A DNA stretch of 64,000 nt from a virus. Shown here one piece after another: positions 1-64,000 of this stretch. Both the position numbers and the translations under genes were made by a program. The stretch covers positions 1 to 64,000 of the IMG/VR virus record IMGVR_UViG_3300047472_000155. One strand, given 5' to 3'. How positions within the stretch are numbered: the stretch's first letter is position 1; every line of letters begins with the position of its first letter. The notes under the pieces are model-generated. The model was given only the letters and a program-made list of their open reading frames with translations, was not told where the DNA came from and did no database searches.

Positions 1-309
1 ATCGTTTACAGTTAACCATGCAACAGATCCTGGAACTGGTGGTGCCGTTGTAGACCATGTATTACCTGCATTACCTCCACTTGCTAAAGTCGTATTCAAA
101 TAATAGTTTACGGAAATATAATATGATGTACTAGCACTAAGCCCTGACACTGTTCTTTGTGCGCTATGACTAGTTGTTTGCGTGAATGATACGCTATCTA
201 CTAAGTTACCATCACGATATAACTTGTAGTTATTTACCGCATTACCATTGTGTGCAATGTTAACTATGATTGTACTAGATGTAGCTCCAGCAAAACTAAT
301 TGTTGCCAT
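1..309 (-). CDS. Fibronectin type III-like tail/baseplate protein, 5' part (runs off window)
   Basis: Not in the ORF track. Manual translation from ATG at 309 (RBS AAAGGGG) gives MATISFAGATSSTIIVNIAHNGNAVNNYKLYRDG...VSGLSASTSYYISV, an Fn3-like pattern; open to base 1. Confidence 0.7.
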   Translation of the reverse strand, partial: MATISFAGATSSTIIVNIAHNGNAVNNYKLYRDGNLVDSVSFTQTTSHSAQRTVSGLSASTSYYISVNYYLNTTLASGGNAGNTWSTTAPPVPGSVAWLTVND

Positions 310-353
310 TAATAATTTCCCCTTTCTTTAATTAAAAATATTTTTAAAACAGA

Positions 354-382
354 TTGACTGTAACCATATTTTGTGGTATAAT
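354..382 (+). promoter_or_regulatory. SigA-type promoter of the stalk-domain gene
   Basis: TTGACT-17 bp-TATAAT with extended -10 TG. Confidence 0.8.
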
Positions 383-431
383 ATTGTTATATCTTGGTTA
401 CGATGATATAAAAAACTAAGAGGTGAGAAAA

Positions 432-1010
432 ATGAAAAAAATCAATTTAAAAAGTATCAAGAATTTTACTATCGGATTCCTTGTCGGTGTATCACTACTA
501 GCGACTGGAAGCGCATACGCAAATACGAATACCATTGAGAAGATACAAGCTTATCTCAACTACGATGTTAACGTTGTGTACAATAGTAAAAATGTAGCGT
601 TAAGCAATCCGCCGATCACATATAATGGTAAAACTTACTTGCCATTGACGGACGTTGGGAAGCTAACGAACACAAGTGTTAAATGGAACCAAAAGGAAAG
701 GAGTGTTGAAATGACAAGCAACAAACAGGATATCGAAGTACTTGAAGATTACTATTCCTCAGGTAGTGAAGATATTGCCATCAAGATAGATGACACTGTA
801 TTTGTTACATTGGCAAGCGGAAGTAGACAATATGGTTTGTTTAATGACATATCGTATACACAAAAAACAAAAACCGTATCCTTTAAAGATAGCGACAAAA
901 TAATCGTATCTTCGGATGTAGTATCTTCGGATGTTGAAGCTTTCACTTACCAAGGGATAGTGTTTATCAAAGAATCTATACTCAAAGAATTATCTAAAGC
1001 ACCTCTATAA
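432..1010 (+). CDS. Secreted stalk / copper-amine-oxidase N-terminal-like domain protein (moron)
   Basis: Signal peptide (MKK...GFLVGVSLLATGSAYA) and motif NPPITYNGKTYLPL...VKWN; opposite strand to the tail operon; RBS GAGGTG before ATG 432. Confidence 0.7.
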   Translation: MKKINLKSIKNFTIGFLVGVSLLATGSAYANTNTIEKIQAYLNYDVNVVYNSKNVALSNPPITYNGKTYLPLTDVGKLTNTSVKWNQKERSVEMTSNKQDIEVLEDYYSSGSEDIAIKIDDTVFVTLASGSRQYGLFNDISYTQKTKTVSFKDSDKIIVSSDVVSSDVEAFTYQGIVFIKESILKELSKAPL

Positions 1011-1026
1011 GAGGTGCTTTATTTTT
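996..1026. terminator. Bidirectional intrinsic terminator
   Basis: AAAGCACCTCT-ATA-AGAGGTGCTTT between convergent genes. Confidence 0.8.
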
Positions 1027-3973
1027 ATCCAAATACGGCTTTAACACCTGTTACAGTTGCATTTGTAAAATCCCATGGTCCATATGCATAAATTGATCCA
1101 CTAGGTTTTCCAATATATATAGGAGTACTTGTAGGACTATATATTGTAGTATGATCTACATCATCTTCTATTCTAAATATATTTGACGAATTGTGATACA
1201 AGTTTATATCAGCCAATCCAGAACTCAAAACTACTCTTGTCGTTCCTGCATTTCCAGTTGCAATATCGCCAGATATTACAGCATTCGTTGCCATCAATGA
1301 TCCACCCATACTAACTTTAAATGGTGCACTTGCATAAGATGCATTACCTAAGTAAATACCATTGGCATCAGCTTTAAAGATATTATTCCCAGTTCCAATT
1401 GCTATCGTTACACCTGAGATTGTTCCTGCTACAAGCGCATTTGCATTTACCTTGATAGCCCATATTCCATTGGCATCAATATATGTGCTTGAGATACCTC
1501 CAATTTGAGTTGCATCTGTTGGTATAAAAGGTTGACCTGTTATATTGGTCCAACTTAAATATGCATTTGGTCCCATCAATACGTTTGTACCAACTATTAA
1601 AGATTCAATCATAGCTGTACCAATCTTTGCGGTTGTGGCATCTAATTGTTGCACTTTGATACTATCAATCATGTCTCCGTCAAGTTTACCTCCAGCAATT
1701 ACCTCTACTCCATTGATCTTTATTGATTTCGCATTAAATTCTCCATCTAATACTAAATTTCCTGTAACAGCATTGTAATAAAGTTTCTTATCCCAAGCTG
1801 TTCCATTTTTCTTTTCAAAGCTGAATCCTTCTGTTGCATTTAGTATCGTTCTTATTGTGTTGTCACTCTTCGTTATCACAAGACCGTTTTCTATACCAAT
1901 TACAACTCCATTGTATACCGTGTTAAGGTTTACCAAAGAATCTTTAAATGATGGGTCCAATTGGGAAGGTGGAAGCCCTCCTGTGATAATTAGATTCGAT
2001 CCAGCAATAGTTACTCCACTCTCATCCACAGTAAACGTTTTATATCCACTAGATGTACTCGCATCAATAACCAAGTTGGCACCAGCCAAAAGCTTGCCAT
2101 AAATTCTTTCTCCAACTATACCATTAGCAGTTATTGCATGTTTCCAAGAATTACCATTATCATTAGTAATTGCTAGTACTCCATTTTGAATAACAAGATA
2201 ATTGTCTGGATCAAGAGTATTTTTAACAAGTATACCTCTTTCTGTAATAGATATTGTGTTATTTACTCCACCCTCTATTCCAGTTTTTATAGCGCTCCAA
2301 GTGTTTTCAATTATAGCATTAACCTTGGAGGTTGTAGTATCTATTCCATCCCATTTTGTACTCTTAAGATCAAGTAGAGTAGATGCTGCATTGTTTGAAT
2401 AAATCATCTTGATAAGTTTTTCTTCATCTGTCATTATATCTTTTGTATTAGCAATAGTAAGACCTATACTATCAGATTCAAAATCAATAGAAATTTCTAT
2501 TATTTTTGCTTCCATATTAATATTCAGCTTACCGTATCTAATAGTTATTGTATCTCCAAGGTTTAACTTATCCCAATCTCTTTGAGCTTCAACGATATTC
2601 ATAAAGTTGATTATGTCAATGGTCAATATTATTTGAGGTTGTTTAGCTTTTTCAAACTCTTTAACAGCATCATCATACAACATTTGTTCTTCCGTATAAC
2701 TTTCGTTTGAGAATTCCTTGTAAATAATATAGTCAGATAATTCTCTTAAAAGTTCTGTTGTGAAAAATACGCTATACTTTAATGAGCTTTTCAACGTCAA
2801 TATTTGATCATCTAAGCTGGTTAATGATGCATTTATAGATGTAATTTCTCCATTTTTACTATCTATTTCTACTTGCTTTGCATTTTTTTGGGCAGTCAAT
2901 GATGTATAATCATATTCCATAGATTTATATATATCAATATTGTTATTGATAATAGCAATCTCTTCTTGAAGTGCTGCAAGTTCGTTTTTTCTAGCCGCTA
3001 AAGATACTTCAAACGGAACCTTTTGGGCTAATAAGCTTGTAAATTGACCTTGTTTGGATTGAGTATATTCCGAATAATCTAAGATTGCATGACAAAGTTC
3101 GTCACTCATGTAATAACTATGTTGAATTACATTGTGATTTACATCTCTTTGAAATGGATAAAGAAAATATGTATAGTCTTCAAGATAATTTTGTCCATTA
3201 ATATTTAATGCCTGAATAGACATTCCATCTTTACCAAATACCTTAAGTCTTGTAACCATTTCATCGCTTTTGCTTTCTCTACTTAAAGATTTCAAGTATC
3301 GACCATAGTTAATTGTAAATCCTCGATTAATACCGTAATTGTCTGCATCATAGAATGAAATTGTTTTAGTTATCGTATTCCATACAATAAGAGCATTCAA
3401 TGTTTCTGCAACTTTAAATACAGCGTCAAGGACAGTTGTAGAAGTAAAGCTGTATCCTCTATACTTGTAAGCTATCTCTGCATCAACATATCCAAGGGTC
3501 CATAATGTTTCGTCAAGTAGTCCATCAATTTGATATGAAGTACCTGAATCTGGGTCAACAATTGTTCCTCCATTCATTACTTGGTCTAAACTTAAAGCAT
3601 CTTCTTGGAATACTTTTATGTTTTTATCAGATAATTCATATGGAAGAAGATAGCACGTTACATCCATTGAATCTCCTTCACTCATTGCATTTACAATGTT
3701 GATAATCTTATACCACTCTACTTTTCCAGAAAATACGGCTTTGATAAGATATCTTTCTCTTAACAAGTTCATATGCGGATTTATAGTGAGTTTTTTATTT
3801 TTATCTACATCATATGGAATAGTAAATGTAATTTCATTTATATTACCAAGTTTTAAAAGCAGTTTTTTATTGTAAGCCTCCGTTAATTTTGCAACAATTT
3901 CACGATTTGGTTTGGCTAAGAATAATTCTACATTTCTTGCTGGCAAAGTTAAATCTATATCACCTAAAGCCAT
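1025..3973 (-). CDS. Tal-like tail spike / baseplate hub protein (prophage endopeptidase-tail family)
   Basis: 982 aa directly after Dit; motifs VTRLKVFGKDG, LNLGDTITI, AITANGIVGERIYG; central coiled coil. Confidence 0.75.
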   Translation of the reverse strand: MALGDIDLTLPARNVELFLAKPNREIVAKLTEAYNKKLLLKLGNINEITFTIPYDVDKNKKLTINPHMNLLRERYLIKAVFSGKVEWYKIINIVNAMSEGDSMDVTCYLLPYELSDKNIKVFQEDALSLDQVMNGGTIVDPDSGTSYQIDGLLDETLWTLGYVDAEIAYKYRGYSFTSTTVLDAVFKVAETLNALIVWNTITKTISFYDADNYGINRGFTINYGRYLKSLSRESKSDEMVTRLKVFGKDGMSIQALNINGQNYLEDYTYFLYPFQRDVNHNVIQHSYYMSDELCHAILDYSEYTQSKQGQFTSLLAQKVPFEVSLAARKNELAALQEEIAIINNNIDIYKSMEYDYTSLTAQKNAKQVEIDSKNGEITSINASLTSLDDQILTLKSSLKYSVFFTTELLRELSDYIIYKEFSNESYTEEQMLYDDAVKEFEKAKQPQIILTIDIINFMNIVEAQRDWDKLNLGDTITIRYGKLNINMEAKIIEISIDFESDSIGLTIANTKDIMTDEEKLIKMIYSNNAASTLLDLKSTKWDGIDTTTSKVNAIIENTWSAIKTGIEGGVNNTISITERGILVKNTLDPDNYLVIQNGVLAITNDNGNSWKHAITANGIVGERIYGKLLAGANLVIDASTSSGYKTFTVDESGVTIAGSNLIITGGLPPSQLDPSFKDSLVNLNTVYNGVVIGIENGLVITKSDNTIRTILNATEGFSFEKKNGTAWDKKLYYNAVTGNLVLDGEFNAKSIKINGVEVIAGGKLDGDMIDSIKVQQLDATTAKIGTAMIESLIVGTNVLMGPNAYLSWTNITGQPFIPTDATQIGGISSTYIDANGIWAIKVNANALVAGTISGVTIAIGTGNNIFKADANGIYLGNASYASAPFKVSMGGSLMATNAVISGDIATGNAGTTRVVLSSGLADINLYHNSSNIFRIEDDVDHTTIYSPTSTPIYIGKPSGSIYAYGPWDFTNATVTGVKAVFG

Positions 3974-3992
3974 TTTATCTTTCTCCTTTCAA

Positions 3993-4766
3993 TTATTGTA
4001 GTGTTCGATATTGATATCTAAAATTCAAATTACATCTTCCTGTTATTTCTAACACATTTTTACCTCTAACTAATTTAAGATATTTATTATTGAATTGTCC
4101 ATATCTATATGTGTTGGCTAAATCTGTCTCTATATACTCTGTTTCATTATCAACATAAATAGTTTCATTGTCCAATAATGTGGAGAAATTAAATGTTTCA
4201 TTCCCATTTGTTTTGTTTAGAATTGTTAGTGGACCTGTTTCAATTTTTTTAATCCACAATTCAGGCTTTAGGTCTACATCTCCATCATTTACAAACTCAA
4301 ACGCGTGAGGACCAATTATAGTACTGAAATTGAGCCACCCTTTTGTTAATACTGGTGAATATGTATAAGGACTGTCACATCTAAGTTTAAGTGTAATGTA
4401 TCCTTGTTTTAATCCATTGTGAACTAATTGAGAATCATCAACACACATACAGTAAAATATTCTTCCAGGGTCTTCTGCGAACCAAAGAGGTTTATAATAA
4501 TCTTGTCTAAGCCATCTTGCAACATCTCTTATTAATGCATCATTCCATGTATCTTCAAAAGCAAACGATAAAGATAGTGTGAGTGGTTCATATTCAACTC
4601 CTTGGAAATAAGGTTTTGAATTTCCTCTTATCTTTTGCTCTACAATGCTTCTACTAGCAAAAAATTGTTCTTCATGCATATTATTATTTAAGCTTACATT
4701 GTATATCCCAAAATTTACGCTATACTTTCCATCGTAACAAAAGCTAATACTTTCCATTACTGCCAT
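3993..4766 (-). CDS. Distal tail protein (Dit)
   Basis: Follows the tape measure gene; motifs LRCDSPYTYS, NDGDVDLKP, LKLVRGKNVLEITG. Confidence 0.8.
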   Translation of the reverse strand: MAVMESISFCYDGKYSVNFGIYNVSLNNNMHEEQFFASRSIVEQKIRGNSKPYFQGVEYEPLTLSLSFAFEDTWNDALIRDVARWLRQDYYKPLWFAEDPGRIFYCMCVDDSQLVHNGLKQGYITLKLRCDSPYTYSPVLTKGWLNFSTIIGPHAFEFVNDGDVDLKPELWIKKIETGPLTILNKTNGNETFNFSTLLDNETIYVDNETEYIETDLANTYRYGQFNNKYLKLVRGKNVLEITGRCNLNFRYQYRTLQ

Positions 4767-4822
4767 TTTATTTTCCTCCTTTATAAAAAACAGAGAGGGC
4801 GATTAACCCTCTCCATGTGTAC

Positions 4823-7800
4823 TTATCCCTTCCAACCAAGCTTCTTTAATCCATTTACCAATCTAGTAGTAACTAAGTCAGCACCTTTTTCATCTCCCGT
4901 TACACTACCAATATTGATGTTAATGTTGCTTCCACCACTATTAGTAACCACAGAAGGAGAAATTGATGAAACAAGTTTTCCCATGTTTGGCATGAATTTG
5001 TTTTGAATGTTTGTAGAAGGAGACATTAACTCATCTTGCAAAGCTAATATCACTTGTTCGTTTGCATCAGTATTCATCATCTGATCCATAAGTTTAGTTA
5101 ATTTATTTCCACCTCCACCAACAACACCACCTTTATGAAGAACTTGAAGACCGCTCTTATCATACCAATGACCATCAGCTTTTTTAGACAATCCAATACT
5201 TGGACCCAACTTTTCGTTTAAGGCAACAAGTTCTTTTTGTCTAGCGGCAGTTGCAGTATGCCATTCTGCTGCGTTTGCTTTCATTTGTGCTACAACAGAA
5301 GCATAGCTTGACGATGTAGTTGTTGAACCGCTTGTAGAAGTAGTAGTACCTCCATACAACGCGTTTCCACTTGAATCAAGCCAAACACCAGCGCTTGTTT
5401 TTGTAGCTCCTATACTTGAACCAAGAGCTTCATTAGCGGCTTCAAGATTTTTCTTTTCTTCCGCAGTTGCACTAGCCCATTTTGCAGAGTTTGCTTGCAT
5501 TTCTGTAATAATATCTGATTCGCTTCTAATGAGTTTAAGGTTTTCAACTACCTTTTGAAGTTGAGTTGTAACATTATCATATATTGATTGACCAACAAGC
5601 GGAAGATTTGCATCAAACCATCCTTTTAAAGTTCCAAGTTCGCTTGAAATTCCTTGAATGTTGCCTTTCTCAATTTCTGCTTTAAGGTTAGACCAATGAG
5701 TTTCATCATCTGCAATGTCTTTGAAGTATTTGTTAGCACTATCTTTATAATCTTCAATGATGTCTTTCATATCATCGTAAGATTTCCCAGTTATAGTTAC
5801 CATTTGTTGAGATGTAGCATCCCAAAGTTCAACACTCATTGTCCAAGCTTCTTTATCCGCTTCTGCTTTTTCTTCTAAATAAGTTTTTTGATCTTCTAAA
5901 TCTTGTTTTTGAGCATCGGTAGAATGGTCATCTTGAAGTTTAGCAATTTCCTTGTCCGCAGCATCTCTTTGTTCGATAAGGTCTTTGAGTTGAGCCTTGC
6001 CCTCTTTGGAATCATCTAAAGATAAACGATTGATTTTATCTTGTAACTCTTGACGACTTTGCGTCTTTGTGTTCAAGCTATCTTGATATTCAGCTTCTGA
6101 CTTGTCAAATTCAAGTTGTTTGATCTTGCTTTCAATTATCTTTTGATCTGCCTTAAGCTTTTCATCAATTCTATCCATTTCTTTTTCATGAGCTTTTTCA
6201 AGTGCATCATCTTGTTCATCAATCGCATCAATGATTGCATCCTTTTGTTTCTCATACATATCCTTAAGAAGTTCGATGGCATTGTCTGCAATATTGTCAT
6301 TGAAATCTTTTAATGCATCATTGGATTGTTTAATAGCAGCTTCAATATCCCACCATTCAAGTTTCAATGCAGCAAGTTTTTGATTGTATTCTTCAACTTT
6401 TTCAATACTCAATTTGTGACTCTTTTCATTGTCTTTGAGAATTTTACGAATTGCTACAGCCTCTTCTTCCTTTTGTTTTTGAAGAGTTTCGTTTATTTTA
6501 ATTTGTTTTATCAACTCAGCTCTATACTCTTTTGATTCTTCATCATAAGTACTCAATCTTGCAGATGATAATGCCAATTCAGCGTTTGTGCTTTCTATTC
6601 CCTTTTCATACTTATATAACGAATTATCAGCTAAATCTCCATTTAATGCATCTATTTGATCTTGCACATCTCTATATGATTGACTAAGTTCTAACGTTTT
6701 TTGAGTCAAGTCATCTGACTGAATCCCCGAATTTCTAAGATATTCAGCCTCTTCGTGCATAAGTTTTTGTTTAACTTTTAACTGCATAATTTGTTCATTT
6801 GTTTCTTTGGCATTTTTAGCAGTGTAATTAGCAGAATTTGGATCAAGTCTTGCTGCTCTATATTGAGATTGGCTTATGGCTTCATCTTTGTTTGCCAACT
6901 GATTTTCATATTGTGCCATATAACTATCAACAACGTTTCTAGCGCTAGTGAATAGTGCACTATCAACCTCAACTAATTGATCCTCAACTGATTTCTTCGC
7001 ACTATCAATGTCCTTTGAGGAAGGAGCATTTACAACTGTCGTTGTAGTACCTGTTGTTGTGGAACCTGTTTTTGTACTTGCTGAACTACTTGTAGCGTTT
7101 CCTCCTTGAGCATAACCAATAACTTTTGGAACATAGTTAAGAGTTTCGCTTTTAAAGATGTTGTCTCCAACACCACGGTTTAATTTTGCCGTATCAGCTT
7201 TTGCATTTTTTAATACGTCCCAATCTTTGCTTCCTGTAGTCTTCATAGCCCAATCGACATAACCAGGACCAGCATTATATGCCGCTAAAGCAAGATCATA
7301 AGAACCGTATTTATCATACAATTGACTAAGATATTTTGCTCCACCGTTTGCTGATTGTTGAGGATCATAAACATTTGATACACCTAATCCCTTAGCGGTT
7401 CCTGGCATTAATTGCATCAATCCTGCGGCTCCCGCACCACTCTTAGCATTAGGATTATAACTTGACTCAGCCCATGCAACAGCGTCTAATATAGATGTGT
7501 CAACACCGTTATTTGCCGCCGCTTCACTTATAATCTTTTTAATGTCTCCAGTAGACTTAGCACCAGTTCCTCCAGTATAATTTGTACTAGCAAAAGTACT
7601 TCCTCCAGATGTTGTCGTTGTTGTTGCTGCAACTAATTTGGATGGATCAGCCTTTGCTTCAAGAAGCAATGTTTTCTTTTTCTCTAAAAGTTTTACTTCT
7701 TCTGCTACCGAAGCTCTATATTCTTTAGAAGATTTAGCGTATTTACTTTGTTGTGCATGTACCTTGTCAAGAGCAGCATCAACATCATTGATAGCTCTTT

Positions 7801-10800
7801 GGAGAGCAGTTATGGATTCTGTCGTATCATCAGCATCTTTTCCAACATTCTCTAATGCTTCTGCTCCAAGTTCTGCCTGAGTTTTTAAATCGTCAAGGAC
7901 TTGAACAAAATCTTTAAGATTCTTGCCATCTTCTTGAAGACTCTCAACAAGATCGCCTTCGCCCATTTGACGAGCTAAATAAATCATTTGTGCTGTTTTA
8001 ATGTTGATAGTATCGAGAGCAGCACCTACATCATTTATAGCATTTACTTCTATGCCATAAGCGGTCAATTTTGCAACCAATGCAGAGTTTTGATTTAAAA
8101 CACTTTGCCATTGTGCAGTACCTTCATCTTTTACAGCTTGAATCATGGTATCACGTTTTTTTACAATAGCTTGTGTGTTTAATTTAACAACACCATTTTC
8201 AATTTTGAATAAACTAATAAGAGATGCATCTTTAGCAATCAAGTCCATAACTGCATCAGCACTTATTTGTTTGCCATTTGCATTATCTTCTAAAAATCCA
8301 TTAAGCGTTGAAACAGTATCGGAAGTATCACTGTAACTATCATTCAAAGCCTTTAATGCTGTAGCGAATGATTCAAGGTTTGTTCCAGAGTCTGCAAGTT
8401 CATCGTTTAATGCGGCAAATAGAGGTGTTCCACCTTCTACAGCTTCAACAATTCTTCTAATTGCATCAGTTCCTAAATTCAACGTTTTTCCATATGAGTT
8501 ATAAACAGCATCTTGTTTCTCTACTGTTGTCATATTTTTAACTTGTGCACTATTGAGGTCTTCTATCATAGATTCGAAAACTTGGAAGTTTTTAGTATTA
8601 AATTCTACGCCATTGTCAAAAAAGAATGATTTCAATTCCTCAGTAGAATGAATTCCAACTTTTTCAAGACTATCCAAAGATTTTTCCAGAAAAGAAACTT
8701 GACTGTCGAAATCTGCAAAGTCCATTTGACCAATAACATTTGTAAGAGACTCAGCGAACGCACGTTGTTCGTTTGTTACAGTTTTTCCTGCTTCTTGGAG
8801 TCTTTCAGTATATTCATTTTTGATAGCATTAATTCTATCAGCAGTAAGTGCATCTAATTCTGTTTTACTCTTTTCAAGCTCAGTTTCTACTGCAACTTTA
8901 GCTTTATTTATTTCTTCAATATCAGTTTTAATTTCTACTGCTTTTGTCTCGCCAAATGAAGTTGGTACATTTACTACTCTCGTGTTTGTTTTTCCGTCTA
9001 AATAGTCTTGTTCTTGTTTTTGTAAATCCAACAATGCCTTTTGATTTTCTTCATATGCTTTTGCCTTATTTTCTATTTTTTCAGACTTATCTGTATATGT
9101 AGAAATTACCTTAGATTTATTAAGGTCATTTTGAATCTTAATCAAATCACTAAGTATATCTATTCTATCCTGAATAGCATCTTGGCTGTTTACATATGCA
9201 TTACCCTCTGCGTCAACTCCGGTAGCAGTAACTCCATAATTTTTAACAAGTTCATTCTGAATTTCAAGCAATCTATTTTTTTGTTCGATTGATTTATCTT
9301 CAGTAGCCATAAGCGTATTGTATTCATCGTTTAATGCCTCAATGCCACTTTTTTGTTCCTTGTAAGAGTCTCTAAGAGTGTAATTTACAGTCTTAAGTTC
9401 TTTTATTTTTTCATTATGTTTTTGAACTGCCTCAGTTATCTTTTGAATAACAAGACCTACCGCCATTAATGCTAACATTGGACCTATTGTAGCCAGCGCT
9501 ATGCCAAGACCTTTTGCAGAAACCTTTAAAACATTCATAGCTCCAGCAGTTGTTTTCATTCCAAGTGCAGCCTCTTTAAGTCTAAGTGCAAGGAATTGTG
9601 TTTCATATGAAACCTTTTTGAATAATGCTACACTAGGGATGAAAGATGCATACATTCTTCTTGCGGCACCACTTAATATAAGTGCAGCAGTTGTAGCTAC
9701 ACCAATGACAACGGGGAATATTCCAATAGTTTTTACGACAGCATTTACAGCAGTTCCTAATGTTGTCAATGCATCAATAAGACTTCTTATTCCATTTGAA
9801 TCAAATGAAGACTGGAATATTTCATTCCAAGCATTTTTCATTCTTGTTAAATGGGCTTCTGTTCCTTCTTGATATCTATTGAATTTCTCTTGTGCTATAC
9901 CAGCAGAATCAAGAGATGCTTCATATAACTTAACAGAATCTGGATATCCTTCCATGATGTTTAAAAAACGTGATTGCTGATATGAACCAGCAACAGTTGT
10001 TGCAATGTACGCTTGTTGTCTATTACTTAATGTAGTCCATTTAGCACCTAGTTCGTCCATTACTGTACCAAAGTTACGGAATTCACCTTGTGAATCAACA
10101 AGTTGTATTCCAACCTTTGCCAATGCTTTTGCTACTTGGTTTACTTGTGTTCCATCTTCTTGATCAAACCCATTTTCTTTCAAAGATTGCACACGTGCCA
10201 TGATTGACTTAACTGAGCTACCAATTGTCTCAGCACTTTCACGTGTTCTTGATGAAATTGTCGCAATCCATGAAGAAACCTTTTCAAACTCAAGTCCAAT
10301 TGCTCCAGCAGTACCACCAACTTTTTGCATTGCACGACCAATTTCATCGGCACCAGTAGCTGTTGCATCACCCATGTATGAGTAAATATCCGCAGCATGT
10401 TCAGCACTTACACCCATTGAGTTTACCGTAGCTGTAAGAATTTGAGCTGATTGTATGAAATCTAAATTTGAAATTTTGGCATAAATGGTAGCAGTTTTCA
10501 TTTTATCCATCATTTCTGCACCCTTTAAGCCTTGACGAGCAAATTCAACTGCTCCATTTGCAATTTCTTCTGTAGAAACGCTCATTTGCATTCCAAGATC
10601 ATAGAATTGTTTAGCGTATTTTTCTACATCAGATTGACTCTCATTGAATACGATAGAAAGCTGCGTTAATGCCTTATTGAATTCGTTTACATATGCTACT
10701 CCATTTGTGAAGAAGTGTAACGATTGATAGAATGCGGTCATACCAATCATCCACACTGGTATTCTTGACATAGCCGTTTTCAATTGATCCATAAAGCTCA

Positions 10801-11890
10801 TATTGTGTTTAGATGCTTCTGTAAGTCTTTGACCAAAGATTCTTGTTGAATCAGACGCTTCATCAACCTTTATCTTAAAGGATGCGAATTTACCCTTTCC
10901 AATTTCAACTTGTGCATTGAGAGTCGCAATAGCTTTCCCAGCTTCTGTCAACTTTACACTATCAACATTAAAACTACTTGCTTTAGATGTTCCGGTTATA
11001 CCATTACTAGCCATATATGCATTCAACTGAGGAATTGCATTAGAAATAAGTTTTGAATTGCTTGTAGTTGCAAAATTAAGTCCACCAGAATTTCCTATAA
11101 TGTCTCTTCCTAAGTTTTGGGTTTTAATTTGTGCCTTTTGTTGACGAATAATTTCATCCGTTAATTGCTTATTTTTAGCAATTTCCTTCTCAATACCTTC
11201 AAGTGTCTTTGCGCGTAAGTTATTCCCACTAGCTTGAGCAGTTTCTATTTTATTCTGCAATGTACTATATGAATCTACTAACTTCTTAGATTCATTTGAA
11301 TCAAATACATTAGTTTTTCCAGAAGTTAAATTGTATTTCAACTTTCCAGCTTCATTGTAAAGCGCTTGCATTTTCTTTGCCGCTTGTGTACTTGAATTTA
11401 CTACTGTTTCATTAACTTGTTTAAATGTTTTTGTAGTTGTATCTCCAACTCTTTTGCTAACCCAATCAAAATTCTTTTGAATGGTTTTGCCCATTTCGTT
11501 CGTATATGTAACAGTAGCTCTTTTTATGTCTCCGTTCACATCTTTAGTAACTGAGTATTTTTTAGGAGTTGACTTCCCAATTTCATCATTTACTCTTCTC
11601 ATAGCAGCTTGGAATTCTTTCAAATCATCTCTTTGCTTGCTAATTGTCTGAGTACTTTGTTTAACAACTCTACCAGTTGCTTGCGCAGCTTGCGCTACAC
11701 CCTTATTGGCTTTTGCTACATTTTCATTTATACCTTTTATGATTACACCAGCATCAGTCAAAGCCTTTGTATCAACCTTAAGTTGAATCTTAGTAAGTTT
11801 TTCTTGAATTTTTGCTATTGCAGCATTAATATCTCTTGTAGACTGTGCCACATTTAAATCTGCTGTTAATAATATTTTTAAATCGGACAT
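4823..11890 (-). CDS. Tape measure protein with SLT lytic transglycosylase domain
   Basis: 2355 aa, helical; TP901-type TMP core; SLT motifs AWAESSYNP, AAGLMQLMP, LAAYNAGPG. Confidence 0.95.
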   Translation of the reverse strand: MSDLKILLTADLNVAQSTRDINAAIAKIQEKLTKIQLKVDTKALTDAGVIIKGINENVAKANKGVAQAAQATGRVVKQSTQTISKQRDDLKEFQAAMRRVNDEIGKSTPKKYSVTKDVNGDIKRATVTYTNEMGKTIQKNFDWVSKRVGDTTTKTFKQVNETVVNSSTQAAKKMQALYNEAGKLKYNLTSGKTNVFDSNESKKLVDSYSTLQNKIETAQASGNNLRAKTLEGIEKEIAKNKQLTDEIIRQQKAQIKTQNLGRDIIGNSGGLNFATTSNSKLISNAIPQLNAYMASNGITGTSKASSFNVDSVKLTEAGKAIATLNAQVEIGKGKFASFKIKVDEASDSTRIFGQRLTEASKHNMSFMDQLKTAMSRIPVWMIGMTAFYQSLHFFTNGVAYVNEFNKALTQLSIVFNESQSDVEKYAKQFYDLGMQMSVSTEEIANGAVEFARQGLKGAEMMDKMKTATIYAKISNLDFIQSAQILTATVNSMGVSAEHAADIYSYMGDATATGADEIGRAMQKVGGTAGAIGLEFEKVSSWIATISSRTRESAETIGSSVKSIMARVQSLKENGFDQEDGTQVNQVAKALAKVGIQLVDSQGEFRNFGTVMDELGAKWTTLSNRQQAYIATTVAGSYQQSRFLNIMEGYPDSVKLYEASLDSAGIAQEKFNRYQEGTEAHLTRMKNAWNEIFQSSFDSNGIRSLIDALTTLGTAVNAVVKTIGIFPVVIGVATTAALILSGAARRMYASFIPSVALFKKVSYETQFLALRLKEAALGMKTTAGAMNVLKVSAKGLGIALATIGPMLALMAVGLVIQKITEAVQKHNEKIKELKTVNYTLRDSYKEQKSGIEALNDEYNTLMATEDKSIEQKNRLLEIQNELVKNYGVTATGVDAEGNAYVNSQDAIQDRIDILSDLIKIQNDLNKSKVISTYTDKSEKIENKAKAYEENQKALLDLQKQEQDYLDGKTNTRVVNVPTSFGETKAVEIKTDIEEINKAKVAVETELEKSKTELDALTADRINAIKNEYTERLQEAGKTVTNEQRAFAESLTNVIGQMDFADFDSQVSFLEKSLDSLEKVGIHSTEELKSFFFDNGVEFNTKNFQVFESMIEDLNSAQVKNMTTVEKQDAVYNSYGKTLNLGTDAIRRIVEAVEGGTPLFAALNDELADSGTNLESFATALKALNDSYSDTSDTVSTLNGFLEDNANGKQISADAVMDLIAKDASLISLFKIENGVVKLNTQAIVKKRDTMIQAVKDEGTAQWQSVLNQNSALVAKLTAYGIEVNAINDVGAALDTINIKTAQMIYLARQMGEGDLVESLQEDGKNLKDFVQVLDDLKTQAELGAEALENVGKDADDTTESITALQRAINDVDAALDKVHAQQSKYAKSSKEYRASVAEEVKLLEKKKTLLLEAKADPSKLVAATTTTTSGGSTFASTNYTGGTGAKSTGDIKKIISEAAANNGVDTSILDAVAWAESSYNPNAKSGAGAAGLMQLMPGTAKGLGVSNVYDPQQSANGGAKYLSQLYDKYGSYDLALAAYNAGPGYVDWAMKTTGSKDWDVLKNAKADTAKLNRGVGDNIFKSETLNYVPKVIGYAQGGNATSSSASTKTGSTTTGTTTTVVNAPSSKDIDSAKKSVEDQLVEVDSALFTSARNVVDSYMAQYENQLANKDEAISQSQYRAARLDPNSANYTAKNAKETNEQIMQLKVKQKLMHEEAEYLRNSGIQSDDLTQKTLELSQSYRDVQDQIDALNGDLADNSLYKYEKGIESTNAELALSSARLSTYDEESKEYRAELIKQIKINETLQKQKEEEAVAIRKILKDNEKSHKLSIEKVEEYNQKLAALKLEWWDIEAAIKQSNDALKDFNDNIADNAIELLKDMYEKQKDAIIDAIDEQDDALEKAHEKEMDRIDEKLKADQKIIESKIKQLEFDKSEAEYQDSLNTKTQSRQELQDKINRLSLDDSKEGKAQLKDLIEQRDAADKEIAKLQDDHSTDAQKQDLEDQKTYLEEKAEADKEAWTMSVELWDATSQQMVTITGKSYDDMKDIIEDYKDSANKYFKDIADDETHWSNLKAEIEKGNIQGISSELGTLKGWFDANLPLVGQSIYDNVTTQLQKVVENLKLIRSESDIITEMQANSAKWASATAEEKKNLEAANEALGSSIGATKTSAGVWLDSSGNALYGGTTTSTSGSTTTSSSYASVVAQMKANAAEWHTATAARQKELVALNEKLGPSIGLSKKADGHWYDKSGLQVLHKGGVVGGGGNKLTKLMDQMMNTDANEQVILALQDELMSPSTNIQNKFMPNMGKLVSSISPSVVTNSGGSNININIGSVTGDEKGADLVTTRLVNGLKKLGWKG

Positions 11891-11946
11891 TTATTTCGCC
11901 CCTCTCATAGTATTAGAATAAAAAAAGAAGGGCATATAATATGCCC

Positions 11947-12369
11947 TTACACGTTGAGTTCTTCAACAATATCACACCATTTATCATACTCAAGTGCCTC
12001 ATTGCCTTTAAAAAATTTTGGTGTATTAAGTACAATTTCCTTAATACATTTAAGCATTTCTTTTTTCTCTTCATTCGCTTCCAAAACAAAATATTCATTC
12101 ATTAGCTCTGAAAGGTCTTTATTAAATGAATCTAAATCTTCAATTTCATAATGTTGACCAGTTGCATCTGTAATTATTTTAAGTTCTCCATCTTCATCTT
12201 TTTTGCAATATTGATTTATGATTTCCATTCTTTCTTGGTAAACCAAGTTCAATCTCTCTTTTGCATATCCTACAACGAATCTTGAACGCATTCTTGAAAG
12301 CTTGTTTGGAAGCTCTTCTGACATAACAAATTCAACAAATCTCTCAATATCTTGATTCTTAATTTTCAT
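11947..12369 (-). CDS. DUF1617-like phage protein
   Basis: 140 aa; MKIKN...LSRMRSRF and YCKKDEDGE resemble this family; own upstream promoter. Confidence 0.5.
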   Translation of the reverse strand: MKIKNQDIERFVEFVMSEELPNKLSRMRSRFVVGYAKERLNLVYQERMEIINQYCKKDEDGELKIITDATGQHYEIEDLDSFNKDLSELMNEYFVLEANEEKKEMLKCIKEIVLNTPKFFKGNEALEYDKWCDIVEELNV

Positions 12370-12425
12370 TATACCTTCCCCTTGTTATCAAAAATTGATT
12401 GTTAACATATTTTATTAACAATTAT

Positions 12426-12454
12426 ATTATACCATTTTATCTGTCATTTGTCAA
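12426..12454 (-). promoter_or_regulatory. Conserved phage SigA-type promoter
   Basis: TTGACAAATGACAGATAAAATGGTATAAT, identical to the copy at 28182-28210. Confidence 0.85.
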
Positions 12455-12455
12455 G

Positions 12456-13433
12456 TTAGATTTCATACTTCTCTTTTTCTTCTGCTATCTTCTTGACATT
12501 GTCTTTGATATAGTGTTTAAGAGTTACGTCAATACCATTATGATTAAGCAGTTTAGATATTGTTTCTATCTCCATGCCAGCTTCCTTAAGTAAAGTTGCA
12601 CCAGTATGACGCAAATCATGCATATGTAAATCCATGTCGATTAGCTTACCAATTTTCTTAATCCAATTTTGCTGTAACGTTCTCTTATCTACCTTTTGCC
12701 ATGTCTTACCATAAAGTGCCAAGAATAAATATTCACTTTCGATATTATTTTTTTTACGATATTCAAGCCACTCTTTTATGAGAATTATAGTTCTACGAGA
12801 CATGAGTAAATCAACAATCTTTCCTTCTTTTTCAAGTACGTCATTAACTTCTCTATCTTTAAAATTAAGTTGAGAAACCTTGACATTACTTATTGCATTT
12901 ACTCTAGCCATTGTACTCAATCCAAATTCAAAAAGTAATTCCAATTGCATGTTGTAAAGATTTTTTTCAAGTTTTCCAAACAACTTTCTTAATCGTTCCA
13001 CATCTTCTAACGTTAAGAATGTTTGTTTAATTTGCACTTTTTCATCTTTACCAAGACTTGGACGCTCAAGGAAATCTATTGGATTCTGTTCAATCTTTCT
13101 TTTCTTTTTGAGTGCTAGATAGAAAGATGATATACTTGACATACGTCTTTGAATTCTTCTATCGTTGTTTCCAAGTTCCATTGAACAAAATAGCATATAC
13201 TCTTCAAGCATATCCGCCATATCTCCAGCATCAGTGCTCACAATATCAGCATTGTCGTAATACTCCATTATGTAAACTAACCATTGATTGAAATCGCTTT
13301 CATAACTCTTCTTTGTTGAATCTGAGAGTTTTCTATGTTTTGATATGAAAAATTTTCTTATATGCTCAACATTGGATGGATTTACTAAAGCAAGCTTTTC
13401 TTTTGTTGCATAAAATTTATAATTTCTTGCCAT
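12456..13433 (-). CDS. Tyrosine recombinase within the tail module
   Basis: Catalytic residues R (MARV), HxxR (HDLRH), H (LLNH) and Y (LKHY). Confidence 0.9.
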   Translation of the reverse strand: MARNYKFYATKEKLALVNPSNVEHIRKFFISKHRKLSDSTKKSYESDFNQWLVYIMEYYDNADIVSTDAGDMADMLEEYMLFCSMELGNNDRRIQRRMSSISSFYLALKKKRKIEQNPIDFLERPSLGKDEKVQIKQTFLTLEDVERLRKLFGKLEKNLYNMQLELLFEFGLSTMARVNAISNVKVSQLNFKDREVNDVLEKEGKIVDLLMSRRTIILIKEWLEYRKKNNIESEYLFLALYGKTWQKVDKRTLQQNWIKKIGKLIDMDLHMHDLRHTGATLLKEAGMEIETISKLLNHNGIDVTLKHYIKDNVKKIAEEKEKYEI

Positions 13434-13446
13434 TTAATTTCACCTT

Positions 13447-13947
13447 CTAACCTCTTCTGATTGTAAGACCATTTCTAATTAATTCAGTTCTCAATTTTTC
13501 ACTAAAGTTCACTTTAAATTTAGTTGCAAATATGGAGAAATATCTACGTGGTCTTGTGAATGCTCCTTCACCGAATATCTTGCCACTAGTTCCATCTTCA
13601 ACTACCGTTGGAACAAAGTACGCATACTCTTGAGGAGAATAATTTTCCACGCTACTGTGATGAGTTCCCATACGATAATTTGATGTTGGTGCCATTTGTC
13701 TCATTTTTCCAGTATTATGATAAATTCTTAAACTTGTAAGTGACCCTTTTTGTAAAACCTCTTTTGATGCACTTTTTTTCAAGTCTCCAGTTCGTTTGTA
13801 ATATTTGGGAATGTAAACATTATAAACGTTATTTTGCACGCTTTCCTTTAAATTATTTACTCCATCATTACCAACAGACTTCACAGAAGAAAGTATCTTT
13901 TTATTCAACACTTTCTCCAGGTCAGCCATAGACTTTATTGTAGTCAT
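13447..13947 (-). CDS. Putative tail-completion protein (HK97 gp10-like)
   Basis: Basic 166 aa; YKRTGDLKKS, YAYFV...VEDGT, TRPRRYF motifs; position in tail module. Confidence 0.5.
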   Translation of the reverse strand: MTTIKSMADLEKVLNKKILSSVKSVGNDGVNNLKESVQNNVYNVYIPKYYKRTGDLKKSASKEVLQKGSLTSLRIYHNTGKMRQMAPTSNYRMGTHHSSVENYSPQEYAYFVPTVVEDGTSGKIFGEGAFTRPRRYFSIFATKFKVNFSEKLRTELIRNGLTIRRG

Positions 13948-13952
13948 TTATA

Positions 13953-14528
13953 TCACTCCTGAGAATCTTCTACTCCCATTTCAATCCATTCTTCATCTGA
14001 AAGATCAAGAATTTTTTCAATGTCTCCATTGTCAAATGCTTTTTGAATTTCTTCAACTCTTGCAGCGATTTCCTTATACTTCTCATCAACCCCAGCAATT
14101 GTTTCATTTATTGTGTTAAATATCAAATCTGCTTGATCTTCTGGAAGAGATTCGAGAATTGGTTGCAACAAGTCCATGTTGATCATATTGTTCATAACTA
14201 TAATCTGACTAGGAAGATCAGGAGGAATTTCTGGACCAAATGAAGTGAAGTATTTAATCATCAATAAAATTGAATATGGAATGAATACTTCTTGTAGATC
14301 AATTTCATGTACACTTGCATATTGAACTTGAGACATTAGTTCTGAAACAAGTTTCATAACTTTGGTCTTTTTAAATGTTTCATCTACTTTGAGTGTGAAA
14401 AATTCGTCAAGAGTTGAACTATAAACCTTTACTTCCGATTGAGCATCTAGACTTTTTACTTTTTTATTGACATTTGTCATACTTAACTTTGTGCTGCTTG
14501 ATGTTGTCTTTGCCATTTTATCTTTCAT
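13953..14528 (-). CDS. Hypothetical protein, possible tail assembly chaperone
   Basis: Acidic helical 191 aa between tail tube and tape measure genes. Confidence 0.45.
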   Translation of the reverse strand: MKDKMAKTTSSSTKLSMTNVNKKVKSLDAQSEVKVYSSTLDEFFTLKVDETFKKTKVMKLVSELMSQVQYASVHEIDLQEVFIPYSILLMIKYFTSFGPEIPPDLPSQIIVMNNMINMDLLQPILESLPEDQADLIFNTINETIAGVDEKYKEIAARVEEIQKAFDNGDIEKILDLSDEEWIEMGVEDSQE

Positions 14529-14537
14529 CTCCTTCTT

Positions 14538-14888
14538 TTATTCTAAAACAAAACCTGTAATAACATCGTATCCTTCTTTTTTCAACTTCTTATAGTCAAC
14601 GCCTTCATCAAAAACAATTGGTTTACTTATTCCTCTTACCATCTGACTTTTTTCTCCATAGATGTCTTCATACATAAATTCATCTCTAAAATAATTTACC
14701 AATCCACCATTAGCTATTACAACACCGTACCCAAACTCTTTAGCAAAACGTATTAATGCTGTAGTTTTTCCAATACCACGTAAACCATATACATAAAGAT
14801 TTTCATTTTTTATTGCACCTTCAAGCAATTTTTGATAAACAACTTCCGATGTAGCTCTTATAAATTCCTCTGTTCTAACACTTACCAT
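14538..14888 (-). CDS. Small P-loop-containing protein
   Basis: 116 aa; Walker A-like GLRGIGKTT and Walker B-like IVFDE; own promoter at 14994-15022. Confidence 0.55.
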   Translation of the reverse strand: MVSVRTEEFIRATSEVVYQKLLEGAIKNENLYVYGLRGIGKTTALIRFAKEFGYGVVIANGGLVNYFRDEFMYEDIYGEKSQMVRGISKPIVFDEGVDYKKLKKEGYDVITGFVLE

Positions 14889-15031
14889 GTTTTTATTAGC
14901 ATCTCCTTATATTCTGGAATAGATAAAACTAACCTTTTATCTATGTATTTAAATCAAAAAAATAGGGACACAGAACTTTCGCCCTATATCCCTATTATAC
15001 ATCATATTCTTCTGTTTGTCAAGTCCTGAAC

Positions 15032-15772
15032 TTAGTACTTAATCATGCGATACATTTCAGTATCAGCAGTTCTACGATAGATTTCGAGGTTCATGTCAAA
15101 CACTGTAGGGTCCCCATCCGCTTGGAATGTGAATGTGAATGCTGGTTGAATTTTTGCTTTGTCAATGATGATTTGGAATGCTTCATCAAGACCAGTATCA
15201 GCATTACGAACTACAGTATCTCCAACTACTTTTACGTATGCAGGGAACTTATCAGCAGAAATTGTGATTGTTTGAGCATTAGCATCTGTAGCATACTGGT
15301 AGTATACAGCTACTTGTGCACCAAGCGCAACATCAGTCAGATCAAAGATCAAGTCTCCAGTAGTCAACGTTGCATCTACTTCATCGGAATCGTTAGAAAC
15401 CAAGAACGCAGTAAATGAACCAGCTAAAGGCGTTTTCTTTGGAGTAACCTTAGTTTTTCCAGTAGCTCCAGCAACAGCAGTTAACACTTCACGGCTATGT
15501 ACATTTGCAATACCAGTAATAACTTCATTACCTGTCATTAAAGCAATTGACTTGGTTGACATAAGAGCATCTTGCATTTGCACTGTACCTTCACGGTTGT
15601 AGTCCCAAGATAAAAGTTTTGGATTACCTTTACCACCACGAGCATAAGATGTTTCAGCGGTATTTTCGATTGTAGTCATTTTCAGAGTATCCAAGAACAA
15701 TACTGGCTTATTGGTAGTAAGATCATAAAACGTAATATCTGCTACCTCTTTAACTCCGTATTTATTTGCCAT
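15032..15772 (-). CDS. Major tail (tube) protein
   Basis: 246 aa; YGVKEVAD, ARGGKGNPKL, FTFTFQADGDPTVFDMNLE; strong RBS; position after head-tail genes. Confidence 0.7.
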   Translation of the reverse strand: MANKYGVKEVADITFYDLTTNKPVLFLDTLKMTTIENTAETSYARGGKGNPKLLSWDYNREGTVQMQDALMSTKSIALMTGNEVITGIANVHSREVLTAVAGATGKTKVTPKKTPLAGSFTAFLVSNDSDEVDATLTTGDLIFDLTDVALGAQVAVYYQYATDANAQTITISADKFPAYVKVVGDTVVRNADTGLDEAFQIIIDKAKIQPAFTFTFQADGDPTVFDMNLEIYRRTADTEMYRMIKY

Positions 15773-15828
15773 TTTAATATTTCCTCCTTAAGATATTTTA
15801 ATATGTAATAGGCTTCCACCTAAATTAC

Positions 15829-16608
15829 TTAATCAACTTTTGCTGCCCAATGTCTAAGATCATCAATCTTAGCACCTTGAATCATTGCAGCAATATTTAT
15901 TTCATAACTTGATATGGCTTCCAATCTTTTATATTCATCATATAACTGATATACAGTGGAATCCCATATGTTACTTCTATTGAAATTATTACTTTTAGTG
16001 CTAACCGCACTTATAACGTCTGCAAAATCTGTGTCAGATGATTTTGATGATGAATTTTTCGCTAATGATTTCGCTTTTTCTACCATCTCTTTACCTTTTT
16101 TCAGCTTCTCAAGTATTAACTTAGCCTTATCACTAGCAGGAGCTTCATTCACATACTTTTCACTTGCTTCAACTAGACAATTTTGATACTTGATTATCTT
16201 AATAAAGTCTGAAAAATTACTTGAATCTACAACATTGCATGTCTTAGCATCTCTATCTAAGTTCTTGCCTCCAAATACAAATCCTAATGTGTCATTTATC
16301 AATAAGTCATTTACATCCTCATTTAGAAATGCTCCCATTGCTTCTGAAAAAGAAGATATAAGCATATCGTTTCTAGACTTAATAACACGATCAATTATTG
16401 ACATTCCTTCAAGATCTGGATTGTAGTTCGTTAGTGATTTTACATCTAATGTAACAACACTTAAAAACCTATTGTAATTCATGAAACCTATTTCCTTTAT
16501 TTTTCTAATTGTTAGCGGTTTAACAACTAATTTGTCACAAGTCATCTCATCACCACAAAGTAGATTCATTTTAAGATCAACATTTCCTTCAACATTTCTA
16601 ATGTCCAT
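15829..16608 (-). CDS. Virion morphogenesis protein
   Basis: 259 aa in the structural operon; IWDSTVYQLYD motif. Confidence 0.5.
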   Translation of the reverse strand: MDIRNVEGNVDLKMNLLCGDEMTCDKLVVKPLTIRKIKEIGFMNYNRFLSVVTLDVKSLTNYNPDLEGMSIIDRVIKSRNDMLISSFSEAMGAFLNEDVNDLLINDTLGFVFGGKNLDRDAKTCNVVDSSNFSDFIKIIKYQNCLVEASEKYVNEAPASDKAKLILEKLKKGKEMVEKAKSLAKNSSSKSSDTDFADVISAVSTKSNNFNRSNIWDSTVYQLYDEYKRLEAISSYEINIAAMIQGAKIDDLRHWAAKVD

Positions 16609-17099
16609 TACTTTGCACCAAACAACATCATGGTAGATTCAAGTCTCATACAATCAAACTTTTGATTTATATGTAAATGAGCAAAATTTGTAAATTTAAT
16701 TCTACCAAGTGTACCCACACTAACCTTATTAAAATGATCGAATATGTGATTCATAATCATATACGGTCTAATTGCTGACTTGTCGTCACTAACAAGCCAA
16801 AGACTTTTGGCACACACGATATCAAAATATAAGAATGTTTCCATGATTGATTTCGTATCATCAAAAGCACCTTCTGGATAATAGATTCTCAACTCAACAG
16901 CATCATTCTCTTGTGAAACTGGATCAAACGGAAATGGATGAATCTTTGACATAACAAGATTGGTTGCTGGCAATGTTAAATCAGGTTGAGACATCGGATT
17001 AACTACGCTGTAATTAAGATATTTGCATATCTTTTGATTCGATATAATCTCATTTATCAATAATGTCAAATTGTCTGACATAAGTTCCATATTTACCAT
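16608..17099 (-). CDS. Putative tail terminator / head-tail joining protein
   Basis: 163 aa, coupled to neighbours; positional call. Confidence 0.5.
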   Translation of the reverse strand: MVNMELMSDNLTLLINEIISNQKICKYLNYSVVNPMSQPDLTLPATNLVMSKIHPFPFDPVSQENDAVELRIYYPEGAFDDTKSIMETFLYFDIVCAKSLWLVSDDKSAIRPYMIMNHIFDHFNKVSVGTLGRIKFTNFAHLHINQKFDCMRLESTMMLFGAK

Positions 17100-17836
17100 A
17101 ACTTTTTATTGCCCCCATCCTCATCCGATTCATTATTTGCTAATCCATTATCACTACGATATATAGCTTCATTATCTGCAATTCTAGAAACAAAATCATC
17201 TTCATCATTTATAGTTGTAATTTTACAGGAAAACTGTATTATTCCTACTCTATTTACATCTAACATTGTCAAGTCATCTGTTCCAGATATCTCATAAACT
17301 CTATCGCCAAAAATGAATCTTTGAGATGTTCTTATTTCTTTTGTAGACTCATTATATGGAAGATAGGCATATACACCAGCTTGAAGCATTTCTACTTGCA
17401 TTTTGTCACTAGCAATGTCAAATTTCGTATTTCGTGTTGCAGTTGCAAGTGTAGGATATTGTATGATATTTCCATTTTTATCTTTCCACTTCATAATTTC
17501 ATTACAAGCTTGAAGCGTTGCTTTCGGTGAAATAGCTTCTCCATTAAAATCAAAAACAAGCCACAATGCAGAGGCATATTCAACATAGTCTCCTACATTT
17601 ACTTTAGCCCTTGGACGTAACAACATGTTTTTCAACAATCCTGTTTTTCCATCCAATATTCTTGCGTCAGTATCTACACCATTTACTTTGACTACATTGA
17701 AAGTTGGTGAATTTGAAAATTCTCTGTTCACCAACTCAAATGTAGAATTCATGATTGCATCTGATTCTTTTGAACCTTGTCTTGACATTCTATTTCTGAA
17801 TCCGTCACTAAAACTCAAATCATTCACCACTTTCAC
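17093..17836 (-). CDS. Putative head-closure protein
   Basis: 247 aa beta-rich, in head-tail block; positional call. Confidence 0.5.
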   Translation of the reverse strand: MKVVNDLSFSDGFRNRMSRQGSKESDAIMNSTFELVNREFSNSPTFNVVKVNGVDTDARILDGKTGLLKNMLLRPRAKVNVGDYVEYASALWLVFDFNGEAISPKATLQACNEIMKWKDKNGNIIQYPTLATATRNTKFDIASDKMQVEMLQAGVYAYLPYNESTKEIRTSQRFIFGDRVYEISGTDDLTMLDVNRVGIIQFSCKITTINDEDDFVSRIADNEAIYRSDNGLANNESDEDGGNKKLW

Positions 17837-18152
17837 TAGTGGATTTTAATTGCTTTATAACATCAATACATCTAAAGACTTCTCTTCTTATAATTACTTG
17901 ACTTTCTTCGTCATACATTAACACTTCATCTGAAATGGATTCTAATGTAGCAAGCAATAACAAAAAGTTACCTTCCTTTTGTAATGATTCAATAGTCCAA
18001 TACAAACCATTCAATTCAAAAATAAGTGATTGAATGTAAGAAAATAATCCTTCATTTTTTTCCTCAAAAAGAGGAAGAATTTTAAAGAATCGAGGAACAA
18101 GTAACTCAGTGTAATTTGCGAATATTACACTTTTTGCTTCTATGTTCTTCAT
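17820..18152 (-). CDS. Hypothetical structural-module protein
   Basis: 110 aa, overlaps both neighbours. Confidence 0.55.
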   Translation of the reverse strand: MKNIEAKSVIFANYTELLVPRFFKILPLFEEKNEGLFSYIQSLIFELNGLYWTIESLQKEGNFLLLLATLESISDEVLMYDEESQVIIRREVFRCIDVIKQLKSTSESGE

Positions 18153-18577
18153 GTCAATTTATCCAAATCTGCACCACGATAAGAATATTTCACAATCAAC
18201 TTATCCACTTCCGAACGCATACCATTATAAATTTTCATTATTTCTTTGATATGATTGGCTTGTGAATATGTTTTATAATCACTATCTGACATTGACAATC
18301 TGTAGTTTTCGCTTGTAACTACTCTTGGTTTCAAATAGGAGACAACCATAAGTCTTGCAAGGATGTCTTTTTCTTTGTCTGTCAAATCTTCTTGGAATTG
18401 CTTAATAGTTTCATCTCTATCCGAAAGATCACTTTTACATATATCAAAGTCAGCAATTGCAGTCTTAAGATATATGCGCAAATCATCTTCAAGTTCTTCA
18501 TCTGTAAGATTTAGAAATGAATAATCGCTTATTTTTGAAAGGAAAAATTCATATATTTCTACATAAGGAGTTGCCAT
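18149..18577 (-). CDS. Putative head-tail adaptor
   Basis: 142 aa helical; MATPYVEIYEFFLSKISDY, YSQANH. Confidence 0.55.
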   Translation of the reverse strand: MATPYVEIYEFFLSKISDYSFLNLTDEELEDDLRIYLKTAIADFDICKSDLSDRDETIKQFQEDLTDKEKDILARLMVVSYLKPRVVTSENYRLSMSDSDYKTYSQANHIKEIMKIYNGMRSEVDKLIVKYSYRGADLDKLT

Positions 18578-18590
18578 TTATAACTCCTCC

Positions 18591-19151
18591 TTATTCTTGC
18601 ACCAATGAAAGATCAATATTTAACTGAGTATTCAAAATTTTAATTACACGTGTATCATGTAATGTTTCATTGACAATCATTTCTCTTGCTTTATCTGCTA
18701 ACAAGTCTTTAATTCCTCTTGGAGCTTTTTGAAGCTCACTAGTAAGTTCTGCTAAGTCTGTGTTAAGCAAGAATCCTTCTAAGTCTTCAAGTGGAATAAT
18801 GTTATCATAAATAGAGCGAAGTCCAAGGTAATCAACAATTTCATCGTCTTCAACGATAATCCAAGGTCTTGTCAAAAATGATTTTTGAGAAGACTTCATT
18901 GTCATAAGTTCTTCAACAGTAAGGTACTGAATTGAACCATATTCATCCCACTCAACAGTCATAAGTGTTCTACGTGATGTATAAATAAGTTCTCCACTTA
19001 CTACACTACGACAAGACACTTCTTCATCCTTGTCAATTTTTCTTCTTTTTGGAGCTTCTACATTCGTACTAACTACCACCTTCACTTCTTCCGGTAGTGT
19101 TTCTGCACCATCTGTCGTTGTTTTAGCTGGAACATTTTTATTATAAGCCAT
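18591..19151 (-). CDS. Hypothetical head-associated protein
   Basis: 186 aa after the capsid gene; strong RBS AGGAGG. Confidence 0.55.
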   Translation of the reverse strand: MAYNKNVPAKTTTDGAETLPEEVKVVVSTNVEAPKRRKIDKDEEVSCRSVVSGELIYTSRRTLMTVEWDEYGSIQYLTVEELMTMKSSQKSFLTRPWIIVEDDEIVDYLGLRSIYDNIIPLEDLEGFLLNTDLAELTSELQKAPRGIKDLLADKAREMIVNETLHDTRVIKILNTQLNIDLSLVQE

Positions 19152-19189
19152 TTTAATATTTCCTCCTTGTATTCTGTAATTTTAATGAA

Positions 19190-19215
19190 CGGTGTAGAGG
19201 GGTTGCCTCTACACC
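19190..19215 (-). terminator. Hairpin after major capsid gene
   Basis: GGTGTAGAGG-loop-CCTCTACACC; weak U tract. Confidence 0.55.
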
Positions 19216-19224
19216 ATATGTAGA

Positions 19225-20226
19225 TTAAGACAGTGTATATTCGCCATAAGCGTTGTTGAACACTACCGCAATACCATACCGAGTGATGAAGGTATGTTCC
19301 ATGCTCATGTCCATAGCGCCTTCTGTTCTTTCTTCGATGATAGACTCACCTTCACGAACTACTTTGACTGGCTTAGTGTTTGCAGGAAGAACCAGCAACT
19401 TAGTGTCGTCAAGAGTGAATGTGAATGTGTTAGGAATGAACACTTGAGGAATCTCAAGCAGTTGGCATCCTTCATAAACATTGAGAATTCCGTTTTGGTT
19501 AAGTCTATTCTTCATGTCTTCACTCACAAGGAATGATTGAGCTGAATAAGACGCACCAATTTTCTTCAATGCATTACGAGTACCAGCGATAATTACAGGT
19601 GCGTGACCATTCGCAGTACTTACTTTCTGAATAAGATCACTGATCTTAGTGTCATCAAACGTACCAGTTTTCTTGAATTCTGCAGGCAGATACTGAGAAG
19701 CACCCATGAATGAAGCATAAACATCAGCAGCAATCTTAAGACGCATTGCTTCATCAATTTTAGCTACAAGACCAGCCCAATCAAGACGACCTGTGATGAA
19801 ACGAAGGAAATCTCCGTATACTTTCGCACCGTAAACCTTAGTTGTAACGGAGAATGATTCACCAATGTTTAATTTCTGTCTACGAAGATTCAAGTGACCA
19901 TCAGCAATTTCACTAATTGTCAATACTGAACGATCTTCAACGTAGAAAACATTATCATCTCCAAGATTGATATCACGATATTCAACAAACTGATCGAAGA
20001 ACTGTGTGCTTGTAACCCCATCAGTGATAAGGTCATCTAAAACTACTTCCAGAATTTCGAAAATCTCAGGCTTGAATTTACGATATGTTTTAAAATCAAT
20101 TTTTTCAGTACCCAGCATTTCCATGAACTTAGCACGAATAGCGTCTGACGCTTGACCTGTGCTGAACTTAGTTCCTACATCTCCACGTGCAGCATCAATG
20201 CATAATTTAACAAGATTTGTATCCAT
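19225..20226 (-). CDS. Major capsid protein
   Basis: 333 aa after protease and decoration genes; strong RBS; followed by hairpin; SPbeta-type gene order. Confidence 0.8.
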   Translation of the reverse strand: MDTNLVKLCIDAARGDVGTKFSTGQASDAIRAKFMEMLGTEKIDFKTYRKFKPEIFEILEVVLDDLITDGVTSTQFFDQFVEYRDINLGDDNVFYVEDRSVLTISEIADGHLNLRRQKLNIGESFSVTTKVYGAKVYGDFLRFITGRLDWAGLVAKIDEAMRLKIAADVYASFMGASQYLPAEFKKTGTFDDTKISDLIQKVSTANGHAPVIIAGTRNALKKIGASYSAQSFLVSEDMKNRLNQNGILNVYEGCQLLEIPQVFIPNTFTFTLDDTKLLVLPANTKPVKVVREGESIIEERTEGAMDMSMEHTFITRYGIAVVFNNAYGEYTLS

Positions 20227-20257
20227 TTATTATAAACCTCCTATATTTTTTATTTGA

Positions 20258-20788
20258 TTAGTTCTTAACGACTTCAATAACAACATACTTATTGATACGA
20301 GCAATAGTTCCAGCCTGACCAATAACAGTGCTTGTGCCAAGTGTTTCTACTGCGATAATTTTACCTACGAAAGCCTCAGTAGTAACAGCAGCAACTTCTT
20401 TAAGCTTGAATCCTGCTTGAGCAACAACATAATTGCCAACTACTGGATCTGTTCCAATAAGTGTCAAACCATCATAAGTAACACTAAAGATGTCAGCGCG
20501 TTCCAAGTGATATGCACGAATTGCTTTGCCAGCTTCATTTGTGAAGTTTTCAAGAGCATTATCTGTTCTTACATATTCACTCTTCACAATTTCTGGAGCA
20601 GCAATAAGAACGAGTGCTCCTGCACCTGCTGTTGGTGTTACTGCGGTTCTAAGATCACGATTGCCATTCTTAAGACCACCAACTTGTGCCACCCATCCAT
20701 TCTGTAATTCAGCAGTATGTACGATAGACTCAATGTGACCATTATAGATTGACTTTACTCTGTCCAAACGAACGATTGATTTTGCCAT
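20258..20788 (-). CDS. Capsid decoration / minor head protein
   Basis: 176 aa Ala/Val/Gly-rich between protease and capsid. Confidence 0.6.
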   Translation of the reverse strand: MAKSIVRLDRVKSIYNGHIESIVHTAELQNGWVAQVGGLKNGNRDLRTAVTPTAGAGALVLIAAPEIVKSEYVRTDNALENFTNEAGKAIRAYHLERADIFSVTYDGLTLIGTDPVVGNYVVAQAGFKLKEVAAVTTEAFVGKIIAVETLGTSTVIGQAGTIARINKYVVIEVVKN

Positions 20789-20818
20789 TTTAATATTTCC
20801 TCCTTGAAATTAATTTAA

Positions 20819-22129
20819 TTAAGACTTAGCAAAATTGCTAAGAATGCCACCGTAATTGTCGTCTTCTTGTTCATCTTTGTGAACAATAATCTTATTTACT
20901 TCTTTGGTTTTTTCTTTTTTAGAGAAATTCTTTTTGCCAACCAAAGCAAACAACTTGAATTCAATTTCTTCTAATGTGAACTGTGAAGATTCGGATTTTA
21001 CTGATTCAATATCTTCTTTCGACAATTGTTCTGAGAAACTTTCAAAAATTGCGTTTTCTGCATTAACTCTTTCTTCCGCAACTTTAGTTTCTTTGAAACT
21101 ACGAAGTTCAGATACTTCTTCATTCAATGTTTGGAAGTCACCATCTACTTGATCCTTTTCATTTTTCAATGTGTCAAAGTCAGCTTTAAGAGATTCAAAA
21201 TCACCCTTAACCGTGTCTAATTCACTTGTAAGTGAAGTAATTTTATCAGTAAATTGGTTCGTTACCTCTAATCCTTTTTCTGTTGTTGCAACCTCTAAAG
21301 CGATTGAAAATACCTTCGCTTCCAAATCAATTTCTGATGTGAAGTCTCCAATAACAATTTGTGCTTCGATTCCTTTGTCAGATAAACCATACTTAGACAA
21401 AAGTTCAAGAAGTTTTTCATTCATATTTTTATCCTCCTTACTCGATTTATTTGTATCATCCACTAGGGATTCTTGATACCTAGAAAAAGCAATTTTTAAC
21501 TCTTCCATTTTTTCTTGTATTTGCAACTGGAATGATTCTTGTGAGAATGAGAATTCTTTTTCAATAGAAGCTGAATTCATACCAGGCATTACATTAGAAC
21601 CTAATATACATGCTCCGAAAAATTTGAAATCTGTGAAATGGAATAATTGAGTATCGTCATTCCAATATCCTTTAAAGTCTTTGTGCAATTCCATGCTTTG
21701 GCTTTTAACTAAATCACGATCCATGATTTCAGTTGGAATGTCCCATTTCTGCCAAAGTAAACCTTCACATGTAAGATACTCTCTCTCTACTCCATCATCA
21801 CCAACACGCAATTCAAACTGTGCATTGTTATCTTCTGGAATAGTGCCATACGCTTGACCTATGTATTTTTCTTCAAATTTCCCATTTTTTCGTGTGAGAA
21901 TAATTCTATGATCAGAATAATCTTCTTCATTTCCATTGCTTTCAATAAATCCAAGTATAGGAGTATTAGCTAAAGTCGGAATTGCTTTGATTACATTCTC
22001 TTTTTCAAAAGAACTGCCATTGTAATTCTCTCCTAAATGCATAAGCCATATCTTAACACGCATAAACCTGTCATCTACTTCTTGTATCTTCTGGAATATA
22101 ACAGGAATATTTGTATTAACTACCTTCAT
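20819..22129 (-). CDS. Prohead protease-scaffold protein
   Basis: N-terminal HLGENYNGS, SQSMEL, FGACILG; acidic coiled-coil C-terminal half. Confidence 0.75.
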   Translation of the reverse strand: MKVVNTNIPVIFQKIQEVDDRFMRVKIWLMHLGENYNGSSFEKENVIKAIPTLANTPILGFIESNGNEEDYSDHRIILTRKNGKFEEKYIGQAYGTIPEDNNAQFELRVGDDGVEREYLTCEGLLWQKWDIPTEIMDRDLVKSQSMELHKDFKGYWNDDTQLFHFTDFKFFGACILGSNVMPGMNSASIEKEFSFSQESFQLQIQEKMEELKIAFSRYQESLVDDTNKSSKEDKNMNEKLLELLSKYGLSDKGIEAQIVIGDFTSEIDLEAKVFSIALEVATTEKGLEVTNQFTDKITSLTSELDTVKGDFESLKADFDTLKNEKDQVDGDFQTLNEEVSELRSFKETKVAEERVNAENAIFESFSEQLSKEDIESVKSESSQFTLEEIEFKLFALVGKKNFSKKEKTKEVNKIIVHKDEQEDDNYGGILSNFAKS

Positions 22130-22158
22130 TTTCTCACCACCTTTCTCAATTACAACAA

Positions 22159-23607
22159 TTATCTGTCTCTATTCTTGTCGCCCTCAGTAGTAAGACCTTT
22201 CTTCGTAGGCGCTCCACCCTCATCATCACTAGATAATGTGTGAGCCGTTTGTAAAGGAACAAACTTGTCAACAAGTCCAAGTACTTCATTTTCAAGGAAC
22301 GTCATACCTATAACTGACATAGGCGAATAACCCAATGCTCCTAGTGCCATCATTTTTGTTGGCATACCATCTTCCGCTGCACTCTTTGCTGCTTCATATA
22401 CATCCATGTGATTATTCTCAGTAGTATTCAACATTCTTATTTTAAACATTGTCTTAGCTGTCAATAATTTCAATCTACGATTTATCCATCTTTCAATTTG
22501 TCTCAACACATTGAAAGCAATTGTTTCATCGTTTTTTATTGAAGCTTCTAATCCAGCACTACCATTTATTCCATCGAATAAACTAACACCAGTATCAAGC
22601 CAATATTCAGAAGTTGATTTTTGAACATTGTCAGAATCAACAGAATCTTTCTCGAAGTTGATATCAGTGATGTCCATTGGAGTAGTTATTAATGCAACTT
22701 GAGCTGGTAAGGCTTCTGCTGCTTTATTGTGGAACATCATCATATTGTCAAAGTCTATCATGAAGTCATTATTATCTTCACTGTCTTCACGAATAGGAAG
22801 CTTTTGAATTAAAACTTTGTAGTTTTGTATCTCTTGCTTATCTTTTCTCAAAGCCTTGAAATCTGATATGTCAAACAATCCTTCAAACACCGCTGAAAAT
22901 GGTGGAATATTGTAGTCCAAATCCTCATTTACCTTTATGCATATTGTCATCTTAGAATCCAATTCTTGCCATTTCAAAGTATTATCATTTTTATACTTAT
23001 TGTATTTTGACTTGAACTCTTTTGGGAATGTATCAAGCTTATTTAAATCATTAGAGAAATATGAAAAATCATATGCAAAATTGTAACATCCATCTTCGAT
23101 ACTTGAAATCATACAATAGTCAGGATTTAATTTTTGAATGAAATATGAATCATCCTTGTAATGCTCATAGCCAAAGAAAACGTCTTCACGGAAAGCAACA
23201 TTCAATATTTTAGCAAATTCATGCTTTATATTCATTGATTCCAAAAAGAAAACAGTTCTAAAATATTGAAGCAGAAAAGTTGACTTATTAACCTTTGACG
23301 GATCAATATTGTATGGCTCTACAACATAATCAAGTGTAAGCATTCTTGAAAAATACTGAATCAATCTTTTGTATTGATGACTTTTGCTATACAATGCGAT
23401 ACTAATATCACGTAATTGCTTTTCATTTTTTGAAGGATTTTCAATATATGAAGCAACTTCTTCTCTTGTGTAGTTCTTAACAGCCTTAGTTTCATTTCTG
23501 ATTCTCTTTAAATCTTTAAGCATCATTTGATTCAAAGCTGTCGCAAAGTTTATAGCTGTTACAGCACTTTTTCTACCTACTACTTCTTTTACAGTGTCTT
23601 CGCTCAA
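22159..23607 (-). CDS. Portal protein
   Basis: 482 aa between terminase and protease. Confidence 0.75.
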   Translation of the reverse strand: MSEDTVKEVVGRKSAVTAINFATALNQMMLKDLKRIRNETKAVKNYTREEVASYIENPSKNEKQLRDISIALYSKSHQYKRLIQYFSRMLTLDYVVEPYNIDPSKVNKSTFLLQYFRTVFFLESMNIKHEFAKILNVAFREDVFFGYEHYKDDSYFIQKLNPDYCMISSIEDGCYNFAYDFSYFSNDLNKLDTFPKEFKSKYNKYKNDNTLKWQELDSKMTICIKVNEDLDYNIPPFSAVFEGLFDISDFKALRKDKQEIQNYKVLIQKLPIREDSEDNNDFMIDFDNMMMFHNKAAEALPAQVALITTPMDITDINFEKDSVDSDNVQKSTSEYWLDTGVSLFDGINGSAGLEASIKNDETIAFNVLRQIERWINRRLKLLTAKTMFKIRMLNTTENNHMDVYEAAKSAAEDGMPTKMMALGALGYSPMSVIGMTFLENEVLGLVDKFVPLQTAHTLSSDDEGGAPTKKGLTTEGDKNRDR

Positions 23608-23621
23608 TTTAATATCACCTC

Positions 23622-25388
23622 TTATCTTCTATATCTTGTGGTGGGAACTTTTACCGCAAAGAATTGGGAAACATCTATTTTTTCCTTTTTGCGTCTTTGA
23701 TTTTTCATTTCAAGAGTATAAATGTAATAAAGTCCATATTCGAAAGCTGAAAATTTATCCTTATTGATTGATCTTGAAATTTGCTTTATCTTTGTTTTGT
23801 TACCTTCTTGCTTGTGTTCAAGATTCATTATCTCTTCACAAAGTAGGTCGCACATAACATAGGGCATCAAATCTTTACTTAATTGTTCTGAATTTGATTC
23901 TGTATCTTTCTTCTTTTTTCTTGTTTTTGAAACAAGTGAAAGTTCTGATTTTGCTTCTGATTCGGATTGAAGTATTTTAACTTTCTTATTGGTAATCATG
24001 TTTACAAATACGTTATGAATGTCACTTGCGCTATTTTCTTTCGTATTTGAACTCAATGCATATACCATAGGAATGCTATTTTCCGTCTTGTATTTATCGA
24101 ATCTATCGTCATTAATAACAGAATAGGAAGGATTTTCATCACATTCAGTAACAAGAACGTCTACCAAGCCTTTACCAGGACCATTGCTATCTACAATCAA
24201 CATACTTGCTTTAAACTCATTCACCTTTTTCTTTAAGAAAATAGCTTGAGTTAAGAAGTGTGTTCCTTCAAAACTATATAGATTAACCAGATGCTTCTGA
24301 TACGTACCGTCACCGCGAGGTATAATTTTTATAACAACTAACGCACAATTTGCGTTCTGACTACCTTCACTACGTGCTACGTCATAGGCTAAGATGTATT
24401 CAACATTCTTTTCACCGCTATGTCTATGTTCCGCTTTCGATATTGTGCGGCATTCTTGCAAGTCTTCCAATTGAACCAATGAGTTATCACTTGTTCCTGT
24501 CCAAATACTTTCGTACTCTCTTGCAAAAGACAATGGATTGAATGTAGGTCTATTCTTAAGGTCATTGATGAACGTTTCACTTAATTGCTCATGCATACAA
24601 GCTAATTCGAAACCAGCACCTAAATTGAAAGCACTTTTACCTTGAGCCATTTCACCTAAAATTTCTTTCATTTTTTCAAATGCGAAACTTTGTCTTGTGC
24701 CACTTGTAGTAATATACCATTCAAACTTATGTATTTCATTTGCATCTTTCTTTCCTTGGAAAGAACTTAATCTATCATTTGCCATACGTGGAATAATAGC
24801 TTCATTCAAGATGTCTTTTTTCATCTTGTCATCAACAATTTCCTCAATTGCTCCACCATTATTACGTCCACCACGTGCACGTTCAGATACTGGAACTACC
24901 TCTAACTTTGAACCGTTGTGAAACTTCAACTCAGTATAATCATTTTGAAACCATTTCTCTTTTATCTCATCTTTAAGCACTGGAAAGAAACTCCAAATTT
25001 TTTCAATATTAGCTTGACTAATATCTGCAGCTTGTGCTTTCCCAGGTGCACATATGAATAACTCCGTTCCAGGATACATTATGCACTTTAGATATAGTGC
25101 TAAAATCTGTGTAAATGACTTTGCTGTACCACGTGTAAATGTAAAATAAACTTTTTGATATCTAAACAATACACGAAGCATTATTCTTTGATAAAAATAA
25201 AGGTCAATCTTACAATCGGAAGGTCTTATGAAATCAATGAATTTGTCTGGATAAAGTCTCCAATATTCGCAATACTTTCTCCAATCTACTTTCACCTCTT
25301 GGAATGATCTAATATTCGCAATTTTCTTGGTGAAATCATTGTCACTATCATCTTCTGGTCGCTTGTAATTCAATCCTTTTACAGCCAT
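23622..25388 (-). CDS. Terminase large subunit
   Basis: Variant Walker A TRGTAKSF, Walker B GAIEE, coupling motif ITTSG, nuclease LAYDVA and KDKFSA. Confidence 0.9.
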   Translation of the reverse strand: MAVKGLNYKRPEDDSDNDFTKKIANIRSFQEVKVDWRKYCEYWRLYPDKFIDFIRPSDCKIDLYFYQRIMLRVLFRYQKVYFTFTRGTAKSFTQILALYLKCIMYPGTELFICAPGKAQAADISQANIEKIWSFFPVLKDEIKEKWFQNDYTELKFHNGSKLEVVPVSERARGGRNNGGAIEEIVDDKMKKDILNEAIIPRMANDRLSSFQGKKDANEIHKFEWYITTSGTRQSFAFEKMKEILGEMAQGKSAFNLGAGFELACMHEQLSETFINDLKNRPTFNPLSFAREYESIWTGTSDNSLVQLEDLQECRTISKAEHRHSGEKNVEYILAYDVARSEGSQNANCALVVIKIIPRGDGTYQKHLVNLYSFEGTHFLTQAIFLKKKVNEFKASMLIVDSNGPGKGLVDVLVTECDENPSYSVINDDRFDKYKTENSIPMVYALSSNTKENSASDIHNVFVNMITNKKVKILQSESEAKSELSLVSKTRKKKKDTESNSEQLSKDLMPYVMCDLLCEEIMNLEHKQEGNKTKIKQISRSINKDKFSAFEYGLYYIYTLEMKNQRRKKEKIDVSQFFAVKVPTTRYRR

Positions 25389-25390
25389 TA

Positions 25391-26254
25391 TTATTCAACT
25401 CCTTCATCATCATAAGGAGCATCCTCTGGAACCTCGATTAATTGTTCCATATTAAATAATTTTCGTTGATAATTCAACATATATATAATTGTTTTATCAA
25501 CTATGTCCTGTGGAAATTTAAGGGGATCAGATATGATAAAACCGTCGCGCTCTACTTCCTCAAAGATAGTTGAAAAACTTCTTATTCCAGCAGATTCGCT
25601 TCCAGACTTCTTATCAATTGGTCTGAATCCTGAATTCTTCTGAATCGTATCAAATTCCTTATTTAACAACTGGAATGTCTTAGTATCATTTTCTTCTAAT
25701 GCTCTATCAATAAGTACTGCTACTTTGCAATAATTTTTCAATTGCTTTTTATGCTGAGGTGTAGAAATATCATTTGCTCTATCCATTTCGTCCCATAGAT
25801 TTTCTAATTCATAATACTCTTTATTAGAAAAGCTTGTTCCCCATTTGCGCAATACATCAATAGTTGGCTTGTCATAAATATCATCTTCTGTTAGCATGTC
25901 GTTGTTGTATTTATATAATTTAGTATCTACTACAGAATGTTCATCTGAAATTCCATCTTCATATCCAAGTTTACTATGTTGCATCAACCCCGAAATCTTT
26001 CGCAAATACCAGCCAAAAGGTTCTTTACCAGAGTCTAAGCATGATTGCCATTCTTTTTCAATAAATGGTTTGTCAATTTGACGAAGCATTTTTTTAACAG
26101 AATCAACACTTGCAACATCTACATTCTTTAATACACATGCTTTGCATAAAGACACTCTTCCATCTGGAAACAATGGACTATTTGAAGCATAAAACCCAGT
26201 AGAAATTGTTTTTAATTTCTTGCATTCTGTGCACTTCTTTTTTTCATTTGCCAT
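25391..26254 (-). CDS. Zn-finger protein, probable terminase small subunit
   Basis: CTECKK...LCKAC; immediately upstream of terL. Confidence 0.55.
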   Translation of the reverse strand: MANEKKKCTECKKLKTISTGFYASNSPLFPDGRVSLCKACVLKNVDVASVDSVKKMLRQIDKPFIEKEWQSCLDSGKEPFGWYLRKISGLMQHSKLGYEDGISDEHSVVDTKLYKYNNDMLTEDDIYDKPTIDVLRKWGTSFSNKEYYELENLWDEMDRANDISTPQHKKQLKNYCKVAVLIDRALEENDTKTFQLLNKEFDTIQKNSGFRPIDKKSGSESAGIRSFSTIFEEVERDGFIISDPLKFPQDIVDKTIIYMLNYQRKLFNMEQLIEVPEDAPYDDEGVE

Positions 26255-26328
26255 AAAAAATTCTCCTTGTTTATATGAAGAGAACTTTATATAAAGCCTA
26301 ATTTACTTAGACTCTATTAAAACTCTCT

Positions 26329-26520
26329 TCATTTTGTATTTAACATGAAATTTAATGTGTGCTTATCTTGTTCAATTCTTTCTTTTAGTGCGGTAGAGAA
26401 TCCATGAAGATATCCTTCATTAAAAAGAATGAATAAAACTTCTTCAACTTCTTCATCTGTTTTAGCTTTATATATTTCCTCTAAATAACGAGTAGTCAAC
26501 TCTTGAATAGTTTCTTCCAT
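26329..26520 (-). CDS. Hypothetical protein
   Basis: 63 aa with RBS AGGAGA. Confidence 0.6.
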   Translation of the reverse strand: MEETIQELTTRYLEEIYKAKTDEEVEEVLFILFNEGYLHGFSTALKERIEQDKHTLNFMLNTK

Positions 26521-26532
26521 ATCTTCATCTCC

Positions 26533-27801
26533 TTACACTATTTGCAAATCTACTTTCAATGGAATAAGTTCTCCTTCACCATTAACAACCAACATCATTT
26601 GAGATGCATTAGTTGCCGCTGAGAAGTGTTTTCCATAATCATTTCTACCAGACATACATCCAACACCAATAGCTAATCTTCCATGATCAGAATCTTCAAC
26701 ATGGTAATGATGCAAATGACCATACACAAGACAATCGAAGAAATCATTTTGCATTGATATATAGCCTTTCATTTTATCTTTCTTGTTGCCACTGTCTAAA
26801 TGACCATGAACAAGCTTGATCTTCTTTCCATTGGCTTCAATATTCATTTCAGTAGCTCCATCTTCTGTTGGAATGTACTTAAGACGATCCGAGTTAATGA
26901 ATTGAATTGCCGTTCTTATATTGTAGTTGATAATAACATTAGCGTTATCATCATCAAAATTTAAATCTTTGTCACCTTGTAATCTATCATGATTACCAGC
27001 AATACCACTGTATTCAATGTCAAACACTTCCGACAAACCAATTAGGAACTCAATAATAAGTTCACTGGCTTTAAGAATTTGTTGCGCCAATCCGAATTCT
27101 GCATTTCTACTCTGCTTTGCTCTCATGTAAAGATGCTCTATAAAGTCTCCTAATCCAGCGACACTTACTGTTTCCACTTGATACATAAGGCAATTCTTTA
27201 TAACTTTCTTGAGATACAATTGCATTCTCTTTTTTGCAATTTCATAATTATATGAATTACCATATACATCATTTATTACTTCTCCAACGTGAATGTCAGT
27301 CAAGATGATAATTGCTTTATTCTTAGAATAATATCTTCCTTCATTATATGGGTCATATTTTTTTGGAAGAGTAACTTTGAAATTATTAAATTCTTTAACG
27401 ACTTCTTCCGCAACTACCTTGCTAAGATGAAAATCTCTTTTGAATTTATTGATTTCTGCAAGAGCCAATTGATTGTCCCTTTTTTCACTGTAAAGCTCAC
27501 CAAGTAAGTTGTTTAAAGATTCCAATTTGTTATCTTTAACCACACCCACGTGCTTAGATAAAGGTGTAAGTAAACCAACTTGTCTTTGATAATCTTTAAC
27601 AAGGATACGATATCCTTCATTCGTGTCAGAATTTTCAAATCCTTCTTCCTCCATCATTTTCTTATGTTTCTTCCAATCACACCGTAAGGATGGAGACATT
27701 TTTTGAAGCTCTATCTTAAGCGTTACCGCTGTGTCAAGATGTTCCTGTGTAACTTCAACAATTAACCCCTCTTTGTTGGTGTAGAATCTATTTTTGCTCA
27801 T
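26533..27801 (-). CDS. Calcineurin-like metallophosphoesterase
   Basis: DIH, GD, GNHD, HGH and GHLH motifs. Confidence 0.85.
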   Translation of the reverse strand: MSKNRFYTNKEGLIVEVTQEHLDTAVTLKIELQKMSPSLRCDWKKHKKMMEEEGFENSDTNEGYRILVKDYQRQVGLLTPLSKHVGVVKDNKLESLNNLLGELYSEKRDNQLALAEINKFKRDFHLSKVVAEEVVKEFNNFKVTLPKKYDPYNEGRYYSKNKAIIILTDIHVGEVINDVYGNSYNYEIAKKRMQLYLKKVIKNCLMYQVETVSVAGLGDFIEHLYMRAKQSRNAEFGLAQQILKASELIIEFLIGLSEVFDIEYSGIAGNHDRLQGDKDLNFDDDNANVIINYNIRTAIQFINSDRLKYIPTEDGATEMNIEANGKKIKLVHGHLDSGNKKDKMKGYISMQNDFFDCLVYGHLHHYHVEDSDHGRLAIGVGCMSGRNDYGKHFSAATNASQMMLVVNGEGELIPLKVDLQIV

Positions 27802-27814
27802 TTACACCAACCTC

Positions 27815-28033
27815 CTATTCTTCCTCTTGATTGTCGTTAACATCAATATCTTCTTCTGCTTGCTTAACAATATCTTCTTCTTTTATTGAAAATGTTACAT
27901 TTTTTCCAACGAATTCTTCCATCAATTCAATTAAATTGTAGAATTCACTAGGTTCATCTTTTTTGCCAAGGACTTCTAATATAAAATTGTCATGAAGTAT
28001 TCCTTTACCAGCGATTGAATGTGCTCTTTTCAT
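27815..28033 (-). CDS. yonK: YonK-family protein
   Basis: KG...Y-x-L...EFVGKNVTFSIKEE resembles SPbeta YonK; same position upstream of a phosphoesterase. Confidence 0.7.
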   Translation of the reverse strand: MKRAHSIAGKGILHDNFILEVLGKKDEPSEFYNLIELMEEFVGKNVTFSIKEEDIVKQAEEDIDVNDNQEEE

Positions 28034-28181
28034 TTAATTTCACCTTTTCCTCATTTAAATTTTTACTCTATGTATTCCTCAGTGTGCCTGAATGCACTTT
28101 AAGACTAAAAAATAAACCTTCCACAAGCAGCCTTTGTGAAAAGCTTATTTTTTAGTCTATCGTCTTCTTCACTACAATCAT

Positions 28182-28210
28182 ATTATACCATTTTATCTGT
28201 CATTTGTCAA
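28182..28210 (-). promoter_or_regulatory. Promoter upstream of packaging/structural operon, with adjacent cre-like box
   Basis: Consensus TTGACA-17-TG-TATAAT; TGTAATCGCTTACA at about 28217-28230. Confidence 0.8.
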
Positions 28211-28456
28211 GTGTTTTGTAATCGCTTACAATAGCTTGTATTTGAATATATTTTAAAATAATAAATAAAAAAATTGCGTCTTATACTCTGTTTACATTTT
28301 TACGTAGGTGAGAAATTTGTACTACTGTCACTTTTTTGGACATTTGTACAAATCTACGTTGTATTCGTTCTCACGCGAACTACTCAATGTAAACATAATA
28401 TAAGACGCAATTCATGTATTGACTTTGGTAGAGTCAATACATATGTTATTTCCCAA

Positions 28457-28528
28457 CGGTTCTTAGGAGAATCGAACTCCTATTTCTGCACTGACAATGC
28501 AGCGTAATAGCCACTATACCAAAGAACC
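28457..28528 (-). tRNA. tRNA-Asp(GTC)
   Basis: Cloverleaf; anticodon arm CTGCA-TTGTCAG-TGCAG. Confidence 0.9.
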
Positions 28529-28533
28529 ATATA

Positions 28534-28605
28534 CGCACCTACCAAGATTCGAACTTGGACTAGAGGATTAGAAGTCCACTGTGATATCCTTTTCACTATA
28601 GGCGC
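28534..28605 (-). tRNA. tRNA-Arg(TCT)
   Basis: Cloverleaf; GTGGA-CTTCTAA-TCCTC. Confidence 0.9.
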
Positions 28606-28611
28606 AAATTA

Positions 28612-28726
28612 AGCGGAAACTAGGAATCGAACCTAGATCATGTTTGGTATCGTGTAAATGGGTGCTGCCGCTACCCACTATACCACGCCCCTGGAGGGGG
28701 ATGTCCTGCCATTAGACGATTTCCGC
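28612..28726 (-). tRNA. Atypical tRNA-Gly-like RNA with ~45-nt extra arm
   Basis: Acceptor GCGGAAA/TTTCCGC plus U73; normal D and T arms; distorted CCCC-CTCCA-GGGG arm; long inserted hairpin. Confidence 0.7.
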
Positions 28727-28731
28727 ATATA

Positions 28732-28806
28732 TACGCAGTGTGAGAATCGAACTCAACCAATAGTGGCATATAAGACCACCTCCACCCACCAGATGGAATA
28801 CTGCGC
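28732..28806 (-). tRNA. tRNA-Ile(TAT)
   Basis: GTGGT-CTTATAT-GCCAC; acceptor GCGCAGT/ACTGCGT, A73. Confidence 0.75.
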
Positions 28807-28816
28807 AAATTTAAAA

Positions 28817-28889
28817 TGGACTCTAGTGGACTTGAACCACTGACCTCTTGCGTTTCAAACAAGCGCTCTACCAACTGAGCTAAAAGTCC
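28817..28889 (-). tRNA. tRNA-Phe(GAA)
   Basis: Cloverleaf; CTTGT-TTGAAAC-GCAAG. Confidence 0.9.
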
Positions 28890-28895
28890 ATAGAA

Positions 28896-28977
28896 TGAGG
28901 GAAATAGGATTCGAACCTACTAAGCCGAAGCAACAGATTTACAGTCTGCCCCAGATCTCCAACTCTGGTGTTCCCCC
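28896..28977 (-). tRNA. tRNA-Tyr(GTA)
   Basis: GCAGA-CTGTAAA-TCTGT with class II variable arm. Confidence 0.9.
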
Positions 28978-29007
28978 GTAGTAGCTGAACAAGTCAGCTA
29001 ATTTTAA

Positions 29008-29292
29008 TCATTTCCAATAATATGTTTTGTACCAATAACGCATTGCTTGATGGAAAGGTCTGTCTTTAATCCATAACCAACGATGTACATCATGTCGATG
29101 TTCCCATCGTTTAAGGAAACTTTTTTTGCTTTGTGTGTACTTAAAATCAGAGATGTCATATGAATTATAAAACTTACGATATGCCTTACCATTTGGAACA
29201 TCTTTACTTCTTCTTACCTTGTGATTGGCAAACTTTTTGCCTCCCACTCTTCGATCCTTTACAATAGGTGTCTTCTTGAAACTTCTACTCAT
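29008..29292 (-). CDS. Basic, aromatic-rich hypothetical protein
   Basis: 94 aa MSRSFKKTP..., RBS AAGGAG; promoter at 29370-29398. Confidence 0.7.
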   Translation of the reverse strand: MSRSFKKTPIVKDRRVGGKKFANHKVRRSKDVPNGKAYRKFYNSYDISDFKYTQSKKSFLKRWEHRHDVHRWLWIKDRPFHQAMRYWYKTYYWK

Positions 29293-29416
29293 ATTCTACA
29301 ACTCCTTTCGGTAATTATAGAACGTTAAATGAAATTTTCATTTCCTCACCTCTTCTTGACTATAATAGTATTATATCATTTTATATTTAATTTGTCAAGC
29401 TTTTTCTTTAATAAAA

Positions 29417-29489
29417 TAGGACTACTGAGATTCGAACTCAGAATGACGGATTAAAAGTCCGCTGTGATAAACCATTTCACCATAATCCC
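29417..29489 (-). tRNA. tRNA-Lys(TTT)
   Basis: GCGGA-CTTTTAA-TCCGT. Confidence 0.9.
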
Positions 29490-29492
29490 ATA

Positions 29493-29602
29493 TGGTAGTA
29501 GGTTCAGGTCTCGACCCTGCTTCTCTTTGTCAACTTTTACACTCTCATCTAGAATTGAACATAGAGTATTGACAAGTGTTTTATCCGATAAACTAACCTA
29601 CT
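29493..29602 (-). ncRNA. tRNA-like RNA with anticodon loop replaced by an extended hairpin
   Basis: Acceptor AGTAGGT/ACCTACT plus encoded ACCA; D arm GTTT/AAAC; T arm CAGG-GTCGAGA-CCTG; ~35 extra nt in the anticodon arm. Confidence 0.7.
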
Positions 29603-29957
29603 ATAACTTTTGGTTCCTCAACGGAGAACCACTCCGATCCTTTTTTTAAGATTTAGGATGAAACTTAAAACAAGCAACAATAGGTGTGACCTACTAAGAA
29701 TGAAGAAGTGACACGCAAAGCGTTTGTCTGCATCTTTTAATCATTCTCAAACTCATAGTTAGAAGCTTGATATTAATTTTATGTTATACTTGTTAATAAA
29801 TGAGAGAGGGGAAAGGAAATCGTTTCCCTTCTGAGAGGAGGGAACCCCTCTCTCATTTCACCACCGGAATGTGATTATTGAAATAGTCATTGACTACTAT
29901 CTCAACTAAAATAAATATTATCACATTTCTTTTCTATTGTAAACACATTTTTTTAAT

Positions 29958-30031
29958 TGGCAGAGGACTTGAGACTTGAACTCAAACTAGAAGGATCAAA
30001 ACCTTCTGTGCTACCTTTACACCAATCCCCG
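29958..30031 (-). tRNA. tRNA-Gln(TTG)
   Basis: GAAGG-TTTTGAT-CCTTC; encoded CCA. Confidence 0.9.
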
Positions 30032-30039
30032 ATATTAAG

Positions 30040-30115
30040 CGCCCCAAGTTGGACTGGAACCAACAAGCTCTCCCCGCTAATGGGAAGCGACTTTACCATC
30101 TTTGTCTATTGAGGC
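30040..30115 (-). tRNA. Atypical tRNA, undetermined anticodon (8-nt loop CATTAGCG)
   Basis: Acceptor GCCTCAA/TTGGGGC, D and T stems intact; T loop TTCCAGT; stem CTTCC/GGGAG. Confidence 0.6.
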
Positions 30116-30117
30116 GA

Positions 30118-30194
30118 TGGCTCAGACTATTGGACTTGCACCAATGTCATCTCCTCATGCGGGAGATTATTCTAGCTAGTTGAACTAAGTCTGA
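30118..30194 (-). tRNA. Atypical tRNA with 6-bp anticodon stem and CAT-centred loop
   Basis: Acceptor TCAGACT/AGTCTGA plus GCCA; ATCTCC-CGCATGA-GGAGAT; T loop TGCAAGT. Confidence 0.6.
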
Positions 30195-30198
30195 AAAG

Positions 30199-30270
30199 CT
30201 TACTCGATGGGAATCGGACCCATGACAACGTACTTAACAGGTACGCGCTCTACCATTGAGCTACGAGCAA
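30199..30270 (-). tRNA. tRNA-Asn(GTT)
   Basis: CGTAC-CTGTTAA-GTACG; G73. Confidence 0.9.
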
Positions 30271-30281
30271 GATAATAAAAA

Positions 30282-30353
30282 CAGAGAAGGTAGGATTCGA
30301 ACCTACGGTGCATCGGGTAACAACCGAACGCCTTACCACTTGGCTACAACTCT
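30282..30353 (-). tRNA. tRNA-Asn(GTT), second divergent copy
   Basis: TTCGG-TTGTTAC-CCGAT; two T-T mismatches in the acceptor stem. Confidence 0.7.
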
Positions 30354-30362
30354 ATAATACAA

Positions 30363-30452
30363 AGGAGATGACAGGATTCGAACCTGCACATCGGTTCATC
30401 ACCGACTTAAACGCTTTTCAAGAGCGTCCCAATACCGTTCTGACACATCTCC
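30363..30452 (-). tRNA. tRNA-Ser(TGA)
   Basis: ACGCT-CTTGAAA-AGCGT; long variable arm. Confidence 0.9.
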
Positions 30453-30461
30453 AAAAATCTA

Positions 30462-30546
30462 AGGAAGGTAAGGGAATCGAACCCTTGTAGCCGTTAAGCC
30501 AGCCTTGGTTTAGCAAACCAGCACATTACCACTCTGTCAACCTTCC
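30462..30546 (-). tRNA. tRNA-Ser(GCT)
   Basis: CTGGT-TTGCTAA-ACCAA; long variable arm. Confidence 0.9.
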
Positions 30547-30558
30547 ATTTAATTCATA

Positions 30559-30717
30559 TTAAATTTCCAACAATTCTTCAATTCTATTTGACACTTTTTT
30601 AATTCTTTCCTTATTTTCCGAATTATTAAAATTAGTATCGCTAATAATCAATTGCAAAAGATTACTTTGGTAATCTAAAAGCTGAGTTATTGTCTTATTT
30701 TTTTCATAAAAGTCCAT
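30559..30717 (-). CDS. Small hypothetical protein (52 aa)
   Basis: Below track cutoff; MDFYEKNKTITQLLDYQSNLL...; RBS AGGAGA. Confidence 0.55.
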   Translation of the reverse strand: MDFYEKNKTITQLLDYQSNLLQLIISDTNFNNSENKERIKKVSNRIEELLEI

Positions 30718-30741
30718 TTATACATTCTCCTTTTCATAATT

Positions 30742-30987
30742 TTATTCGAATGTTAATTCCTCAATTGAACTTCTTACATTTGGATAGGTTATTTCTCCAA
30801 CACAAAATCCAAAAGGATCAATTGTAGTCCATTGAATAACGATTCCATTGTCATTAAACTCCTTGATAAACCCTTTGTTGACGAATGGATTTCTCTCTTG
30901 TGGAAACGTAAGAGTAAATGATCTTCCTTTATAAAAGTTCTCTTCTTGTTCTGAAATTTTGTTAAAAGCTTCCATCATTAAAATCAT
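30742..30987 (-). CDS. Hypothetical protein
   Basis: RBS GGGAGG; true start probably a few codons in. Confidence 0.6.
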   Translation of the reverse strand: MILMMEAFNKISEQEENFYKGRSFTLTFPQERNPFVNKGFIKEFNDNGIVIQWTTIDPFGFCVGEITYPNVRSSIEELTFE

Positions 30988-31022
30988 CCTCCCATAGATA
31001 AAACATTTATTTTATCTTATGC

Positions 31023-31244
31023 TTATGCCTCCAATTCCGCAATCAATTCTCCATAAGCACGTTTATACATTTGAAGAGAATCAACAATTTCTTCTGCTTC
31101 AAGTTGTTCTTCTTCAATAAATTCTTCATTAAGAATGTCACATACAATTGATGCGAAAGCAAAGTCAATTCCTGAAAGACTTCTATCATTTCCTGCAATC
31201 TCAAGAATTGCATCTTTAAAAGCTTGAGTGTCAAAATTTTCCAT
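31023..31244 (-). CDS. Acidic hypothetical protein
   Basis: 73 aa; RBS AAGGTG. Confidence 0.6.
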   Translation of the reverse strand: MENFDTQAFKDAILEIAGNDRSLSGIDFAFASIVCDILNEEFIEEEQLEAEEIVDSLQMYKRAYGELIAELEA

Positions 31245-31275
31245 TGAAGATCACCTTTTTCTCATTTGATTTTTA

Positions 31276-31346
31276 ACGGCAGAGTGAGAATCGAACTCAC
31301 GATTGCAACTTTGCAGGTTGCCGCCTTACCACTTGACCATCAGCCG
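31276..31346 (-). tRNA. tRNA-Cys(GCA)
   Basis: GCAAC-CTGCAAA-GTTGC; U73. Confidence 0.9.
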
Positions 31347-31400
31347 AAGTGTTTGATCTATAGTACTCATTATACCATTTTATCTTTCATTTGTCAACAG

Positions 31401-31616
31401 TTATTTTTTAACTTGCCGAAGCTTATAAAGTTTCTCTACTTGAGAATATACGGTATGATGACTTATAGAAAAATTCCATCTAGTCATTTCATTTAATATT
31501 TGTTCATCAGTAGGGTAAGCCTTAAACTCTTCCTTGCTATAAACATCAGTAAACTGTCCACTTTTCACTTCAAGTAATCTTGTTTTAATTATAAACAAAG
31601 TTTCTAAATCTTTCAA
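31401..31616 (-). CDS. Hypothetical protein
   Basis: 71 aa; RBS AAGGAG; promoter at 31642-31670. Confidence 0.6.
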   Translation of the reverse strand: MKDLETLFIIKTRLLEVKSGQFTDVYSKEEFKAYPTDEQILNEMTRWNFSISHHTVYSQVEKLYKLRQVKK

Positions 31617-31779
31617 TTCATCATCTCCTTAACATGTTGCTATTGTAACACTTTATCTTCCATTTGTCAAGTATTATTTGAGGAGGGTTGATTATTCGTC
31701 AATCCTCCTCCTTGGTCGGTGCGCGGATTGCGGACATGATACATGCGTTCCTTACAAAATACATCATATCATATTATGA

Positions 31780-32280
31780 TTAAATTGTCAATAGTTTTAC
31801 ACAATTATCTTTTAAACTCTCACGAACATCAATTATTCTTTGATTTTTACTTCCTCTAAATAGAAGTGTTGTGTCTTTTTCTTCTATTATAAATCTACCA
31901 TCAATAAGTACATCACACATCACAAGTAGCTCTTTCAAATTCTTGTTCTTTACAATTTCTTCGTACGTATATCCACTATACGCCCAAACATTTACATTTG
32001 GTATATGATATTTGCAAAGTTTTAAGAATAATACAACCTCTCTAACAGAAAAGAATGGATCGCCACCACACAGAGTTATTCCGTCAATTAAAGGATTATT
32101 TTTGATATCATCAATAATCTCTAATTGTCTATTGTAAGTAAATTCTTCACCATACTTGAAATCCCAAGCTGCTTCATTGAAACAACCTGGGCAAGCATGT
32201 TTACATCCACTTATAAATAATACAGAACGTAATCCGTGTCCTTCATTAATACTCTCTTTATAATATCCTGAAAGGTACAC
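31780..32280 (-). CDS. nrdG: Anaerobic ribonucleotide reductase activase (radical SAM)
   Basis: GCKHACPGCFN, GITLCGGDP, FRGSKNQR; start re-called at GTG 32280 behind RBS AGGAGA. Confidence 0.95.
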   Translation of the reverse strand: MYLSGYYKESINEGHGLRSVLFISGCKHACPGCFNEAAWDFKYGEEFTYNRQLEIIDDIKNNPLIDGITLCGGDPFFSVREVVLFLKLCKYHIPNVNVWAYSGYTYEEIVKNKNLKELLVMCDVLIDGRFIIEEKDTTLLFRGSKNQRIIDVRESLKDNCVKLLTI

Positions 32281-32296
32281 AAATTCATCTCCTAAT

Positions 32297-34159
32297 TTAA
32301 TTTGTTGAGTGTTTGACTCTATCTCTTTCTTCTGCACGTTTTCCAGAATTGAACCTAGTAAGCAGATTGCCAACCAGATAGCCTGTGATGCGTCTAATTT
32401 TGACGATACGACCACCTGACTCTAACTCTCCACACTGTGGACACGACTCCCCTATGACTCCGTCATAGCCGCAGGAATTGCACTTGTCAATTGGATGGTT
32501 AATGCTGAAATACCCTACATTATTTTTTAATGCAAATTGAACAATTTTTTTAAATGCATCTGGATTGTTTTTCATATTTCCATCAACTTCTACATAACAT
32601 ATATGTCCTGCGTTTGTGAGTTCATGGAAAGGAGCTTCTAATTCTATTTTCTTATGCGCTTGTATTTGATAGTATACAGGAATATGATTAGAATTTGTAA
32701 TATATTCTCTATCAGTTACTCCATCAATAATTCCATACTCTTTCTGATTCATTTTAGCAAACTTACCAGCTAACGACTCCGCAGGAGTTGCAAACAACGT
32801 AATGTTTGAATCTAAATCTTCTGACCACGTGTCACAAAAATCACGCATAAACTTGATGATATCATATCCAATTTTCCAAGCTTCTTCATCTTCTCCGTGA
32901 TGCTTTCCTACAAGCGCCTTAAGGCACTCTGCAAGACCAACAAAGCCAATAGACAAACTACCATGCTTTAATATATCTCCAACTTTCTCTTCTGGATCAA
33001 GCTTTTCTCCATCCATCCATGTCCCATTAGCCATCATAAAATCACTTGCTTTTGCAGGCTGATTTTTTTGAATTCTATATCTATGAACAAGTCCTTCAAG
33101 ACATATCAACATAACTTCTTCAAGCTTATTATAGAAATACTCAATGTCACCCTTAGATTCAATCCCAATCTTTGGTAAATTAATGCTATTAAAACTAAGA
33201 TTTCCCCTACCTGACTGATGGTTGTCACCATGTCTATTTGAAATTACTCTTGTACGACATCCCATTGTGCCAATAATTGTGTCAGGGTCTTCTTCTTTGT
33301 AGTATTGAAGATTGTATGTTGCATCAACATTTACAAAGTTAGGGAACAAACGTTTGCTTGAACATTCTACAGCTTTCTGGAATAAATCGTAATTTACTTC
33401 TCCTTCGTTCTGATTAATTCCTTGCTTGCATTGAAAAATCAATTGAGGGAATATTGCCGTTTCACCATGACCCAATCCATTGATTGAAGCTTGTAGAATT
33501 GACTCACTAACAAGTCTTCCTTCCCATGATGTACACACACCAAAACAAATACTTGAGAATGGAACCTGTCCACCTGCACGTGAAGCCATTGTGTTGAGAT
33601 TGTGAATCATACTTTCCGCAGCTTGAAGTGTTTCATTTTTCGTTTCTTTCATAGCAAATAACTCCGCACTTGCATGAGTACCTTTGAAATATTCAAGACC
33701 TTTTTTGTAATGTTTGTTGTACGATTTCTTAACATATGGAGCCAAATCCCAATCAATCTTACTTGCACCACATCCACCATATTGTGAGTTTTGTTGTGCT
33801 TGAAATATAATTGCCACTTGTGCCATTGCTGTAGAAATACTGTTTGGGGTACGAACACTACCTTTATCCCCTACTGTAAAGCCACTTGCCAATATTTTTT
33901 CGAAAGGTATAAAGATACAATTATGCGTTCCAAGTGCATAAAAATCTAAATCATGAATATGCATATATCCCTGCTTCATATATTCCATAATAAATTCTGG
34001 AATAATATATTTCATTGCATACTCTTTACACGCTTCGCTTCCCATTTTTCCCATTTTACCGCTAAATGATTCGCCATTAACATTCGCATTCTCTCTAATA
34101 ATATCAAGATTTTGAGTGTCAATAACATCTTTGCCAAGTTTCAAAAATGTGTCTGTCAT
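32297..34159 (-). CDS. nrdD: Class III anaerobic ribonucleoside-triphosphate reductase
   Basis: HIHDLD, MGCRT, TPAESL, CxxC...CxxC and glycyl-radical RRITGYL; start re-called at ATG 34159. Confidence 0.95.
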   Translation of the reverse strand: MTDTFLKLGKDVIDTQNLDIIRENANVNGESFSGKMGKMGSEACKEYAMKYIIPEFIMEYMKQGYMHIHDLDFYALGTHNCIFIPFEKILASGFTVGDKGSVRTPNSISTAMAQVAIIFQAQQNSQYGGCGASKIDWDLAPYVKKSYNKHYKKGLEYFKGTHASAELFAMKETKNETLQAAESMIHNLNTMASRAGGQVPFSSICFGVCTSWEGRLVSESILQASINGLGHGETAIFPQLIFQCKQGINQNEGEVNYDLFQKAVECSSKRLFPNFVNVDATYNLQYYKEEDPDTIIGTMGCRTRVISNRHGDNHQSGRGNLSFNSINLPKIGIESKGDIEYFYNKLEEVMLICLEGLVHRYRIQKNQPAKASDFMMANGTWMDGEKLDPEEKVGDILKHGSLSIGFVGLAECLKALVGKHHGEDEEAWKIGYDIIKFMRDFCDTWSEDLDSNITLFATPAESLAGKFAKMNQKEYGIIDGVTDREYITNSNHIPVYYQIQAHKKIELEAPFHELTNAGHICYVEVDGNMKNNPDAFKKIVQFALKNNVGYFSINHPIDKCNSCGYDGVIGESCPQCGELESGGRIVKIRRITGYLVGNLLTRFNSGKRAEERDRVKHSTN

Positions 34160-34218
34160 GTGAATCTCTCCTTTAAATAAGTATTCCCCCATCCTTATAT
34201 AAGGTGGGGGAATCTCAA

Positions 34219-34290
34219 AGCGGATAACGAGACTCGAACTCGCAACCTTTTGGGTGGAAGCCAAACGCTCTACCATTGAGCTATATCCGC
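34219..34290 (-). tRNA. tRNA-Gly(TCC)
   Basis: TTTGG-CTTCCAC-CCAAA; GCG/CGC acceptor, U73. Confidence 0.92.
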
Positions 34291-34326
34291 ATATGAAAGC
34301 CCTAATTAAAGGGCTATTTGTATTTA

Positions 34327-34677
34327 TTATTCATTACCTTTTATTCCATAAGCTTTATGAATTGCAATATTTATTACTCTTTGTGCCTTCATAAGATAAT
34401 GATCTACTCTCGCACCTTCATTATCACCATACATAAGACGCATAAGTAAATACAACTCTGGATAACATGATCTCCAATTCCATTTCTCAATTTCTAGATA
34501 CCTATATTCATATCCAAAATATTCCTTAGCTAATTCAATTTCACTAGTAGTTAAAGTCATATTTTTTTTGATATGATCATAAGAATGATTTAATATTGTT
34601 TCAATTTCATTTTGATACGCCTTAAAACGCTTTTGATCTTCAATCATTAAACGTCCAATATCAAACAGTTCAATCAT
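34327..34677 (-). CDS. Hypothetical protein
   Basis: 116 aa; frame stays open ~46 codons upstream with no canonical start, so the N-terminus is uncertain. Confidence 0.55.
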   Translation of the reverse strand: MIELFDIGRLMIEDQKRFKAYQNEIETILNHSYDHIKKNMTLTTSEIELAKEYFGYEYRYLEIEKWNWRSCYPELYLLMRLMYGDNEGARVDHYLMKAQRVINIAIHKAYGIKGNE

Positions 34678-34832
34678 TATATCTTTTCTAATTTTTCCCA
34701 GCGCTTCCCACTCATTGTCTCCGTAATGCTTAAAATAGCTTACCTCTACACTCTCACTCTTCCTCTTTAATCTGATTAAAGGACGTTTATTTTTTACGTA
34801 GATAACATCCTCATCTCACTAAAAACTACGTA

Positions 34833-34906
34833 TTGCTGCGCCTTAGAATCGAACTAAGTTAACAAGGCTTATGAGACCTCACCGGATATCCAACCCGCCG
34901 CCAGCT
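34833..34906 (-). tRNA. tRNA-Met(CAT), initiator-like
   Basis: GAGGT-CTCATAA-GCCTT; unpaired first position and bulged acceptor stem. Confidence 0.7.
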
Positions 34907-34913
34907 ATAAGTA

Positions 34914-34985
34914 TAGGGATAAGGAGAATCGAACTCCTGTCTAGTCCTTATCAGAGACTAATAATAACCACTATAAGATATCCCA
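34914..34985 (-). tRNA. tRNA-Ile(GAT)
   Basis: AGTCT-CTGATAA-GGACT. Confidence 0.85.
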
Positions 34986-34990
34986 TCATT

Positions 34991-35078
34991 TGGTGGCAAG
35001 GGATGGAATTTAACCACCTAAGATTGTAAATCACTCCCGTTACATGGGAGCGCGACTCATCATCTTCGCCGCCTTGCC
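34991..35078 (-). tRNA. tRNA-Tyr(GTA), second divergent copy
   Basis: CTCCC-ATGTAAC-GGGAG; variable arm; T loop TTAAATT; encoded CCA. Confidence 0.75.
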
Positions 35079-35087
35079 ATATTATAA

Positions 35088-35327
35088 TTAACTTTCTATT
35101 ACTTTCCAATCTTCAAGTTTAAGGTCTTCATCAATCAACAGAAACATTGGCATGTCGTTATTAGTAAACTCAACGATTATCAATTTTCCTTTTTCATATT
35201 CTGGACATTTGTTAGGATCATTGTACGTTTCCTCTGCAAGACATACACGATACTTACCACCATAACTTAGCGAATCACCAATATACTCGATTCTCATTCC
35301 TTCTTTTACATTAGAAACGTTCAACAT
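35088..35327 (-). CDS. Hypothetical protein
   Basis: 79 aa; RBS AGGAGA. Confidence 0.6.
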   Translation of the reverse strand: MLNVSNVKEGMRIEYIGDSLSYGGKYRVCLAEETYNDPNKCPEYEKGKLIIVEFTNNDMPMFLLIDEDLKLEDWKVIES

Positions 35328-35347
35328 GTTATGATCTCTCCTAAAGA

Positions 35348-35623
35348 TTAAATTGAAACTACACCTTCATCGTATCCAAATAAATAATACTCGCTACCGT
35401 TTGAAGTAAAATCAAGACGATAGTCACCTTGGCGATAACTAAATTCAATTTCTCCAAACCCATCAAGAATAAATTCTTCTGTGTTTATTGCTTGTTGATC
35501 TAAATCGTCTACACGTAAAATTGTTGTATTATTTCTTAAATCAGTAATCAAGTAGTATGTCTGTGGATTTGATGCAAAGAATCCTTCTAAAGCTTGCAAC
35601 AATGTAATGTCTTGATCCATCAT
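35348..35623 (-). CDS. Acidic hypothetical protein
   Basis: 91 aa; RBS GGAGGT. Confidence 0.6.
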   Translation of the reverse strand: MMDQDITLLQALEGFFASNPQTYYLITDLRNNTTILRVDDLDQQAINTEEFILDGFGEIEFSYRQGDYRLDFTSNGSEYYLFGYDEGVVSI

Positions 35624-35631
35624 TTTACCTC

Positions 35632-35850
35632 CTAAAGTTTTTGTCTTCGTAAACTCTCAACAGAACAGTATTCTTCGTATTCTTCTTCGCCAATATTTAC
35701 AACAACCATAATGTCAACACTTCCATTTTCATTGTATGTTGCATTTGAAATGTACACATTTTCTGGCTTTAACTTTAAACCATTCTCATTGGCATTGATC
35801 TTTTTCAAGATTGTTTCTTTGTCAATGAAAACTTTAACATGTCTTAACAT
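35632..35850 (-). CDS. Hypothetical protein
   Basis: 72 aa; RBS AGGAGGT. Confidence 0.6.
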   Translation of the reverse strand: MLRHVKVFIDKETILKKINANENGLKLKPENVYISNATYNENGSVDIMVVVNIGEEEYEEYCSVESLRRQKL

Positions 35851-35880
35851 GATTTACCTCCTTTTATTATTAAAGAGATT

Positions 35881-35979
35881 AGGTGACGGAAGGAATTGAA
35901 CCTCCAAACTACTCTACCTGAGTTGTTAGCGGATTTGAACCGCCGTGTTCGTGTGCACCGAACTGCAACCAGCATCACC
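35881..35979 (-). tRNA. Atypical 99-nt tRNA (CAA loop, enlarged D region and variable arm)
   Basis: Acceptor GGTGATG/CGTCACC, U73; GGCGG-TTCAAAT-CCGCT; T arm GGAGG-TTCAATT-CCTTC. Confidence 0.65.
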
Positions 35980-35985
35980 ATGATA

Positions 35986-36059
35986 TGCGTCAGACAGGAC
36001 TCGAACCTGCAAGATTTGCGTTCTTAGCGCAAAATGTTTGCCAATTACATCACTGACGC
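35986..36059 (-). tRNA. tRNA-Leu(AAG), short variable loop
   Basis: TTGCG-CTAAGAA-CGCAA; A73. Confidence 0.8.
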
Positions 36060-36091
36060 AAAATGTAGTCTTTCGACTACTAAAATTCATT

Positions 36092-36661
36092 TTATCTTAC
36101 ATTTGCATAACTTATAAAGTTTCTAATTTTTGAAATTGTAGTAGTACCAACACCATACTCTTTTGCCAAAGATATTCCTGTTTTCATTGAATTTCTGATG
36201 TATCTAATATCTTCTTCTGAGAACATTTTATTATGATCAGCGTCACTTTTTCTTTCTAATGATTGATAATCTATATCAGACAATATATGTTTCCATTTTT
36301 TGCCACTCCAAATATTCTTTATAGTACCTCTATCTACTCCAAATATTTTTGAAAGCTCTGTTGGAGAATTTGTAGTATTCATTCTTATACTTATTACACT
36401 TTCTTCGTCAAGCTTCGATCTTCCATTATTTATACCAATTGCACTTCTTCCTCTAGAAACTCTATCCATAACATTGTCTTGATGTGTACCAGTTTCTAGA
36501 TGATTTGGATTAATGCAGAATGAATTGTCGCACTTGTGACGAATTACAAGACCATCTTCTATCTTGTTGCCACTAAATAATTCATATATATACCTATGCA
36601 TTATTAATTGGACACCATTTCTCTCTACTTTGTAACCATGTCTCTTTTTTGCATGAGACAC
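36092..36661 (-). CDS. HNH homing endonuclease with C-terminal HTH repeats
   Basis: HRYIYE, IRHKCDNSFCINPNHLETGTHQDN, GINNGRSKL. Confidence 0.9.
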   Translation of the reverse strand: MSHAKKRHGYKVERNGVQLIMHRYIYELFSGNKIEDGLVIRHKCDNSFCINPNHLETGTHQDNVMDRVSRGRSAIGINNGRSKLDEESVISIRMNTTNSPTELSKIFGVDRGTIKNIWSGKKWKHILSDIDYQSLERKSDADHNKMFSEEDIRYIRNSMKTGISLAKEYGVGTTTISKIRNFISYANVR

Positions 36662-36822
36662 ACAAACCCAACATTCATTTTCAACTTCATATTCAATCTT
36701 TCTTGCTCTTGGAGATAGTCTTTAATAGTAAATATTTCTTTCACATAACTTTTCCTCTCTAAAAATTGATTAATAGAGAATTTTTGTTGGGAGTTTACCC
36801 CAATCATGCGTGAAAAATTCTA

Positions 36823-36904
36823 TACTGGCGAGGAGACTCGAACTCCCAATCCCGAAGGCTGCGCATTTTAAGTGCGCAATGTATGCCAATTCCATCACAC
36901 CAGC
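36823..36904 (-). tRNA. tRNA-Leu(TAA)
   Basis: GCGCA-CTTAAAA-TGCGC; variable arm. Confidence 0.9.
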
Positions 36905-36910
36905 AAAATA

Positions 36911-36988
36911 TCTGAACGGCTGGATTTGAACCAGCGTAAGCTCCTCCTTCCAAGGGAGGCGAGATAAGCCAAACTCCTCTACGTCCAG
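36911..36988 (-). tRNA. tRNA-Pro(TGG)
   Basis: CCTCC-CTTGGAA-GGAGG. Confidence 0.9.
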
Positions 36989-37044
36989 TTAATAAAAAGT
37001 GTACGTTACTTTTCGATTTGTTGTTTACGTACAAACAGTCCCAA

Positions 37045-37115
37045 TAGCGTGTACGGGGATCGAACCCGTGATACCGTATAGAAAGTACGGAGTCTTACCA
37101 CTTGACCAACACGCC
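37045..37115 (-). tRNA. tRNA-Glu(TTC)
   Basis: CCGTA-CTTTCTA-TACGG. Confidence 0.9.
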
Positions 37116-37171
37116 ATATTGAATAGGTTTTTTCTTCGAAAGGGAAAACCATCTAACCCTTGCACAGCGCT

Positions 37172-37419
37172 ATGCGTTTATGGAAAACTCGAAACCTTTG
37201 CATCTTATGGTAATGCAATAACCCCTCTACACATGTGGAATTGTAGTCAACCTCTGCGATCTTGGGAAGTGCAGTCACACCACTACTCTTATGGCAATAG
37301 TAGCAAACCCTACATATATGGAATGTAGCGAACCTCTAGTCTTGTGGCTGAGAACTAGTAGACCTCTTACTTTCTGGATAGTAAAGTAAACCTTGCATTT
37401 TTATGGATCTGCATAAACC
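37172..37419 (-). repeat. Tandem array of 8-9 diverged ~28-nt hairpin/pseudoknot units
   Basis: Each unit on the minus strand is GGT(T)-N2-5-stem-loop containing CCA-stem; stems differ between units but each pairs. Confidence 0.75.
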
Positions 37420-37421
37420 AA

Positions 37422-37492
37422 AGCCCTGTGACAGAATTGAACTATCGTTTGCGGGTTACAAAACCGCCGTTCTACCATTAAACTAAAAGGGC
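37422..37492 (-). tRNA. tRNA-Thr(TGT)
   Basis: GCGGT-TTTGTAA-CCCGC. Confidence 0.85.
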
Positions 37493-37500
37493 ATATAAAG

Positions 37501-37586
37501 GGTGCATAACAGGACTTGAACCTGCAAGAAGAGTACTCTTCACGAAGTTCACAGCTTCGCGCGTTTACCATTTCGCCATACACACC
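37501..37586 (-). tRNA. tRNA-His(GTG) with long variable arm
   Basis: G-1:C73 pair; CGAAG-CTGTGAA-CTTCG; extra arm GAAGA-GTAC-TCTTC. Confidence 0.85.
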
Positions 37587-37598
37587 ATATTACTTATT

Positions 37599-37808
37599 TT
37601 AAAATCGCTCACATTCAACCAATACATCATGTTCAGCAATATCAAAAATGAATTTATTAATTTCATAGAATACCTTAACAACATAATTCTGAATTCCATA
37701 TGAATCAAGTTCTGGAATTACTGCAACTATTTCACAAACAACATCAACGTCATCCATATACGACTTGAATTTTTCTCCAATTTCAAATACTTCAATCACT
37801 ACATACAC
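37599..37808 (-). CDS. Hypothetical protein
   Basis: 69 aa; RBS GAGGTG suggests a start slightly downstream. Confidence 0.5.
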   Translation of the reverse strand: MYVVIEVFEIGEKFKSYMDDVDVVCEIVAVIPELDSYGIQNYVVKVFYEINKFIFDIAEHDVLVECERF

Positions 37809-37837
37809 CTCTTTTAAATTGTAGTTAAATAATATAA

Positions 37838-38193
37838 TATTTCCAACATGTCAGCCACGTACAAACCATCAAGGGCAATTTACAACTCCCTATTAAACTA
37901 AACCGTGGATTTTATCGAATTGGCTAGTTAGGACTTATCTTGCCTAACTTCTTAGCCATGAAAATTGCACCTTCACCTTTGACTCTGCGTCTCTGGCAGA
38001 ATAAGAGTCTTGAGTCGTGACAATTGAATGCTTTGAGCGTTGAGTCTTGAACTTTATATCCAATTTGTATAATTTGATATATCGTATCAAATAATCTTAT
38101 ATTTGCTCCTATAGCAAGGAATTGTATTAACAATGTTAACCCACATTGTAAGAAAGGTGTAAGAGTTCAATGGTTTTCGACATATTGGAAATA
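37838..38193 (-). ncRNA. Candidate structured RNA closed by a 15-bp terminal helix, with internal heptamer repeats
   Basis: 37838-37852 and 38179-38193 are inverted repeats (14/15, the exception G-U on minus); seven A..TC units at 38005-38055. Confidence 0.6.
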
Positions 38194-38246
38194 GGTAGTT
38201 TTATTTATTTAAGGTGCATGATCTACCAAACAAACACATCATCATA

Positions 38247-38897
38247 CTATTCCGAAACTTCAATCGTTGTTACAACATTACTTGTAGACAAGATGAAGTC
38301 ACATTCGTTTTCAAATTCTTCAATCTCGGATGTCAATTTTTCAATCAATTCTTTAAGACCTACTGGATCAATAAGTTTTGGCTTATTGTCTTTACTGAAA
38401 TTCTTTGTGATTTCCTGAATTTCAATATCTCTTCCATCTCTCTTACCATCTTTACCAAGATTGAGAATTGTTTCAATACGATGATTTAGTGCTGATTCAT
38501 AGCTGTTATTGCTATTCTCAAGAGAATTTAATACCTTGTTGTGTTGGTACTTAAGTGTGCTAAGATATGTTTTATCGTAAGAGATTGAAGTTTTACGTTC
38601 AATAACTTCTGCAACTGTATATTCTTTTCCGCTAGGGAACGTAACTACAGTAATGGCATTTGATGCAACAATTTTAGATTTAATCTCATTTCTACGTGCA
38701 ATGAGAGAATTGATCTTGTCAACAGATGCTTTCGCACTTGTCTCATATTGTTCTACTGTGATGTGACCACCAATAAGCTTGTCGCCAGTTTGAATCGTAG
38801 TCAACTGTGCCTCATTGATTGCTCTTGTAATTCTAGCATCCAACAATTTAAGTTCATTTAAAGCCCTGGTAATTGAGTAACTAATAGTCATTTGCAC
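38247..38897 (-). CDS. Coiled-coil protein, DIP1984-like family
   Basis: SITRALNELKLLDARI, IVASNAIT...YTVAEVIE, LIDP, LSTSNVVTTIEV. Confidence 0.6.
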   Translation of the reverse strand: MQMTISYSITRALNELKLLDARITRAINEAQLTTIQTGDKLIGGHITVEQYETSAKASVDKINSLIARRNEIKSKIVASNAITVVTFPSGKEYTVAEVIERKTSISYDKTYLSTLKYQHNKVLNSLENSNNSYESALNHRIETILNLGKDGKRDGRDIEIQEITKNFSKDNKPKLIDPVGLKELIEKLTSEIEEFENECDFILSTSNVVTTIEVSE

Positions 38898-39089
38898 ATT
38901 CTCCTTTTTCCCTTTGAATTTGTTTTATCTTTGATTTATATATTGTATCAAAAAACTCAACGATACTAACGAGGCTGGTAGGGGATTAACATCGTCAAGT
39001 TTTTTCATACAACATCTCGTTCTCAACTCTACTTCTATAGTATATCATTTTATCTTTCATTTGTCAAGTACTTTTTAAAATTATTTAAT

Positions 39090-39173
39090 TGGCAAAGGAG
39101 GGGAGAATCGAACTCCTTGGGAACGGTTTTGGAGACCGCCTTATTACCTCTCCAATTTAACCCTCTCTCCCTC
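39090..39173 (-). tRNA. tRNA-Trp(CCA) with unpaired, enlarged D region
   Basis: GCGGT-CTCCAAA-ACCGT; G73 plus CCA; own promoter at 39183-39211. Confidence 0.75.
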
Positions 39174-39231
39174 ATGTTCTTTATTATACCATTTTATCTT
39201 GTATTTGTCAAGCACTATTTTTTTACTCTTT

Positions 39232-39585
39232 AATAATGTAGTCATAGTAACCGTCCATCCTCACCTATGACACAATAGGTCGATCAATCCTATTGATCCT
39301 CACGTTAATCATTTATCTAACAACCTAATGTTGGTCTCAATGATTAACATTACCAATATAGTACCCTCCTACTACCTACTATATTGAGTAGCGGTTCACT
39401 CATGACAATATCACCACCACTTGCCCTCATAGTCCGTTGTAACGTCTCTATTCATGAGTTTCAACGTTACGCTCTTTCGGAGCTACTACGCAACATGATA
39501 AACACTAATATTATATCACTTGCATTGTGATCTCATCGGCTTATTTTATTGCCGACATTCGATATTGTGTTCATCACCTTACATA
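39232..39585 (-). ncRNA. Candidate ~350-nt multi-hairpin ncRNA
   Basis: Consensus promoter at 39590-39618, no ORF in the track, at least nine helices. Confidence 0.6.
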
Positions 39586-39649
39586 AAGAATTATATCACA
39601 CTTACAATAGAAAGTCAAGCACAATATAAAATGAAAGTAAAATTATTTT

Positions 39650-40843
39650 TTACAAGTCGGCAAATACCTTAGAGGACTCAGAACGAATATCTTCTTGAAG
39701 ACACATAATACCAACTAATGGATTACCTTTAAGTCCTTCAATAGCTGCTATAAGACCGTTATTATGTGTATATTTGTCTTCTGCTTGATTAATATCTCCA
39801 CTAAATACTACACACGCATTCTTGCCCAAACGTGTACCGATAAGCTTGATAGTTTTCTTGTCAAGGTCTTCCGCTTCATCTACAAGAATAAATGTGTCAG
39901 AGATAGATAATCCTTTCATAAACCAAGGAATCTCTTTCTTAATCTTATTATTTTGTTGCATTGCTGCCAATTCAAACTCTCCACCATTAAGATGCTGAAT
40001 GATTGGTCTAAAAAAGTCTGCTGTTTTTTCGTCTTTACTACCAGGTAAGAACCCAATTTCTTCTCCACCAGCTCCAGACGGATTACGTACCATCATCAAC
40101 GAACTATACTTCTTCTTACTATTAGAGCCATTTACAAATTCAAGAGCAGTCTTAACAGCAAGATACGTTTTACCGCTTCCATAAGTTCCTGTAATGATCT
40201 TAATAGGGATATCTTTATCCCAAAGCAAGTCTAATGCACATGCTTGATGTGCATTTTGAGCAGTAACAACACGTTCAGGTGGAAGGTCTATATCTACTAG
40301 AAACTCTCCATTCCAACGTGCACAATGGAATTCCCCATTAAAGTCAATGATAAGATATTCATTTATCAACAGCTCAAACATATTGGTATTGTCTTCGTAA
40401 ATTTCAGCAAGTTCTTCATCATTGTCAACTTTGATTTCTTTGAACCCTTGGTATGAAGTGTCTTTTGATTTATCTTCATCAGCTTCAATTAATTCAATTC
40501 CATATCCTTCTGCCTTGAATTGTAATAGAATATCATTTGTAATCAATCCATAATCCTTTTCAAGACAAGCTTTAATAATCATGTTGTCAACGTAAGTGTT
40601 TTCATATGGGTCTTCGGCATTCCATGTGTAATCCGAAAGATCAAAATGAATTAGATCATTTTCTTTTCTTTCTTTAATCCATCTTACAGCCTTTCTTGCT
40701 TTGAATGCCAAATCTCTCTTTTCTCTATTGCCCTTATGTTTCTCCAATTCTCTTAATACATGAGATAAAATTACAATCTCCTTATTCTCAAGTAATCCAA
40801 GATCATCCAGCAGGGTATTGGTATCCACCACAAATTTTGTCAT
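39650..40843 (-). CDS. phoH: PIN-PhoH family protein
   Basis: PIN motifs VVDTN and LITND; P-loop GTYGSGKT; IGFLPGS, ILVDEAE, GDINQ. Confidence 0.9.
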   Translation of the reverse strand: MTKFVVDTNTLLDDLGLLENKEIVILSHVLRELEKHKGNREKRDLAFKARKAVRWIKERKENDLIHFDLSDYTWNAEDPYENTYVDNMIIKACLEKDYGLITNDILLQFKAEGYGIELIEADEDKSKDTSYQGFKEIKVDNDEELAEIYEDNTNMFELLINEYLIIDFNGEFHCARWNGEFLVDIDLPPERVVTAQNAHQACALDLLWDKDIPIKIITGTYGSGKTYLAVKTALEFVNGSNSKKKYSSLMMVRNPSGAGGEEIGFLPGSKDEKTADFFRPIIQHLNGGEFELAAMQQNNKIKKEIPWFMKGLSISDTFILVDEAEDLDKKTIKLIGTRLGKNACVVFSGDINQAEDKYTHNNGLIAAIEGLKGNPLVGIMCLQEDIRSESSKVFADL

Positions 40844-40884
40844 AGCTCTACATCCTCTCAGTAGCTTCTATTTTTTATAGAAAA

Positions 40885-40912
40885 AAGGGCAGGGATTTTA
40901 CACCCTGCCCTT
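40885..40912 (-). terminator. Intrinsic terminator after HU gene
   Basis: GGGCAGGG/CCCTGCCC stem followed by T tract on the minus strand. Confidence 0.8.
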
Positions 40913-40942
40913 AGTTTCATTATTTTGTTAAAACCTTATTAA

Positions 40943-41239
40943 TTACTTTACAGAATTTTTCAGACCTGTAACACGAAGACCAACTGTTTTTGTTTCTGGA
41001 ATATCAATTGATTCGCCTGTCTGTGGATTGCGACCAGTGTGTGCTGCACGTGTACGAACTTCATATACACCATGACCTTGTAGTGCTACATCGTCACCAT
41101 TTGCCAATGAGGTATAAAGTGCTGTCAGTACTGCGTCAACTGCGCGAGCTGCATCTTTCTTTGTGAACTTTTCACCTTCACCAAGTTCCACCGAAGCCTG
41201 TACTACATCAATAAATTCTTTCTTTCCAAGTTGTGCCAT
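40943..41239 (-). CDS. hup: HU-family DNA-binding protein
   Basis: RAAHTGRNPQTGESIDIP signature. Confidence 0.92.
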   Translation of the reverse strand: MAQLGKKEFIDVVQASVELGEGEKFTKKDAARAVDAVLTALYTSLANGDDVALQGHGVYEVRTRAAHTGRNPQTGESIDIPETKTVGLRVTGLKNSVK

Positions 41240-41322
41240 TTTAACATTTCTCCTTTTTCTCTTTTGAGATAATTTTTATTTAGTCAAGTGATTCATTTTA
41301 TGTTTCACTTGTATACTACAAT

Positions 41323-41649
41323 TTACAAACCTGTCTTGATCTTAATTTTTTCTGAGTCAATTTCAGTCAAATTCTCATCGAAAAACTTAATCTCATTTAC
41401 AACATCAACATAAAGTACTCTTGTCATAAGTGCCTGATTAGTCCAATCATTGTACTTACCATTCTTGAGTTTGGGCTTATTGAATACCATATATTGCTTT
41501 ACTGATTCATCAATTATATATGTCCAATTAGGAACATCATAATTAAATTCATTATCAGTATTTACAATACACCATTTGGAAAATATAGCTTTACTCAATA
41601 TTTCATCCATCACTTCAACTCTAGATTTCTTCTTTGCCAATCTTATCAC
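41323..41649 (-). CDS. Hypothetical protein
   Basis: 108 aa, coupled to the upstream gene. Confidence 0.6.
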   Translation of the reverse strand: MIRLAKKKSRVEVMDEILSKAIFSKWCIVNTDNEFNYDVPNWTYIIDESVKQYMVFNKPKLKNGKYNDWTNQALMTRVLYVDVVNEIKFFDENLTEIDSEKIKIKTGL

Positions 41650-41839
41650 CTACTTCTTTGCTTTCATGACAGAGATAACTAGAAAGAACTTCTAAACAAA
41701 TGTGCGTTTTGTTGTTCTTATATCTAGCAAAGTAGTCATTCCACTCATTCAGTATTTCCTCAACAACAATTTTCTTTTGTTCGAAAGGAATCTCATTGTC
41801 AAGATCAATCTTCTTGCCATTCGGTAGTATTAACTTCAT
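41621..41839 (-). CDS. Hypothetical protein
   Basis: 72 aa; RBS and promoter at 41865-41893. Confidence 0.6.
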   Translation of the reverse strand: MKLILPNGKKIDLDNEIPFEQKKIVVEEILNEWNDYFARYKNNKTHICLEVLSSYLCHESKEVGDKIGKEEI

Positions 41840-42169
41840 GTTGCGTTCCTTCCTTACATTAGTAATTATACCATTTTATCTTTCATTTGTCAAGCATTTT
41901 TTATTACTGATCTTTCTGAGCATTGAATGTTTCTCCTTAACATGTTACTATTATACCACTTTATAATGCCTTTGTCAAGCATTATTTTTAATATTCTGTT
42001 TTCAAGGAACAATATACTATAGTTATATAGGAAAGTCTTTGGACCGCTTGGTCTTTTGTAGCTCCTTGTAAATAAGGACTTTTATTTCTTTCCCTTAACT
42101 AACTATAGTATACCATTTTATCTTTCGTTTGTCAACAGTTATTTTTATAGGACTCTAAAATCATCCCGA

Positions 42170-44488
42170 TCAAGCCATAAAGTCATTACTAATCCCATCG
42201 TTGCTGAAAAGCACACTGTCAACAGAAGCGCGAAAAGAAGCGTCATTTTCATATTCCTCCTCTATTATATATCTTAGATACTTTTCATTTCCAATGGTTC
42301 CATTTAATATGTCACACAGAAACGTATTGCGTCTAAGGTTCTCAAATTTCTTAAGTGCCTCATTTATTGTTCTTGCTTGACCCAAGATAACAAGAAATTC
42401 TTCTGGTCTAGTCCAAGCTACATACAACAAGTTAGCATTTAATTGATGTGTATGAGCCTTATCGCTAATAGAGATTACTCCTCTTGCCGCTGATCCTTGG
42501 CTCTTGTGCATTGTCATACACGCCGATAAAAGTAGTTTCGCAAGTTCAGAACTCTTGAACATCACAACATCATCTTCAAATTGTATTGTCAATACTCTAT
42601 TTTGAGTGTCAATGTCAATAATAGTTCCTGTATCTCCATTCATAATGTCAACCTCTTGCTCATACTGATTTAATACTCTATATGTGTTAACATTATTCAA
42701 CACTTTATCTCCTACACGAAGAAATATTTCATTCTTATCTTTTATCATTTTAACTTCACTTACAAAATCATCTTCTTTCGGATTGATGATCTCTTGAAGT
42801 ACATTATTAATATGATAAGTTCCTAAGTTTCCTTTCTTAGTGGGAGATAATACCATCAATCCATCAACTGTATATGTCTTAACCATTCTATTGAAGTAAT
42901 GCAAATACGCCTCTTCCATTTGACCTTGAGGACAAGATACGAACAAACAGTTGTTGCCAAACTTCTTTACTCCCATAAAGTCATCTTCAATAAATTTTTC
43001 ACCTTTACGTACCATTGTAACTACGTCAAGTATTCCACCTTCTTTTTGACGAAATACAATATCAAGCAATGTAATAGGGAACACTCCGCTTTGCTGACAG
43101 TCATACAAGAAGTTTCCTGCTGACACACTTGGAATTTGGAAGCTGTCTCCTAAAAACAGAATACGTACATTCGGATTTGTAAGCTTATAAAGAAGTATCT
43201 TTGCTAATTTGATATCACACATAGAACTTTCATCTACAATTACAAAGTCTTCATCTACAATCATCATCCCAAATTCATCTTCACTTGAACCTATGCCCAC
43301 TTTTTTATGAATAGTGAAAGCATCTTCCTTAGTATATTTCTTCAACACCTTAGAAGCTTTTCCTGTCGGTGCAAGTAACGCAAATGTCAATCCTAATTCT
43401 TTGGCAAGTTCAATTATCAACTTTTGCATCATACTTTTACCTGTACCCGCATAACCAATCAAGAAGTTTACAGCATTTTTCTTTAAATTCACAAACAAAC
43501 TTCTTTGTTGATGAGTTAATTTTATTTTGTACTTGTCTTCCATTCTCTTAATAAAGTCTTCGATATCGAAATTTAATTCTGCGGAATGTTCTTGTAACTT
43601 ATTCAATTTATATGACACTTGTACTTCTAATTTGAAATTACTTTCAAGAGCGAATTTGCCATCAATATCAACAATGTCTTCAACATTTGGCAATTCCTTG
43701 GTGATTAATTCCTTTTTAAGCTTAAGAAGCTTATAAGAATCCATTATTAACTTCTGTCTTAAGATATACGTGTCACCATTGCTTTCAACTTCTCTAATGG
43801 AATATCTTATCGCAGCATGAATTCTAAAAGGACTTTCCTCATCTACTCCCATTTGAAGTGCAATGTCATCCGCTGTTTTAAATCCTATTCCAGCAAAATC
43901 CGTCATGATGTATGGGTTCTCTCTAAGCTTTTCTGCTAACACTTTTGCCGTTGGGTATCTTCCCATTAACTTGTGAAGCATTGAGTAGTCTAACATAGGG
44001 AACTCATTGTGTAACTCAAGAAGTTCAAGATTTTTTAGAATTTTATCTCTAAATATTGGATAAGTAATTTCTCCAAATCCATATACCTTCTTATATTCAA
44101 AGGTATCATCTTTTAATAACTCAATGATATCATGCCCTTTGTATACGTTCATAATTGACTCAAATTGCAATGGAGTTACAAGCATCTTGATAAATCTTTC
44201 TTGTTGTTCTGGAGTCGATGGAATGTCTTGTTTCATTCTGTTGATTTTATAACTCCATCCCCACTTGGGATCATTTCTATCAAGTGTAGCTTCCATCATC
44301 CATATTGATCCAACATCCAATCTGTGTACAATACCATTTACCGATAAGTTGCCATACTTATTCACATGAACATCTTCTAGCGAATAGTCTTCATAATTTA
44401 CAAGGCTAACGCCATAACTTCCCCACCCAGAATCTTCTCTATATGCAATTTCACGATCAATTCTAACTTCAACCTCAATCTTACTCAT
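42170..44488 (-). CDS. recD2: RecD2-like SF1B helicase
   Basis: GIGFKTAD HhH, GYAGTGKS, APTGKAS, VDESSM, HKSQGS, LLYVAWTR; start re-called at ATG 44488. Confidence 0.92.
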   Translation of the reverse strand: MSKIEVEVRIDREIAYREDSGWGSYGVSLVNYEDYSLEDVHVNKYGNLSVNGIVHRLDVGSIWMMEATLDRNDPKWGWSYKINRMKQDIPSTPEQQERFIKMLVTPLQFESIMNVYKGHDIIELLKDDTFEYKKVYGFGEITYPIFRDKILKNLELLELHNEFPMLDYSMLHKLMGRYPTAKVLAEKLRENPYIMTDFAGIGFKTADDIALQMGVDEESPFRIHAAIRYSIREVESNGDTYILRQKLIMDSYKLLKLKKELITKELPNVEDIVDIDGKFALESNFKLEVQVSYKLNKLQEHSAELNFDIEDFIKRMEDKYKIKLTHQQRSLFVNLKKNAVNFLIGYAGTGKSMMQKLIIELAKELGLTFALLAPTGKASKVLKKYTKEDAFTIHKKVGIGSSEDEFGMMIVDEDFVIVDESSMCDIKLAKILLYKLTNPNVRILFLGDSFQIPSVSAGNFLYDCQQSGVFPITLLDIVFRQKEGGILDVVTMVRKGEKFIEDDFMGVKKFGNNCLFVSCPQGQMEEAYLHYFNRMVKTYTVDGLMVLSPTKKGNLGTYHINNVLQEIINPKEDDFVSEVKMIKDKNEIFLRVGDKVLNNVNTYRVLNQYEQEVDIMNGDTGTIIDIDTQNRVLTIQFEDDVVMFKSSELAKLLLSACMTMHKSQGSAARGVISISDKAHTHQLNANLLYVAWTRPEEFLVILGQARTINEALKKFENLRRNTFLCDILNGTIGNEKYLRYIIEEEYENDASFRASVDSVLFSNDGISNDFMA

Positions 44489-44766
44489 GTTTTCCTCCCT
44501 TCTCCCTTCTTTTATTCCGATAATTAACATACATATATTGTATCATTTTATCTTTCATTTGTCAACTGTTTTTGTGAGAGTATCGACAATAATTTTGGGG
44601 GAGTCTTCCGTGGTCGGTCGGCATTAGAGGTCGATACCCTCATTTTCAAGCCTTTCCTCTCTCTCCCTTTTTTATACATATAATGAAGGAAAAATATTTT
44701 TGATGATATAAGAATATATTTGTCCATGCCCTAATATTATTAAGTATCAACAAAAATAAACGATGA

Positions 44767-45069
44767 TTGGAGGCGATTAAAAACGTGGATCAATACTTTA
44801 GGTGTGTTGTGAACGGTCTTACGATTGATGACACAATATTACTAGGCATTCTCCAAGACAAAGATGCCATATCTAAACAGAAGTCAATTAAGGTTAGCGT
44901 AGTACTCAAGGAAAGCGAATATACCGAAGCAAAATTTAGAAAGTCAATCGACAGACTTACCGCTCTCCAATTTATCGTCCTCAACAAAGATTACAAGGAA
45001 CATGGTGTGTTTATCTCTGAGTATGGTGTTGTTGCATTAAAAAATACATTAGAAACTATGGGAGGTTAA
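44767..45069 (+). CDS. Winged-helix protein, TubR-like adaptor candidate
   Basis: 100 aa with wHTH pattern, coupled to the tubulin-like gene. Confidence 0.55.
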   Translation: MEAIKNVDQYFRCVVNGLTIDDTILLGILQDKDAISKQKSIKVSVVLKESEYTEAKFRKSIDRLTALQFIVLNKDYKEHGVFISEYGVVALKNTLETMGG

Positions 45070-45072
45070 TTA

Positions 45073-46194
45073 ATGTCTATTGCTGTTATTGGTTTAGGTG
45101 GAGCTGGAGGGAATATTGCAAATGAAGCATCCAAGTTAGATATTGTGGCAGGGGCTATCAATTTTTCAAACAAAGACTTGGACTCCATTGATGTTAAGTA
45201 CAAACTAAAGGTCATGGGTTCAGAAGGAGTTGGACATGATAGAAATATGGCTATTAGACTTATGCATGAACATCATCCAATGGTTGTAAAGTTTATTGAA
45301 GACAATTTCTCAGATCCTTCTATTGAAATTATATTCTTACCATTCGCTTCTAGCGGAGGTAGTGGCTCAGGAATTGCTCCAATGTTGGCAGATATATTAT
45401 CTTGCAAAATGCCAGATAAAGTGATTGTTCCATTGCCAATAATTCCGGAAAAATCAGAACCTCTTATATCTCAGATCAATTCCTATAATTCTTTAATTGA
45501 ACTTTCTAGTCTTAACCTTTGCATATTGCCTATTGACAATAATGAAGTCAAATTGCATCATAATGCTTTCAAAAATCAAATCTTCGAAATTGCAAACAAG
45601 ACATCTATCTCATTGTTGGTCAAATTAATGTCATATACTGAAAAGGCATCTAGAAATGGAAACTTTGACAATAGAGACTTGATTTCCGTATTTTCTCAAA
45701 AAGGAATGGCTACAATAGCGGAAGTTGATATTACCTCCCTTCCCAAAGCAAACGTAACGTCTAAAGGTATATCAGAATCAATTTTTGATTCGTGGGAAAA
45801 ATCTATATTTGCTCCCATTGAATACACTCATGTTTCGAAATGTGCATTCATATTCGATGGTCAAGAATCTCTCATTGAACACATTAACTACAAGGAGATA
45901 TTCTCAAAATTTAATCATGGATTACCTATTGATATTTTTGAAGGATACTATGAAGAAAACAATGGAAAAATACTTACCGTTTTAACAGGACTTCCTTGGT
46001 GTGCATCTAGAATGAACTCTATTGACTCACTTATCGAAAACGATACAAGTAAGGCAGAAACTATCATAAAAACAATGGAAAGTGATCAATTTGTTCCAAA
46101 AATCTTCGATTTTGACCAAAAAATACGACAAAATTCTCAAAAAATAGCAAAAAATGTTGCAGTTACGGATATTTTAAGTAAATATGTGCGATAA
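45073..46194 (+). CDS. tubZ: Tubulin/FtsZ-family GTPase (TubZ-like)
   Basis: GLGGAGGN, EGVGHD, SGGSGSG signature loop, PIDN, T7-like NFDNRD. Confidence 0.85.
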   Translation: MSIAVIGLGGAGGNIANEASKLDIVAGAINFSNKDLDSIDVKYKLKVMGSEGVGHDRNMAIRLMHEHHPMVVKFIEDNFSDPSIEIIFLPFASSGGSGSGIAPMLADILSCKMPDKVIVPLPIIPEKSEPLISQINSYNSLIELSSLNLCILPIDNNEVKLHHNAFKNQIFEIANKTSISLLVKLMSYTEKASRNGNFDNRDLISVFSQKGMATIAEVDITSLPKANVTSKGISESIFDSWEKSIFAPIEYTHVSKCAFIFDGQESLIEHINYKEIFSKFNHGLPIDIFEGYYEENNGKILTVLTGLPWCASRMNSIDSLIENDTSKAETIIKTMESDQFVPKIFDFDQKIRQNSQKIAKNVAVTDILSKYVR

Positions 46195-46209
46195 AAGGAG
46201 GAAAAAGTG

Positions 46210-46353
46210 ATGAAAACACCTATTATTGTTCCAAATATCGAAGAAAACACCTTGAAAGCCTTGGCTGAAGCCACGACAAGAAATAACCTTTTGCTTACGG
46301 AAGAAGGAGTAGGAGTATTGTTATCAATAAGTATCAATGAAGATATTCAATGA
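46210..46353 (+). CDS. Small hypothetical protein (47 aa)
   Basis: Below track cutoff; RBS AAGGAGG; MKTPIIVPNIEENTLKALAEA... Confidence 0.55.
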   Translation: MKTPIIVPNIEENTLKALAEATTRNNLLLTEEGVGVLLSISINEDIQ

Positions 46354-46439
46354 TAAATCATTGATACGACTAGGCTTAGACGGGCTATTGCCTCCCTCTA
46401 AGCCTCCTCCTCTCTCTCGAAAAAAGCCTCCCTCAAGTA

Positions 46440-46461
46440 GATGTCATGATGTCATGACATC
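46440..46461. promoter_or_regulatory. GATGTCAT direct/inverted repeat operator candidate
   Basis: GATGTCAT-GATGTCAT-GACATC upstream of an RHH-like gene. Confidence 0.5.
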
Positions 46462-46496
46462 GAACATACAATTACTTTAAAGGTGGTGAAAGATAA

Positions 46497-46784
46497 ATGA
46501 GGAAGGCTGGGAACACAAAACAATTACGCATTGATGCCAAACATCGGTTTCCATTAAGAGTAAGTGAAGTTACTCATAGTGAAGTTGAAGCGGTTGCGTT
46601 TCGACAAAATTTGTCATTAAATCTTTTGTATTGTGAAGCAATTGATTTTGCAATAACTAGTCCGTCTTTTTTGAAAAGATTACAGGAAAAATATGCAAGA
46701 GATGAACGAAGAGGTCACTTTGTTTATCATCAAGACACTACCACTCTACGAAAAGGAAGGATTGTTGAAGAATGGGATTCTTAG
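46497..46784 (+). CDS. Ribbon-helix-helix-like DNA-binding protein
   Basis: RFPLRVS-helix-SLNLLYCEAI pattern. Confidence 0.6.
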   Translation: MRKAGNTKQLRIDAKHRFPLRVSEVTHSEVEAVAFRQNLSLNLLYCEAIDFAITSPSFLKRLQEKYARDERRGHFVYHQDTTTLRKGRIVEEWDS

Positions 46785-47086
46785 GTCAATTATTTTTTGG
46801 CAAGAAAGAAAGAGAAGCTATACTTGTTCACATCCCCTATCGCCTTGTTAGTGGAATGGATACTCTTGTCTATGTTCATAATTCAAACACAAACGAAATG
46901 GATCACATTTCATATGATGATATTGTTGAAGCTGGAGTGGAACACATTGTTCGTGAAGCACTTCGGATTAAACCTCAAATAGTTGAGCCTAAAGAAATTC
47001 AAAAACCTAAAAGGCAAAATGCCACTCCCGCCTTTTATGTTGAAGATCATGTTTCTACTTCTCGCGGCAGAAATCAGTCCAGGTAA
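46772..47086 (+). CDS. Hypothetical protein
   Basis: 104 aa overlapping the upstream stop. Confidence 0.6.
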   Translation: MGFLGQLFFGKKEREAILVHIPYRLVSGMDTLVYVHNSNTNEMDHISYDDIVEAGVEHIVREALRIKPQIVEPKEIQKPKRQNATPAFYVEDHVSTSRGRNQSR

Positions 47087-47169
47087 ACGTCACCTCTTAA
47101 AATCGTCTGAGAAGAAGTCTGGTATTGGTAGGTTGTATTCTATCCCTACATGTGAAGCATTTATACCCC

Positions 47170-47223
47170 TCACATCATCATACGCTCACGCCCCTCTCTA
47201 GAGCGTGTGATGATGTGTTTTTC
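47170..47223 (+). terminator. Intrinsic terminator
   Basis: CACATCATCATACGCTC...GAGCGTGTGATGATGTG plus T tract. Confidence 0.65.
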
Positions 47224-47275
47224 ATTCTCTATACAAAATAAACGAATAAAAAATAAAATTAATATCTACTTGGTA

Positions 47276-47322
47276 TTGACAATCTTCTCTTGATGTCGTA
47301 TAATTAAAAATAATACGACATC
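47276..47322 (+). promoter_or_regulatory. SigA promoter of recombinase with overlapping inverted-repeat operator
   Basis: TTGACA-17-TATAAT; GATGTCGTAT...ATACGACATC straddles the -10/+1 region. Confidence 0.75.
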
Positions 47323-47341
47323 GGCTAAAGGAGAGATTTAT

Positions 47342-48436
47342 ATGGGTAAAGCATTGCTTGATAATATAGTGATTTTGAATGAACGTAATAAGGGTAAAAA
47401 AGAATTTAAAAACGTAGGTAAAGATATATATAACTTTCTTTACCGCATCAACATTGGACATGGAACAGAACTTCAAGGCACATCAGAAGCTTACGAAAGA
47501 GATATCAAACGTTTCTTTCAATTGATGTGGGGCATTAAAGATTTGAATAAACTTGAAATTGAAGATTTGTATATCCTTCCATCAGATATAGAAAAATTTC
47601 AGACATATCTTGTTAATATGGGATTTAAAAGCAATACCGTAGATCGCAATATTAATGCAGTAAGATCGTTGTATAATTATTTTGAAGAAAATGAGTATCG
47701 TTATAGATATGAAGATGAATGGGTATATATTTCTTCGAGAGTATTTAAAGGTATTAAAAGAGTTGATATTGACGATAAGTCAAGTTATGGATCATTTACT
47801 TTCGAGGAAATGTCCGAAATGATTGAACTTGCAAAAACTCTTGACAATGGAGAAACTAAGTCATTGGCTATTGAATTGGCAAGTATCACTTCCTTTCGCC
47901 TTGAAGCTATTGCAAATATGGAAAGAGGTGATTTTTTCTTCAAAAACAACACATGGGTTGCACGTACTTATGACAAAGGAAAAGAGAATATAAAAGCTAT
48001 TCGTACAGATTTATATGAAAGACTTATTGCTAATGCCGATGAAGGTGACAGAGAAAAACTATTTGATTGCACATCAAGAACATTGCAGCGTACAGTTGAT
48101 ACTTTAATCAATATGATGAAACTTGATAAAGCTGAAAGAAATCTTACCTTCCACTCCATCAAGAAATACGGTATCAATGAAGTTGCTATGATGACAAAAG
48201 GTGATATGAAAGCTATTTCACTTCAAGGTAATCATGCATCATTTGAAACTACTATGAAGTATTACCTTGCATACACGGAAGACTATTCTAAAATGCCTTG
48301 CTTAATGATTGGTCAACCAATTGATACATCTCCCATTCAAGAGCTAGATAGAGAGCAGTTGTTAAATCTATTCATGGAGGCTAGTCGGTCCACTCAATAC
48401 GAATTGCTCCACTTGTTGAATACGCAATCCGAATAA
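47342..48436 (+). CDS. Tyrosine recombinase-family protein
   Basis: TSFRLEA, DKGK, TFHSIKK (HxxK variant), QGNHASFETTMKYY. Confidence 0.85.
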   Translation: MGKALLDNIVILNERNKGKKEFKNVGKDIYNFLYRINIGHGTELQGTSEAYERDIKRFFQLMWGIKDLNKLEIEDLYILPSDIEKFQTYLVNMGFKSNTVDRNINAVRSLYNYFEENEYRYRYEDEWVYISSRVFKGIKRVDIDDKSSYGSFTFEEMSEMIELAKTLDNGETKSLAIELASITSFRLEAIANMERGDFFFKNNTWVARTYDKGKENIKAIRTDLYERLIANADEGDREKLFDCTSRTLQRTVDTLINMMKLDKAERNLTFHSIKKYGINEVAMMTKGDMKAISLQGNHASFETTMKYYLAYTEDYSKMPCLMIGQPIDTSPIQELDREQLLNLFMEASRSTQYELLHLLNTQSE

Positions 48437-48472
48437 AAACAAAGACCCCTCCGAATGGAGGGATTATTTTCA

Positions 48473-48621
48473 TTTTCCGTCAGGTTACATTTTTTTCGCT
48501 GAACTAATATATAATTACTTACTCTGTTAATCTGTTATATCTTAGTTACAGTATTATATATTTACAGGATGACTGTAATACTATATTAGTTCAGCGAAAC
48601 TTTTGTAACCTGTCGGGAAAA
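48473..48621. repeat. Large imperfect inverted repeat (origin or recombination site candidate)
   Basis: ~40-bp arms share CAGGTTACA and TTCGCTGAACTAATATA exactly; AT-rich core. Confidence 0.75.
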
Positions 48622-48628
48622 AAATTTC

Positions 48629-49384
48629 TTATTTTGCAATCGAATATCCATTTGCTATGCCGTTTTCTCCGGCAAATTTCTGTCTATCTATGTTTACTAA
48701 TCCACTACGTTGTAGTTCATCAACATACTTTCTAAAGGTCGGTTCTGACATCAATACCTCATCCTTAATGCTTCTCGATGGTATTTTACATACCTTTAAT
48801 CCTCCTTGTTTGTATTTGATGTATCCGTAAATATAAAATGCATTGACTCCCAAGTCTTTGTTGTTCATGCATTGTTCAAATATTTCATAATTTATTTTGT
48901 GCGTGTTTTCTACTTCATAAAAGGTTCCATCTAGGATTTTGTCCTTTTCTGAGTCGGGATTTCTAAAAAAACTTTTCACAGGGTACTTGACTTTATAGTT
49001 CAAATCCTGTATAATAGTCTTATAGCCAGTTAATGTCCTGTGATCATCTATTAACATAAATTCAACAAACCCATTCTCCATTGTCCATGATATCGGATAA
49101 CTTGACGTTGTACGTGTATAACCCATTGTATCAAGTATCCCATTGTTCTTTATAATATAATCTATCTTCTTTTCGACTGGAGATTTTTGAAGTTTCTGCT
49201 TGATTGTTGCTTGAGTAATCTTCTCGTCTTTGTACCATTCACAATATCTATATAGGTACGTTACATAATAGTAATATGAGTACGTAAATGCATTGTGCTT
49301 CGCTGATGATATGTTTTCACGTATATCTTTGAATATCTCATTTGGAACGTAAATGTGATCTTTTATTTTTTGTTTAGTCTTCAC
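48629..49384 (-). CDS. Tandem winged-helix protein, putative replication initiator
   Basis: Two HTH-like units; C-terminal AFYIYGYIK...MSEPTFRKYVDELQRSGLV...NGY; ends beside the inverted repeat. Confidence 0.5.
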   Translation of the reverse strand: MKTKQKIKDHIYVPNEIFKDIRENISSAKHNAFTYSYYYYVTYLYRYCEWYKDEKITQATIKQKLQKSPVEKKIDYIIKNNGILDTMGYTRTTSSYPISWTMENGFVEFMLIDDHRTLTGYKTIIQDLNYKVKYPVKSFFRNPDSEKDKILDGTFYEVENTHKINYEIFEQCMNNKDLGVNAFYIYGYIKYKQGGLKVCKIPSRSIKDEVLMSEPTFRKYVDELQRSGLVNIDRQKFAGENGIANGYSIAK

Positions 49385-49479
49385 TAACTACCCTTCTTCC
49401 CTGTGGTTATGTTTTTTGCATACCATTAGTATAATATAAATTGAAATGTTTGTCAAGTGAAATATAAAATGAATCGGGA

Positions 49480-49818
49480 GTGTTGTATATGTCAAATGAA
49501 ATCAACGTAGAAAAAATTATTAAATTTATTCACAAGAATATCGAAAGCTTTTACAATATTGAACTTACTGACCGCGAAAAACAATTGATGCACGTTTATT
49601 ATGGAATGCTTGAAATAGCTCTTGAAGATGAAAAAGATGAAGCTTACACCGAATCAATTGAAGAAATGGATGTGCTAGAACAGGAATGGGAATATATTGT
49701 TAATAGCGAGTATGACAACGAAGAAATAGCTAGTTGGGCTGTCTTGAATGTTGATACCCTATTCGAAACGATTAGACAAGAAAGAGAAGTCGCTGATATG
49801 TATAGAGGATTAGAATAA
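49480..49818 (+). CDS. Acidic hypothetical protein
   Basis: 112 aa, Glu/Asp-rich. Confidence 0.6.
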   Translation: MLYMSNEINVEKIIKFIHKNIESFYNIELTDREKQLMHVYYGMLEIALEDEKDEAYTESIEEMDVLEQEWEYIVNSEYDNEEIASWAVLNVDTLFETIRQEREVADMYRGLE

Positions 49819-49888
49819 TTACTAGCAAGACAGTGAATTGATTTTAAAGGGTGAGATGCCTTCACATATGAAGAGGATGTTTTTAATA

Positions 49889-50782
49889 ATGAATAATAAA
49901 GTAAGTGTAGATGTTAAAAATAATTATAATGTTCAAACACCGTTGTCAAATGTATTGGCAAGTGTATTCTCTTACAATGACAATCATACCGTCAGAACTT
50001 TAATGATTGACAATGAACCGTGGTTTGTTGCAAAAGATGTGTGTGATATCTTAGAAATATCGAAATATCGTGACGCATTAAGTAGATTGGATGATGATGA
50101 AAGGGGGTCGGTATTAGTGGATACCCCTGGAGGAAAGCAAGAAATGGGCGCTGTTAATGAATCTGGATTATATTCGATTATCATGAAGAGTCGAAAACCA
50201 GAAGCTAAGGTATTTAAAAAATGGATTACACATGAGGTTATACCTTCTATTCGAAAAAGTGGAAAATATGATGTAGTAAATACCATTCAGGATTCATACA
50301 TGATTCAAAATCCAGTTGAACGGGCTAAGGCGTGGATTGTAGAACAGGAAAAACTTCAATTAGCAGAATTACAAGTTAAAGAATTGGAGATTGTAGTAGT
50401 AAAAAAAGATGAAGTAATTTTAGAGAAAGATGAAATGATTCAAGAATTAGAACCAGATGCCATATATGCAAGAGACATGTTGATTGGGAATGGTCTTTCA
50501 TTAGCAACTGACATAGCAAAGATTTATGGAATGAGTTCTCATAAATTTAATAAATTACTTAATACACTCAACGTGCAATACAAACTAAAAGGTTCTAATC
50601 ATTGGTTGTTATATAGTAAATACGATGGGCTTGGCTACACTCATTTAAAAAGTACTAGGATAGAAACAAAATATGACTCCAAGACTAGTTACACTATGAT
50701 GTGGACTGAAAAAGGGAAAAGGTTCCTTTATGATTTATTATCTGAATTAAATATTTATCCAGATATTGTAAGTGTAAAATAA
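49889..50782 (+). CDS. BRO-N / KilA-C phage antirepressor
   Basis: EPWFVAKDVC, NESGLYS, FKKWITHEVIPSIRKSGKY, WTEKGKRFLY; start re-called at ATG 49889. Confidence 0.9.
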   Translation: MNNKVSVDVKNNYNVQTPLSNVLASVFSYNDNHTVRTLMIDNEPWFVAKDVCDILEISKYRDALSRLDDDERGSVLVDTPGGKQEMGAVNESGLYSIIMKSRKPEAKVFKKWITHEVIPSIRKSGKYDVVNTIQDSYMIQNPVERAKAWIVEQEKLQLAELQVKELEIVVVKKDEVILEKDEMIQELEPDAIYARDMLIGNGLSLATDIAKIYGMSSHKFNKLLNTLNVQYKLKGSNHWLLYSKYDGLGYTHLKSTRIETKYDSKTSYTMMWTEKGKRFLYDLLSELNIYPDIVSVK

Positions 50783-50788
50783 AATTAA

Positions 50789-51355
<567 letters not shown>

Positions 51356-51385
51356 TTTCATGAACATAAAGGGAGTGAATTGTAA

Positions 51386-51730
51386 ATGTCAGAATTGAAC
51401 AAAGAAGAAATGAAAGAAATGGCACGTGTATTTTTCATGTTTAAAAAACAAGGTTTACACGTTTCGTTTAAAGAAGTTGCAGAAGTTACTTTCTTTGACT
51501 TTAAGACAGATGAAAGATCAGATAGTAAAAAAAATCTTGAATCACTCATAGAACAAATGTTTGATAAAACAAAGGATAGGATTTTAAATGAAGGATATTT
51601 GACTTCTCCAGCTCCATATATTATCCATGAAGGAAAGTATCTTGATTTCCGTGAAGATTATTCAGATGAGTATATTGTAAATAAACTTATGCTTGGTAAA
51701 ATGAAAAGGGTGATATATTATGAACGATAA
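51386..51730 (+). CDS. Hypothetical protein
   Basis: 114 aa; RBS GGGAG. Confidence 0.6.
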   Translation: MSELNKEEMKEMARVFFMFKKQGLHVSFKEVAEVTFFDFKTDERSDSKKNLESLIEQMFDKTKDRILNEGYLTSPAPYIIHEGKYLDFREDYSDEYIVNKLMLGKMKRVIYYER

Positions 51731-52028
51731 AGAATGGGAAACAAGAGAATGGAAAACAAGAGAAGTGAGCGATATTAAGCTTATAAACAAAGAAACAGGA
51801 GAGGTAGTTCTTTATATGAATTCATTAAAAGAAACAAAATTTCCTATTACAAATTTGCCATCGTTAGCAAATGTTCAAGTTAGCGCTATTCGTACTATGT
51901 GGGAGATTGCACAAAATAGAATAGATGATATTTATTCTGTCGAAGGTGCTAAAATTGAGAAACAAGCTTTTGAACGTTGGATGGAAATTGTTTTTCCATT
52001 TAATTATATGGATATTATAAGAGCATGA
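51720..52028 (+). CDS. Hypothetical protein
   Basis: 102 aa, coupled to upstream gene. Confidence 0.6.
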   Translation: MNDKEWETREWKTREVSDIKLINKETGEVVLYMNSLKETKFPITNLPSLANVQVSAIRTMWEIAQNRIDDIYSVEGAKIEKQAFERWMEIVFPFNYMDIIRA

Positions 52029-52222
52029 AACAAAAACACTATAAACCAACTAAGAAGATTAAATCTGAGTTACTTTTGCAAGGAAATAAATGTGAGTGCT
52101 GATATCCTCTTCCATTGCAACCAAGATCAATACATGAAGGATTTTGGTATTATGGTCAAGTATACGTAGAGTATACAGAGAATTGTACGTGGTGTGGCAA
52201 ATCAAATACATGGAAAGCATAA
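52025..52222 (+). pseudogene. Small Zn-ribbon gene interrupted by in-frame TGA
   Basis: MKQ...KCEC*YPLP...NCTWCGKSNTWKA; TGA at 52100-52102; ATGA overlap with the upstream stop. Confidence 0.55.
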
Positions 52223-52236
52223 GGAGTGATGATGTA

Positions 52237-52461
52237 ATGTTCTATGTTCACGTTAAAAGTGGTACTAATGGTTATAGCGATTACGGTAATTGCGATTTAA
52301 TGATTAAAGATATTGATAGTTCTAATGTTCCACATGTTGGTGATTTCCTCACAATTGACAATGTCAAATACTTAGTAAGAGAAGTAAATAGGAAGTATTC
52401 CAATGCGTATCAAAGTGATGGTATGCTAGAATATATTTATGTATATGTTATAAATGCTTAA
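52237..52461 (+). CDS. Hypothetical protein
   Basis: Start re-called behind RBS AAGGAG; VPHVGDFL motif. Confidence 0.6.
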   Translation: MFYVHVKSGTNGYSDYGNCDLMIKDIDSSNVPHVGDFLTIDNVKYLVREVNRKYSNAYQSDGMLEYIYVYVINA

Positions 52462-52477
52462 CTAAATACAAATATTA

Positions 52478-52508
52478 AAAGCGCTGGAATTATCCAGCGC
52501 TTCTTTTT
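52478..52508. terminator. Bidirectional terminator
   Basis: AAGCGCTGGA-ATTA-TCCAGCGCTT between convergent genes. Confidence 0.7.
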
Positions 52509-53041
52509 ATATCTACCTCTACATTTCCAGTTGAAGATACAGTATGAGTTACTTCCTTTACTTCATCCTCTGCAAACATCTTTCGCGCTTTCTCCATTAC
52601 CTTTAAAATGTACGTGTAACTCTCTTCTAACTCTTTACGCTCATTTGCCATGTCACGCATGATTCGTGATTGTTCTGTCAATCTCTTGTCTTGATCAATT
52701 ACTTTTTGATGTAACGTTTTATTTTGCTTTTGTAAATTTTTTAGAAGATCAACAAATCCATCCATTGTTTCTCTTACTTTATTGGCAAGTGTGAAAGATG
52801 TGTTAGATGTATATGCTTCTAATGTAGACTCATCTAGTCCGGTTTCACTTTCCGACATTAAATGTTTGTACCATCGGTTACGACACATATAGAATGTGAT
52901 GCCTAATTCGTTTGCCGCTTCTTTAAATGCTCTTGTTGCACTATTAGGATACTTGGTAACAAGCCTTCTCAGAACCGAATCTTCCTCATCTGTCCAATCG
53001 TGATTAGCACTTTTTTTCTTTATTTCCACAGAAGAGATCAC
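52490..53041 (-). CDS. RsfA-like Myb/SANT transcriptional regulator
   Basis: DWTDEED...AFKEAANEL...CRNRW, coiled coil, C-terminal Y...LKVMEKARKM as in RsfA/YlbO. Confidence 0.7.
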   Translation of the reverse strand: MISSVEIKKKSANHDWTDEEDSVLRRLVTKYPNSATRAFKEAANELGITFYMCRNRWYKHLMSESETGLDESTLEAYTSNTSFTLANKVRETMDGFVDLLKNLQKQNKTLHQKVIDQDKRLTEQSRIMRDMANERKELEESYTYILKVMEKARKMFAEDEVKEVTHTVSSTGNVEVDIKRSAG

Positions 53042-54325
53042 CCATCCCTATATAGTATTTGTTAGCCATGTTTACTAATTATAGGATACACAACTTGAAC
53101 ATATTAGTCAAGCTATTGGTAAACGGCTAAATGTGTCTAGGTATAATATGGGAAATGGTAGGTAAATATTTGGAACAGGTTTCAGAACACAGGGTACTCT
53201 ATATATCGAAAAGCTATAAAAATGTTATAACTAAGCCCCCCTACCTAGTGTGCATATAATAGATGACATTACATGGTTTTATTTTTTAACGTAGAGTAGG
53301 GTGAAAAGTAGATGTCTGAACATCTTGACGATTTTTTATGTGAAAATAATAGCATGGATATCTAATTGAAATGTGAGTACATATAAGTGGTTTACCGTTA
53401 AAGAGCAAAGTCGTCTGCGTTAAAAATAAAACGTGCGAAAATAGGGTATGTTGAGATGTGAGTATGTTTGTAGTTGTTCAGTAGTGTAATGTGATGGGAT
53501 TATAGTGTGATACAAATTGAATGGAAATAAAGTAATCGAGCGCAATTGCAGTGCCCAGGGGTATATGGAAATTGAATCCAGATCTGCATGTTATAACCTA
53601 CCCCCGGCATGTCGTGGAATTAACGTTCCGCGACATTAATCGAGAATATACATTATATTGTGTAAAATACCATATTTTGGCTAATATTTGATAATTGCTA
53701 AATAATGGATATTTTTCATTTTTTTAAAAAATTTTAAAATTTTAAAAATTGCATATATTCAAGCTCACACAACGGAGTGATATAACACCAATCGCATGAT
53801 GCAAGACACCCTCACCACTATGCACAACTATATTGCACACAATCTAATTTTATATTATTCAATTTATTACTATATTATCATCAACAATTCACATTGCAAC
53901 AATTCACATTCCCACAATATACCCAACATGCACATATATCTCACTCAATCAAATAATGCACAATATCCATGCAATACACACAATCTAATCGTCAATATGT
54001 ATACAATCCATACGATAGAGCTAGACATCAATCATAGAAATCAATCATAGACATCAATACGAGATAATCATACATAATTCAATCTAACACCATTTAATTG
54101 TATAAAATAGATGATGCACACATACATATCATGCACAATTCAATCACTCAATATTTAATTGTGCACAATTGAATCAATACCAATATAATTAATAGCCATA
54201 TAATGATATTCAATGTAATCAACTCCGATTATATTTCTAAAAACCGTAAATGCGTATATATGCAATACTATGTCAATATACCTAATATATTATGCACACA
54301 TAGGCATATATTGTATGATCTAGGA

Positions 54326-55983
54326 TGTAAGCGTTTAATTTTAAGGTATAAGGCGTATATCATCAATACCTAACAATACCATTACCCTATAGGATAGAGT
54401 GTCTTATACGCAATCCTACCATGACATATATTATGTATATTCTTACAATATAATACATATGATATACTCACTATGATATTATGTATATGTATATATCTAT
54501 ATGTATATATCTATGTGTTAATATCATATTGATAGTAATGATATGATACATACAACATGTATCTATCTATGTGATACTATCTATATGATAATATGTATGT
54601 GTATGTATCTATATGTTACTATCTACATATACATATCATATTGTTATTATCATAATGTTAGTATCTATGTGGATATATGACGATACTTGCAACATGCGAG
54701 CAATATGATATCGACCTAGCATATAGCAACGTGATATATATAGTACATACATATGAGCACTCACACATATAAGATAAAGTCAATAGGGAACATATATACC
54801 CATCTATATGCGTTACAATGCATTGTAATGGGCAAGTTGTTTACTCATTGTTTATACATTGATTTAAAACGATAGAAAGCGCTTACTTGGGAAATAGTGC
54901 ACACCTACGCCATTTGCAAACGCTTACATATTAGAAATGGACAATTATTTCCCAAAACGCATGTATAAGTATTCATTATTAGTGTATATGAAAGCGGTTA
55001 AATGCATGATTATGCATAGAAGCATACGAATGTATGATAAAATGAGGATAAAGTGCTAATATATCAATTGATCTAAATAATGGATAAGTTTTTAATTTTC
55101 AATCTAATATTGATATATGTTTGACTTATTGCTGACTGAAAGTGCTTACATACATAAAATGTAAAATATGTATGTAATTAATATGAAAACGCTTACATTT
55201 TCGGATCGCAAGATATGTAAATAAATATATAAATTACTATAAAATGTATATTTTTATTATTTAAAAAAGTCAAGTAGTAAATTGATAATTATGTGAACAT
55301 TATGTGAACATGCAATTAATCAATTGGTATAATCATTGAGATATTCCGTATAGAGTAAATACACACAATTGATCCATAGAGGGTATTAGGGTTCCGTATT
55401 TTCAATTCCACGGCACAAGTAGTGTACTTGTTAGGGGTAGAATATAAAGCCTCTTAGAAGGGCAAATAAAGCGCTTACATTTGACATACATTTATGTGTG
55501 TTAAAGTGTAGTCAAATAGCAAAATGTATAAATATACATGATATACGTTGCGTTATTGATCCGCAATAATTACCGAACATTCAAAAAAGCCTTATGTATC
55601 AACGATCTGATTCGCTAACTTTCTGATAGCTTACATAATAAATCTGATTTATCGCACATATAAAAATTTTCTATTCCCTTATAGAATAAGGGTTTTAGGA
55701 CTTATGTAAAAATATGTTTATGCATACCCGAATATAATTGTGTCTAAAATATGTACGTTTATTCATTTAAATTTTAAAAACCTATTGACATTTAAAAATC
55801 ATTTGATCTAGCATTTGCAAAACACGAACATTCTGACCAACAGTGGCATAGTTTATGAGCTAAATCCGAACATTCGAGTATATAAAGCGCTTACAATAAA
55901 ATATCCTAAAAATATACGAACATAAATTCGTATATTGACATCTGAAATAATATGTGATTTTAATTAAAATGAAAGCGTTTTAT
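54326..55983. promoter_or_regulatory. Cluster of cre-like (CcpA/LacI-type) boxes
   Basis: Nine 14-mers resembling TGAAAGCGCTTACA at 54326, 54874, 54915, 54989, 55137, 55184, 55466, 55882 and 55970. Confidence 0.6.
54421..54800. repeat. Low-complexity purine-pyrimidine alternating AT-rich tract
   Basis: TATATGTATATATCTATATG-type degenerate repeats; no ORF. Confidence 0.7.
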
Positions 55984-56089
55984 TGACAATATATGTAAAA
56001 AACATACGAACAAATGGGAACAAATTGTGAATATTGTGTGTCATATCTTTATGCACTTGACATGCAATCCTACTATGAAATAGTATGGA

Positions 56090-56805
56090 GAAGCAAACAA
56101 GACAAAACACACCTAGAGCACGAATGAGTGACCGACATTAATAGGTCGCACACGAACGGACACAATGACGGATAAGCTACCGACACACGAATAAGCCTAG
56201 CTACTAGAATTTTAGTAACTAACTTATGGTAAGTGTTAGATAAAATGAGGGTGAATAGGTTGAACACGTTATGCAATGCTAACACGCCTATGAACTATGG
56301 CGAATGACCATAGAAGAAAGGGAATGGTGAGAAGCCCAAAGCGGCATGTATGCACGAAAGGTCATTCGATATGATAACCTAGACGCTCATACATTGATTG
56401 CATTTAATATCATTGGTTCCTTGACAATCTAACGGTTTATCGCATACCTAGACTACGCCGAAAGGCAATGTCAAAAGCGATACATTGTGTGAGGTCTATG
56501 TGCCTAGTAGTGTATAGGGTTAAGGGCAACAAAATGACGAAAGGTTAGTCAATGGTACGTGCATTATGAGCGTACATGATACACATGTAAGGCATTGCGT
56601 ACATGTGTATGGCATAAACTAATTTAGTAACGTTTTGGATACCATGAGAGTAATACATGAAGGACAATGCCATGGATAGCGTACTATCGTTAACTCACAA
56701 TGTAAAAGGAATAATCGTTGTTCAAGATAGTGCGAAATTCGTAGTATCTTGAACAACGTTGTAAGCAACTAATATAATGTAAGTTAGTTGTTTACAACGT
56801 TGTAC
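56090..56805 (+). ncRNA. Candidate large ornate ncRNA / leader RNA
   Basis: Follows TTGACA at 56057; no plus-strand ORF in the track; many long-range helices, GAAA loops and two potential pseudoknots. Confidence 0.65.
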
Positions 56806-56828
56806 ATACAACGAATAAAAACATTGGA

Positions 56829-57494
56829 GTGATTGAAATGCATTTGCCACAACTTAAAGTGTTAGACCGTAAAACGATTATCAATGTACCAATTCTATGC
56901 GGCACAAAAGAATTTGACCAATATTCGGAAATTAACTCTCTTACGGCATCGGGTGAAACGTTTAAAAGTACTAGTTCAACATCAAGCAAATATAATCTTG
57001 CTTCGGTACACGCTTGGGTCAATATTGACCAATTACAAGCCGATGGAATTATTACTAAATTAGGTTTCGGAAGATGGGAAACCGAATTGTCGGAAAAGAA
57101 CGGTATACATTACACAATGAAAATTGATGAAACCGGAGAGGGAAAATATGTAAAAGGTAAGATCACTTACAATATTGTAGCGGTTGAAGTTAATGGTAAA
57201 AAATACACCGTCAAAAACGATCACAAATTGCCAAATGGCACGGAAATGCAAACAAGTTTCGAAATGACTTATAATGGTAAAAGTGCTAAAAATTCCACAT
57301 TGTTCGGATTCTTGCGCCGCATTATCTACAATGGATTACTTCAATTTGACAAGGTTGATCATCTTGAATTGATGGTAGCTAAACCTAAAACACCATCAAA
57401 ACCTAAAGCCAAACCTAAAGCGGCAAGCGTAGATATTCCAAAAGGCAAGGGTGCGGACAAACAAGAGAGTGCACAAAAAGCCGCAAATGAATGA
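56829..57494 (+). CDS. Hypothetical early protein with Lys/Pro/Ala-rich tail
   Basis: 221 aa; tail KPKTPSKPKAKPKAAS; first gene after the leader RNA. Confidence 0.7.
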   Translation: MIEMHLPQLKVLDRKTIINVPILCGTKEFDQYSEINSLTASGETFKSTSSTSSKYNLASVHAWVNIDQLQADGIITKLGFGRWETELSEKNGIHYTMKIDETGEGKYVKGKITYNIVAVEVNGKKYTVKNDHKLPNGTEMQTSFEMTYNGKSAKNSTLFGFLRRIIYNGLLQFDKVDHLELMVAKPKTPSKPKAKPKAASVDIPKGKGADKQESAQKAANE

Positions 57495-57505
57495 TGCGGC
57501 TTTTT
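57475..57505 (+). terminator. Intrinsic terminator
   Basis: AAAAAGCCGCA-loop-TGCGGCTTTTT. Confidence 0.7.
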
Positions 57506-57607
57506 GATTTTGAAACTAAATTTAAAAATGATAGTAGCTAACATTTAGTAAGCACTTAAAATGTTAGCTATTTTTGATTTTTAAATTAAAGAAAGGAATG
57601 GTAAAAT

Positions 57608-57784
57608 ATGGCAACTATGACAATGGAACAAAAGTATTACAACATAAAGCAAGAATTGAAAAATGCCAATAACAACCTTGATTTCAAGGCAATTAAACGA
57701 TTACAAAATAAACTTACCAAATGGCAACAAGCGTATGGAGCGTATGCACCTATAACACAAACAAACTTTCATAAATACGATTAA
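57608..57784 (+). CDS. Small hypothetical protein (58 aa)
   Basis: Below track cutoff; MATMTMEQKYYNIKQELK...; RBS AAAGGA. Confidence 0.55.
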   Translation: MATMTMEQKYYNIKQELKNANNNLDFKAIKRLQNKLTKWQQAYGAYAPITQTNFHKYD

Positions 57785-57789
57785 AAGGA

Positions 57790-58065
57790 ATGATTATAAT
57801 GATGATGGAAATTTTAGAAAAAGATAAGACAGAAGTAAGATCAGTAATTGGTAAGCGGCTACGTACAATGATTAAGACATTGCCACAACATGTAAAAGCA
57901 GATATTTTTAATATGATACATAACCAATCAACAAAGGATTATGCATGTTATGGTAAGTCATATGTTGAATTACAATTTGTCAATCATGAGTTATCAGCAA
58001 TCACATTAGATGCAATCAACATCAAGGATAACACATCCAAACGCTTCATGCTTTTAATATCATAA
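57790..58065 (+). CDS. Hypothetical early protein
   Basis: 91 aa with RBS. Confidence 0.6.
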   Translation: MIIMMMEILEKDKTEVRSVIGKRLRTMIKTLPQHVKADIFNMIHNQSTKDYACYGKSYVELQFVNHELSAITLDAINIKDNTSKRFMLLIS

Positions 58066-58173
58066 ATATCAGATAAAATTCAATTCAGTGAATGATAGTT
58101 CCCTATAACACACATAAGTATAGGGAACAATTGATTTATTGAATTACAAATAATACAAAAAGGATGATAAAAT

Positions 58174-58353
58174 ATGGAAAAATTGAATCATTATAGTTTT
58201 GAAGTTATTTTTATGGATGGAGAAGAAAAATGGATATCAAATAATAATGTAAGCATGAATGAGGCAATGATACAAATAATTAGAACAGAAGAAAAAGATA
58301 TCAGAAAAATAACAATAATGGAAATGAGTACTAATACTAATAAAGTAATTTGA
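58174..58353 (+). CDS. Small hypothetical protein (59 aa)
   Basis: Below track cutoff; MEKLNHYSFEVIFMDGEEKW...; RBS AAGGATG. Confidence 0.6.
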   Translation: MEKLNHYSFEVIFMDGEEKWISNNNVSMNEAMIQIIRTEEKDIRKITIMEMSTNTNKVI

Positions 58354-58430
58354 AAAGATAGGGAGATACAATATTTTGAATTGTATCTCTTAATTGTTTT
58401 CAAATTTAACACTTAAAGGGTGATAACACA

Positions 58431-58697
58431 ATGTCAAGTGTAAAACAAGAGAAATTCAAGGAAGTCAAGGCGCAACATGAGCTATTGAAAAAAATTAGCT
58501 TCACATCAACTCTGATAAAAGAAATTAATGATTCCTTGTTTGCTTCTAATCAAGCTTTTGTGGAATTTTCTGGTGACGATGTAAACTATCAGACAATGAT
58601 CAGCATTAAGTTAGTGGAACGTTTGTTCTTTGAACAAGGTGCAAACGTAGTGAGCATGTATGGATCAAAGAAATTCATTTTGTCAATAACAATATAA
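58431..58697 (+). CDS. Hypothetical early protein
   Basis: 88 aa; RBS AGGGTG. Confidence 0.6.
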   Translation: MSSVKQEKFKEVKAQHELLKKISFTSTLIKEINDSLFASNQAFVEFSGDDVNYQTMISIKLVERLFFEQGANVVSMYGSKKFILSITI

Positions 58698-58719
58698 CAC
58701 TGAGAAGGAGATGTAACAC

Positions 58720-59037
58720 ATGAGTCTATACGCTGTTACTTTAAGATTAAAACCTGTTCAAATTATTGAAGCATCAAACAGATCAGAAGCAATTGAAATT
58801 GTTCGCAGAAAATTTTTAAATGCCTTTATTACAAAAGTAGAAAAGACGCAAAAACAGAAACTTTGGTGTGACCGTATTGTTATTGTAACGCCAAATAACA
58901 CAAGGTATTTGCCTTTTGAAGTTACATATCATGAATATTGTGACGGAAATGCTCTTATCGAAGCTCAAATAAAATACGGTAAAATTGCTACATGTTCAAT
59001 CAAAAAACCAGTTGAAGCTCTGGCAAATGCAATATAA
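58720..59037 (+). CDS. Hypothetical early protein
   Basis: 105 aa; RBS AAGGAG. Confidence 0.6.
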   Translation: MSLYAVTLRLKPVQIIEASNRSEAIEIVRRKFLNAFITKVEKTQKQKLWCDRIVIVTPNNTRYLPFEVTYHEYCDGNALIEAQIKYGKIATCSIKKPVEALANAI

Positions 59038-59136
59038 AATGTTTTAGCAACCATATCAGTGATTTAAGTCACATCAGATTTAAATCACTTAATGGTTTTT
59101 AAAACCAGCAATAACACCATGACAGGAGGAACCCAC

Positions 59137-59349
59137 ATGAAAAAGAATCAAATCAGAAACTTATTTGATGTTGCTGTAGAAATGAGACTATCAGCCCAAT
59201 ATTTTGCGGTAATCCTATTCCAGTTAAACAAAGAATTAGCAGTATGGATCAGAAAACAATGGATTGTAGGACGTATAACACAATCGGAATACACGGACAG
59301 ATTGATGGATTATATAACATTGGAAGTTGAATTTATCGGCGTCAGTTAG
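59137..59349 (+). CDS. Hypothetical early protein
   Basis: Start re-called at MKKNQ behind AGGAGG. Confidence 0.6.
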   Translation: MKKNQIRNLFDVAVEMRLSAQYFAVILFQLNKELAVWIRKQWIVGRITQSEYTDRLMDYITLEVEFIGVS

Positions 59350-59442
59350 TAAATGACAATGACATTAAGCATAACACGCCTATATATAAGAGGCTTAATG
59401 TTATTAGTGAGTTACTAACAAAACTAAAAAGGATGATTAAAT

Positions 59443-59733
59443 ATGGAAATCAAAAAGAATCATGATGTAATTAAAGCGTTTTTGATGGGTTATAGGGAAG
59501 GTCAGGCTAATCATCTTAAAATTGAAGAAAGAAAAGACCGAACAGCTTTATTGAACTTTGATACAGTAATTGCAGAAATATTTAGTCATGGAAATGAGAT
59601 TCACATCAATAAAAGCAATTATGGAAGAAGTACTACTCGGATTCAGAATATATTGATTAGAGAAGCCACGGAAGGTAAATGCAACGTTGTTTATCATTTC
59701 GATATTGACAAGCATAGCAAGATATTAGTTTGA
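59443..59733 (+). CDS. Hypothetical early protein
   Basis: 96 aa; LLNFDTVIA...YGRSTTRIQN. Confidence 0.65.
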   Translation: MEIKKNHDVIKAFLMGYREGQANHLKIEERKDRTALLNFDTVIAEIFSHGNEIHINKSNYGRSTTRIQNILIREATEGKCNVVYHFDIDKHSKILV

Positions 59734-59836
59734 TGATCGACTCAGTAAATGATAGTCTTCTATATAACACCATATTATATAGAAGACAATTGATTCACTG
59801 AATCAATAAAAAATATACATAAAGGAGAGAATACCT

Positions 59837-59932
59837 ATGACTCCAAGTAAACTTGCTGTATTAAAAAGTCAATGGGACAGAAAGCAACAAATGAAAGATA
59901 AAACTATTGTAGGCGCTCTGATTTTGAAATAG
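59837..59932 (+). CDS. Micro-protein (31 aa)
   Basis: RBS AAAGGAG; MTPSKLAVLKSQWDRKQQMKDKTIVGALILK. Confidence 0.45.
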   Translation: MTPSKLAVLKSQWDRKQQMKDKTIVGALILK

Positions 59933-59948
59933 TTTTATAAACGAAAGG

Positions 59949-60293
59949 ATGAATATAACAATGAGCAATTACGTGGACAACAGACGGAAATACTTGGATA
60001 AAGTTGTAGAATTTCAGAATGAAGTTGAAAAGATCATGTTTGAAATTGATCTTATCAACTTGGAAAAAGTAAAATATATGAACATGAGAGATCAGACAAT
60101 TCACTTCCGTCTGACAATTTGCAAAGCATTTATTCATGAAGTATTAAGGTTGAATCAAATTCTTGAGCCTAAGATGAAAGAGCTTCAGGAAATGTGGTAC
60201 AAATACGATACAATGCGGTATCAACCGAATAAACAAGAGCGCCTCAGTGCAATGATTGAGGGGATGTATTCGCCAGAAAGAAATATTGGATAA
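59949..60293 (+). CDS. Hypothetical early protein
   Basis: 114 aa helical; start probably 59961. Confidence 0.6.
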   Translation: MNITMSNYVDNRRKYLDKVVEFQNEVEKIMFEIDLINLEKVKYMNMRDQTIHFRLTICKAFIHEVLRLNQILEPKMKELQEMWYKYDTMRYQPNKQERLSAMIEGMYSPERNIG

Positions 60294-60388
60294 CTCAGTG
60301 ATTCATTAAGCCCTTTATATATTATAGAGGGCTTAAATGTTTTACTGAATAATACACTTTTTAAAGGAAAGAGAGAGGATGATTAAAT

Positions 60389-60790
60389 ATGTTATCGTTC
60401 ACTAGTAAAGTCGTAGGAAAAGCAATGATTGAGAAAGAGGTCACAGAAAAAGACATTGAAACAATTATCGTCAATGGTTTTGAAGGTGGCATTAAATATT
60501 GGGCAGGATTGGATGTATATTATTCTGAGGATGTATTCAATTGTCCCAAAGATGAACCGTGGTCAACATGGTGCACAAAGCTGTTGATTGAAGGTAAGTC
60601 AGTTAAATTGTATGATGTTGAAGGTACAGAAGATGACAACAATTGGATTTTAACACTAGACAAAATTATCAATGGATATAAATTAAATTGCATTAAGCGT
60701 CCACACGATTCAGATTTAGAAAATGGAGACGCTACGACAAGTGATTCAATCATTCAGTATGCATTGTTTAATGAAATTGTATTTGGATAA
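60389..60790 (+). CDS. Conserved-looking phage hypothetical protein
   Basis: EGGIKYWA...DATTSDSIIQYALFNEIVFG. Confidence 0.7.
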   Translation: MLSFTSKVVGKAMIEKEVTEKDIETIIVNGFEGGIKYWAGLDVYYSEDVFNCPKDEPWSTWCTKLLIEGKSVKLYDVEGTEDDNNWILTLDKIINGYKLNCIKRPHDSDLENGDATTSDSIIQYALFNEIVFG

Positions 60791-60806
60791 GAGAGGATGA
60801 ATAACA

Positions 60807-61004
60807 GTGAATAAAAAAGCGGCAATCGCTATTTTTAAAGGTGAATATGCACAATTTTTAATTGACAAGAAGAACGATATTCCTGCTAAACAGCAAGCAT
60901 GGACAGAATTTGTTGATATGTTGTGCAAGAATGGAGACATAAAACAGAAACAATTTGATACATGGGACAATCCAAGCTTTGCAAAAGCCAAGAAGAGAGG
61001 GTGA
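60807..61004 (+). CDS. Hypothetical early protein
   Basis: 65 aa; AWTEFVDMLCKNGDI...W. Confidence 0.65.
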   Translation: MNKKAAIAIFKGEYAQFLIDKKNDIPAKQQAWTEFVDMLCKNGDIKQKQFDTWDNPSFAKAKKRG

Positions 61005-61010
61005 TAACAA

Positions 61011-61217
61011 ATGGGAATGATTCAGTCACATCATGAAATAAATGTTTCTTTAAATGGCAGGCATTTGTTTGCAACAGCAGAAAGAAGTTGTGTATCTACA
61101 AGTGAGTTGAATGAAATCTTAGAAGTGTTCATCAAGAAATTTCCAAAATCAGAAGGTTATAGCATATCTTATACAAAGGTAAAATGTGAAGGATCATCAA
61201 AAGAAGTAAGAAATTAA
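61011..61217 (+). CDS. Hypothetical early protein
   Basis: 68 aa; INVSLNGRHLFAT...KFPKSEGY. Confidence 0.65.
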   Translation: MGMIQSHHEINVSLNGRHLFATAERSCVSTSELNEILEVFIKKFPKSEGYSISYTKVKCEGSSKEVRN

Positions 61218-61309
61218 TTCAGTAAATGATAGTTCTCTATATGACAATAGATTATATAGGGAACAATTGATTTATTGAAGTACATACTAATGAAAATGAG
61301 GCGGTTAAT

Positions 61310-61594
61310 ATGGCACACCTTGTAAGCAAGAATCAGTATGAAGACATCAAGAATCAGAAATATGTATTGGTAAATTTTGATTTTATTGGAAGAAGAACAA
61401 TGCATTACAGCGGATTGTCAATAATAGGGATAATGGAGGCAATGCAGAAACAGGTTAGTTTGAGTGTGGTATCTACAGTGTTTACAGAAGAAGAGATTAA
61501 AATGTTTAATATTGACTTGACAAAAAGAGATATTGAGTATTTCAGAAAGTTTAAACAAGATATAGAAAAACTGAAAAGAGTTTCGAATCAGTAA
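61310..61594 (+). CDS. Hypothetical early protein
   Basis: 94 aa; RBS GAGG. Confidence 0.6.
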   Translation: MAHLVSKNQYEDIKNQKYVLVNFDFIGRRTMHYSGLSIIGIMEAMQKQVSLSVVSTVFTEEEIKMFNIDLTKRDIEYFRKFKQDIEKLKRVSNQ

Positions 61595-61666
61595 ATGATA
61601 TCACCTTATATAATACATATTATGTAAGGTGCAATTGATTAACTGATTTAGAATAAAACAAAAGGG

Positions 61667-62713
61667 ATGATAAATATGTTATTTCAAACAATTACAAGAC
61701 CAGTTGTATACAAGAAATTCGGTGATGTCAATCCAATCGAACATGATGGAGGCTTTTACACAGAAACATCTAAAGGCGAATTTGAAATTATTCATATCAC
61801 ACCTGATGAAGAACATGAAAATTTCGGATGGTGGAATGTGGTATCTGTGGATACCACAGACGATTCTTGGATTGATGTGAAAAGCATTTGTTCATTTGCC
61901 GACATTGGTCCAGATAATGTTGATACTATTGATTTTGCACTTGCCTGCATTAATTATTATGGAATAGAAAATTTTGGTGGCAATCAAGCACAAGAATCAG
62001 CGATTAGTCATCGTGAAATTGAAAAATTATATAACACAATCGTATCAGAAAATTTCATTGAAGATGATGAAAATTTAAAACATCGTATTATCAATTATTT
62101 TGATGTATGGGGCAATTCTAAAGACGGTTATGAAGTTAATAACATGTGTGAAGAAGGAGTAATAACATTGCACATGAACGCAACGAATGAAGATGTTCTG
62201 AAAGCGCTTAAGAAATTCGGATTCTTCAAAAAACATGTGCGAATGAACATGGTTCAGTTTGATGACTCATTAATAGATATGTGGGAAATTAACGATTCAA
62301 AAGGCAAACCTATCTGTCGTGTGGAACCAATTATTGAAGAACCAGATTACAAACACACTATAACATATGATAGTGAGCATGGTGAACGTGTTCAGAAACA
62401 CTTTGAAACAAAGTCAGAAGTATATAAGTTTCTTGACACGTTGTCTAATGATTTAAATGATGTATGGACAGACTATAAAGAAGACGAATCCACAAAAGAG
62501 GTGTTACAAATGGAAAAGGATAATATCAAAATCGAAGGTCACAGAGGAACATGGTATATAATTGATGAAGCTAAATACAATGGTGAAGCGGTATATTTGC
62601 TTGAACATGAAGCATATGGAGATACCGCTGCTTGTTTAATTGTTCGTGGAGACCTATCCATTGTTTTAGATGATGTATGGAATGGGTTTGATGATTTAAA
62701 TGATTTAGAGTAG
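61667..62713 (+). CDS. Acidic multidomain (polyvalent-type) early protein
   Basis: 348 aa with apparent modules GDVNPIEHDG, DVWGNSKDGYEVNN and HRGTWYIID...LLEHEAYGD...DDVWNGF. Confidence 0.65.
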   Translation: MINMLFQTITRPVVYKKFGDVNPIEHDGGFYTETSKGEFEIIHITPDEEHENFGWWNVVSVDTTDDSWIDVKSICSFADIGPDNVDTIDFALACINYYGIENFGGNQAQESAISHREIEKLYNTIVSENFIEDDENLKHRIINYFDVWGNSKDGYEVNNMCEEGVITLHMNATNEDVLKALKKFGFFKKHVRMNMVQFDDSLIDMWEINDSKGKPICRVEPIIEEPDYKHTITYDSEHGERVQKHFETKSEVYKFLDTLSNDLNDVWTDYKEDESTKEVLQMEKDNIKIEGHRGTWYIIDEAKYNGEAVYLLEHEAYGDTAACLIVRGDLSIVLDDVWNGFDDLNDLE

Positions 62714-62797
62714 TTTCAGAATTGATTATGCCTTATATAACAACATATTATATAAGGCATTAATGAGTTATTGAAACTCAAGAAAGGATGATACAAT

Positions 62798-63187
62798 ATG
62801 GATAACAAAACTAAACAGTTAATTTTTGAAGGTGCAGGATGGGAAATTGCTGAACATAATGGTGTAGGTAATTGTCGTATCAGAACAAGATTGACAAATA
62901 AAGAAGGTAAATTTATTTACTTAGAAATGTCAGGCAATGATATTTCTAATTCCAGACGCCACCCATACAAAAAGGAATTTCCGTTTATTGGATATGTTCA
63001 GCATTGCTTTGAAAGTGATGATAACGAACATAGTGAATACAGAAAACTAGAAAATGTTCCTTTTCATTATTCCAAAAGTTCCATTTTAAGTATGGTAAAT
63101 GAAAAATTGAATTGCGATTATACTGAATTGGTTGTTATCAATGACAATTCAGTGAGAGTACATGATACAAAAAAACCATTGTGTTAA
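62798..63187 (+). CDS. Hypothetical early protein
   Basis: 129 aa; LIFEGAG...VGNCRIRT...IYLE. Confidence 0.65.
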   Translation: MDNKTKQLIFEGAGWEIAEHNGVGNCRIRTRLTNKEGKFIYLEMSGNDISNSRRHPYKKEFPFIGYVQHCFESDDNEHSEYRKLENVPFHYSKSSILSMVNEKLNCDYTELVVINDNSVRVHDTKKPLC

Positions 63188-63222
63188 AATAAATTAAACT
63201 TAATAATAAGGGATGATATCAT

Positions 63223-63888
63223 ATGACAAAACAAAAGTTGGTACATGGAAACAAGAGAACGATGGAATATATAGGTGAAGATAATTTTAGCAATCCTATA
63301 TATAGATGTGTTGAAAATGACTCTTTGTGGAAAGATATAGCACTTGGAGAGAGCGAGATTCCACAATTGTATGATTGTGGAAATGAAATTGATGGCGATC
63401 CAGGATTTCCTATAAGACCTGAATTGGAATTACACTTTATTAGTAAGCCGCCATCAAAAGAAAATAAATTTAATTACATGATGCTCAGTAGAATGCAAAG
63501 CGATTGCGAATACTATCTTAATTATGGAAATCGTAGTAAAAACAGATTGTATTATGAAGATGAACAGAGACACATTGATGAAATGAGGAAATTGCATAAC
63601 GCATTTCCGGAAGACGGAAAGCCAGAATGGTTAACAATGGAGCAAATAGAGCAATATGAAGTGCAAATGGTTTCCGTAAAATGTCCATCCTGTGGTGAGT
63701 TATATAGTATATCAGAATGGAATAATAACACATTTGAGATTGTTTCGAACTTAAATAATTCAGACGATCCCATTACTTCATATCACAAAAGAAAAGAAGG
63801 AACGCTTTATCGCTGTCCCAATCAAAATTGTGAAGATGAAGTTATTACAGATTCAAATCTTTGTTTGAAGGTTCAAGATTCAGAATAA
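63223..63888 (+). CDS. LPD11 (large polyvalent protein domain)-containing protein with C-terminal Zn ribbon
   Basis: YMMLSRMQSDCEYYL...KPEWLTMEQIEQY; CPSC...CPNQNC. Confidence 0.7.
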   Translation: MTKQKLVHGNKRTMEYIGEDNFSNPIYRCVENDSLWKDIALGESEIPQLYDCGNEIDGDPGFPIRPELELHFISKPPSKENKFNYMMLSRMQSDCEYYLNYGNRSKNRLYYEDEQRHIDEMRKLHNAFPEDGKPEWLTMEQIEQYEVQMVSVKCPSCGELYSISEWNNNTFEIVSNLNNSDDPITSYHKRKEGTLYRCPNQNCEDEVITDSNLCLKVQDSE

Positions 63889-63976
63889 TATACTATGCTC
63901 TTTACTACATATAGTAGAGGGCATAAATACTTTTCTGAATAAGAAAAGAATTCAATAACAAAAGGATGATATAACA

Positions 63977-64000
63977 TGACAAACCAAACTAAAAAATCAT
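63977..64000 (+). CDS. Start of next early gene (partial)
   Basis: RBS AAGGATG then ATG ACA AAC CAA... Confidence 0.5.

Follow-up and report, generated by a model that had tools for sequence, protein, structure and literature searches.

Do the oddly shaped genes of a large viral tRNA array still serve translation, or have they decayed or taken on some other role? The window, a stretch of 64,000 nucleotides, belongs to a 167-kb uncultured phage whose host is probably a member of the Bacillales, and the original prediction held that about a quarter of the tRNA genes in its array are structurally remodelled. The array and its remodelled members are real. With a probability of about 60%, it is a mixture, served by several promoters, of ordinary tRNAs, remodelled decoding tRNAs and tRNA-like RNAs. 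The first class numbers about 16. The second would comprise about eight decoding-capable genes with a non-standard architecture kept in the lineage (His, Leu(AAG), Ile(UAU), two Tyr bodies, Trp, Leu(CAA) and CAU), and the third four tRNA-like RNAs without a usable anticodon loop.

Composition of the array

The 28 tRNA-shaped genes occupy positions 28456-39173, each of them on the minus strand, and about a third of them are unusual in shape (Table 1). With default settings ARAGORN reports 22 tRNAs, all on that strand between 28456 and 39171; 19 genes reach at least the gathering score of Rfam RF00005, among them the 115-nt element at 28612-28726 (X1). At ps90 ARAGORN adds X6 (30118-30194), X7 (34835-34903) and X9 (35880-35971), and gives no match across the remaining 154.8 kb of the genome. 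The last two are X4 (29493-29602), found only with the ARAGORN intron option, and X8 (34991-35078), found only at ps80, a threshold that by itself yields about 0.34 chance hits per kb; the X8 locus is called as tRNA-Tyr(GTA) in the sister phage L033. The predicted total of 28 is recovered by these settings together with RF00005, and the anticodons bear out the predicted 18 amino acids: Asp, Arg, Gly, Ile, Phe, Tyr, Lys, Gln, Leu, Met-type CAU, Asn, Ser, Cys, Pro, Glu, Thr, His and Trp, with neither Ala nor Val among the 28 genes. The estimate of about seven atypical members was too low, since X1 to X10, with His and Leu(AAG), bring the count to 10 to 12.

Across all array genes, CCA is encoded only in X4, X6, X8, X10 (Trp) and Gln, so that 4 of the 10 atypical genes have it as against 1 of the remaining 18 (one-sided Fisher p = 0.04), much as had been predicted for several atypical and few canonical members. 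Sub-clusters are preceded by 12/12 consensus promoters, and X10 starts about 10 nt past one of these. The array anticodons match the codons that the phage prefers (CTT, 34% of Leu codons; ATA, 25% of Ile codons; TTG, 26%; AGA, 56%; GGA, 48%; ACA, 50%; CCA, 53%). An HNH endonuclease gene is located within the array.

Table 1. Array genes and promoters, with their positions in the window
Feature	Positions	Strand	Support
Consensus promoter (TTGACA-17-TATAAT with TG) driving X10	39183..39211	-	
X10, tRNA-Trp(CCA anticodon), G73, CCA encoded, D region enlarged	39090..39173	-	ARAGORN
tRNA-His(GUG), G-1 and C73, 17-nt hairpin variable arm (class-II-like)	37500..37586	-	RF00005 52.7 bits
tRNA-Thr(UGU), canonical	37422..37492	-	RF00005 56.7 bits
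tRNA-Glu(UUC), canonical	37044..37116	-	ARAGORN, RF00005, L033 comparison
tRNA-Pro(UGG), 7-nt variable loop	36911..36988	-	ARAGORN, RF00005; 87% identical to L033
tRNA-Leu(UAA), class II, 13-nt variable arm	36822..36905	-	ARAGORN, RF00005
tRNA-Leu(AAG), class I, 5-nt variable loop, A73, Leu-type D arm	35985..36060	-	RF00005 58.5 bits
X9, Leu(CAA)-type class II tRNA-like, U73	35881..35979	-	ARAGORN ps90, fold
X8, second tRNA-Tyr(GUA), CCA encoded	34991..35078	-	fold z = -4.1
tRNA-Ile(GAU), 6-bp anticodon stem, 3-nt variable loop	34914..34985	-	RF00005 49.3 bits
X7, CAU anticodon, weak acceptor stem, reduced D arm	34835..34904	-	ARAGORN ps90
tRNA-Gly(UCC), canonical	34219..34290	-	RF00005 75.9 bits
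Consensus promoter upstream of Cys and Ser-to-Gln block	31369..31397	-	
tRNA-Cys(GCA), canonical, downstream of consensus promoter	31276..31346	-	ARAGORN, RF00005
tRNA-Ser(GCU)	30462..30546	-	ARAGORN, RF00005
tRNA-Ser(UGA)	30363..30452	-	ARAGORN, RF00005
tRNA-Asn(GUU) copy 2, acceptor with two U-U mismatches	30281..30354	-	ARAGORN, RF00005
tRNA-Asn(GUU) copy 1	30198..30270	-	ARAGORN, RF00005
X6, tRNA-like RNA, CCA encoded	30118..30194	-	ARAGORN ps90
X5, tRNA-like, 6- or 8-nt anticodon loop (CATTAGCG)	30039..30115	-	ARAGORN
tRNA-Gln(UUG), CCA encoded	29958..30031	-	RF00005 45.9 bits; CCA also in L033
X4, 110-nt tRNA-like, CCA encoded	29493..29602	-	ARAGORN -i only
tRNA-Lys(UUU)	29416..29490	-	ARAGORN, RF00005
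Consensus promoter upstream of 94-aa gene and Tyr-to-Asp block	29370..29398	-	
X3, tRNA-Tyr(GUA), class II, C8	28896..28977	-	ARAGORN; tRNA-Sec 34 bits; below RF00005 threshold
tRNA-Phe(GAA), canonical in this phage	28816..28890	-	RF00005 71 bits
X2, tRNA-Ile(UAU), tRNA-Sec-like architecture	28731..28807	-	ARAGORN; below RF00005 threshold
X1, 115-nt Gly-type tRNA-like	28612..28726	-	RF00005 39.5 bits with 59-nt insert
tRNA-Arg(UCU)	28533..28606	-	ARAGORN, RF00005
tRNA-Asp(GUC)	28456..28529	-	ARAGORN, RF00005

Remodelled genes and their counterparts in a sister phage

The comparison set is one close relative, L033, whose NrdD is 85-89% identical, so that the covariation evidence for each gene comes from a pair of sequences. 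Four-fold degenerate sites, taken as the neutral baseline, agree between L033 and the window in about 55% of cases; the atypical genes common to both phages are 61-97% identical. Of 61 stem pairs that have changed in these shared genes, 45 are still paired (probability 9e-9 against a random retention of 0.375), 34 of the 45 through change on both sides. Canonical genes behave alike, with pairing retained in 73 of 108 changed stem pairs. Conservation in relatives had been proposed as a check on the original prediction, and stems in L033 are indeed kept by those 34 compensatory changes. Its argument, which takes retained pairing as a sign of selection and not of decay, gains support for X2, X3, X6, X8, His and Leu(AAG), and in part for X7; it covers genes with a counterpart in L033, where X1, X4, X5 and X9 have none. 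The comparison shows most of the unusually shaped genes to be maintained, as far as sequence can tell, by selection.

The variable arm of His and the class I form of Leu(AAG) are present in both phages in different sequences. The L033 His ortholog has a 16-nt arm and nine two-sided compensatory pairs, and that of Leu(AAG) has 10 compensatory pairs; the D arms of Leu(AAG) and Leu(UAA) share 90% identity. X2, with acceptor, D, anticodon and T stems of 8, 6, 6 and 4 bp and a short variable loop, aligns to RF01852 with 32.4 bits and matches L033 at 75 of 77 positions, both differences belonging to a single C-G to U-A swap. The two Tyr bodies differ. The L033 ortholog of X3 shows 8-9 compensatory pairs; X8, which has the encoded CCA and is without D-loop/T-loop elbow contacts, combines G1-C72, A73, a hairpin variable arm and the T loop TTAAATT with the absence of G18G19, and its ortholog, Tyr(GTA), has four compensatory pairs and a different hairpin in place of the variable-arm hairpin. 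X7 retains CAU in L033 with three compensatory anticodon-stem pairs, and its acceptor pairs poorly, with a mismatch or bulge in both phages. At the X10 site L033 carries a different Trp gene, also with CCA, at 40% identity; X10 itself gives no RF00005 match and a weak tRNA-Sec alignment (22.6 bits). X9 has an extra-long D hairpin (5-bp/7-nt) and a tRNA-Sec alignment of 21.4 bits with many mismatches.

Among the ordinary genes, Ile(GAU) is identical in L033 (72/72). At the syntenic site L033 has a class I Leu(UAA) gene whose variable loop measures 4 nt, the ortholog of the second Asn copy has a 14-nt variable arm, and the Phe ortholog has the T loop TGCGTTA and is without G18G19.

Most atypical genes retain a 7-nt anticodon loop and acceptor-end synthetase identity elements: G-1/C73 in His; A73 in Leu(AAG), both Tyr genes and Ile; G73 in Trp. 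These features, with anticodons that match preferred codons, argue for working adaptors rather than decoys, and the conserved oddities, His, Leu(AAG), Ile(UAU) and the second Tyr, probably are such adaptors. The functions put forward in the original prediction, as decoys for anticodon nucleases, ligands for T-box or Rel, or non-ribosomal donors, found no direct support. We infer that the remodelled decoding tRNAs are expressed, and charged by host synthetases through identity elements kept at the acceptor end and in the anticodon. They would then serve the A/U-ending codons preferred by the phage and lessen its dependence on the host tRNA pool, acting as replacements for host tRNAs and not as decoys. 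There is precedent for phage tRNAs that substitute for cleaved host tRNAs (PMC10264068, PMC11555353, PMC11464382).

The lineage would also appear to invest in tRNA healing, sealing and CCA repair. In the phage of the window, a complete five-gene RNA-repair operon encodes an Rnl1-like ligase, PNK-HD, a radical SAM enzyme, an Rnl2-like ligase and a CCA-adding enzyme; genes for an Rnl1-type ligase and a CCA-adding enzyme occur in L033 as well. The operon is a circumstantial fit to pressure from tRNA-targeting defences, and any link with host defence is one that we infer.

Elements without a usable anticodon loop

A normal anticodon loop is absent from X1, X4, X5 and X6, and only for these is a decoy-type or other non-decoding role possible, X6 being the best candidate. 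X6 has U1-A72, G73, the T loop TGCAAGT and a 6-bp anticodon stem with the loop CGCATGA, and is without G18G19. Its acceptor, D and T arms with CCA are identical to L033 at 50 of 53 positions and its anticodon arm at 10 of 27 (Fisher p = 6e-8); the anticodon loop differs between the phages. Judged by this comparison, X6 is under selection in its acceptor/T half only. The acceptor end of X1 reads G1-C72, C2-G71, G3-C70 and U73 (fold z = -3.1); where the tRNA model has its 15-nt anticodon region, this element has about 59 nt resembling the 5' half of a second tRNA. X4, the weakest member (fold z = -1.85, no L033 counterpart), has a 7-bp acceptor, A73, a T-like arm (loop GTCGAGA) and a helix of about 48 nt instead of an anticodon arm. 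X5 has the T loop TTCCAGT and G73, and finds no match in Rfam. An acceptor/T minihelix is recognised by RNase P, by RNase Z or 3' exonucleases, and by the CCA enzyme. All four elements keep it and are probably processed into stable RNAs; X1, X4 and X5 may be young recombination products, and could be relics.

Extended to X1, X4, X5, X6, X7 and perhaps X9, that idea would make these genes pseudogenes or recombination chimeras of a fast-turnover array with a homing endonuclease, their stems still paired through youth or because a tRNA-like top half allows harmless excision from polycistronic transcripts. X1 does resemble two tRNA 5' halves fused to one 3' half, and an HNH gene lies within the array. 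X1, X4, X5 and X9 are missing from L033, which has a private 108-nt tRNA-like element of its own, and X5 would read CTA, only 7% of Leu codons. In L033 tRNA-Thr a 5-nt insertion produces a 12-nt loop and the remainder is nearly identical; thus decoding ability does get lost in members of such arrays. Decay nevertheless fails to explain the conservation of the X6 top half against the silent-site baseline, pairing is complete in both the acceptor and the T stem of X1, X4 and X5, and compensatory evolution makes it inapplicable to X2, X3, X8, His and Leu(AAG). We regard it as unlikely.

A distinctly unlikely view is that X6, X4, X1 and X5, perhaps with the duplicated Tyr and Asn genes, titrate host tRNA-targeting effectors (anticodon nucleases, acceptor-end or 3'-tail nucleases, toxins acting on charged tRNA) or occupy tRNA-binding sensors, and so shield the working tRNAs. 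The confinement of constraint in X6 to the acceptor/T half and CCA, with an anticodon arm free to change, would suit such a role, as would the preferential encoding of CCA in atypical members and the conservation of the CCA state in L033. The repair operon points to damage of tRNAs as a genuine pressure, and numerous tRNA-cleaving defences are now known (PMC13056530, PMC12445682, PMC12851939). The known phage counter-measures, however, are functional tRNA replacement or overexpression and not decoys (PMC11555353, PMC11464382). Moreover, a covariance-model search with X6 found no homolog beyond the two sister phages, and only one of the two genomes has X1, X4 and X5.

Staphylococcal cell-wall tRNA-Gly species are aminoacyl donors for non-ribosomal reactions. 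Roles of that kind, or as ligands of T-box leaders or stringent factors, might be read into the Gly acceptor determinants of X1, the Gln/Asn-type end of X6 (U1-A72/G73), the missing G18G19/C56 elbow in several genes and the record of irregular tRNAs that are charged yet untranslated (PMC5389517), but they are highly improbable here, for T-box stem I binds the elbow that these RNAs have lost, and the neighbourhood of the array yielded no Fem-type transferase, T-box leader or Rel-related gene.

Relation to known systems

Read as a mixture of ordinary tRNAs, remodelled adaptors and tRNA-like RNAs, the array may be set beside phage tRNAs that replace defence-cleaved host tRNAs: T5 tRNA-Tyr against retron-Eco7 PtuAB, T5 tRNA-Lys against PARIS, and those of mycobacteriophages (PMC11555353, PMC11464382, PMC10264068). 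Like the T5 and mycobacteriophage clusters it is a large clustered set with strong promoters and with tRNAs that differ from the standard, and a T4-like heal-and-seal RNA-repair module stands alongside it in the same genome. In those phages the tRNAs depart from the standard by point changes in the anticodon loop, whereas in this array remodelling takes in entire arms (variable-arm class, elbow, D stem); their clusters have been tied to defence systems, whereas the present array is known from sequence alone.

Species 1 and 2 of the T4 tRNA cluster are stable 110-140-nt RNAs of unknown function, co-transcribed with tRNAs and processed in a tRNA-like manner. X1, X4 and the 108-nt element of L033 resemble them, though homology is not claimed, and X4 differs in encoding CCA. 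Bacterial tRNA-Leu normally belongs to class II and bacterial tRNA-His to class I. Leu(AAG), and Leu(UAA) of L033, are without the long variable arm, as is the class I tRNA-Leu of animal mitochondria, and His, with Asn of L033, has a hairpin variable arm like those of Ser, Leu and Tyr tRNAs (PMC7609411). Unlike the mitochondrial case, this one concerns a phage of bacteria, and the two sister phages have orthologous genes of different class.

The (8/4) tRNA-Ser and tRNA-His and the allo-tRNAs of phage and bacterial tRNA polycistrons (Mukai et al., PMC5389517) offer a further parallel, non-7/5 cloverleaves in the tRNA clusters of uncultured phages, here represented by the 8-bp acceptor and 4-bp T stem of X2. 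X2 departs from the allo-tRNAs, which combine a long variable arm with serine identity, in its short variable loop, its A73 and its Ile anticodon. The His gene, in contrast to the (8/4) tRNA-His without G-1, is a 7/5 molecule with G-1/C73 and a long variable arm.

Composition and Setting of the Array

The array is real, and its inventory agrees with the original prediction: 28 tRNA-shaped genes whose anticodons cover 18 amino acids, Ala and Val being absent. With default settings ARAGORN finds 22 tRNA genes between 28456 and 39171, all on the minus strand. Nineteen elements reach the gathering score of 29 bits for Rfam family RF00005, including tRNA-His (52.7), tRNA-Leu(AAG) (58.5), and X1 (39.5), the first of ten atypical members here called X1 to X10; X2 through X10 fall below that score. 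When the ARAGORN thresholds are lowered to 90%, three more genes appear on the same strand in gaps between tRNAs (30118–30194, 34835–34903, and 35880–35971). Because this setting yields no match in the other 154.8 kb of the genome, the three genes are not noise. Calls at the ps80 setting, expected by chance at about 0.34 per kb, were dropped as stand-alone evidence. Two further elements, X8 and X4, bring the total to 28, and every tRNA of the whole genome lies in the array. Atypical members are indeed present, but they number 10 to 12 rather than about seven, the larger figure including His and Leu(AAG). Encoded CCA is concentrated among them, as had been noticed (4 of 10 atypical versus 1 of 18 other genes, p = 0.04); it is restricted to X4, X6, X8, X10, and tRNA-Gln.

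The source record, whose first 64 kb form the window, comprises 166,838 nt and is rated complete. Genes for NrdD and NrdG (anaerobic ribonucleotide reductase), an HNH endonuclease, and several small proteins without Pfam matches interrupt the array. The nearest cellular NrdD is that of Paenibacillus (~66% identity), and a host within the Bacillales is probable. A 29-nt promoter family, in which 17 nt separate TTGACA from TATAAT and the −10 element is extended (TTGACAAAT..ATAAAATGrTATAaT), occurs 11 times in the window, where none would be expected, and only on the minus strand. Copies precede X10, tRNA-Cys, and the block running from Tyr to Asp.

Several neighboring features deserve mention in their own right. 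The HNH homing-endonuclease gene (PF13392), between Leu(UAA) and Leu(AAG), is missing at that position in L033, the close relative used for comparison. Immediately upstream of the array is a gene for a fusion protein of a PIN domain and a PhoH-like ATPase. The interval between Thr and Glu contains a tandem series of eight or nine mini-hairpins, each about 28 nt long, with CCA in the loops and AGGTT linkers; alignment with L033 is confined to the last ~95 nt (86%). A gene-free stretch of ~390 nt downstream of the gene for a 216-residue protein is strongly conserved between the two phages and is probably a structured RNA. An A-rich hairpin motif (AAAAAAGGATCGGAGTGGyTCTCCGTTGAG) is likewise conserved just upstream of Lys; in the window, X4 is placed between this motif and Lys.

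Coordinates of the atypical elements and associated features; identities are to the L033 counterpart
Feature	Genome	Position	Strand	Remark
X1, Gly-type	window	28612-28726	minus	
X2, Ile(UAU)	window	28731-28807	minus	97% identity
X3, Tyr(GUA)	window	28896-28977	minus	69% identity
X4	window	29493-29602	minus	
X5	window	30039-30115	minus	
X6	window	30118-30194	minus	75% identity
X7, CAU	window	34835-34904	minus	76% identity
X8, second Tyr(GUA)	window	34991-35078	minus	77% identity
X9, Leu(CAA)-type	window	35881-35979	minus	
X10, Trp	window	39090-39173	minus	
tRNA-His	window		minus	66% identity
tRNA-Leu(AAG)	window		minus	61% identity
Promoter family, example sites	window	12426-12454, 28182-28210, 41865-41893	minus	29-nt family
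A-rich hairpin motif	window	~29612-29641	minus	
A-rich hairpin motif	L033	~14180-14210		
HNH homing endonuclease	window	36092-36661	minus	
Mini-hairpin tract	window	37120-37420	minus	
Conserved ~390-nt stretch	window	37850-38240	minus	
Conserved ~390-nt stretch	L033	3576-4020		
PIN–PhoH-like gene	window	39650-40843	minus	
RNA-repair operon	G000, outside window	91072-96559	plus	
RNA-repair operon	L035	3073-8560		
Remodelled Phe and Trp	L033	14811-14884, 2680-2753		no G18G19, odd T loops
Remodelled Thr	L033	4320-4395		loop enlarged to 12 nt, remainder almost unchanged
Private tRNA-like element	L033	14046-14153		108 nt, no CCA
Odd tRNA, 'Asn'	L010, distant relative	9957-10046		90 nt
Odd tRNA, 'Ile(tat)'	L006, distant relative	6223-6318		96 nt
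Odd tRNAs, class-I 'Leu(caa)'	L002 and L009, distant relatives	16609-16684, 11757-11833		76-77 nt

Selection on Atypical Genes Probably Able to Decode

The sister phage L033 (IMGVR_UViG_3300042923_000502), whose NrdD shows 89% identity when aligned locally and 85% across its whole length, carries a syntenic array. Across 11 shared genes, four-fold degenerate sites are mostly 52–62% identical, and ~55% identical in the genes with most such sites; neutral sites are thus near saturation. To compare stems, the ARAGORN cloverleaf of the window copy was read onto L033 for most genes, and the L033 drawing onto the window for X7 and X8. Stem pairs that differ between these two genomes, on which the covariation rests, number 61 in the atypical genes; 45 still pair, and in 34 of those 45 both partners have changed. 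Among canonical genes, pairing is retained at 73 of 108 changed pairs. Both values far exceed the ~0.375 expected for random letters, and the "broken" pairs are mostly alignment slips in highly divergent genes. The shared atypical genes thus evolve like functional tRNAs. The suggestion that retained pairing reflects selection is supported for the atypical genes common to both phages, which are conserved against the ~55% baseline. Private elements and the disabled Thr gene of L033 indicate that array members are gained, lost, and disabled quickly. Logan contigs encoding NrdD at 75–91% identity exist (P0002–P0007).

Several shared genes break architectural rules while keeping the elements of a particular identity. 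In both phages tRNA-His combines a GUG anticodon and a G-1 facing C73 with a variable arm that forms a hairpin of 17 nt in the window and 16 nt in L033, with different stem sequences. tRNA-Leu(AAG) is class I with A73 in both phages; its D arm and that of the adjoining class II Leu(UAA) share 90% identity, which indicates derivation from a genuine Leu tRNA. The class itself can switch between orthologs: the syntenic Leu(UAA) genes are class II in the window and class I in L033, and the second Asn copy has a short variable loop in the window versus a 14-nt arm in L033. Escape from Schlafen-type nucleases was rejected as an explanation of class I Leu, since the bacterial enzyme is reported to cut the anticodon stem with no variable-arm preference, the preference for type II tRNAs being a property of human SLFN11 only.

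For X2, a tRNA-Ile(UAU), Infernal alignment favors the architecture of tRNA-Sec over the general tRNA model, with stems of 8 bp (acceptor, eight standard pairs), 6 bp (D), 6 bp (anticodon), and 4 bp (T). Its sole two differences from L033 amount to one C-G to U-A swap. The likeness to tRNA-Sec is limited to stem lengths: RF01852 calls for at least 47 bits, a UCA anticodon, and a long variable arm, whereas X2 scores 32.4 bits and has UAU, a variable loop of ~6 nt, and A73. X3 (34 bits), X10 (22.6), and X9 (21.4) also score below 47. X9 and X10 were rejected as tRNA-Sec-like because their alignments contain many mismatches, and inspection of X3 and X10 gave 7/5 or 7/4 branches in place of 8/4.

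The bacterial tRNA-Tyr set (G1-C72, A73, GUA, and a class II variable arm) is present in X3, X8, and their L033 orthologs. X8 is a clean cloverleaf with encoded CCA and a fold z-score of −4.1, and its L033 counterpart is called as tRNA-Tyr; X8 itself lacks G18G19 and C56. Both elbow contacts (G18G19 and T54-psi55-C56) are missing in X6 and X8 and present in all other tRNAs of the window; in L033 they are jointly lost from Trp, Phe, and X6. Loss of G18G19 is almost always accompanied by an abnormal T loop in both genomes, the exception being the L033 ortholog of X8. This pattern suggests that the two sides of the elbow contact are lost together.

Elements without a Usable Anticodon

A 7-nt anticodon loop with U33 and purine 37 is found in every element except X1, X4, X5, and X6. 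X6 is divided: its acceptor, D, and T arms plus CCA are identical to L033 at 50 of 53 positions, compared with 10 of 27 for the anticodon arm, which in the window has a 6-bp stem, G33, and a 7-nt loop containing CAU, versus a U-rich loop of 6–8 nt in L033. Selection acts on the acceptor/T half only, and no other feature hints as strongly at a non-decoding function. It is mainly for X6 that a decoy role may still be entertained, and this RNA offers a clean test case of a tRNA-like molecule selected for one half. An X6 covariance model found no homolog among 30 distant relatives. A phage attachment core of host-tRNA origin was rejected as an explanation of the conserved 3′ half: its T loop (TGCAAGT) does not look like that of a host, and the 5′ half, conserved as well, forms base pairs with it.

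X1, X4, and X5 have neither an L033 counterpart nor a paralog, and may be relics, although their acceptor and T stems are fully paired. X1 owes its length of 115 nt to a 59-nt segment that takes the place of 15 positions in the anticodon region; with its distorted CCCC-CTCCA-GGGG arm, it has the appearance of a pair of tRNA 5′ halves attached to a single 3′ half. X5 has an anticodon loop of 6 or 8 nt. X4, the weakest of the 28, has a 7-bp acceptor stem, A73, CCA, and a T-like arm, with a long helix where the anticodon arm is expected.

Function and Relation to Known Systems

The best reading is of a mixed array. The shared atypical genes are under structure-preserving selection, keep their identity elements, and have anticodons that match preferred codons (CTT and TTG make up 34% and 26% of Leu codons, and ATA 25% of Ile codons). 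The functions first proposed (decoys, T-box or Rel ligands, and non-ribosomal donors) are mostly without support; in particular, since the atypical anticodons match heavily used codons, working adaptors fit the data better than decoys. The consensus promoters would drive transcription of the atypical genes, the transcripts would be processed, and the tRNAs, charged by host synthetases, would serve in translation of the AT-rich phage genes. The phage would thereby also become independent of host tRNAs that defenses may destroy.

In Bacillales, maturation depends on RNase Z and the CCA enzyme where the tRNA gene lacks CCA, and on exonucleases where CCA is encoded. The phage has an RNA-repair operon of five contiguous genes, encoding an Rnl1-type ligase, a polynucleotide kinase–HD phosphoesterase fusion, a radical-SAM enzyme, an Rnl2-type ligase, and a CCA-adding enzyme; the sister phage also carries Rnl1 and CCA enzyme genes. 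The operon seems to point in the same direction as tRNA replacement. A more sweeping proposal strikes us as unlikely: that whole-arm remodelling with synthetase identity kept (the variable-arm class switch in His, Leu, and Asn, joint elbow loss, and the tRNA-Sec-like Ile(UAU)) is systematic camouflage against tRNA-targeting immunity, and that minihelix-plus-CCA RNAs such as X6 are dedicated non-decoding decoys or substrates of the phage repair and CCA enzymes. If charged and used, the atypical tRNAs would mark out the extent of structural freedom tolerated by bacterial synthetases, EF-Tu, and the ribosome, and engineers of orthogonal tRNAs would gain natural scaffolds from them.

In 50,697 phage records megablast found nothing that matched the array, and distant blastn gave generic tRNA similarity only. 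In exact-pattern scans of IMG/VR for X2 and X6 the sister phage was the sole match, and a 27-mer from the 100%-conserved Ile(GAU) had no match in JGI metagenomes or GTDB genomes. Relatives identified through the 216-residue protein (30–38% identical) are too distant for gene-by-gene comparison; their odd tRNAs encode CCA in all those drawn. The T4 tRNA cluster includes two stable RNAs, of which the long tRNA-like RNAs here are reminiscent by description only. In the open literature searched, neither tRNA-His bearing a long variable arm nor phage class I tRNA-Leu came up, which is absence of evidence only.

[quoted passage not shown] That group is marked by an acceptor branch of 12 bp divided 8/4 or 9/3, a feature that occurs here in X2 only. 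Allo-tRNAs have in addition a long variable arm and G73, signifying serine identity; X2 has neither the arm nor serine identity and thus falls outside the group despite its 8/4 branch. Experiments on T5 and other phages offer precedent for the replacement of host tRNAs by phage tRNAs (PMC11555353, PMC11464382, PMC10264068), and nuclease-evading phage tRNAs differ from the host cognate at nuclease recognition positions of the anticodon loop and resist cleavage (PMC10264068). Phage tRNA arrays are now recognized as counter-measures to tRNA-cleaving immunity, and the adaptations documented so far are anticodon-loop point changes or simple overexpression. Here, measurable purifying selection acts on tRNAs that break the rules of bacterial architecture, namely a class II–like His, a class I Leu, and an Ile with the shape of tRNA-Sec, and such rule-breaking architectures switch between sister phages.

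Follow-up and report, generated by a model that had tools for sequence, protein, structure and literature searches.

A long-armed tRNA-like gene conserved in the tRNA arrays of uncultured SPbeta-like phages

Directly upstream of a tRNA-Lys gene, in the tRNA array of an uncultured phage, there is a stretch of DNA that has the acceptor stem, the D arm and the T arm of a tRNA and a long irregular hairpin in the place of the anticodon arm. Is this a dead tRNA gene, a tRNA interrupted by an intron, or a gene for an RNA that keeps the shape of a tRNA and does not decode? The whole stretch of DNA that was analysed, which we call the window, is 64,000 nucleotides long. It corresponds to the first 64 kb of a viral record of 166,838 bp (33.7% G+C) that is rated as complete.

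The genes of this phage include NrdD/NrdG, PhoH, an exonuclease and a terminase-like protein. In related contigs the orthologous neighbours belong to the YonK, YonG, YonD, YonB, YomX and YomW Pfam families, and therefore we regard it as an uncultured SPbeta-like phage with a Bacillota-type host. Named phages are distant relatives only, with exonucleases less than 40% identical in amino acids. Regarding the array itself, ARAGORN called 22 tRNA genes, all of them on the minus strand between positions 28456 and 39171. Several of the other tRNAs have odd loops, and apart from the element only tRNA-Gln and tRNA-Trp have an encoded CCA in the array of the window. The element lies in this polycistronic array about 330 nt downstream of the nearest promoter-like site and behind a structured leader; to judge from its sequence, this site could drive the element together with tRNA-Lys (Table 1).

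The sequence-only reading of this locus had described a perfect 7-bp acceptor stem with ACCA, a D arm and a T arm, and all of them were confirmed on the minus strand. The seven acceptor pairs are perfect, with an optional eighth pair U8-A99. The acceptor stem is followed by U8 and A9, A26 stands between the D stem and the long arm, and the variable region between the long arm and the T arm has 4 nt. Going outwards along the long arm, a 9-bp proximal helix, from which one A bulges, is separated by a 4x3 internal loop (ACUC/AAA) from a 7-bp distal helix, and a terminal loop of 12 nt closes the arm. The minimum free energy fold reproduces the same cloverleaf, and the stability of the single-sequence fold is unremarkable (z -1.49). 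Reading the sequence, we found the bases of the tertiary pairs of a tRNA, namely U8, A14, G18, G19, A21, U55, C56 and A58. The assignment of core and elbow contacts rests on textbook tRNA structure, and the bases concerned are U8-A14, G18/G19 with U55/C56, G10-C25-G45, A9-A23-U12 and G53-C61. Self-complementary 6-mers (UCUAGA, ACAUGU) occur in the terminal loops, that of the window copy included, and we discarded them as a dimerisation signal because 23-29% of shuffled loops have one, so their presence is not significant.

Table 1. Positions in the window of the element, of its parts and of its nearest neighbours
Feature	Positions	Strand	Pairing partner, basis or remark
Whole tRNA-like gene ('family B'), 110 nt including ACCA	29493..29602	-	Read from 29602 to 29493
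Acceptor stem, 5' strand AGUAGGU	29596..29602	-	Pairs with 29497-29503
Acceptor stem, 3' strand ACCUACU	29497..29503	-	Pairs with 29596-29602
D arm, stem GUUU/AAAC (4 bp), 8-nt loop AUCGGAUA with G18 G19	29578..29593	-	Sequence
52-nt long arm in the position of the anticodon arm	29525..29576	-	RNAalifold consensus and pair counts
Proximal helix, 5' strand CUUGUCAAU	29568..29576	-	Pairs with 29525-29534
Proximal helix, 3' strand GUUGACAA-A-G, bulged A	29525..29534	-	Pair counts
Conserved distal helix, 5' strand UAUGUUC	29557..29563	-	Pairs with 29538-29544
Conserved distal helix, 3' strand GAGUGUA	29538..29544	-	Pair counts
Terminal loop AAUUCUAGAUGA, 12 nt (15 nt in the homologues)	29545..29556	-	RNAalifold consensus
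T arm GCAGG-GUCGAGA-CCUGA; G49-A65 unpaired, G at 54	29504..29520	-	Sequence and homologues
Discriminator A73 (3/3 members) and encoded CCA (window copy only)	29493..29496	-	Sequence
tRNA-Lys(UUU)	29416..29490	-	2 nt 3' of the element; ARAGORN and Rfam
Nearest upstream promoter-like site TTTACA-17-TAATAT with TG	29915..29943	-	Consensus match only

We scanned the genome with a strict frame made of a 7-bp acceptor stem, a D arm with GG and a T arm of the form G.TCRA..C, within a length of 60-140 and with the middle unconstrained. There were 11 matches genome-wide (166,838 bp), all 11 in the minus-strand array and the element among them, and 40 random Markov-1 genomes gave a mean of 0.05 matches. 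The tRNA frame of the element is real and tRNA-derived, and chance is excluded.

The element has in common with canonical tRNAs (RF00005) the acceptor stem, U8, the D arm with G18 and G19, a class I variable region, the T arm and A73, and furthermore the position in a tRNA array and the spacing to the next tRNA. The canonical T-arm features U55, C56, A58 and G53-C61 are all there; the homologues described below are canonical in this arm, and the window copy has G54 and an unpaired 49-65. However, canonical tRNAs have a 5-bp anticodon stem and a 7-nt loop with U33, and in the element and its homologues a two-helix arm of 52-58 nt stands instead. The earlier statement that no 7-nt anticodon loop is closed was thus right, since the window copy has an irregular hairpin of 52 nt there. 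ARAGORN in default mode did not call the element, and RF00005 (gathering score 29 bits) gave no match over 29493-29602 even at E<=10, nor did it match the homologues. Therefore, the element is truly without an anticodon stem-loop, and with an arm of about 16 bp and no 7-nt loop the RNA cannot read a codon.

Two other assignments were tried and rejected. The 5' and 3' ends of YrlA RNAs lie in the Ro-binding stem and not in an acceptor stem, whereas the ends of the element form a tRNA acceptor stem; the YrlA family RF02553 has no match on the element, and nearby it reaches 16-22 bits against a gathering score of 69, which is chance level. We also looked for descent from a particular tRNA. The comparison of frames with 165 tRNAs of related arrays and the R1/R2 matches gave generic likeness only, the best matches being tRNA-Ala, a CUA tRNA and tRNA-Pro at about 40 bits, and no ancestor can be named.

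The sequence-only reading had named a lack of conservation as a finding that would speak against it, and conservation was in fact found, in two diverged homologues with compensating pairs. Further contigs were collected through protein look-ups with the 94-aa ORF adjoining tRNA-Lys, followed by a single-sequence covariance model. One of them, from another sample, has an identical copy of the element (L021:915-1024). The diverged homologues are L019:2428-2542 (63 bits, E 1e-12), with 70% identity to the window copy, and L057:521-636 (54 bits, E 2e-11), with 64% identity. The contigs that carry them come from related uncultured SPbeta-like phages. Thus, three distinct members are known, those of the window, L019 and L057. 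In all three the element occupies the same slot, directly upstream of tRNA-Lys, with a gap of 2 nt in the window and 1 nt in L019 and L057, and all three have a U at position -1. The encoded CCA that had been reported is present in the window copy and is no feature of the family, because the 3' end of both homologues reads A-GCC without an encoded CCA. Similarly, the degenerate T loop GTCGAGA is correct for the window copy and private to it, the homologues having the T loops UUCGAUA and UUCGAAA on a 5-bp T stem. Actually, of the three members it is the window copy that has degenerated most: its T arm has G54 and the 49-65 mismatch, and in its distal helix three G-U pairs follow each other.

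The element is not found everywhere in this clade. The sole close relative in IMG/VR (G001, a complete phage of 170.6 kb with an exonuclease 81-83% identical) is without the element in a precise manner, as the upstream spacer is joined directly to tRNA-Lys. It is also absent from L020, L036, L039 and G004, where tRNA-Gln abuts tRNA-Lys or the order of the genes differs. The flanks of the carrier L057 and of the non-carrier G001 are 93-95% identical, and this near identity means that the gain or loss of the element was recent there. The element is accessory and dispensable, missing as it is from a complete phage and from most of the related arrays. Scans of IMG/VR and of the GTDB genomes with exact and degenerate patterns for more members of the family gave chance matches only, the collection of isolated phages gave no match to the element, and scans of metagenomes and genomes with the neighbouring exonuclease gave no close relatives; the look-ups with the 94-aa ORF were the one route by which members came to light.

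We tested the structure on the three-sequence alignment with RNAalifold and pair counts, using shuffles (n=500) and registers slid by 1-3 columns as controls. In the consensus, the acceptor stem has 7 bp, the D stem 4, the proximal helix 9 plus the bulged A, the distal helix 7 and the T stem 5; the 4x3 loop reads ACUC or ACUA opposite AAA, and the terminal loop has 12-15 nt. Pairing is kept in 96.9% of the 96 pair cells, with an overall identity of only 64-70%. In 11 pairs both sides had changed; the shuffles gave 4.3 +/- 1.6 such pairs, with none of them reaching 11 (0/500), and the slid registers gave 0-2. The acceptor stem accounts for 4 of these changes and the T stem for 3, and the proximal and distal helices have 2 each. 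Such compensating changes in the alignment indicate selection on structure, here an L-shaped fold in which one arm is much lengthened, and the covariation rests on few events because there are only three distinct members. Furthermore, ten of the cells are G-U pairs, so the fold is specific to the tRNA-sense (minus) strand.

The helices do not evolve in the same way. In the acceptor stem 4 of the 7 pairs changed on both sides and any two members are identical at only 7-8 of 14 positions (50-57%), yet the pairing holds, in 95% of the cells. The T stem of the window copy has 3 of 10 positions identical to either homologue and it still pairs. On the other hand, the D stem is invariant (8/8 positions identical) and the internal loop nearly so (7-8/8), and in the proximal helix 12-16 of 18 positions agree, with a U-G pair kept in 3/3 members. 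Judging from the alignment, the acceptor and T stems drift freely as long as they pair, and it is in the D arm, the internal loop and most of the long arm that the letters themselves are conserved.

Regarding the distal part of the long arm, the helix TACTCT/AGAGTG that had been proposed at first did not hold for the family. It pairs only in the window copy (72% of the cells across the homologues), whereas UAUGUUC/GAGUGUA is kept in 3/3 members with 21 of 21 cells paired (100%), 2 pairs having changed on both sides and 2 through G-U. In the window copy the alternative helix is 1.6 kcal/mol more stable than the conserved one, and therefore both distal helices may form there.

Because the structure is kept with compensating changes in three diverged phages, the element probably works as a tRNA mimic, rather than being the remains of a tRNA gene. 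The reading that we favour, and that we consider rather probable from the sequence comparisons, is that selection maintains the element as a true gene, whose RNA derives from a tRNA and mimics one without decoding; the top half of this RNA would be a generic handle and the long arm the specific part. It would be transcribed along with the other genes of the array and would share a dimeric precursor with tRNA-Lys. RNase P would free the 5' end, in keeping with the U at -1 in the three members. In the window copy the 3' end would be freed by the RNase P cut of tRNA-Lys and subsequent trimming to the encoded CCA, and in the homologues without CCA the 3' end would be made by RNase Z, followed by CCA addition. 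The tRNA top half may then serve as a generic handle for proteins that process or bind tRNAs, and the long arm may be the specific working part. Most likely, as far as the sequence allows us to say, the partner of the RNA is a factor recognising the elbow and the acceptor end of tRNAs, which the RNA would bind or titrate or which would act on it. This factor could be of the host or of the phage, for instance a tRNA-targeting defence enzyme. Identity marks that act independently of the anticodon are G3-U70 and a long variable arm. The element has neither of them, so aminoacylation is unlikely; the pair 3-70 is U-A, G-C and G-C in the three members, that is, the alanine identity pair is absent from all of them.

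Other explanations have to be weighed against this one. The element might be a decaying tRNA pseudogene, functionless and being lost after a hairpin-forming insertion in the anticodon arm. This would agree with its absence from a phage about 94% identical in the flanks to a carrier and from most related arrays, with the degenerate T loop and T-stem mismatch of the window copy, with the odd loops in several other tRNAs of the array and with the lack of an Rfam match. However, a pseudogene at 64-70% identity should lose its pairing, and here 97% of the cells are paired, 11 pairs have been replaced on both sides and hardly anything has changed in the D arm and the internal loop. Moreover, the long arm, including the distal helix, is conserved with compensation, which means that it is not a private insertion, and thus we hold decay to be unlikely. 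Alternatively, the element could act only as a processing signal, as the plant mitochondrial t-elements or mascRNA do, recruiting RNase P or RNase Z for the ends or the stability of its neighbours, the released RNA being inert. The polycistronic array, the distance of 2 nt to tRNA-Lys and the place some 330 nt past a promoter-like site and a structured leader would suit such a signal, the acceptor and T stems would need only to pair, and RNase P substrates of such a kind are known (PMC11143913, PMC1920247). Nevertheless, tRNA-Lys brings an RNase P site of its own and, in G001, L020 and L039, matures with no element next to it, and a signal leaves it unexplained why the D arm, the internal loop and the long arm are conserved in sequence; we give this explanation a small chance.

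That the gene is a tRNA with an intron, spliced to a canonical product of about 75 nt, seems very improbable. When introns are allowed, ARAGORN does return a model for the window copy, Arg(tct) with a 16-nt intron and a 21-nt extra arm, but the models for the three members are unrelated to one another (Arg tct, Phe gaa and Asn att), and with three different anticodons no spliced canonical tRNA is conserved. We also rejected the spliced reading by hand, since no excision from the sequence leaves a 5-bp stem and a 7-nt loop with U33. It had been noted that neither a self-splicing intron nor a bulge-helix-bulge is apparent, and we came to the same result. There are only the 4x3 internal loop, whose sides lie directly opposite each other, and one bulged A, instead of two 3-nt bulges on opposite strands 4 bp apart; inside the element, whose insert has about 35-40 nt, no group I or group II intron family of Rfam matches. 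The likeness to the tRNA-like domain of tmRNA that had been put forward could not be upheld. Both have an acceptor and T-arm module, a long helix replacing the anticodon arm and no anticodon decoding, and A73 would also fit a charged domain that enters the ribosome with SmpB in trans-translation. However, tmRNA has no D stem, about 360 nt, an mRNA part and pseudoknots, whereas the element has a full D stem and about 110 nt, without G3-U70, tag reading frame or pseudoknot, and the tmRNA searches of ARAGORN and Rfam were empty, which makes a tmRNA-like role very unlikely. The last candidate is a unit that does not work through the minus-strand RNA, either a protein-binding inverted repeat (TTGTCAA/TTGACAA) or a promoter-like site on the plus strand that gives a short antisense RNA. 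The plus-strand site TTGTCA-17-TAGAAT (29527-29555) scores 10/12 and a terminator-like hairpin lies downstream (29622-29646). Against it, ten G-U cells pair only on the minus strand, compensation in the acceptor and T stems has no meaning for DNA, and in the sequences of L019 and L057 the -10 box is lost or the spacing is about 20 nt, L019 also being without the hairpin. As neither the internal promoter nor the upstream terminator-like hairpin is kept in the homologues, we discarded the antisense unit, and the chances of this group of explanations as a whole are very slight.

The element is accompanied by other long tRNA-like genes in these arrays. Directly after tRNA-Gln there are long-armed genes of about 106 nt (L001:8468-8575, L019:2316-2421 and L057:236-343), which we call family A. 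They are carried by G001, L019 and L057 and share 96% identity among these three phages, above that of their tRNAs. Their acceptor stem is GAGUCUU/AAGACUC, the central arm of about 55 nt has three helices and the T loop is UUUAAGU or UUUGAAU. Family A has no match in Rfam and no copy in the genome of the window. A Gly-like tRNA of 115 nt at 28612-28726 (-) matches the Rfam tRNA family with 39.5 bits and has a G+C-rich extra arm of about 45 nt and a distorted anticodon arm, CCCC-CUCCA-GGGG. L021 has an identical copy, and the copy at L019:3499-3603 is 84% identical and has an extra arm of another build, whereas the gene is cleanly missing in G001; an ordinary tRNA-Gly(UCC) is also encoded, at 34219-34290. 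Beyond the weak tRNA match of the Gly-like gene, none of the three (family A, the Gly-like gene and family B, as we call the element) has an Rfam family, and the isolated phages had no match to them. As family A and the Gly-like gene are also conserved, embellished tRNA-like genes are a maintained feature of this phage clade. A bolder proposal is that these at least three long-armed mimic families are RNA factors for anti-defence or take-over, the top half leading them to a host enzyme and the sequence-conserved long arm blocking or trapping it. The target would recognise the tRNA elbow or the acceptor end, as a tRNA-cleaving or CCA-modifying immune effector might, and the presence or absence of the genes between near-identical phages would mirror the defence repertoire of the hosts. 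We consider this doubtful.

Some further genes of tRNA shape were observed. Two of them have off-consensus T loops, at 30120-30194 (-), with UGCAAGU, and at 30039-30115 (-), with UUCCAGU. The former is not called by ARAGORN in the window and is kept in G001 (L011:8775-8849) and in L057 (81-155, Rfam tRNA 33 bits). At 35881-35979 (-) there is a tRNA-like stretch of 99 nt with a 7-bp acceptor stem and two hairpins that resemble T arms, GCGG-UUCAAAU-CCGC and GGAGG-UUCAAUU-CCUUC, which no tool calls as a tRNA. In an unrelated viral contig, 80 nt before a tRNA-Gln, L059:4046-4129 resembles a tRNA over 84 nt; it shares the D arm GUUU...AAAC, the region of its anticodon arm is oversized, and it is not called by ARAGORN either. 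Suppressor-looking tRNAs with a CUA anticodon, and one with UCA, occur in relatives (L013:8737-8812 and 9739-9812, L020:7503-7578, L036:4759-4832 and L039:1977-2052), and in the genome of the window ARAGORN found no tRNA with either anticodon.

Two perfect sigma-A-type consensus promoters (TTGACA-17-TATAAT with TG) lie within the array, at 29370-29398 (-) and 31369-31397 (-), the former straight after tRNA-Lys and ahead of the 94-aa ORF (29008-29292). G000, G001 and L057 share a hairpin, AAAAAGGAUCGGAGUGGYUCUCCGUUGAG (29616-29650 of the window), which lies immediately upstream of the element or of tRNA-Lys; read on the plus strand, the hairpin resembles an intrinsic terminator (stem 29622-29636 and then a T run), and the genes nearby are all on the minus strand. 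A longer hairpin follows the promoter-like site 29943-29915, at 29798-29858 (-), with a perfect 14-bp outer stem AAAUGAGAGAGGGG/CCCCUCUCUCAUUU around further small helices. It sits in a 355-nt stretch without ORFs, in the place of family A between tRNA-Gln and the element, and from its sequence it could be another small structured RNA or a terminator.

What do these results add? Family B would be a new family, with three members, among the tRNA-like stable RNAs of phage tRNA clusters, which are a known kind. The contrast between a tRNA handle that drifts freely, formed by the acceptor and T stems, and a long arm that is conserved in sequence provides a hypothesis on which part works specifically, and the natural variants with and without the element among near-identical phages make a functional test straightforward. 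Since the standard tRNA finders and Rfam miss the element, similar phage genes are probably under-counted. If such RNAs were shown to act against tRNA-targeting immunity, they would represent RNA anti-defence factors of a new type.

Finally, we compared the element with known RNAs. The YrlA module, mascRNA, the plant t-elements and tRNA-Other are non-decoding RNAs of tRNA shape that are handled by tRNA enzymes. Among them, the tRNA-Other of Bacillus cereus is a tRNA mimic (PMC3399842), and the t-elements have been described as well (PMC1920247). However, tRNA-Other keeps a normal anticodon arm and the element does not. By analogy, the closest known kind is that of RNAC (species 1) and RNAD (species 2) of phage T4, small stable RNAs inside the phage tRNA cluster that adjoin a tRNA gene and have had no assigned role for around 50 years (PMC3014915). 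There are clear differences, as T4 RNAC has 139 nt, a 46-nt 5' extension and no clear D arm, and the hosts of T4 are Enterobacteria, as opposed to the Bacillota-type SPbeta-like phages of the element. The two have no sequence homology, the 22 bits of covariance model R2 coming from the tRNA top half alone. Nevertheless, the 3' domain of T4 rnaC has, according to the sequence of the T4 locus, a 7-bp acceptor-like helix (CGGAACG/CGUUUCG) and a canonical T arm (CCGGG-UUCGAAU-CCCGG), as the element does, and in the position of the anticodon arm there are likewise long hairpins. The element agrees with RNAC and RNAD in position and shape, as a non-tRNA RNA gene in a phage tRNA cluster with tRNA-like terminal helices. 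On this comparison it is a likeness of kind and not a homology family, in which a phage clade unrelated to T4 also keeps extra RNAs in its tRNA cluster, with a clean architecture and compensating changes.

Follow-up and report, generated by a model that had tools for sequence, protein, structure and literature searches.

What is encoded in the roughly 300 nt that separate two tRNA genes of this phage, at a place where an earlier note on the DNA had seen a tandem array of diverged, ToxI-like pseudoknot units? The stretch analysed in the present study (the window, 64 kb in full) is the start of one single-contig virus record of 166,838 bp, the completeness of which was rated as complete by CheckV. 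Within this record, ARAGORN called 22 tRNA genes, which occupy the minus strand without exception and span 28.4 to 39.2 kb; around them lie genes for a PIN-PhoH protein (PhoH2), for anaerobic ribonucleotide reductase and for an HNH homing endonuclease, together with an HU-like gene. The best isolate match of PhoH2 was found in Brevibacillus phage Sundance (SPbeta-like) at 48% identity; no isolate phage is near, and the nearest kin of the phage are metagenomic contigs of 140-170 kb together with one Paenibacillus contig. The full stretch was contained in just one public run, a rhizosphere metagenome, which is a possible source. The locus itself is bounded by two tRNA genes, the second of which is followed by tRNA-Pro and then tRNA-Leu downstream of the array:

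37422 to 37492, minus strand: tRNA-Thr (UGU), called by ARAGORN, Rfam tRNA score 56.7 bits, CCA not encoded
37044 to 37116, minus strand: tRNA-Glu (UUC), called by ARAGORN, Rfam tRNA score 57.8 bits, starting 9 nt 3' of the conserved core described below

Read along the minus strand, the array starts 2 nt past tRNA-Thr and runs from 37419 to 37198 as eight contiguous units of 25-29 nt each, which confirms the observation from which the earlier note set out, namely that diverged units of about 28 nt stand in tandem right after tRNA-Thr. Its count of eight to nine has to be reduced to eight, the supposed ninth being the first arm (H1) of a conserved 71-nt core. Every unit follows the same plan, in which a lead of 4-7 nt that begins GGU(U) precedes a stem of 4-7 bp and a loop of 7-13 nt, and the loop carries CCA (CCCA in U6) and then mostly A. 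As had also been claimed, the stems vary and still pair, while the GGU and CCA stay constant; this holds for all eight units, the GGU lead being present in each and the stem sequence differing from unit to unit. In order of transcription the units are as follows:

37394 to 37419, minus strand: U1, GGU lead, stem of 4 bp (possibly 6 bp in an alternative pairing), CCA and then five A in the loop; poorly kept in relatives
37368 to 37392, minus strand: U2, GGUU lead, 6-bp stem, 9-nt loop with CCAG at its end; two stem pairs altered on both sides among relatives
37336 to 37364, minus strand: U3, 5-6-bp stem, GCCACAA in the loop; orthologues present in the related contigs L004 and L006
37310 to 37334, minus strand: U4, 6-bp stem, 7-nt loop; three stem pairs altered on both sides across orthologues
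37282 to 37309, minus strand: U5, 5-6-bp stem, loop with GCCAUAAG; sequence identical in L006
37254 to 37281, minus strand: U6, 4-bp stem, 13-nt loop with CCCAAG; stem unchanged across three relatives
37227 to 37252, minus strand: U7, 5-bp stem, UCCACAU in the loop; 31.3 bits with the unit covariance model
37198 to 37223, minus strand: U8, 5-7-bp stem, ACCAUAA in the loop; two stem pairs altered on both sides

Does such a series of small hairpins stand out from the rest of the genome? When both strands of the 166.8 kb were scanned for GGT, 2-5 nt, a perfect stem of at least 4 bp and a CCA-containing loop, the motif was matched 45 times genome-wide, and eight of these matches are contiguous in the array, as against a background of about 1 per 9 kb. 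Compared with shuffles of the same unit, the self-complementarity of the units gave a combined Fisher p of 8e-5. The array is the sole one of its kind in the 166.8-kb genome. Tandem Repeats Finder reported no repeat at a score of at least 30 over it, which indicates that the units are truly diverged. The folding energy of the array did not differ significantly from that of shuffles (z from -0.9 to -2.4), the hairpins being thermodynamically weak; the structure is therefore argued from the regular pattern and from covariation, not from stability. Furthermore, GG lead and CC loop are associated within hairpins (24/2/3/16, p 2e-7), which points to a module and does not show that the two pair with each other. 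Such a second GG:CC helix would comprise 2-3 bp at most in each unit, and it gives no covariation to test, since both of its sides are nearly invariant. There is no conserved reading frame on either strand of the element, and slipped pairing between the stems of adjacent units, as judged by inspection, reaches at most 4 bp and is inconsistent, so that it was rejected.

The relatives of the phage allow the array to be followed through evolution. We gathered related contigs with the 216-aa protein encoded just upstream of the locus (38247-38897), and the state of the tRNA-Thr/tRNA-Glu site in each, together with the identity of this protein to that of the window, is given below:

L004/L005, 92%: array present between tRNA-Thr and tRNA-Glu
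L006, 80%: array likewise present there
L009/L010, 62%: array present there too
L011, 63%: two units only
L007, L013 and L042, 57-63%: array absent, tRNA-Glu comes right after tRNA-Thr
L033, 50%: one hairpin with the loop motif of the array, just before tRNA-Glu

Across the relatives the copy number of the units accordingly ranges from none, through one or two, to about 4 to 11, with 8 in the window phage, and each genome examined has one copy of the element. Since the array is present in some close kin and absent from others at a fixed site, the element is an accessory insert of variable copy number.

Where the array is present, its stems carry compensatory changes. In a four-way alignment of the element (window, L004, L006 and L009), to which the structure of the window sequence was applied, 83% of the cells pair, compared with 38-51% when the partners are slid; 9 of the 63 modelled pairs are altered on both sides, a number that averaged 4.3 +/- 1.5 in shuffles and that none of 500 shuffles reached. 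The GGU and CCA motifs are retained in nearly all units of the four phages. Structural conservation in related phages, the absence of which the earlier note had named as refuting its reading, was thus found in L004, L006 and L009, and for the core also in L016 and L030. The structured-RNA array that it described is upheld in its covarying stems and conserved single-stranded motifs; what it overlooked is the conserved junction and pseudoknot at the end of the array. In two further contigs, L012 and L030, possible diverged arrays with a GGUU-hairpin pattern were noticed by eye, with a looser loop motif (CCU in place of CCA in L012); their self-complementarity is not above chance, and for that reason they were left out of the evidence.

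This conserved 3' part is a core of 71 nt, which the RNAalifold consensus folds into a four-way junction closed by a pseudoknot:

37126 to 37196, minus strand: the whole core, predicted four-way junction with pseudoknot
37194-37189 with 37139-37134, minus strand: P1, 4-6 bp
37188-37176, minus strand: H1, 4 bp, a unit-like hairpin with a CCA loop
37175-37162, minus strand: H2, 5 bp, apical GCGC
37161-37140, minus strand: H3, 5 bp, 12-nt loop
37150-37145 (end of the H3 loop) with 37131-37126 (3' tail), minus strand: pseudoknot

In the consensus fold the junction has no unpaired base, the stems are of 6, 4, 5 and 5 bp, the loops of 5, 4 and 12 nt, and junction and pseudoknot together amount to 24 bp. 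At the end of the loop of H3, six bases directly adjoin the 3' strand of this helix and pair with the tail that follows P1; H3 and the pseudoknot helix make up a classical H-type pseudoknot. What had been taken for a hairpin at 37126-37150 is this pseudoknot helix. In the sequences compared, the predicted pseudoknot exists in three compensating versions: GGUUUU/AAAACC in the window, L006 and L009, CGAUUU/AAAUCG in L004, and CACUUU/AAAGUG in L016.

A covariance model of the core, built from the four orthologues (window, L004, L006 and L009), matched L016 at 39.7 bits (E 5e-9), just before tRNA-Gly and preceded by about four GGU-hairpin units, and L030 at 25.7 bits (E 1.5e-4), where no downstream tRNA adjoins it. 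Both of these copies lie beside tRNAs other than those of the window site, and GGU-hairpin units precede both. The covariance-model search of phage genomes that the earlier note had proposed was consequently fruitful for the core, with these two copies, and not for the unit, the model of which found no second array in the five genomes searched (the window phage and four others). In the resulting six-sequence alignment of the core, which was fitted to the model by a procedure favouring pairing and comes from one phage lineage, 94% of the cells are paired and 9 of 18 pairs are altered on both sides, a result that none of 500 shuffles reached; covariation is seen in all four helices. The H2 stem is fully replaced in L016 with its GCGC loop retained, and a U-G pair in H2 is invariant. 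No other part of the element is as well conserved or as well supported as the core.

The identities to the relatives point in the same direction:

Core: 88, 94 and 92% to L004, L006 and L009
Units U5-U8: 95% to L004, 92% to L006 and 58% to L009
Units U1-U4: 74 and 68%, with compensatory changes present
Gene of the 216-aa protein: 91, 78 and 68% to L004, L006 and L009
PhoH2 gene: 79 and 68% to L006 and L009
tRNA-Glu: 72, 80 and 70% to L004, L006 and L009

Being more identical than the neighbouring coding DNA, the core and the 3' units are under stronger constraint, and these comparisons argue that purifying selection acts on the core and on U5-U8.

How far does the element extend beyond this lineage? 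When blastn was run with the window, L012 and L016 elements on 50,697 phage records, and with the window element also on 72,556 plasmid records, it returned the flanking tRNAs only. Wider databases (IMG/VR, GTDB and JGI) were searched by exact patterns: a scan for the invariant core in IMG/VR yielded only a relative already known, that of the GTDB genomes gave 11 unrelated chance matches, and those of the JGI metagenomes gave 0 and then 64 matches, which we regard as chance since all of them score at most 22 bits with the core model. Six sequences from one phage lineage underlie the comparisons. So far the range is narrow and takes in a few uncultured phages, kin of the Paenibacillus-type SPbeta-like phages.

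With regard to expression, all tRNAs and genes in the array's half of the window are on the minus strand, promoters close to the consensus are found at 39618, 39211 and 39067, upstream of the array, and there is no notable promoter or terminator between tRNA-Thr and tRNA-Glu. The common strand and the uninterrupted interval suggest that the element would be transcribed together with the flanking tRNAs. As the tRNAs have no encoded CCA, its 5' end would presumably be released by an RNase Z cut after the CCA-less tRNA-Thr, and its 3' end may be produced by an RNase P cut at the presumed site before tRNA-Glu. Among the public runs, the sequence is listed for DNA metagenomes and for no RNA run. 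Outside the reference sequence, 14 G-U pairs stand against 10 A-C pairs, a count that leaves the strand undecided; the predicted pseudoknot and the invariant U-G pair of H2 fit an RNA of the minus strand.

We propose, with a probability of about 0.5, that the minus strand between about 37420 and 37117 encodes, as a gene placed inside a tRNA operon, a non-coding RNA some 300 nt long that is made up of the hairpin array and the core. That the element is a selected, structured RNA is very likely. It represents an RNA family that has no match in Rfam and that we did not find described in the literature searched: over the window, Rfam 15 at the gathering score reported tRNAs only, and when three short sub-regions were searched at E up to 10, there was no match to ToxI, other antitoxins, preQ1, ROOL, GOLLD, tRNA or ribozymes. 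The papers searched on tandem hairpins in phage tRNA clusters do not describe the element; about 10,000 candidate viral structured RNAs are catalogued elsewhere (PMC10690425). The best chance-level match, to wcaG RNA (RF01761) over U3-U6, was rejected, since its 16.9 bits (E 0.48) stand against a gathering threshold of 42 and the likeness is that of GGUUU-stem-loop-stem only.

Could the element instead be nothing but a cis-acting piece of the tRNA precursor, such as a spacer, a folding insulator, or a processing or stability signal, that does nothing in trans? Its place is precisely between two tRNAs, only 2 nt after tRNA-Thr, the two units of L011 and the one hairpin of L033 sit at the same junction, and the array-less kin, with tRNA-Thr next to tRNA-Glu, presumably still make both tRNAs, all of which would suit such a role. 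The core speaks against it. It is conserved above tRNA-Glu itself, it stands beside tRNA-Gly in L016 and has no downstream tRNA next to it in L030, 80 nt separate the element from tRNA-Glu in L004, and 24 bp of junction and pseudoknot far exceed the need of a spacer. We consider this explanation unlikely.

The properties of the core raise the further thought that the core alone is functional, whether by binding a ligand, by catalysis, by tRNA mimicry or by self-assembly, and that the array is an accessory appendage to it. The core is indeed the best-conserved part and the one common to the distant copies; its stems and its size of 71 nt are tRNA-like, and H3 and the pseudoknot abut without a gap, so that together they could form an 11-bp helix resembling an acceptor/T arm. 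Nevertheless, as a tRNA or tRNA-like gene the core is uncalled by ARAGORN, its 94-nt region has no Rfam tRNA match at E up to 10, its loops of 5, 4 and 12 nt do not go with its tRNA-like stem lengths, no ribozyme or riboswitch model scores, and a CCA end is not encoded. Alternatively, the apical loop of H2 might dimerise, as it is self-complementary in both versions found, GCGC and GUAC, and as ROOL, GOLLD and OLE self-assemble (PMC12286853); this palindrome rests on one independent case, with a chance of about 1 in 16. Kissing of the H1 and H3 loops was rejected, their complementarity being lost in L004 and in L016. Taken as a whole, a function of the core alone is decidedly unlikely.

The earlier note had read the array as an orphan type III antitoxin mimic of the ToxI/AbiQ kind, the mini-pseudoknot units of which would neutralise a ToxN-type endoribonuclease of the host. 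There are likenesses to type III antitoxins and to the pseudo-ToxI of phage phiTE, namely the tandem short units in a phage (for the phiTE case, PMC3475682), an A-rich tract in every loop, of the kind preferred by ToxN-type enzymes, and the joint occurrence of GG lead and CC loop, for which an H-type pseudoknot is sterically possible; RNA mimicry also has a precedent among phages (PMC5086642, PMC3475682). Type III antitoxins are, however, laid out as near-identical repeats followed by a Rho-independent terminator and an endoribonuclease toxin gene (PMC5086642), and all three of these are missing here. The units are 25-29 nt long and all different, unlike the near-identical units of 34-45 nt in known antitoxins, which are highly selective for one toxin; no terminator is present and tRNA-Glu follows; the ToxN family (PF13958) has zero matches in the whole 166.8-kb genome, which bears out the statement of the earlier note that no ToxN-like gene is adjacent; and the comparison with the Rfam antitoxin models, ToxI among them, gave zero matches at E up to 10. 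Membership among the type III antitoxins (ToxI, antiQ, CptI or TenpI) therefore fails. The mimic reading meets the further difficulties that a second helix of just 2-3 bp makes covariation impossible and that the conserved core is left unexplained, and it is very unlikely in our judgement. The preQ1-I riboswitch, a mini H-type pseudoknot with an A-rich tail that is topologically like the units, was likewise discarded, as a search at E up to 10 gave no match to its Rfam model.

That the unit loops mimic a CCA end, an anticodon loop or a T-loop was put aside for misfits of spacing and sequence, and the possible array of L012 has CCU; antisense targeting was rejected, the complement of the loop heptamer being neither enriched in the genome nor placed at real gene starts.

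It might also be supposed that a hairpin at the tRNA-Thr/tRNA-Glu junction was multiplied by replication slippage and that the array is a neutral relic without a selected function. The variable copy number of the units, the identity of only 68-74% between the 5' units and those of relatives, and the outer pairs that many stems have in common, which suggest recent common descent of the units, agree with an origin of this kind. Against it, the stems have diverged and remain complementary, U5-U8 are conserved above coding DNA, and in four phages hardly any unit lacks GGU or CCA, all of which make a neutral array highly improbable. Least probable of all is a function at the DNA level or on the plus strand (iterons, single-strand DNA hairpins, or the plus-strand CsrA sponge raised in the earlier note), for although hairpins in DNA would form equally on both strands, the pair counts leave the strand undecided and GGA would be read in about 60% of the plus loops, the units are spaced at anything between 25 and 30 bp and so lack helical phasing, variable stems with conserved loops misfit recognition of double-strand DNA, CsrA requires GGA at every site (the minus loops carry CCA), all genes and tRNAs here have the plus strand as their antisense, with no convincing promoter on it, and the G-U pair and pseudoknot of the core make sense only for an RNA of the minus strand.

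Coming back to a dedicated structured RNA of about 300 nt, we tentatively suggest multivalent binding, or action as a decoy, as its mechanism. In such a case, the 5' array would be the variable part, with about 2 to 11 modules in the relatives and stems free to change, and each module would display its GGU lead and its CC(A)-A-rich loop; the repeated modules may be equivalent binding sites by which many copies of one partner are held, the partner being possibly a host or phage RNA-binding protein or nuclease, and the core could supply stability, a further specific contact, or self-association. Multivalent binding would be the most likely mode given the repeated equivalent modules, the free stems and the fixed single-stranded motifs, as in sponge RNAs. 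The sponge RNAs CsrB and RsmZ consist of many hairpins with variable stems that present the same short single-stranded motif and capture one RNA-binding protein multivalently. The array of the window resembles them in presenting constant single-stranded motifs on variable-stem hairpins, and differs in its motif (GGU and CC(A)-A-rich, not GGA, so that a link to CsrA is not evident), in being embedded in a tRNA operon and in ending in a junction-pseudoknot core. None of the neighbouring genes points to a partner protein, and the neighbouring proteins have zero matches in PADLOC. Of the reading that the earlier note gave, an antitoxin mimic or a protein sponge, the sponge is the best remaining guess on account of the repeated modules with fixed motifs, and the antitoxin part falls away: the RNA is probably a multivalent binding platform, and it is not a ToxI-type antitoxin. 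The interpretation of that note is thereby partly supported.

Phage tRNA islands counter host defences that attack tRNAs. A more specific version, which we regard as unlikely, would see the tRNA-sized, pseudoknot-locked junction (a possible tRNA mimic or self-associating core) and the expandable mini-hairpins as one multivalent decoy, that is, RNA-based counter-defence in a tRNA island. The RNA freed from the tRNA precursor would then tie up a host factor that targets tRNA or RNA, for instance a defence nuclease or a processing enzyme; presence in some close kin and absence from others is the pattern expected of an accessory or counter-defence function.

Among known phage RNAs, two non-tRNA species from the tRNA cluster of phage T4, species 1 and 2 (RNA C and D), are stable and derive from the tRNA precursor through the tRNA-processing enzymes. 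The element is likewise a non-tRNA RNA encoded among phage tRNA genes; the T4 species are not hairpin arrays. In plant viruses of the TMV type, the 3' end has several pseudoknots in a row and, after them, a tRNA-like structure that is itself pseudoknotted. By analogy only, the element also passes from a chain of modules to a tRNA-sized domain, in which the 3' tail pairs with a hairpin loop and extends a helix; unlike the TMV end it has no 3' CCA and nothing to suggest aminoacylation, and virus type, host and sequence all differ.

By context, the closest known kind is the group of ROOL and GOLLD, with neither of which homology is found; both are structured RNAs of unsolved function that often occur near tRNA islands in phages of Gram-positive bacteria, and GOLLD combines a conserved 3' part with a variable 5' part (PMC12286853). 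The element shares the context, being inside the 22-tRNA island of a complete phage record, and membership is not thereby established. Its length of about 300 nt contrasts with 580-800 nt or more in ROOL and GOLLD, the Rfam models of which are unmatched, and in place of their ornate multi-pseudoknot architecture its 5' part is a tandem series of like hairpins.

The element is thus a compact addition to the RNAs of phage tRNA islands, about 300 nt long and modular, with a small core of 24 covarying base pairs, and it lends itself to direct study. If the modules prove to be binding sites, it would be a sponge or decoy RNA that tRNA-processing enzymes produce; a core acting alone would offer a new small RNA fold for structural study.

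Variation in the array of GGU-led hairpin units was evident in L004, a related phage contig, where about 80 extra bases (1736-1815) lie between the junction core (the four-way junction with its pseudoknot) and tRNA-Glu and hold three more such units; therefore, units can be added either 5' or 3' of the core. By eye, possible diverged arrays of GGUU-led hairpins, without statistical support, are also visible in the relatives L012 (6700-6925, at the tRNA-Thr/tRNA-Glu site, as in the window phage) and L030 (1100-1290), with loop motifs that are CCUUAA-like, not CCAUAA-like.

Directly upstream of the array in L009, another related contig, the counterpart of tRNA-Thr (7383-7458) has a 12-nt anticodon loop and received no ARAGORN call; possibly this tRNA has been remodelled or serves as a decoy. 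In the window, 28612-28726 on the minus strand matched the Rfam tRNA model (39.5 bits, spanning 115 nt), again with no ARAGORN call, and resembles a tRNA-like gene interrupted by a long insert. Protein genes of the window's tRNA island include:

38247-38897, minus strand, 216-aa protein, at the head of the island
36092-36661, minus strand, HNH homing endonuclease (HNH_3 + HTH), inside the island

Genes similar to the latter occupy other island positions in relatives. The 216-aa protein, in which no Pfam domain was found, is labelled phrog_1491 'tail fiber protein' by PHROGs and was matched by tblastn in 731 phage records, including Salmonella, Escherichia and Bacillus phages and phage G, as well as in Clostridium plasmid-prophages. 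In nearly all of the relatives collected, the gene lies ahead of the tRNA island (in loci L030-L032 it lies within the island), which makes the PHROGs label look doubtful and a function connected with tRNAs possible.

The window has three sigma-70 promoters close to consensus, each with an extended -10 (11-12 of 12 positions matching):

39618-39590, minus strand
39211-39183, minus strand
39067-39039, minus strand

Downstream of the first, 39232-39589 contains no convincing ORF and may code for another RNA.

In related phages, ARAGORN placed a tRNA with anticodon CUA (named 'Pyl' by the program) or UUA directly after tRNA-His:

L011, 5194-5269
L012, 5207-5283
L013, 5120-5193
L015, 5785-5859
L016, 5127-5199
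L042, 1451-1522

Neither the window phage nor its closest relatives have such a tRNA. These tRNAs are of suppressor type, which suggests stop-codon read-through or recoding in the phages that carry them.

Follow-up and report, generated by a model that had tools for sequence, protein, structure and literature searches.

Few structured RNAs of more than 500 nt are well supported by covariation, and a function is still lacking for most of them. The first 64 kb of a 166,838-bp IMG/VR virus record (64,000 nt, called the window below) raise the question of whether such an RNA heads the early operon of a phage and, if so, what it does there. An earlier note on this DNA described an ornate RNA of about 700 nt at 56090–56805 and offered two readings of it, a new large non-coding RNA or a processive antiterminator.

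The locus and its relatives

The large terminase of the record is 46–53% identical to those of large Bacillota siphophages (Brevibacillus phage Sundance, Bacillus phages vB_BcoS-136, FADO and PBC2, and SPbeta YonF-type proteins), and the source is best classed as a large, uncultivated SPbeta/PBC2-like siphophage of Bacillota of ∼167 kb. The putative RNA occupies the right end of a 3.8-kb region without credible ORFs (53042–56837). To the left of this region lies a divergent gene for a Myb-like DNA-binding protein (52490–53041, minus strand). To the right of the leader follows a run of small plus-strand genes, of which an orphan gene for a 218-aa protein is the first.

We compared six distinct loci representing about four lineages, namely the window and L004, L003, L006, L047 and L049. 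The latter five all come from metagenomes or raw-run assemblies and were found when very large collections were searched at the protein and DNA level. L004 (the same as L005) has 78% nucleotide identity to the window; for L003 (the same as L007) and L006 the value is ∼66%. L047 and L049 are distant, their first-gene proteins being 54% and 38% identical, respectively, to that of the window; L049 is a 163-kb contig. All six loci have a common layout, in which a sigma-A-type promoter is followed by an ORF-free leader of 740–815 nt, the orphan gene, one or two intrinsic terminators and the ribosome site of the next gene. The clade carrying the leader is a small group of phages of ∼165 kb. Only three close and three distant relatives of the first-gene protein were found among 5.8 and 1.8 billion proteins, and L048, which encodes a bacterial homologue of this protein, has no such leader.

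Among 50,697 GenBank phages, neither the leader nor its gene nor the L049 locus had a match (blastn, tblastn). When the invariant 17–18-mers were run against IMG/VR, JGI metagenomes and GTDB genomes, only the known relative and chance matches came back. Three archaeal contigs agree at 26 of 27 nt and have flanks that are unrelated. A search of sequencing runs located the stretch in no RNA run and in a single DNA run, from rhizosphere, which is probably that of the source sample.

A sigma-A-type promoter is present on the plus strand at 56057–56086 (TTGACA, 18-nt spacer, TAGTAT; score 10/12). It is conserved in L004, L003, L006 and L047, and its equivalent in L049 is TTGACA-17-TAAATT. The promoters upstream of the leader are tandem or clustered. 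Transcription is predicted to start near 56093, and the entire structured non-coding 5′ leader would then span 56093–56837 of the plus strand (∼745 nt). An internal promoter at the TTGACA of 56421 was considered and rejected, as its −10 box is absent in every relative. We found no terminator and no known processing signal that would separate the leader from the gene. Because no terminator stands between the two, the RNA runs on into the first gene and is its 5′ leader, rather than a demonstrated free-standing ncRNA. What the earlier note had called a new large ncRNA is therefore retained as a new, large, structured plus-strand RNA heading the early operon, and not as a free-standing one or as a member of GOLLD or ROOL.

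The leader is a conserved, structured plus-strand RNA

The stretch had been described as ORF-free on the plus strand and more GC-rich than its upstream flank, and both observations hold. The longest plus-strand ORF over 56014–56828 does not exceed 37 aa, and the GC content is 0.38–0.42 over 56000–56750 against 0.25–0.31 upstream. Substitutions in the leader, counted by position modulo three, number 29/23/27 between the window and L004 and 76/74/83 between the window and L006, and most indels have lengths not divisible by three. The adjacent gene, on the other hand, shows the coding pattern (33/14/73), and every indel in it is a whole number of codons. Between the window and L004 the leader is also better conserved than the gene (89% against 82% identity). 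A small hidden ORF or a pseudogene in the leader was rejected from the ORF scan and from the pattern of substitutions and indels.

The 716-nt stretch 56090–56805 folds with −200.7 kcal/mol (folding z = −8.15). This z falls to only −2.6 after removal of the two terminal hairpins, and 200-nt segments are strongly negative only at 56600–56900 and at the terminators. As the z excess comes mostly from the two terminal hairpins, thermodynamics alone makes a weak case, and it is the comparative evidence that carries it.

RNAalifold predicted 138–186 pairs from four sequences. In the 186-pair structure, 94.6% of the cells are standard pairs, and double changes occur in 49 pairs, compared to 21.7±3.2 when partners were shuffled and only 3–10 when partners were slid by 1–3 columns; this statistic is partly circular, the structure having been predicted from the same alignment. 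In a less circular test, the minimum-energy fold of each single sequence was scored on the others, and 19–28 pairs were kept via double changes when the window or L004 was set against L006. G-U cells outnumber A-C cells by 73 to 7, and this excess indicates a plus-strand RNA. The consensus energy is −239 kcal/mol on the plus strand and −187 kcal/mol on the minus strand; a minus-strand RNA was rejected from this difference and from the G-U and A-C counts. The leader unites compensatory changes across homologues with the absence of a coding signal, the combination by which a structured non-coding RNA is recognized. We consider it very likely from these comparisons that the leader is real, conserved and structured, and the strong covariation among homologues supports the RNA claim of the earlier note.

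An Rfam 15 scan of the whole window at the gathering threshold returned tRNAs only (19 genes). In the region 53000–57600, with E values of up to 10 allowed, nothing appeared except microRNA-like hairpin noise on 56739–56814, and the relatives L047, L006 and L049 likewise gave only microRNA-like noise on their long hairpins. ROOL, GOLLD, OLE, HEARO, raiA, group I and II introns, T-box and riboswitches were each set aside, as none gave an Rfam covariance-model match. With no family match, the proposed novelty stands. A literature search retrieved no description of the leader. It appears to be a new, large, conserved structured RNA without an Rfam match, known from six loci only.

Architecture of the leader

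The 5′ domain, from 56093 to about 56415, consists of conserved hairpins, CGAAY repeats and several weaker helices. A hairpin at 56128–56149 (helix 3; GUGACC/GGUCGC with the conserved loop ACAUUAA) has three double changes and reads ACAACC/GGUUGU in L006 and L003. It is deleted in L004, and is therefore dispensable there. At 56182–56237, GACAC..AAUAAG pairs with CUUAU..GUGUU in helix 6, which includes the invariant 18-mer CUAACUUAUGGUAAGUGU and is alignable in the four closest sequences only; 10 of its 12 pairs never vary and one has a double change. In five of the six leaders the first 300 nt are enriched in the CGAAY motif, on this strand only.

A boxA-like island at 56415–56431, with the core CCUUGACAA at 56419–56427, was located in each of the six leaders, and YCYUUGAMAA is the only sequence island retained in all of them. 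boxA is the NusB/S10 site of rrn leaders and of lambda nut sites. In E. coli, the rrn boxA with its spacer reads ugcucuuuaacaauuua (PMC2724277). The NusB of B. subtilis binds boxA-like RNA, and the rrn consensus of this species is AUGAUCUUUGAAA (PMC13753749). The island reads GGUUCUUUGAAAA in L006 and L003, and CGCCCUUUGACAAUUUA in L049. It agrees with the E. coli rrn boxA plus spacer at 12 of 17 positions in the window and at 14 of 17 in L049 (range 10–14/17); in a shuffle test the match reached p about 0.001 in L049 and p of 0.1–0.9 in the other five leaders. The best boxA match of a leader usually falls on the island, even where it is no better than in shuffles. RNAalifold tends to pair the island, and binding of NusB/S10 would need a single strand.

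A hairpin with the 6-bp stem UAUCGC/GCGAUA (56438–56482) lies 10 nt 3′ of the island. In all six loci such a 6-bp hairpin follows the island after 10–14 nt. All 36 cells of the six sequences are standard pairs, and five of the six stem positions covary (UAUCGC/GCGAUA, UAUCGC/GCGGUA, UAGCAU/AUGCUA, UAUGCC/GGCAUA, UGCGGC/GCCGCA and UAACAA/UUGUUA). The GCC-GAAA-GGC tetraloop that had been pointed out in the sequence is indeed present at 56457–56466; it is an insertion at the hairpin tip found in the window and L004 only.

The central multi-helix domain (56480–56706) is built of two stacked long-range helices and three hairpins. The 5′ strand of its long-range closing helix (56481–56493/56694–56704) directly follows the 6-bp hairpin. 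The inner helices are 56529–36/56631–38 and 56542–54/56613–25, and the three hairpins occupy 56555–75, 56580–609 and 56677–92. All six loci have a closed domain of 218–326 nt, with differing letters in the closing helix of L047 and L049. When L047 was added to make five sequences, 30 of the 57 pairs of the domain covaried. With a covariance model made from four sequences, the only hit in 114 kb was at the corresponding place of L047 (23 bits, E about 0.01), and the model found a single copy in each of the two complete genomes. The same four-sequence model did not find the domain in L049, where the closing helix was identified by hand. The hairpin at 56580–56609 (helix 23) has a covarying 10-bp stem, with double changes in seven pairs, below a GCAUUGC loop that is invariant in four sequences. 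The GUACG..CGUAC hairpin also covaries, and its loop in L003 holds an inserted stem-loop.

A 3′ cluster of long hairpins (56716–56813; helices 25–27) stands directly 5′ of the ribosome site and is composed of two near-perfect hairpins of ∼20 bp and one short one; its folding z is about −6.5. The overlap noticed earlier between the two terminal hairpins is at ACAACG, 56753–56758, and both hairpins are supported by compensatory changes. There are six copies of ACAACG/CGUUGU in the cluster, which gives mutually exclusive helix bases. The apical parts of the cluster covary, while its basal parts show no variation among four genomes. Analogous hairpin clusters, built from other sequence, occupy this position in L047 and L049. 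None of the 3′ hairpins is followed by a U-tract, the sequence past 56813 being AAUAAAAAC.

The sequence words named in the earlier note were all recovered within 1–2 nt of where it had placed them, and about half of the pairings it drew between them were borne out. Compensatory changes are found for TATCGC/GCGATA, the 6-bp stem described above, and for the hairpin at 56579–56610; CCTTGAC/GTTAAGG is partly conserved, its core being invariant. The pairing CGAATGACC/GGTCATTCG holds only in the window and its closest relative, L004. The same restriction to these two sequences applies to ACGCTCATA/TATGAGCGT and CATTGATT/AGTCAATG, and both of these clash with covarying helices, namely AGGUUAGU/ACUAAUUU and the GUACG..CGUAC hairpin. 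Two further pairings had been thought to cross other helices. One of them, TACATTGTG/CACAATGTA, is supported as a pairing by compensatory changes but does not cross anything, as it is the nested closing helix of the central domain; it looked like a pseudoknot only because of the unsupported helices just listed. The other, between the loops GGCATTG and CAATGCC, is intact in the window and L004 but weak in L006, and in L003 it has shifted, so that its register is not conserved; we regard it as a possible pairing.

The first gene and the terminators behind it

The first early gene (56838–57494, plus strand) encodes the orphan 218-aa protein. It has GGAG at 56825–56828 and starts with the ATG at 56838 and not with the GTG at 56829. 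The protein has no match in Pfam or PHROG, and a search of the ESM Atlas gave no usable match. Its AlphaFold model, made with nine sequences aligned, has a pLDDT of 80 and describes a folded, beta-rich protein. Against solved folds, Foldseek found no match to the model at E below 0.1, and the VIA-align Z scores were at most 4.6. Resemblances of the model to a levivirus coat protein and to a dsRBD appeared as weak rows at noise level and were discarded. Similarity to N, Q or LoaP/NusG was not detectable, and the C-terminal tail is lysine-rich, not arginine-rich. Bacterial homologues of the protein carry a C-terminal HNH nuclease domain; their sequences suggest that the domain they have in common with the 218-aa protein binds nucleic acid.

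A terminator had been predicted just after the first gene, and we find it at 57475–57511 of the plus strand (T1), where GCCGC..GCGGC is followed by UUUUUGAUUUU and the stop codon lies in the loop. A second terminator-like hairpin on the same strand, T2 (57532–57582), is formed by AGCUAACAUUU..AAAUGUUAGCU followed by AUUUUUGAUUUUU, and ends 26 nt before the next ATG at 57608. L004 also has T1, but L003 and L006 lack it. T2 is conserved in all three of these relatives, and at its position L047 and L049 carry canonical terminators whose sequence is unrelated. Both T1 and T2 have the stable hairpin and the immediate U-tract on the transcribed strand that mark an intrinsic terminator. Their loops of 9–12 nt are unusually large, and a strict terminator scan with a loop limit of 8 nt missed them.

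In all six loci a terminator directly follows the first gene; the next gene starts 26–40 nt further on, and its ribosome site is within ∼40 nt of the terminator. The next early gene is so close to the terminator that no room is left for a promoter before it. We found no strong promoter on the plus strand of 57.6–62.4 kb either, so that transcription of the downstream early genes must come from the promoter cluster 5′ of the leader. The plus strand of the downstream region has 11 intergenic terminator-like hairpins, compared to 1.8 expected.

Possible functions of the leader

As no RNA-seq run contains the stretch, we have read its function from the context. The position of the terminator, the promoter-free downstream genes and the boxA-like island led us to adopt a nut-like reading, in which the leader would be a cis-acting antitermination and expression-control element that probably uses the first-gene product. 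Among the readings considered, antitermination is the best-supported mechanism, with a rough probability of 0.35–0.4. The leader would act in cis on the RNA polymerase that has just made it, as lambda nutL and rrn leaders do. Host Nus factors would be recruited by the boxA-like island and the adjacent hairpin, and the 218-aa protein would probably join them. The polymerase so modified would pass T1 and T2 into the promoter-less downstream early genes, and the outcome would be a switch from immediate-early to delayed-early expression. The 3′ hairpin cluster would probably also set translation, processing or stability of the first-gene message. The HNH-fused homologues, which hint at a nucleic-acid-binding domain in the first-gene protein, favour an antitermination role. 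Against such a role, 745 nt far exceeds any known antitermination RNA, and most of the structure is left unexplained. The weak boxA match in five of the six leaders, the tendency of the island to pair, the lack of similarity of the 218-aa protein to N, Q, LoaP/NusG or any solved fold, and the large loops of T1 and T2 also speak against it.

It is doubtful that the leader serves chiefly to set the translation and stability of the first gene, with read-through of the terminators as passive leakage. The long hairpins would in that case be RNase III or stability elements, or would help to hide the ribosome site, and the 218-aa protein might bind the leader and repress its own message. Parallels are the RNase III site of the lambda N leader and the early processing sites of T7 and SP82. 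The two near-perfect ∼20-bp hairpins directly 5′ of the ribosome site, with their alternative base pairings, fit this explanation, as do similar long AU-rich hairpins between the downstream early genes. L047 and L049 have a pyrimidine-rich segment (UCCUUUUA, UCAUCCU) that is paired to the ribosome site in their minimum-energy folds; AUCAUCC stands before the cluster in L004, L006, L003 and L049, and CAUCCU inside it in L047. However, this segment is absent in the window, and duplex energies to the ribosome site are no better than elsewhere in the leader. Occlusion of the ribosome site in the window was rejected, as its duplex energy is not above background. Control of translation and stability also leaves unexplained the 600 nt of conserved upstream structure, as well as the conserved terminator at a place where the next gene has no promoter. 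We hold it to be quite improbable that the structured part is released as a stable, large, trans-acting ncRNA, perhaps in an RNP with the 218-aa protein. Such an RNA might be a decoy or sponge for a host RNA-binding protein, nuclease or defence system, or a multimeric ornate RNA like ROOL or GOLLD. Its size and number of helices are within the ornate-RNA range, invariant loops and islands (GCAUUGC, UAGUCAAUGG, AUAAAC) stand beside covarying stems, and the one-strand enrichment of CGAAY near the 5′ ends of five leaders is a further point in favour. The long 3′ duplexes could serve as cleavage sites and, given the tandem promoters, infection would yield this RNA first and probably in abundance. 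Kissing contacts could form between the complementary loops GGCAUUG/CAAUGCC, but this complementarity is not conserved in L006. Release is further opposed by the lack of a terminator or known processing signal between RNA and gene, by the lack of similarity to any ornate RNA model, by the presence of only one copy per genome, and by a primary sequence that evolves so fast that the leaders of L047 and L049 are not BLAST-alignable.

The conserved features are very improbably DNA-level elements, that is, operator arrays for a phage or host regulator or a replication-origin part of the 3.8-kb gene-free region. This region is rich in repeats that resemble protein sites (the cre-like AAGCGCTTAC eight times, CGAACAT four times), the perfect palindrome ACAACGTTGT is present in two copies that are invariant in four genomes, and the divergent neighbour is the Myb-like DNA-binding gene. 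However, compensatory changes keep imperfect helices spanning up to 326 nt, which DNA-binding sites do not need. The strand-specific ratio of G-U to A-C, 73 to 7, points to RNA, and the helices persist in L047 and L049 despite differing sequence. We also give rather low odds to a new class of large phage RNA, which would be either a scaffold of >700 nt that rides RNA polymerase together with the 218-aa protein and Nus factors, or a 3′-cleaved, trans-acting RNP that neutralizes a host factor.

The setting of the leader is unusually readable, with a defined promoter, a single partner gene, terminators before promoter-less genes, and a boxA-like island with its hairpin. The question of what ornate RNAs do becomes approachable here by ordinary reporter and in vitro transcription work. 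If the antitermination reading is true, the locus would show that Gram-positive phages have a lambda-like switch from immediate-early to delayed-early genes built on a very large RNA; in Gram-positive hosts, antitermination by Nus factors is only now being characterized (PMC13753749). If the scaffold or trans-RNP reading is true, the leader would be the first large structured RNA with an assigned role in the early programme of a Gram-positive phage. Even if antitermination proves false, the family would still be a new and well-delimited target for structure probing and cryo-EM.

Comparison with known systems

The pL-nutL-N-tL1 segment of lambda works by N/nut processive antitermination and has an RNase III site in the N leader. 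The phage locus resembles it in having a strong early promoter, a boxA-like motif with a hairpin ∼10 nt further on, a first gene that precedes a terminator before the later early genes, and long duplexes just 5′ of the ribosome site of the first gene. The island agrees with the boxA (CGCUCUUA or UGCUCUUUA) at 10–14 of 17 positions, a match that beats shuffles only in L049. A hairpin at the position of boxB is present downstream of the island in all six loci, but its loop has no identity with that of boxB and is not a GNRA-like pentaloop. The 218-aa gene has the position expected of a gene for an arginine-rich, N-like protein, first in the unit and ahead of the first terminator; its product is beta-rich in its predicted fold, has a lysine-rich tail and shows no sequence or fold similarity to N or any other known antiterminator. 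The nut site measures 40 nt, whereas the phage leader has ∼745 nt and ∼25 helices. The host of the phage leader is Gram-positive, unlike that of lambda.

With rrn leader antitermination, the phage leader has in common that YCYUUGAMAA overlaps the core shared by the E. coli and B. subtilis boxA (PMC2724277, PMC13753749). The match of the island to rrn boxA is, however, 10/13 or 10–14/17 and is significant in one sequence only, and the island is located in the leader of a phage mRNA, where it is a candidate NusB site.

The phage leader is comparable to the RNA-only or bipartite antitermination elements put, EAR and conAn as a putative cis-acting, structured RNA that heads a long operon with intrinsic terminators in a Gram-positive mobile element. 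In pLS20, a 456-nt 'zipper' attenuator leader precedes conAn, a processive antitermination system of protein plus RNA (PMC13401043). The phage locus is similar in its long leader and small first gene, and in the complementary flanks round a long stem that give alternative folds. The phage leader is 5–10 times larger than HK022 put and Bacillus EAR. In conAn, unlike here, the RNA gene comes after the protein gene, and in contrast to the pLS20 zipper attenuator (PMC13401043), in which a long stem, when extended, keeps a terminator just before the first gene from forming, the phage leader has no internal terminator upstream of the first gene.

From the ornate RNAs GOLLD, ROOL, OLE, HEARO and raiA the leader differs in giving no covariance-model match at E up to 10, and in having six known members that diverge fast in sequence. 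It is also a 5′ leader fused to its gene, whereas the ornate RNAs are free genes near tRNAs. It is like them in exceeding 600 nt, in its many helices and conserved loops, and in being phage-borne in a Bacillota-type genome with a GC content above that of its flanks (PMC12286853).

Sequence surroundings of the leader

The leader lies at the end of a 3.8-kb gene-free region, of which window positions 53042-56090 form the portion before the leader. A gene-free region occupies the same position in two of the other loci with an equivalent leader, L004 (3.75 kb) and the distant L049 (2.9 kb). Within this region of the window phage we observed a strong C-rich tract (53750-54200), an AT-rich block of TATGTATATATC repeats (54470-54660), eight copies of the cre-like word AAGCGCTTAC from 54327 to 55894 (1.6 expected in the whole window), and four CGAACAT (PurBox-like) motifs, all co-oriented, at 55574-55923. 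Both the cre-like and the CGAACAT motifs are also found upstream of the promoters in L049 and in the other distant locus, L047. A further copy of the cre-like word, AAGTGCTTAC (57548-57557, minus strand), is present in the loop of T2, the terminator-like hairpin located 3' of the first early gene.

The leader promoter is preceded, at a distance of 270 nt, by a second good sigma-A promoter (TTGACA-18-TAGCAT; 55785-55814), which is also kept in the related locus L003. If this second promoter is active, part of the transcripts would acquire a 5' extension carrying the CGAACAT boxes.

Two other sequence matches were observed. Window positions 56210-56236 are identical at 26 of 27 nt to three unrelated archaeal/metagenome contigs (L010, L044 and L046); this match sits within an otherwise unrelated repeated element and was judged to be due to chance. 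The RecD2-like helicase gene is closely followed, on the minus strand at 41994-42010, by a second boxA-like word, GUUCCUUGAAAACAGAA; this word could also be a chance occurrence, as the control pattern gave 2-5 hits.

Five relatives carry a pyrimidine-rich segment, AUCAUCC(U) or CAUCCU, complementary to the ribosome site and placed before or inside the 3' hairpin cluster (L004, ~5860-5880; L006, ~1445-1460; L003, ~4850-4875; L049, ~4850-4862; L047, ~890-900). The window phage carries a deletion of this segment, which in the predicted folds of L047 and L049 pairs with both ribosome site and start codon.

First early protein and downstream hairpins

Bacterial homologues (P0005, P0008 and P0009) exist for the orphan 218-aa first early protein (56838-57494), with YNGKSAKNSTLF as the invariant motif. 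In P0005 and P0009, the shared domain is fused to an HNH nuclease at the C-terminal side. Neighbours of P0005, in the bacterial locus L048, include an HTH protein with a McrB-type N-terminal domain and phospholipase-D-type nuclease genes. The 218-aa protein has a confident predicted fold, yet no match was found among solved structures.

On the plus strand, the small early genes are separated by long, perfectly paired AU-rich hairpins with stems of 12-14 bp (58361-58391, 59058-59089, 60306-60336, 61232-61264 and 63894-63925). Counting these, the terminator-like sites number 11, compared to 1.8 expected. As the stems do not run directly into the T-runs, the intergenic hairpins may be processing or stability sites instead of terminators.
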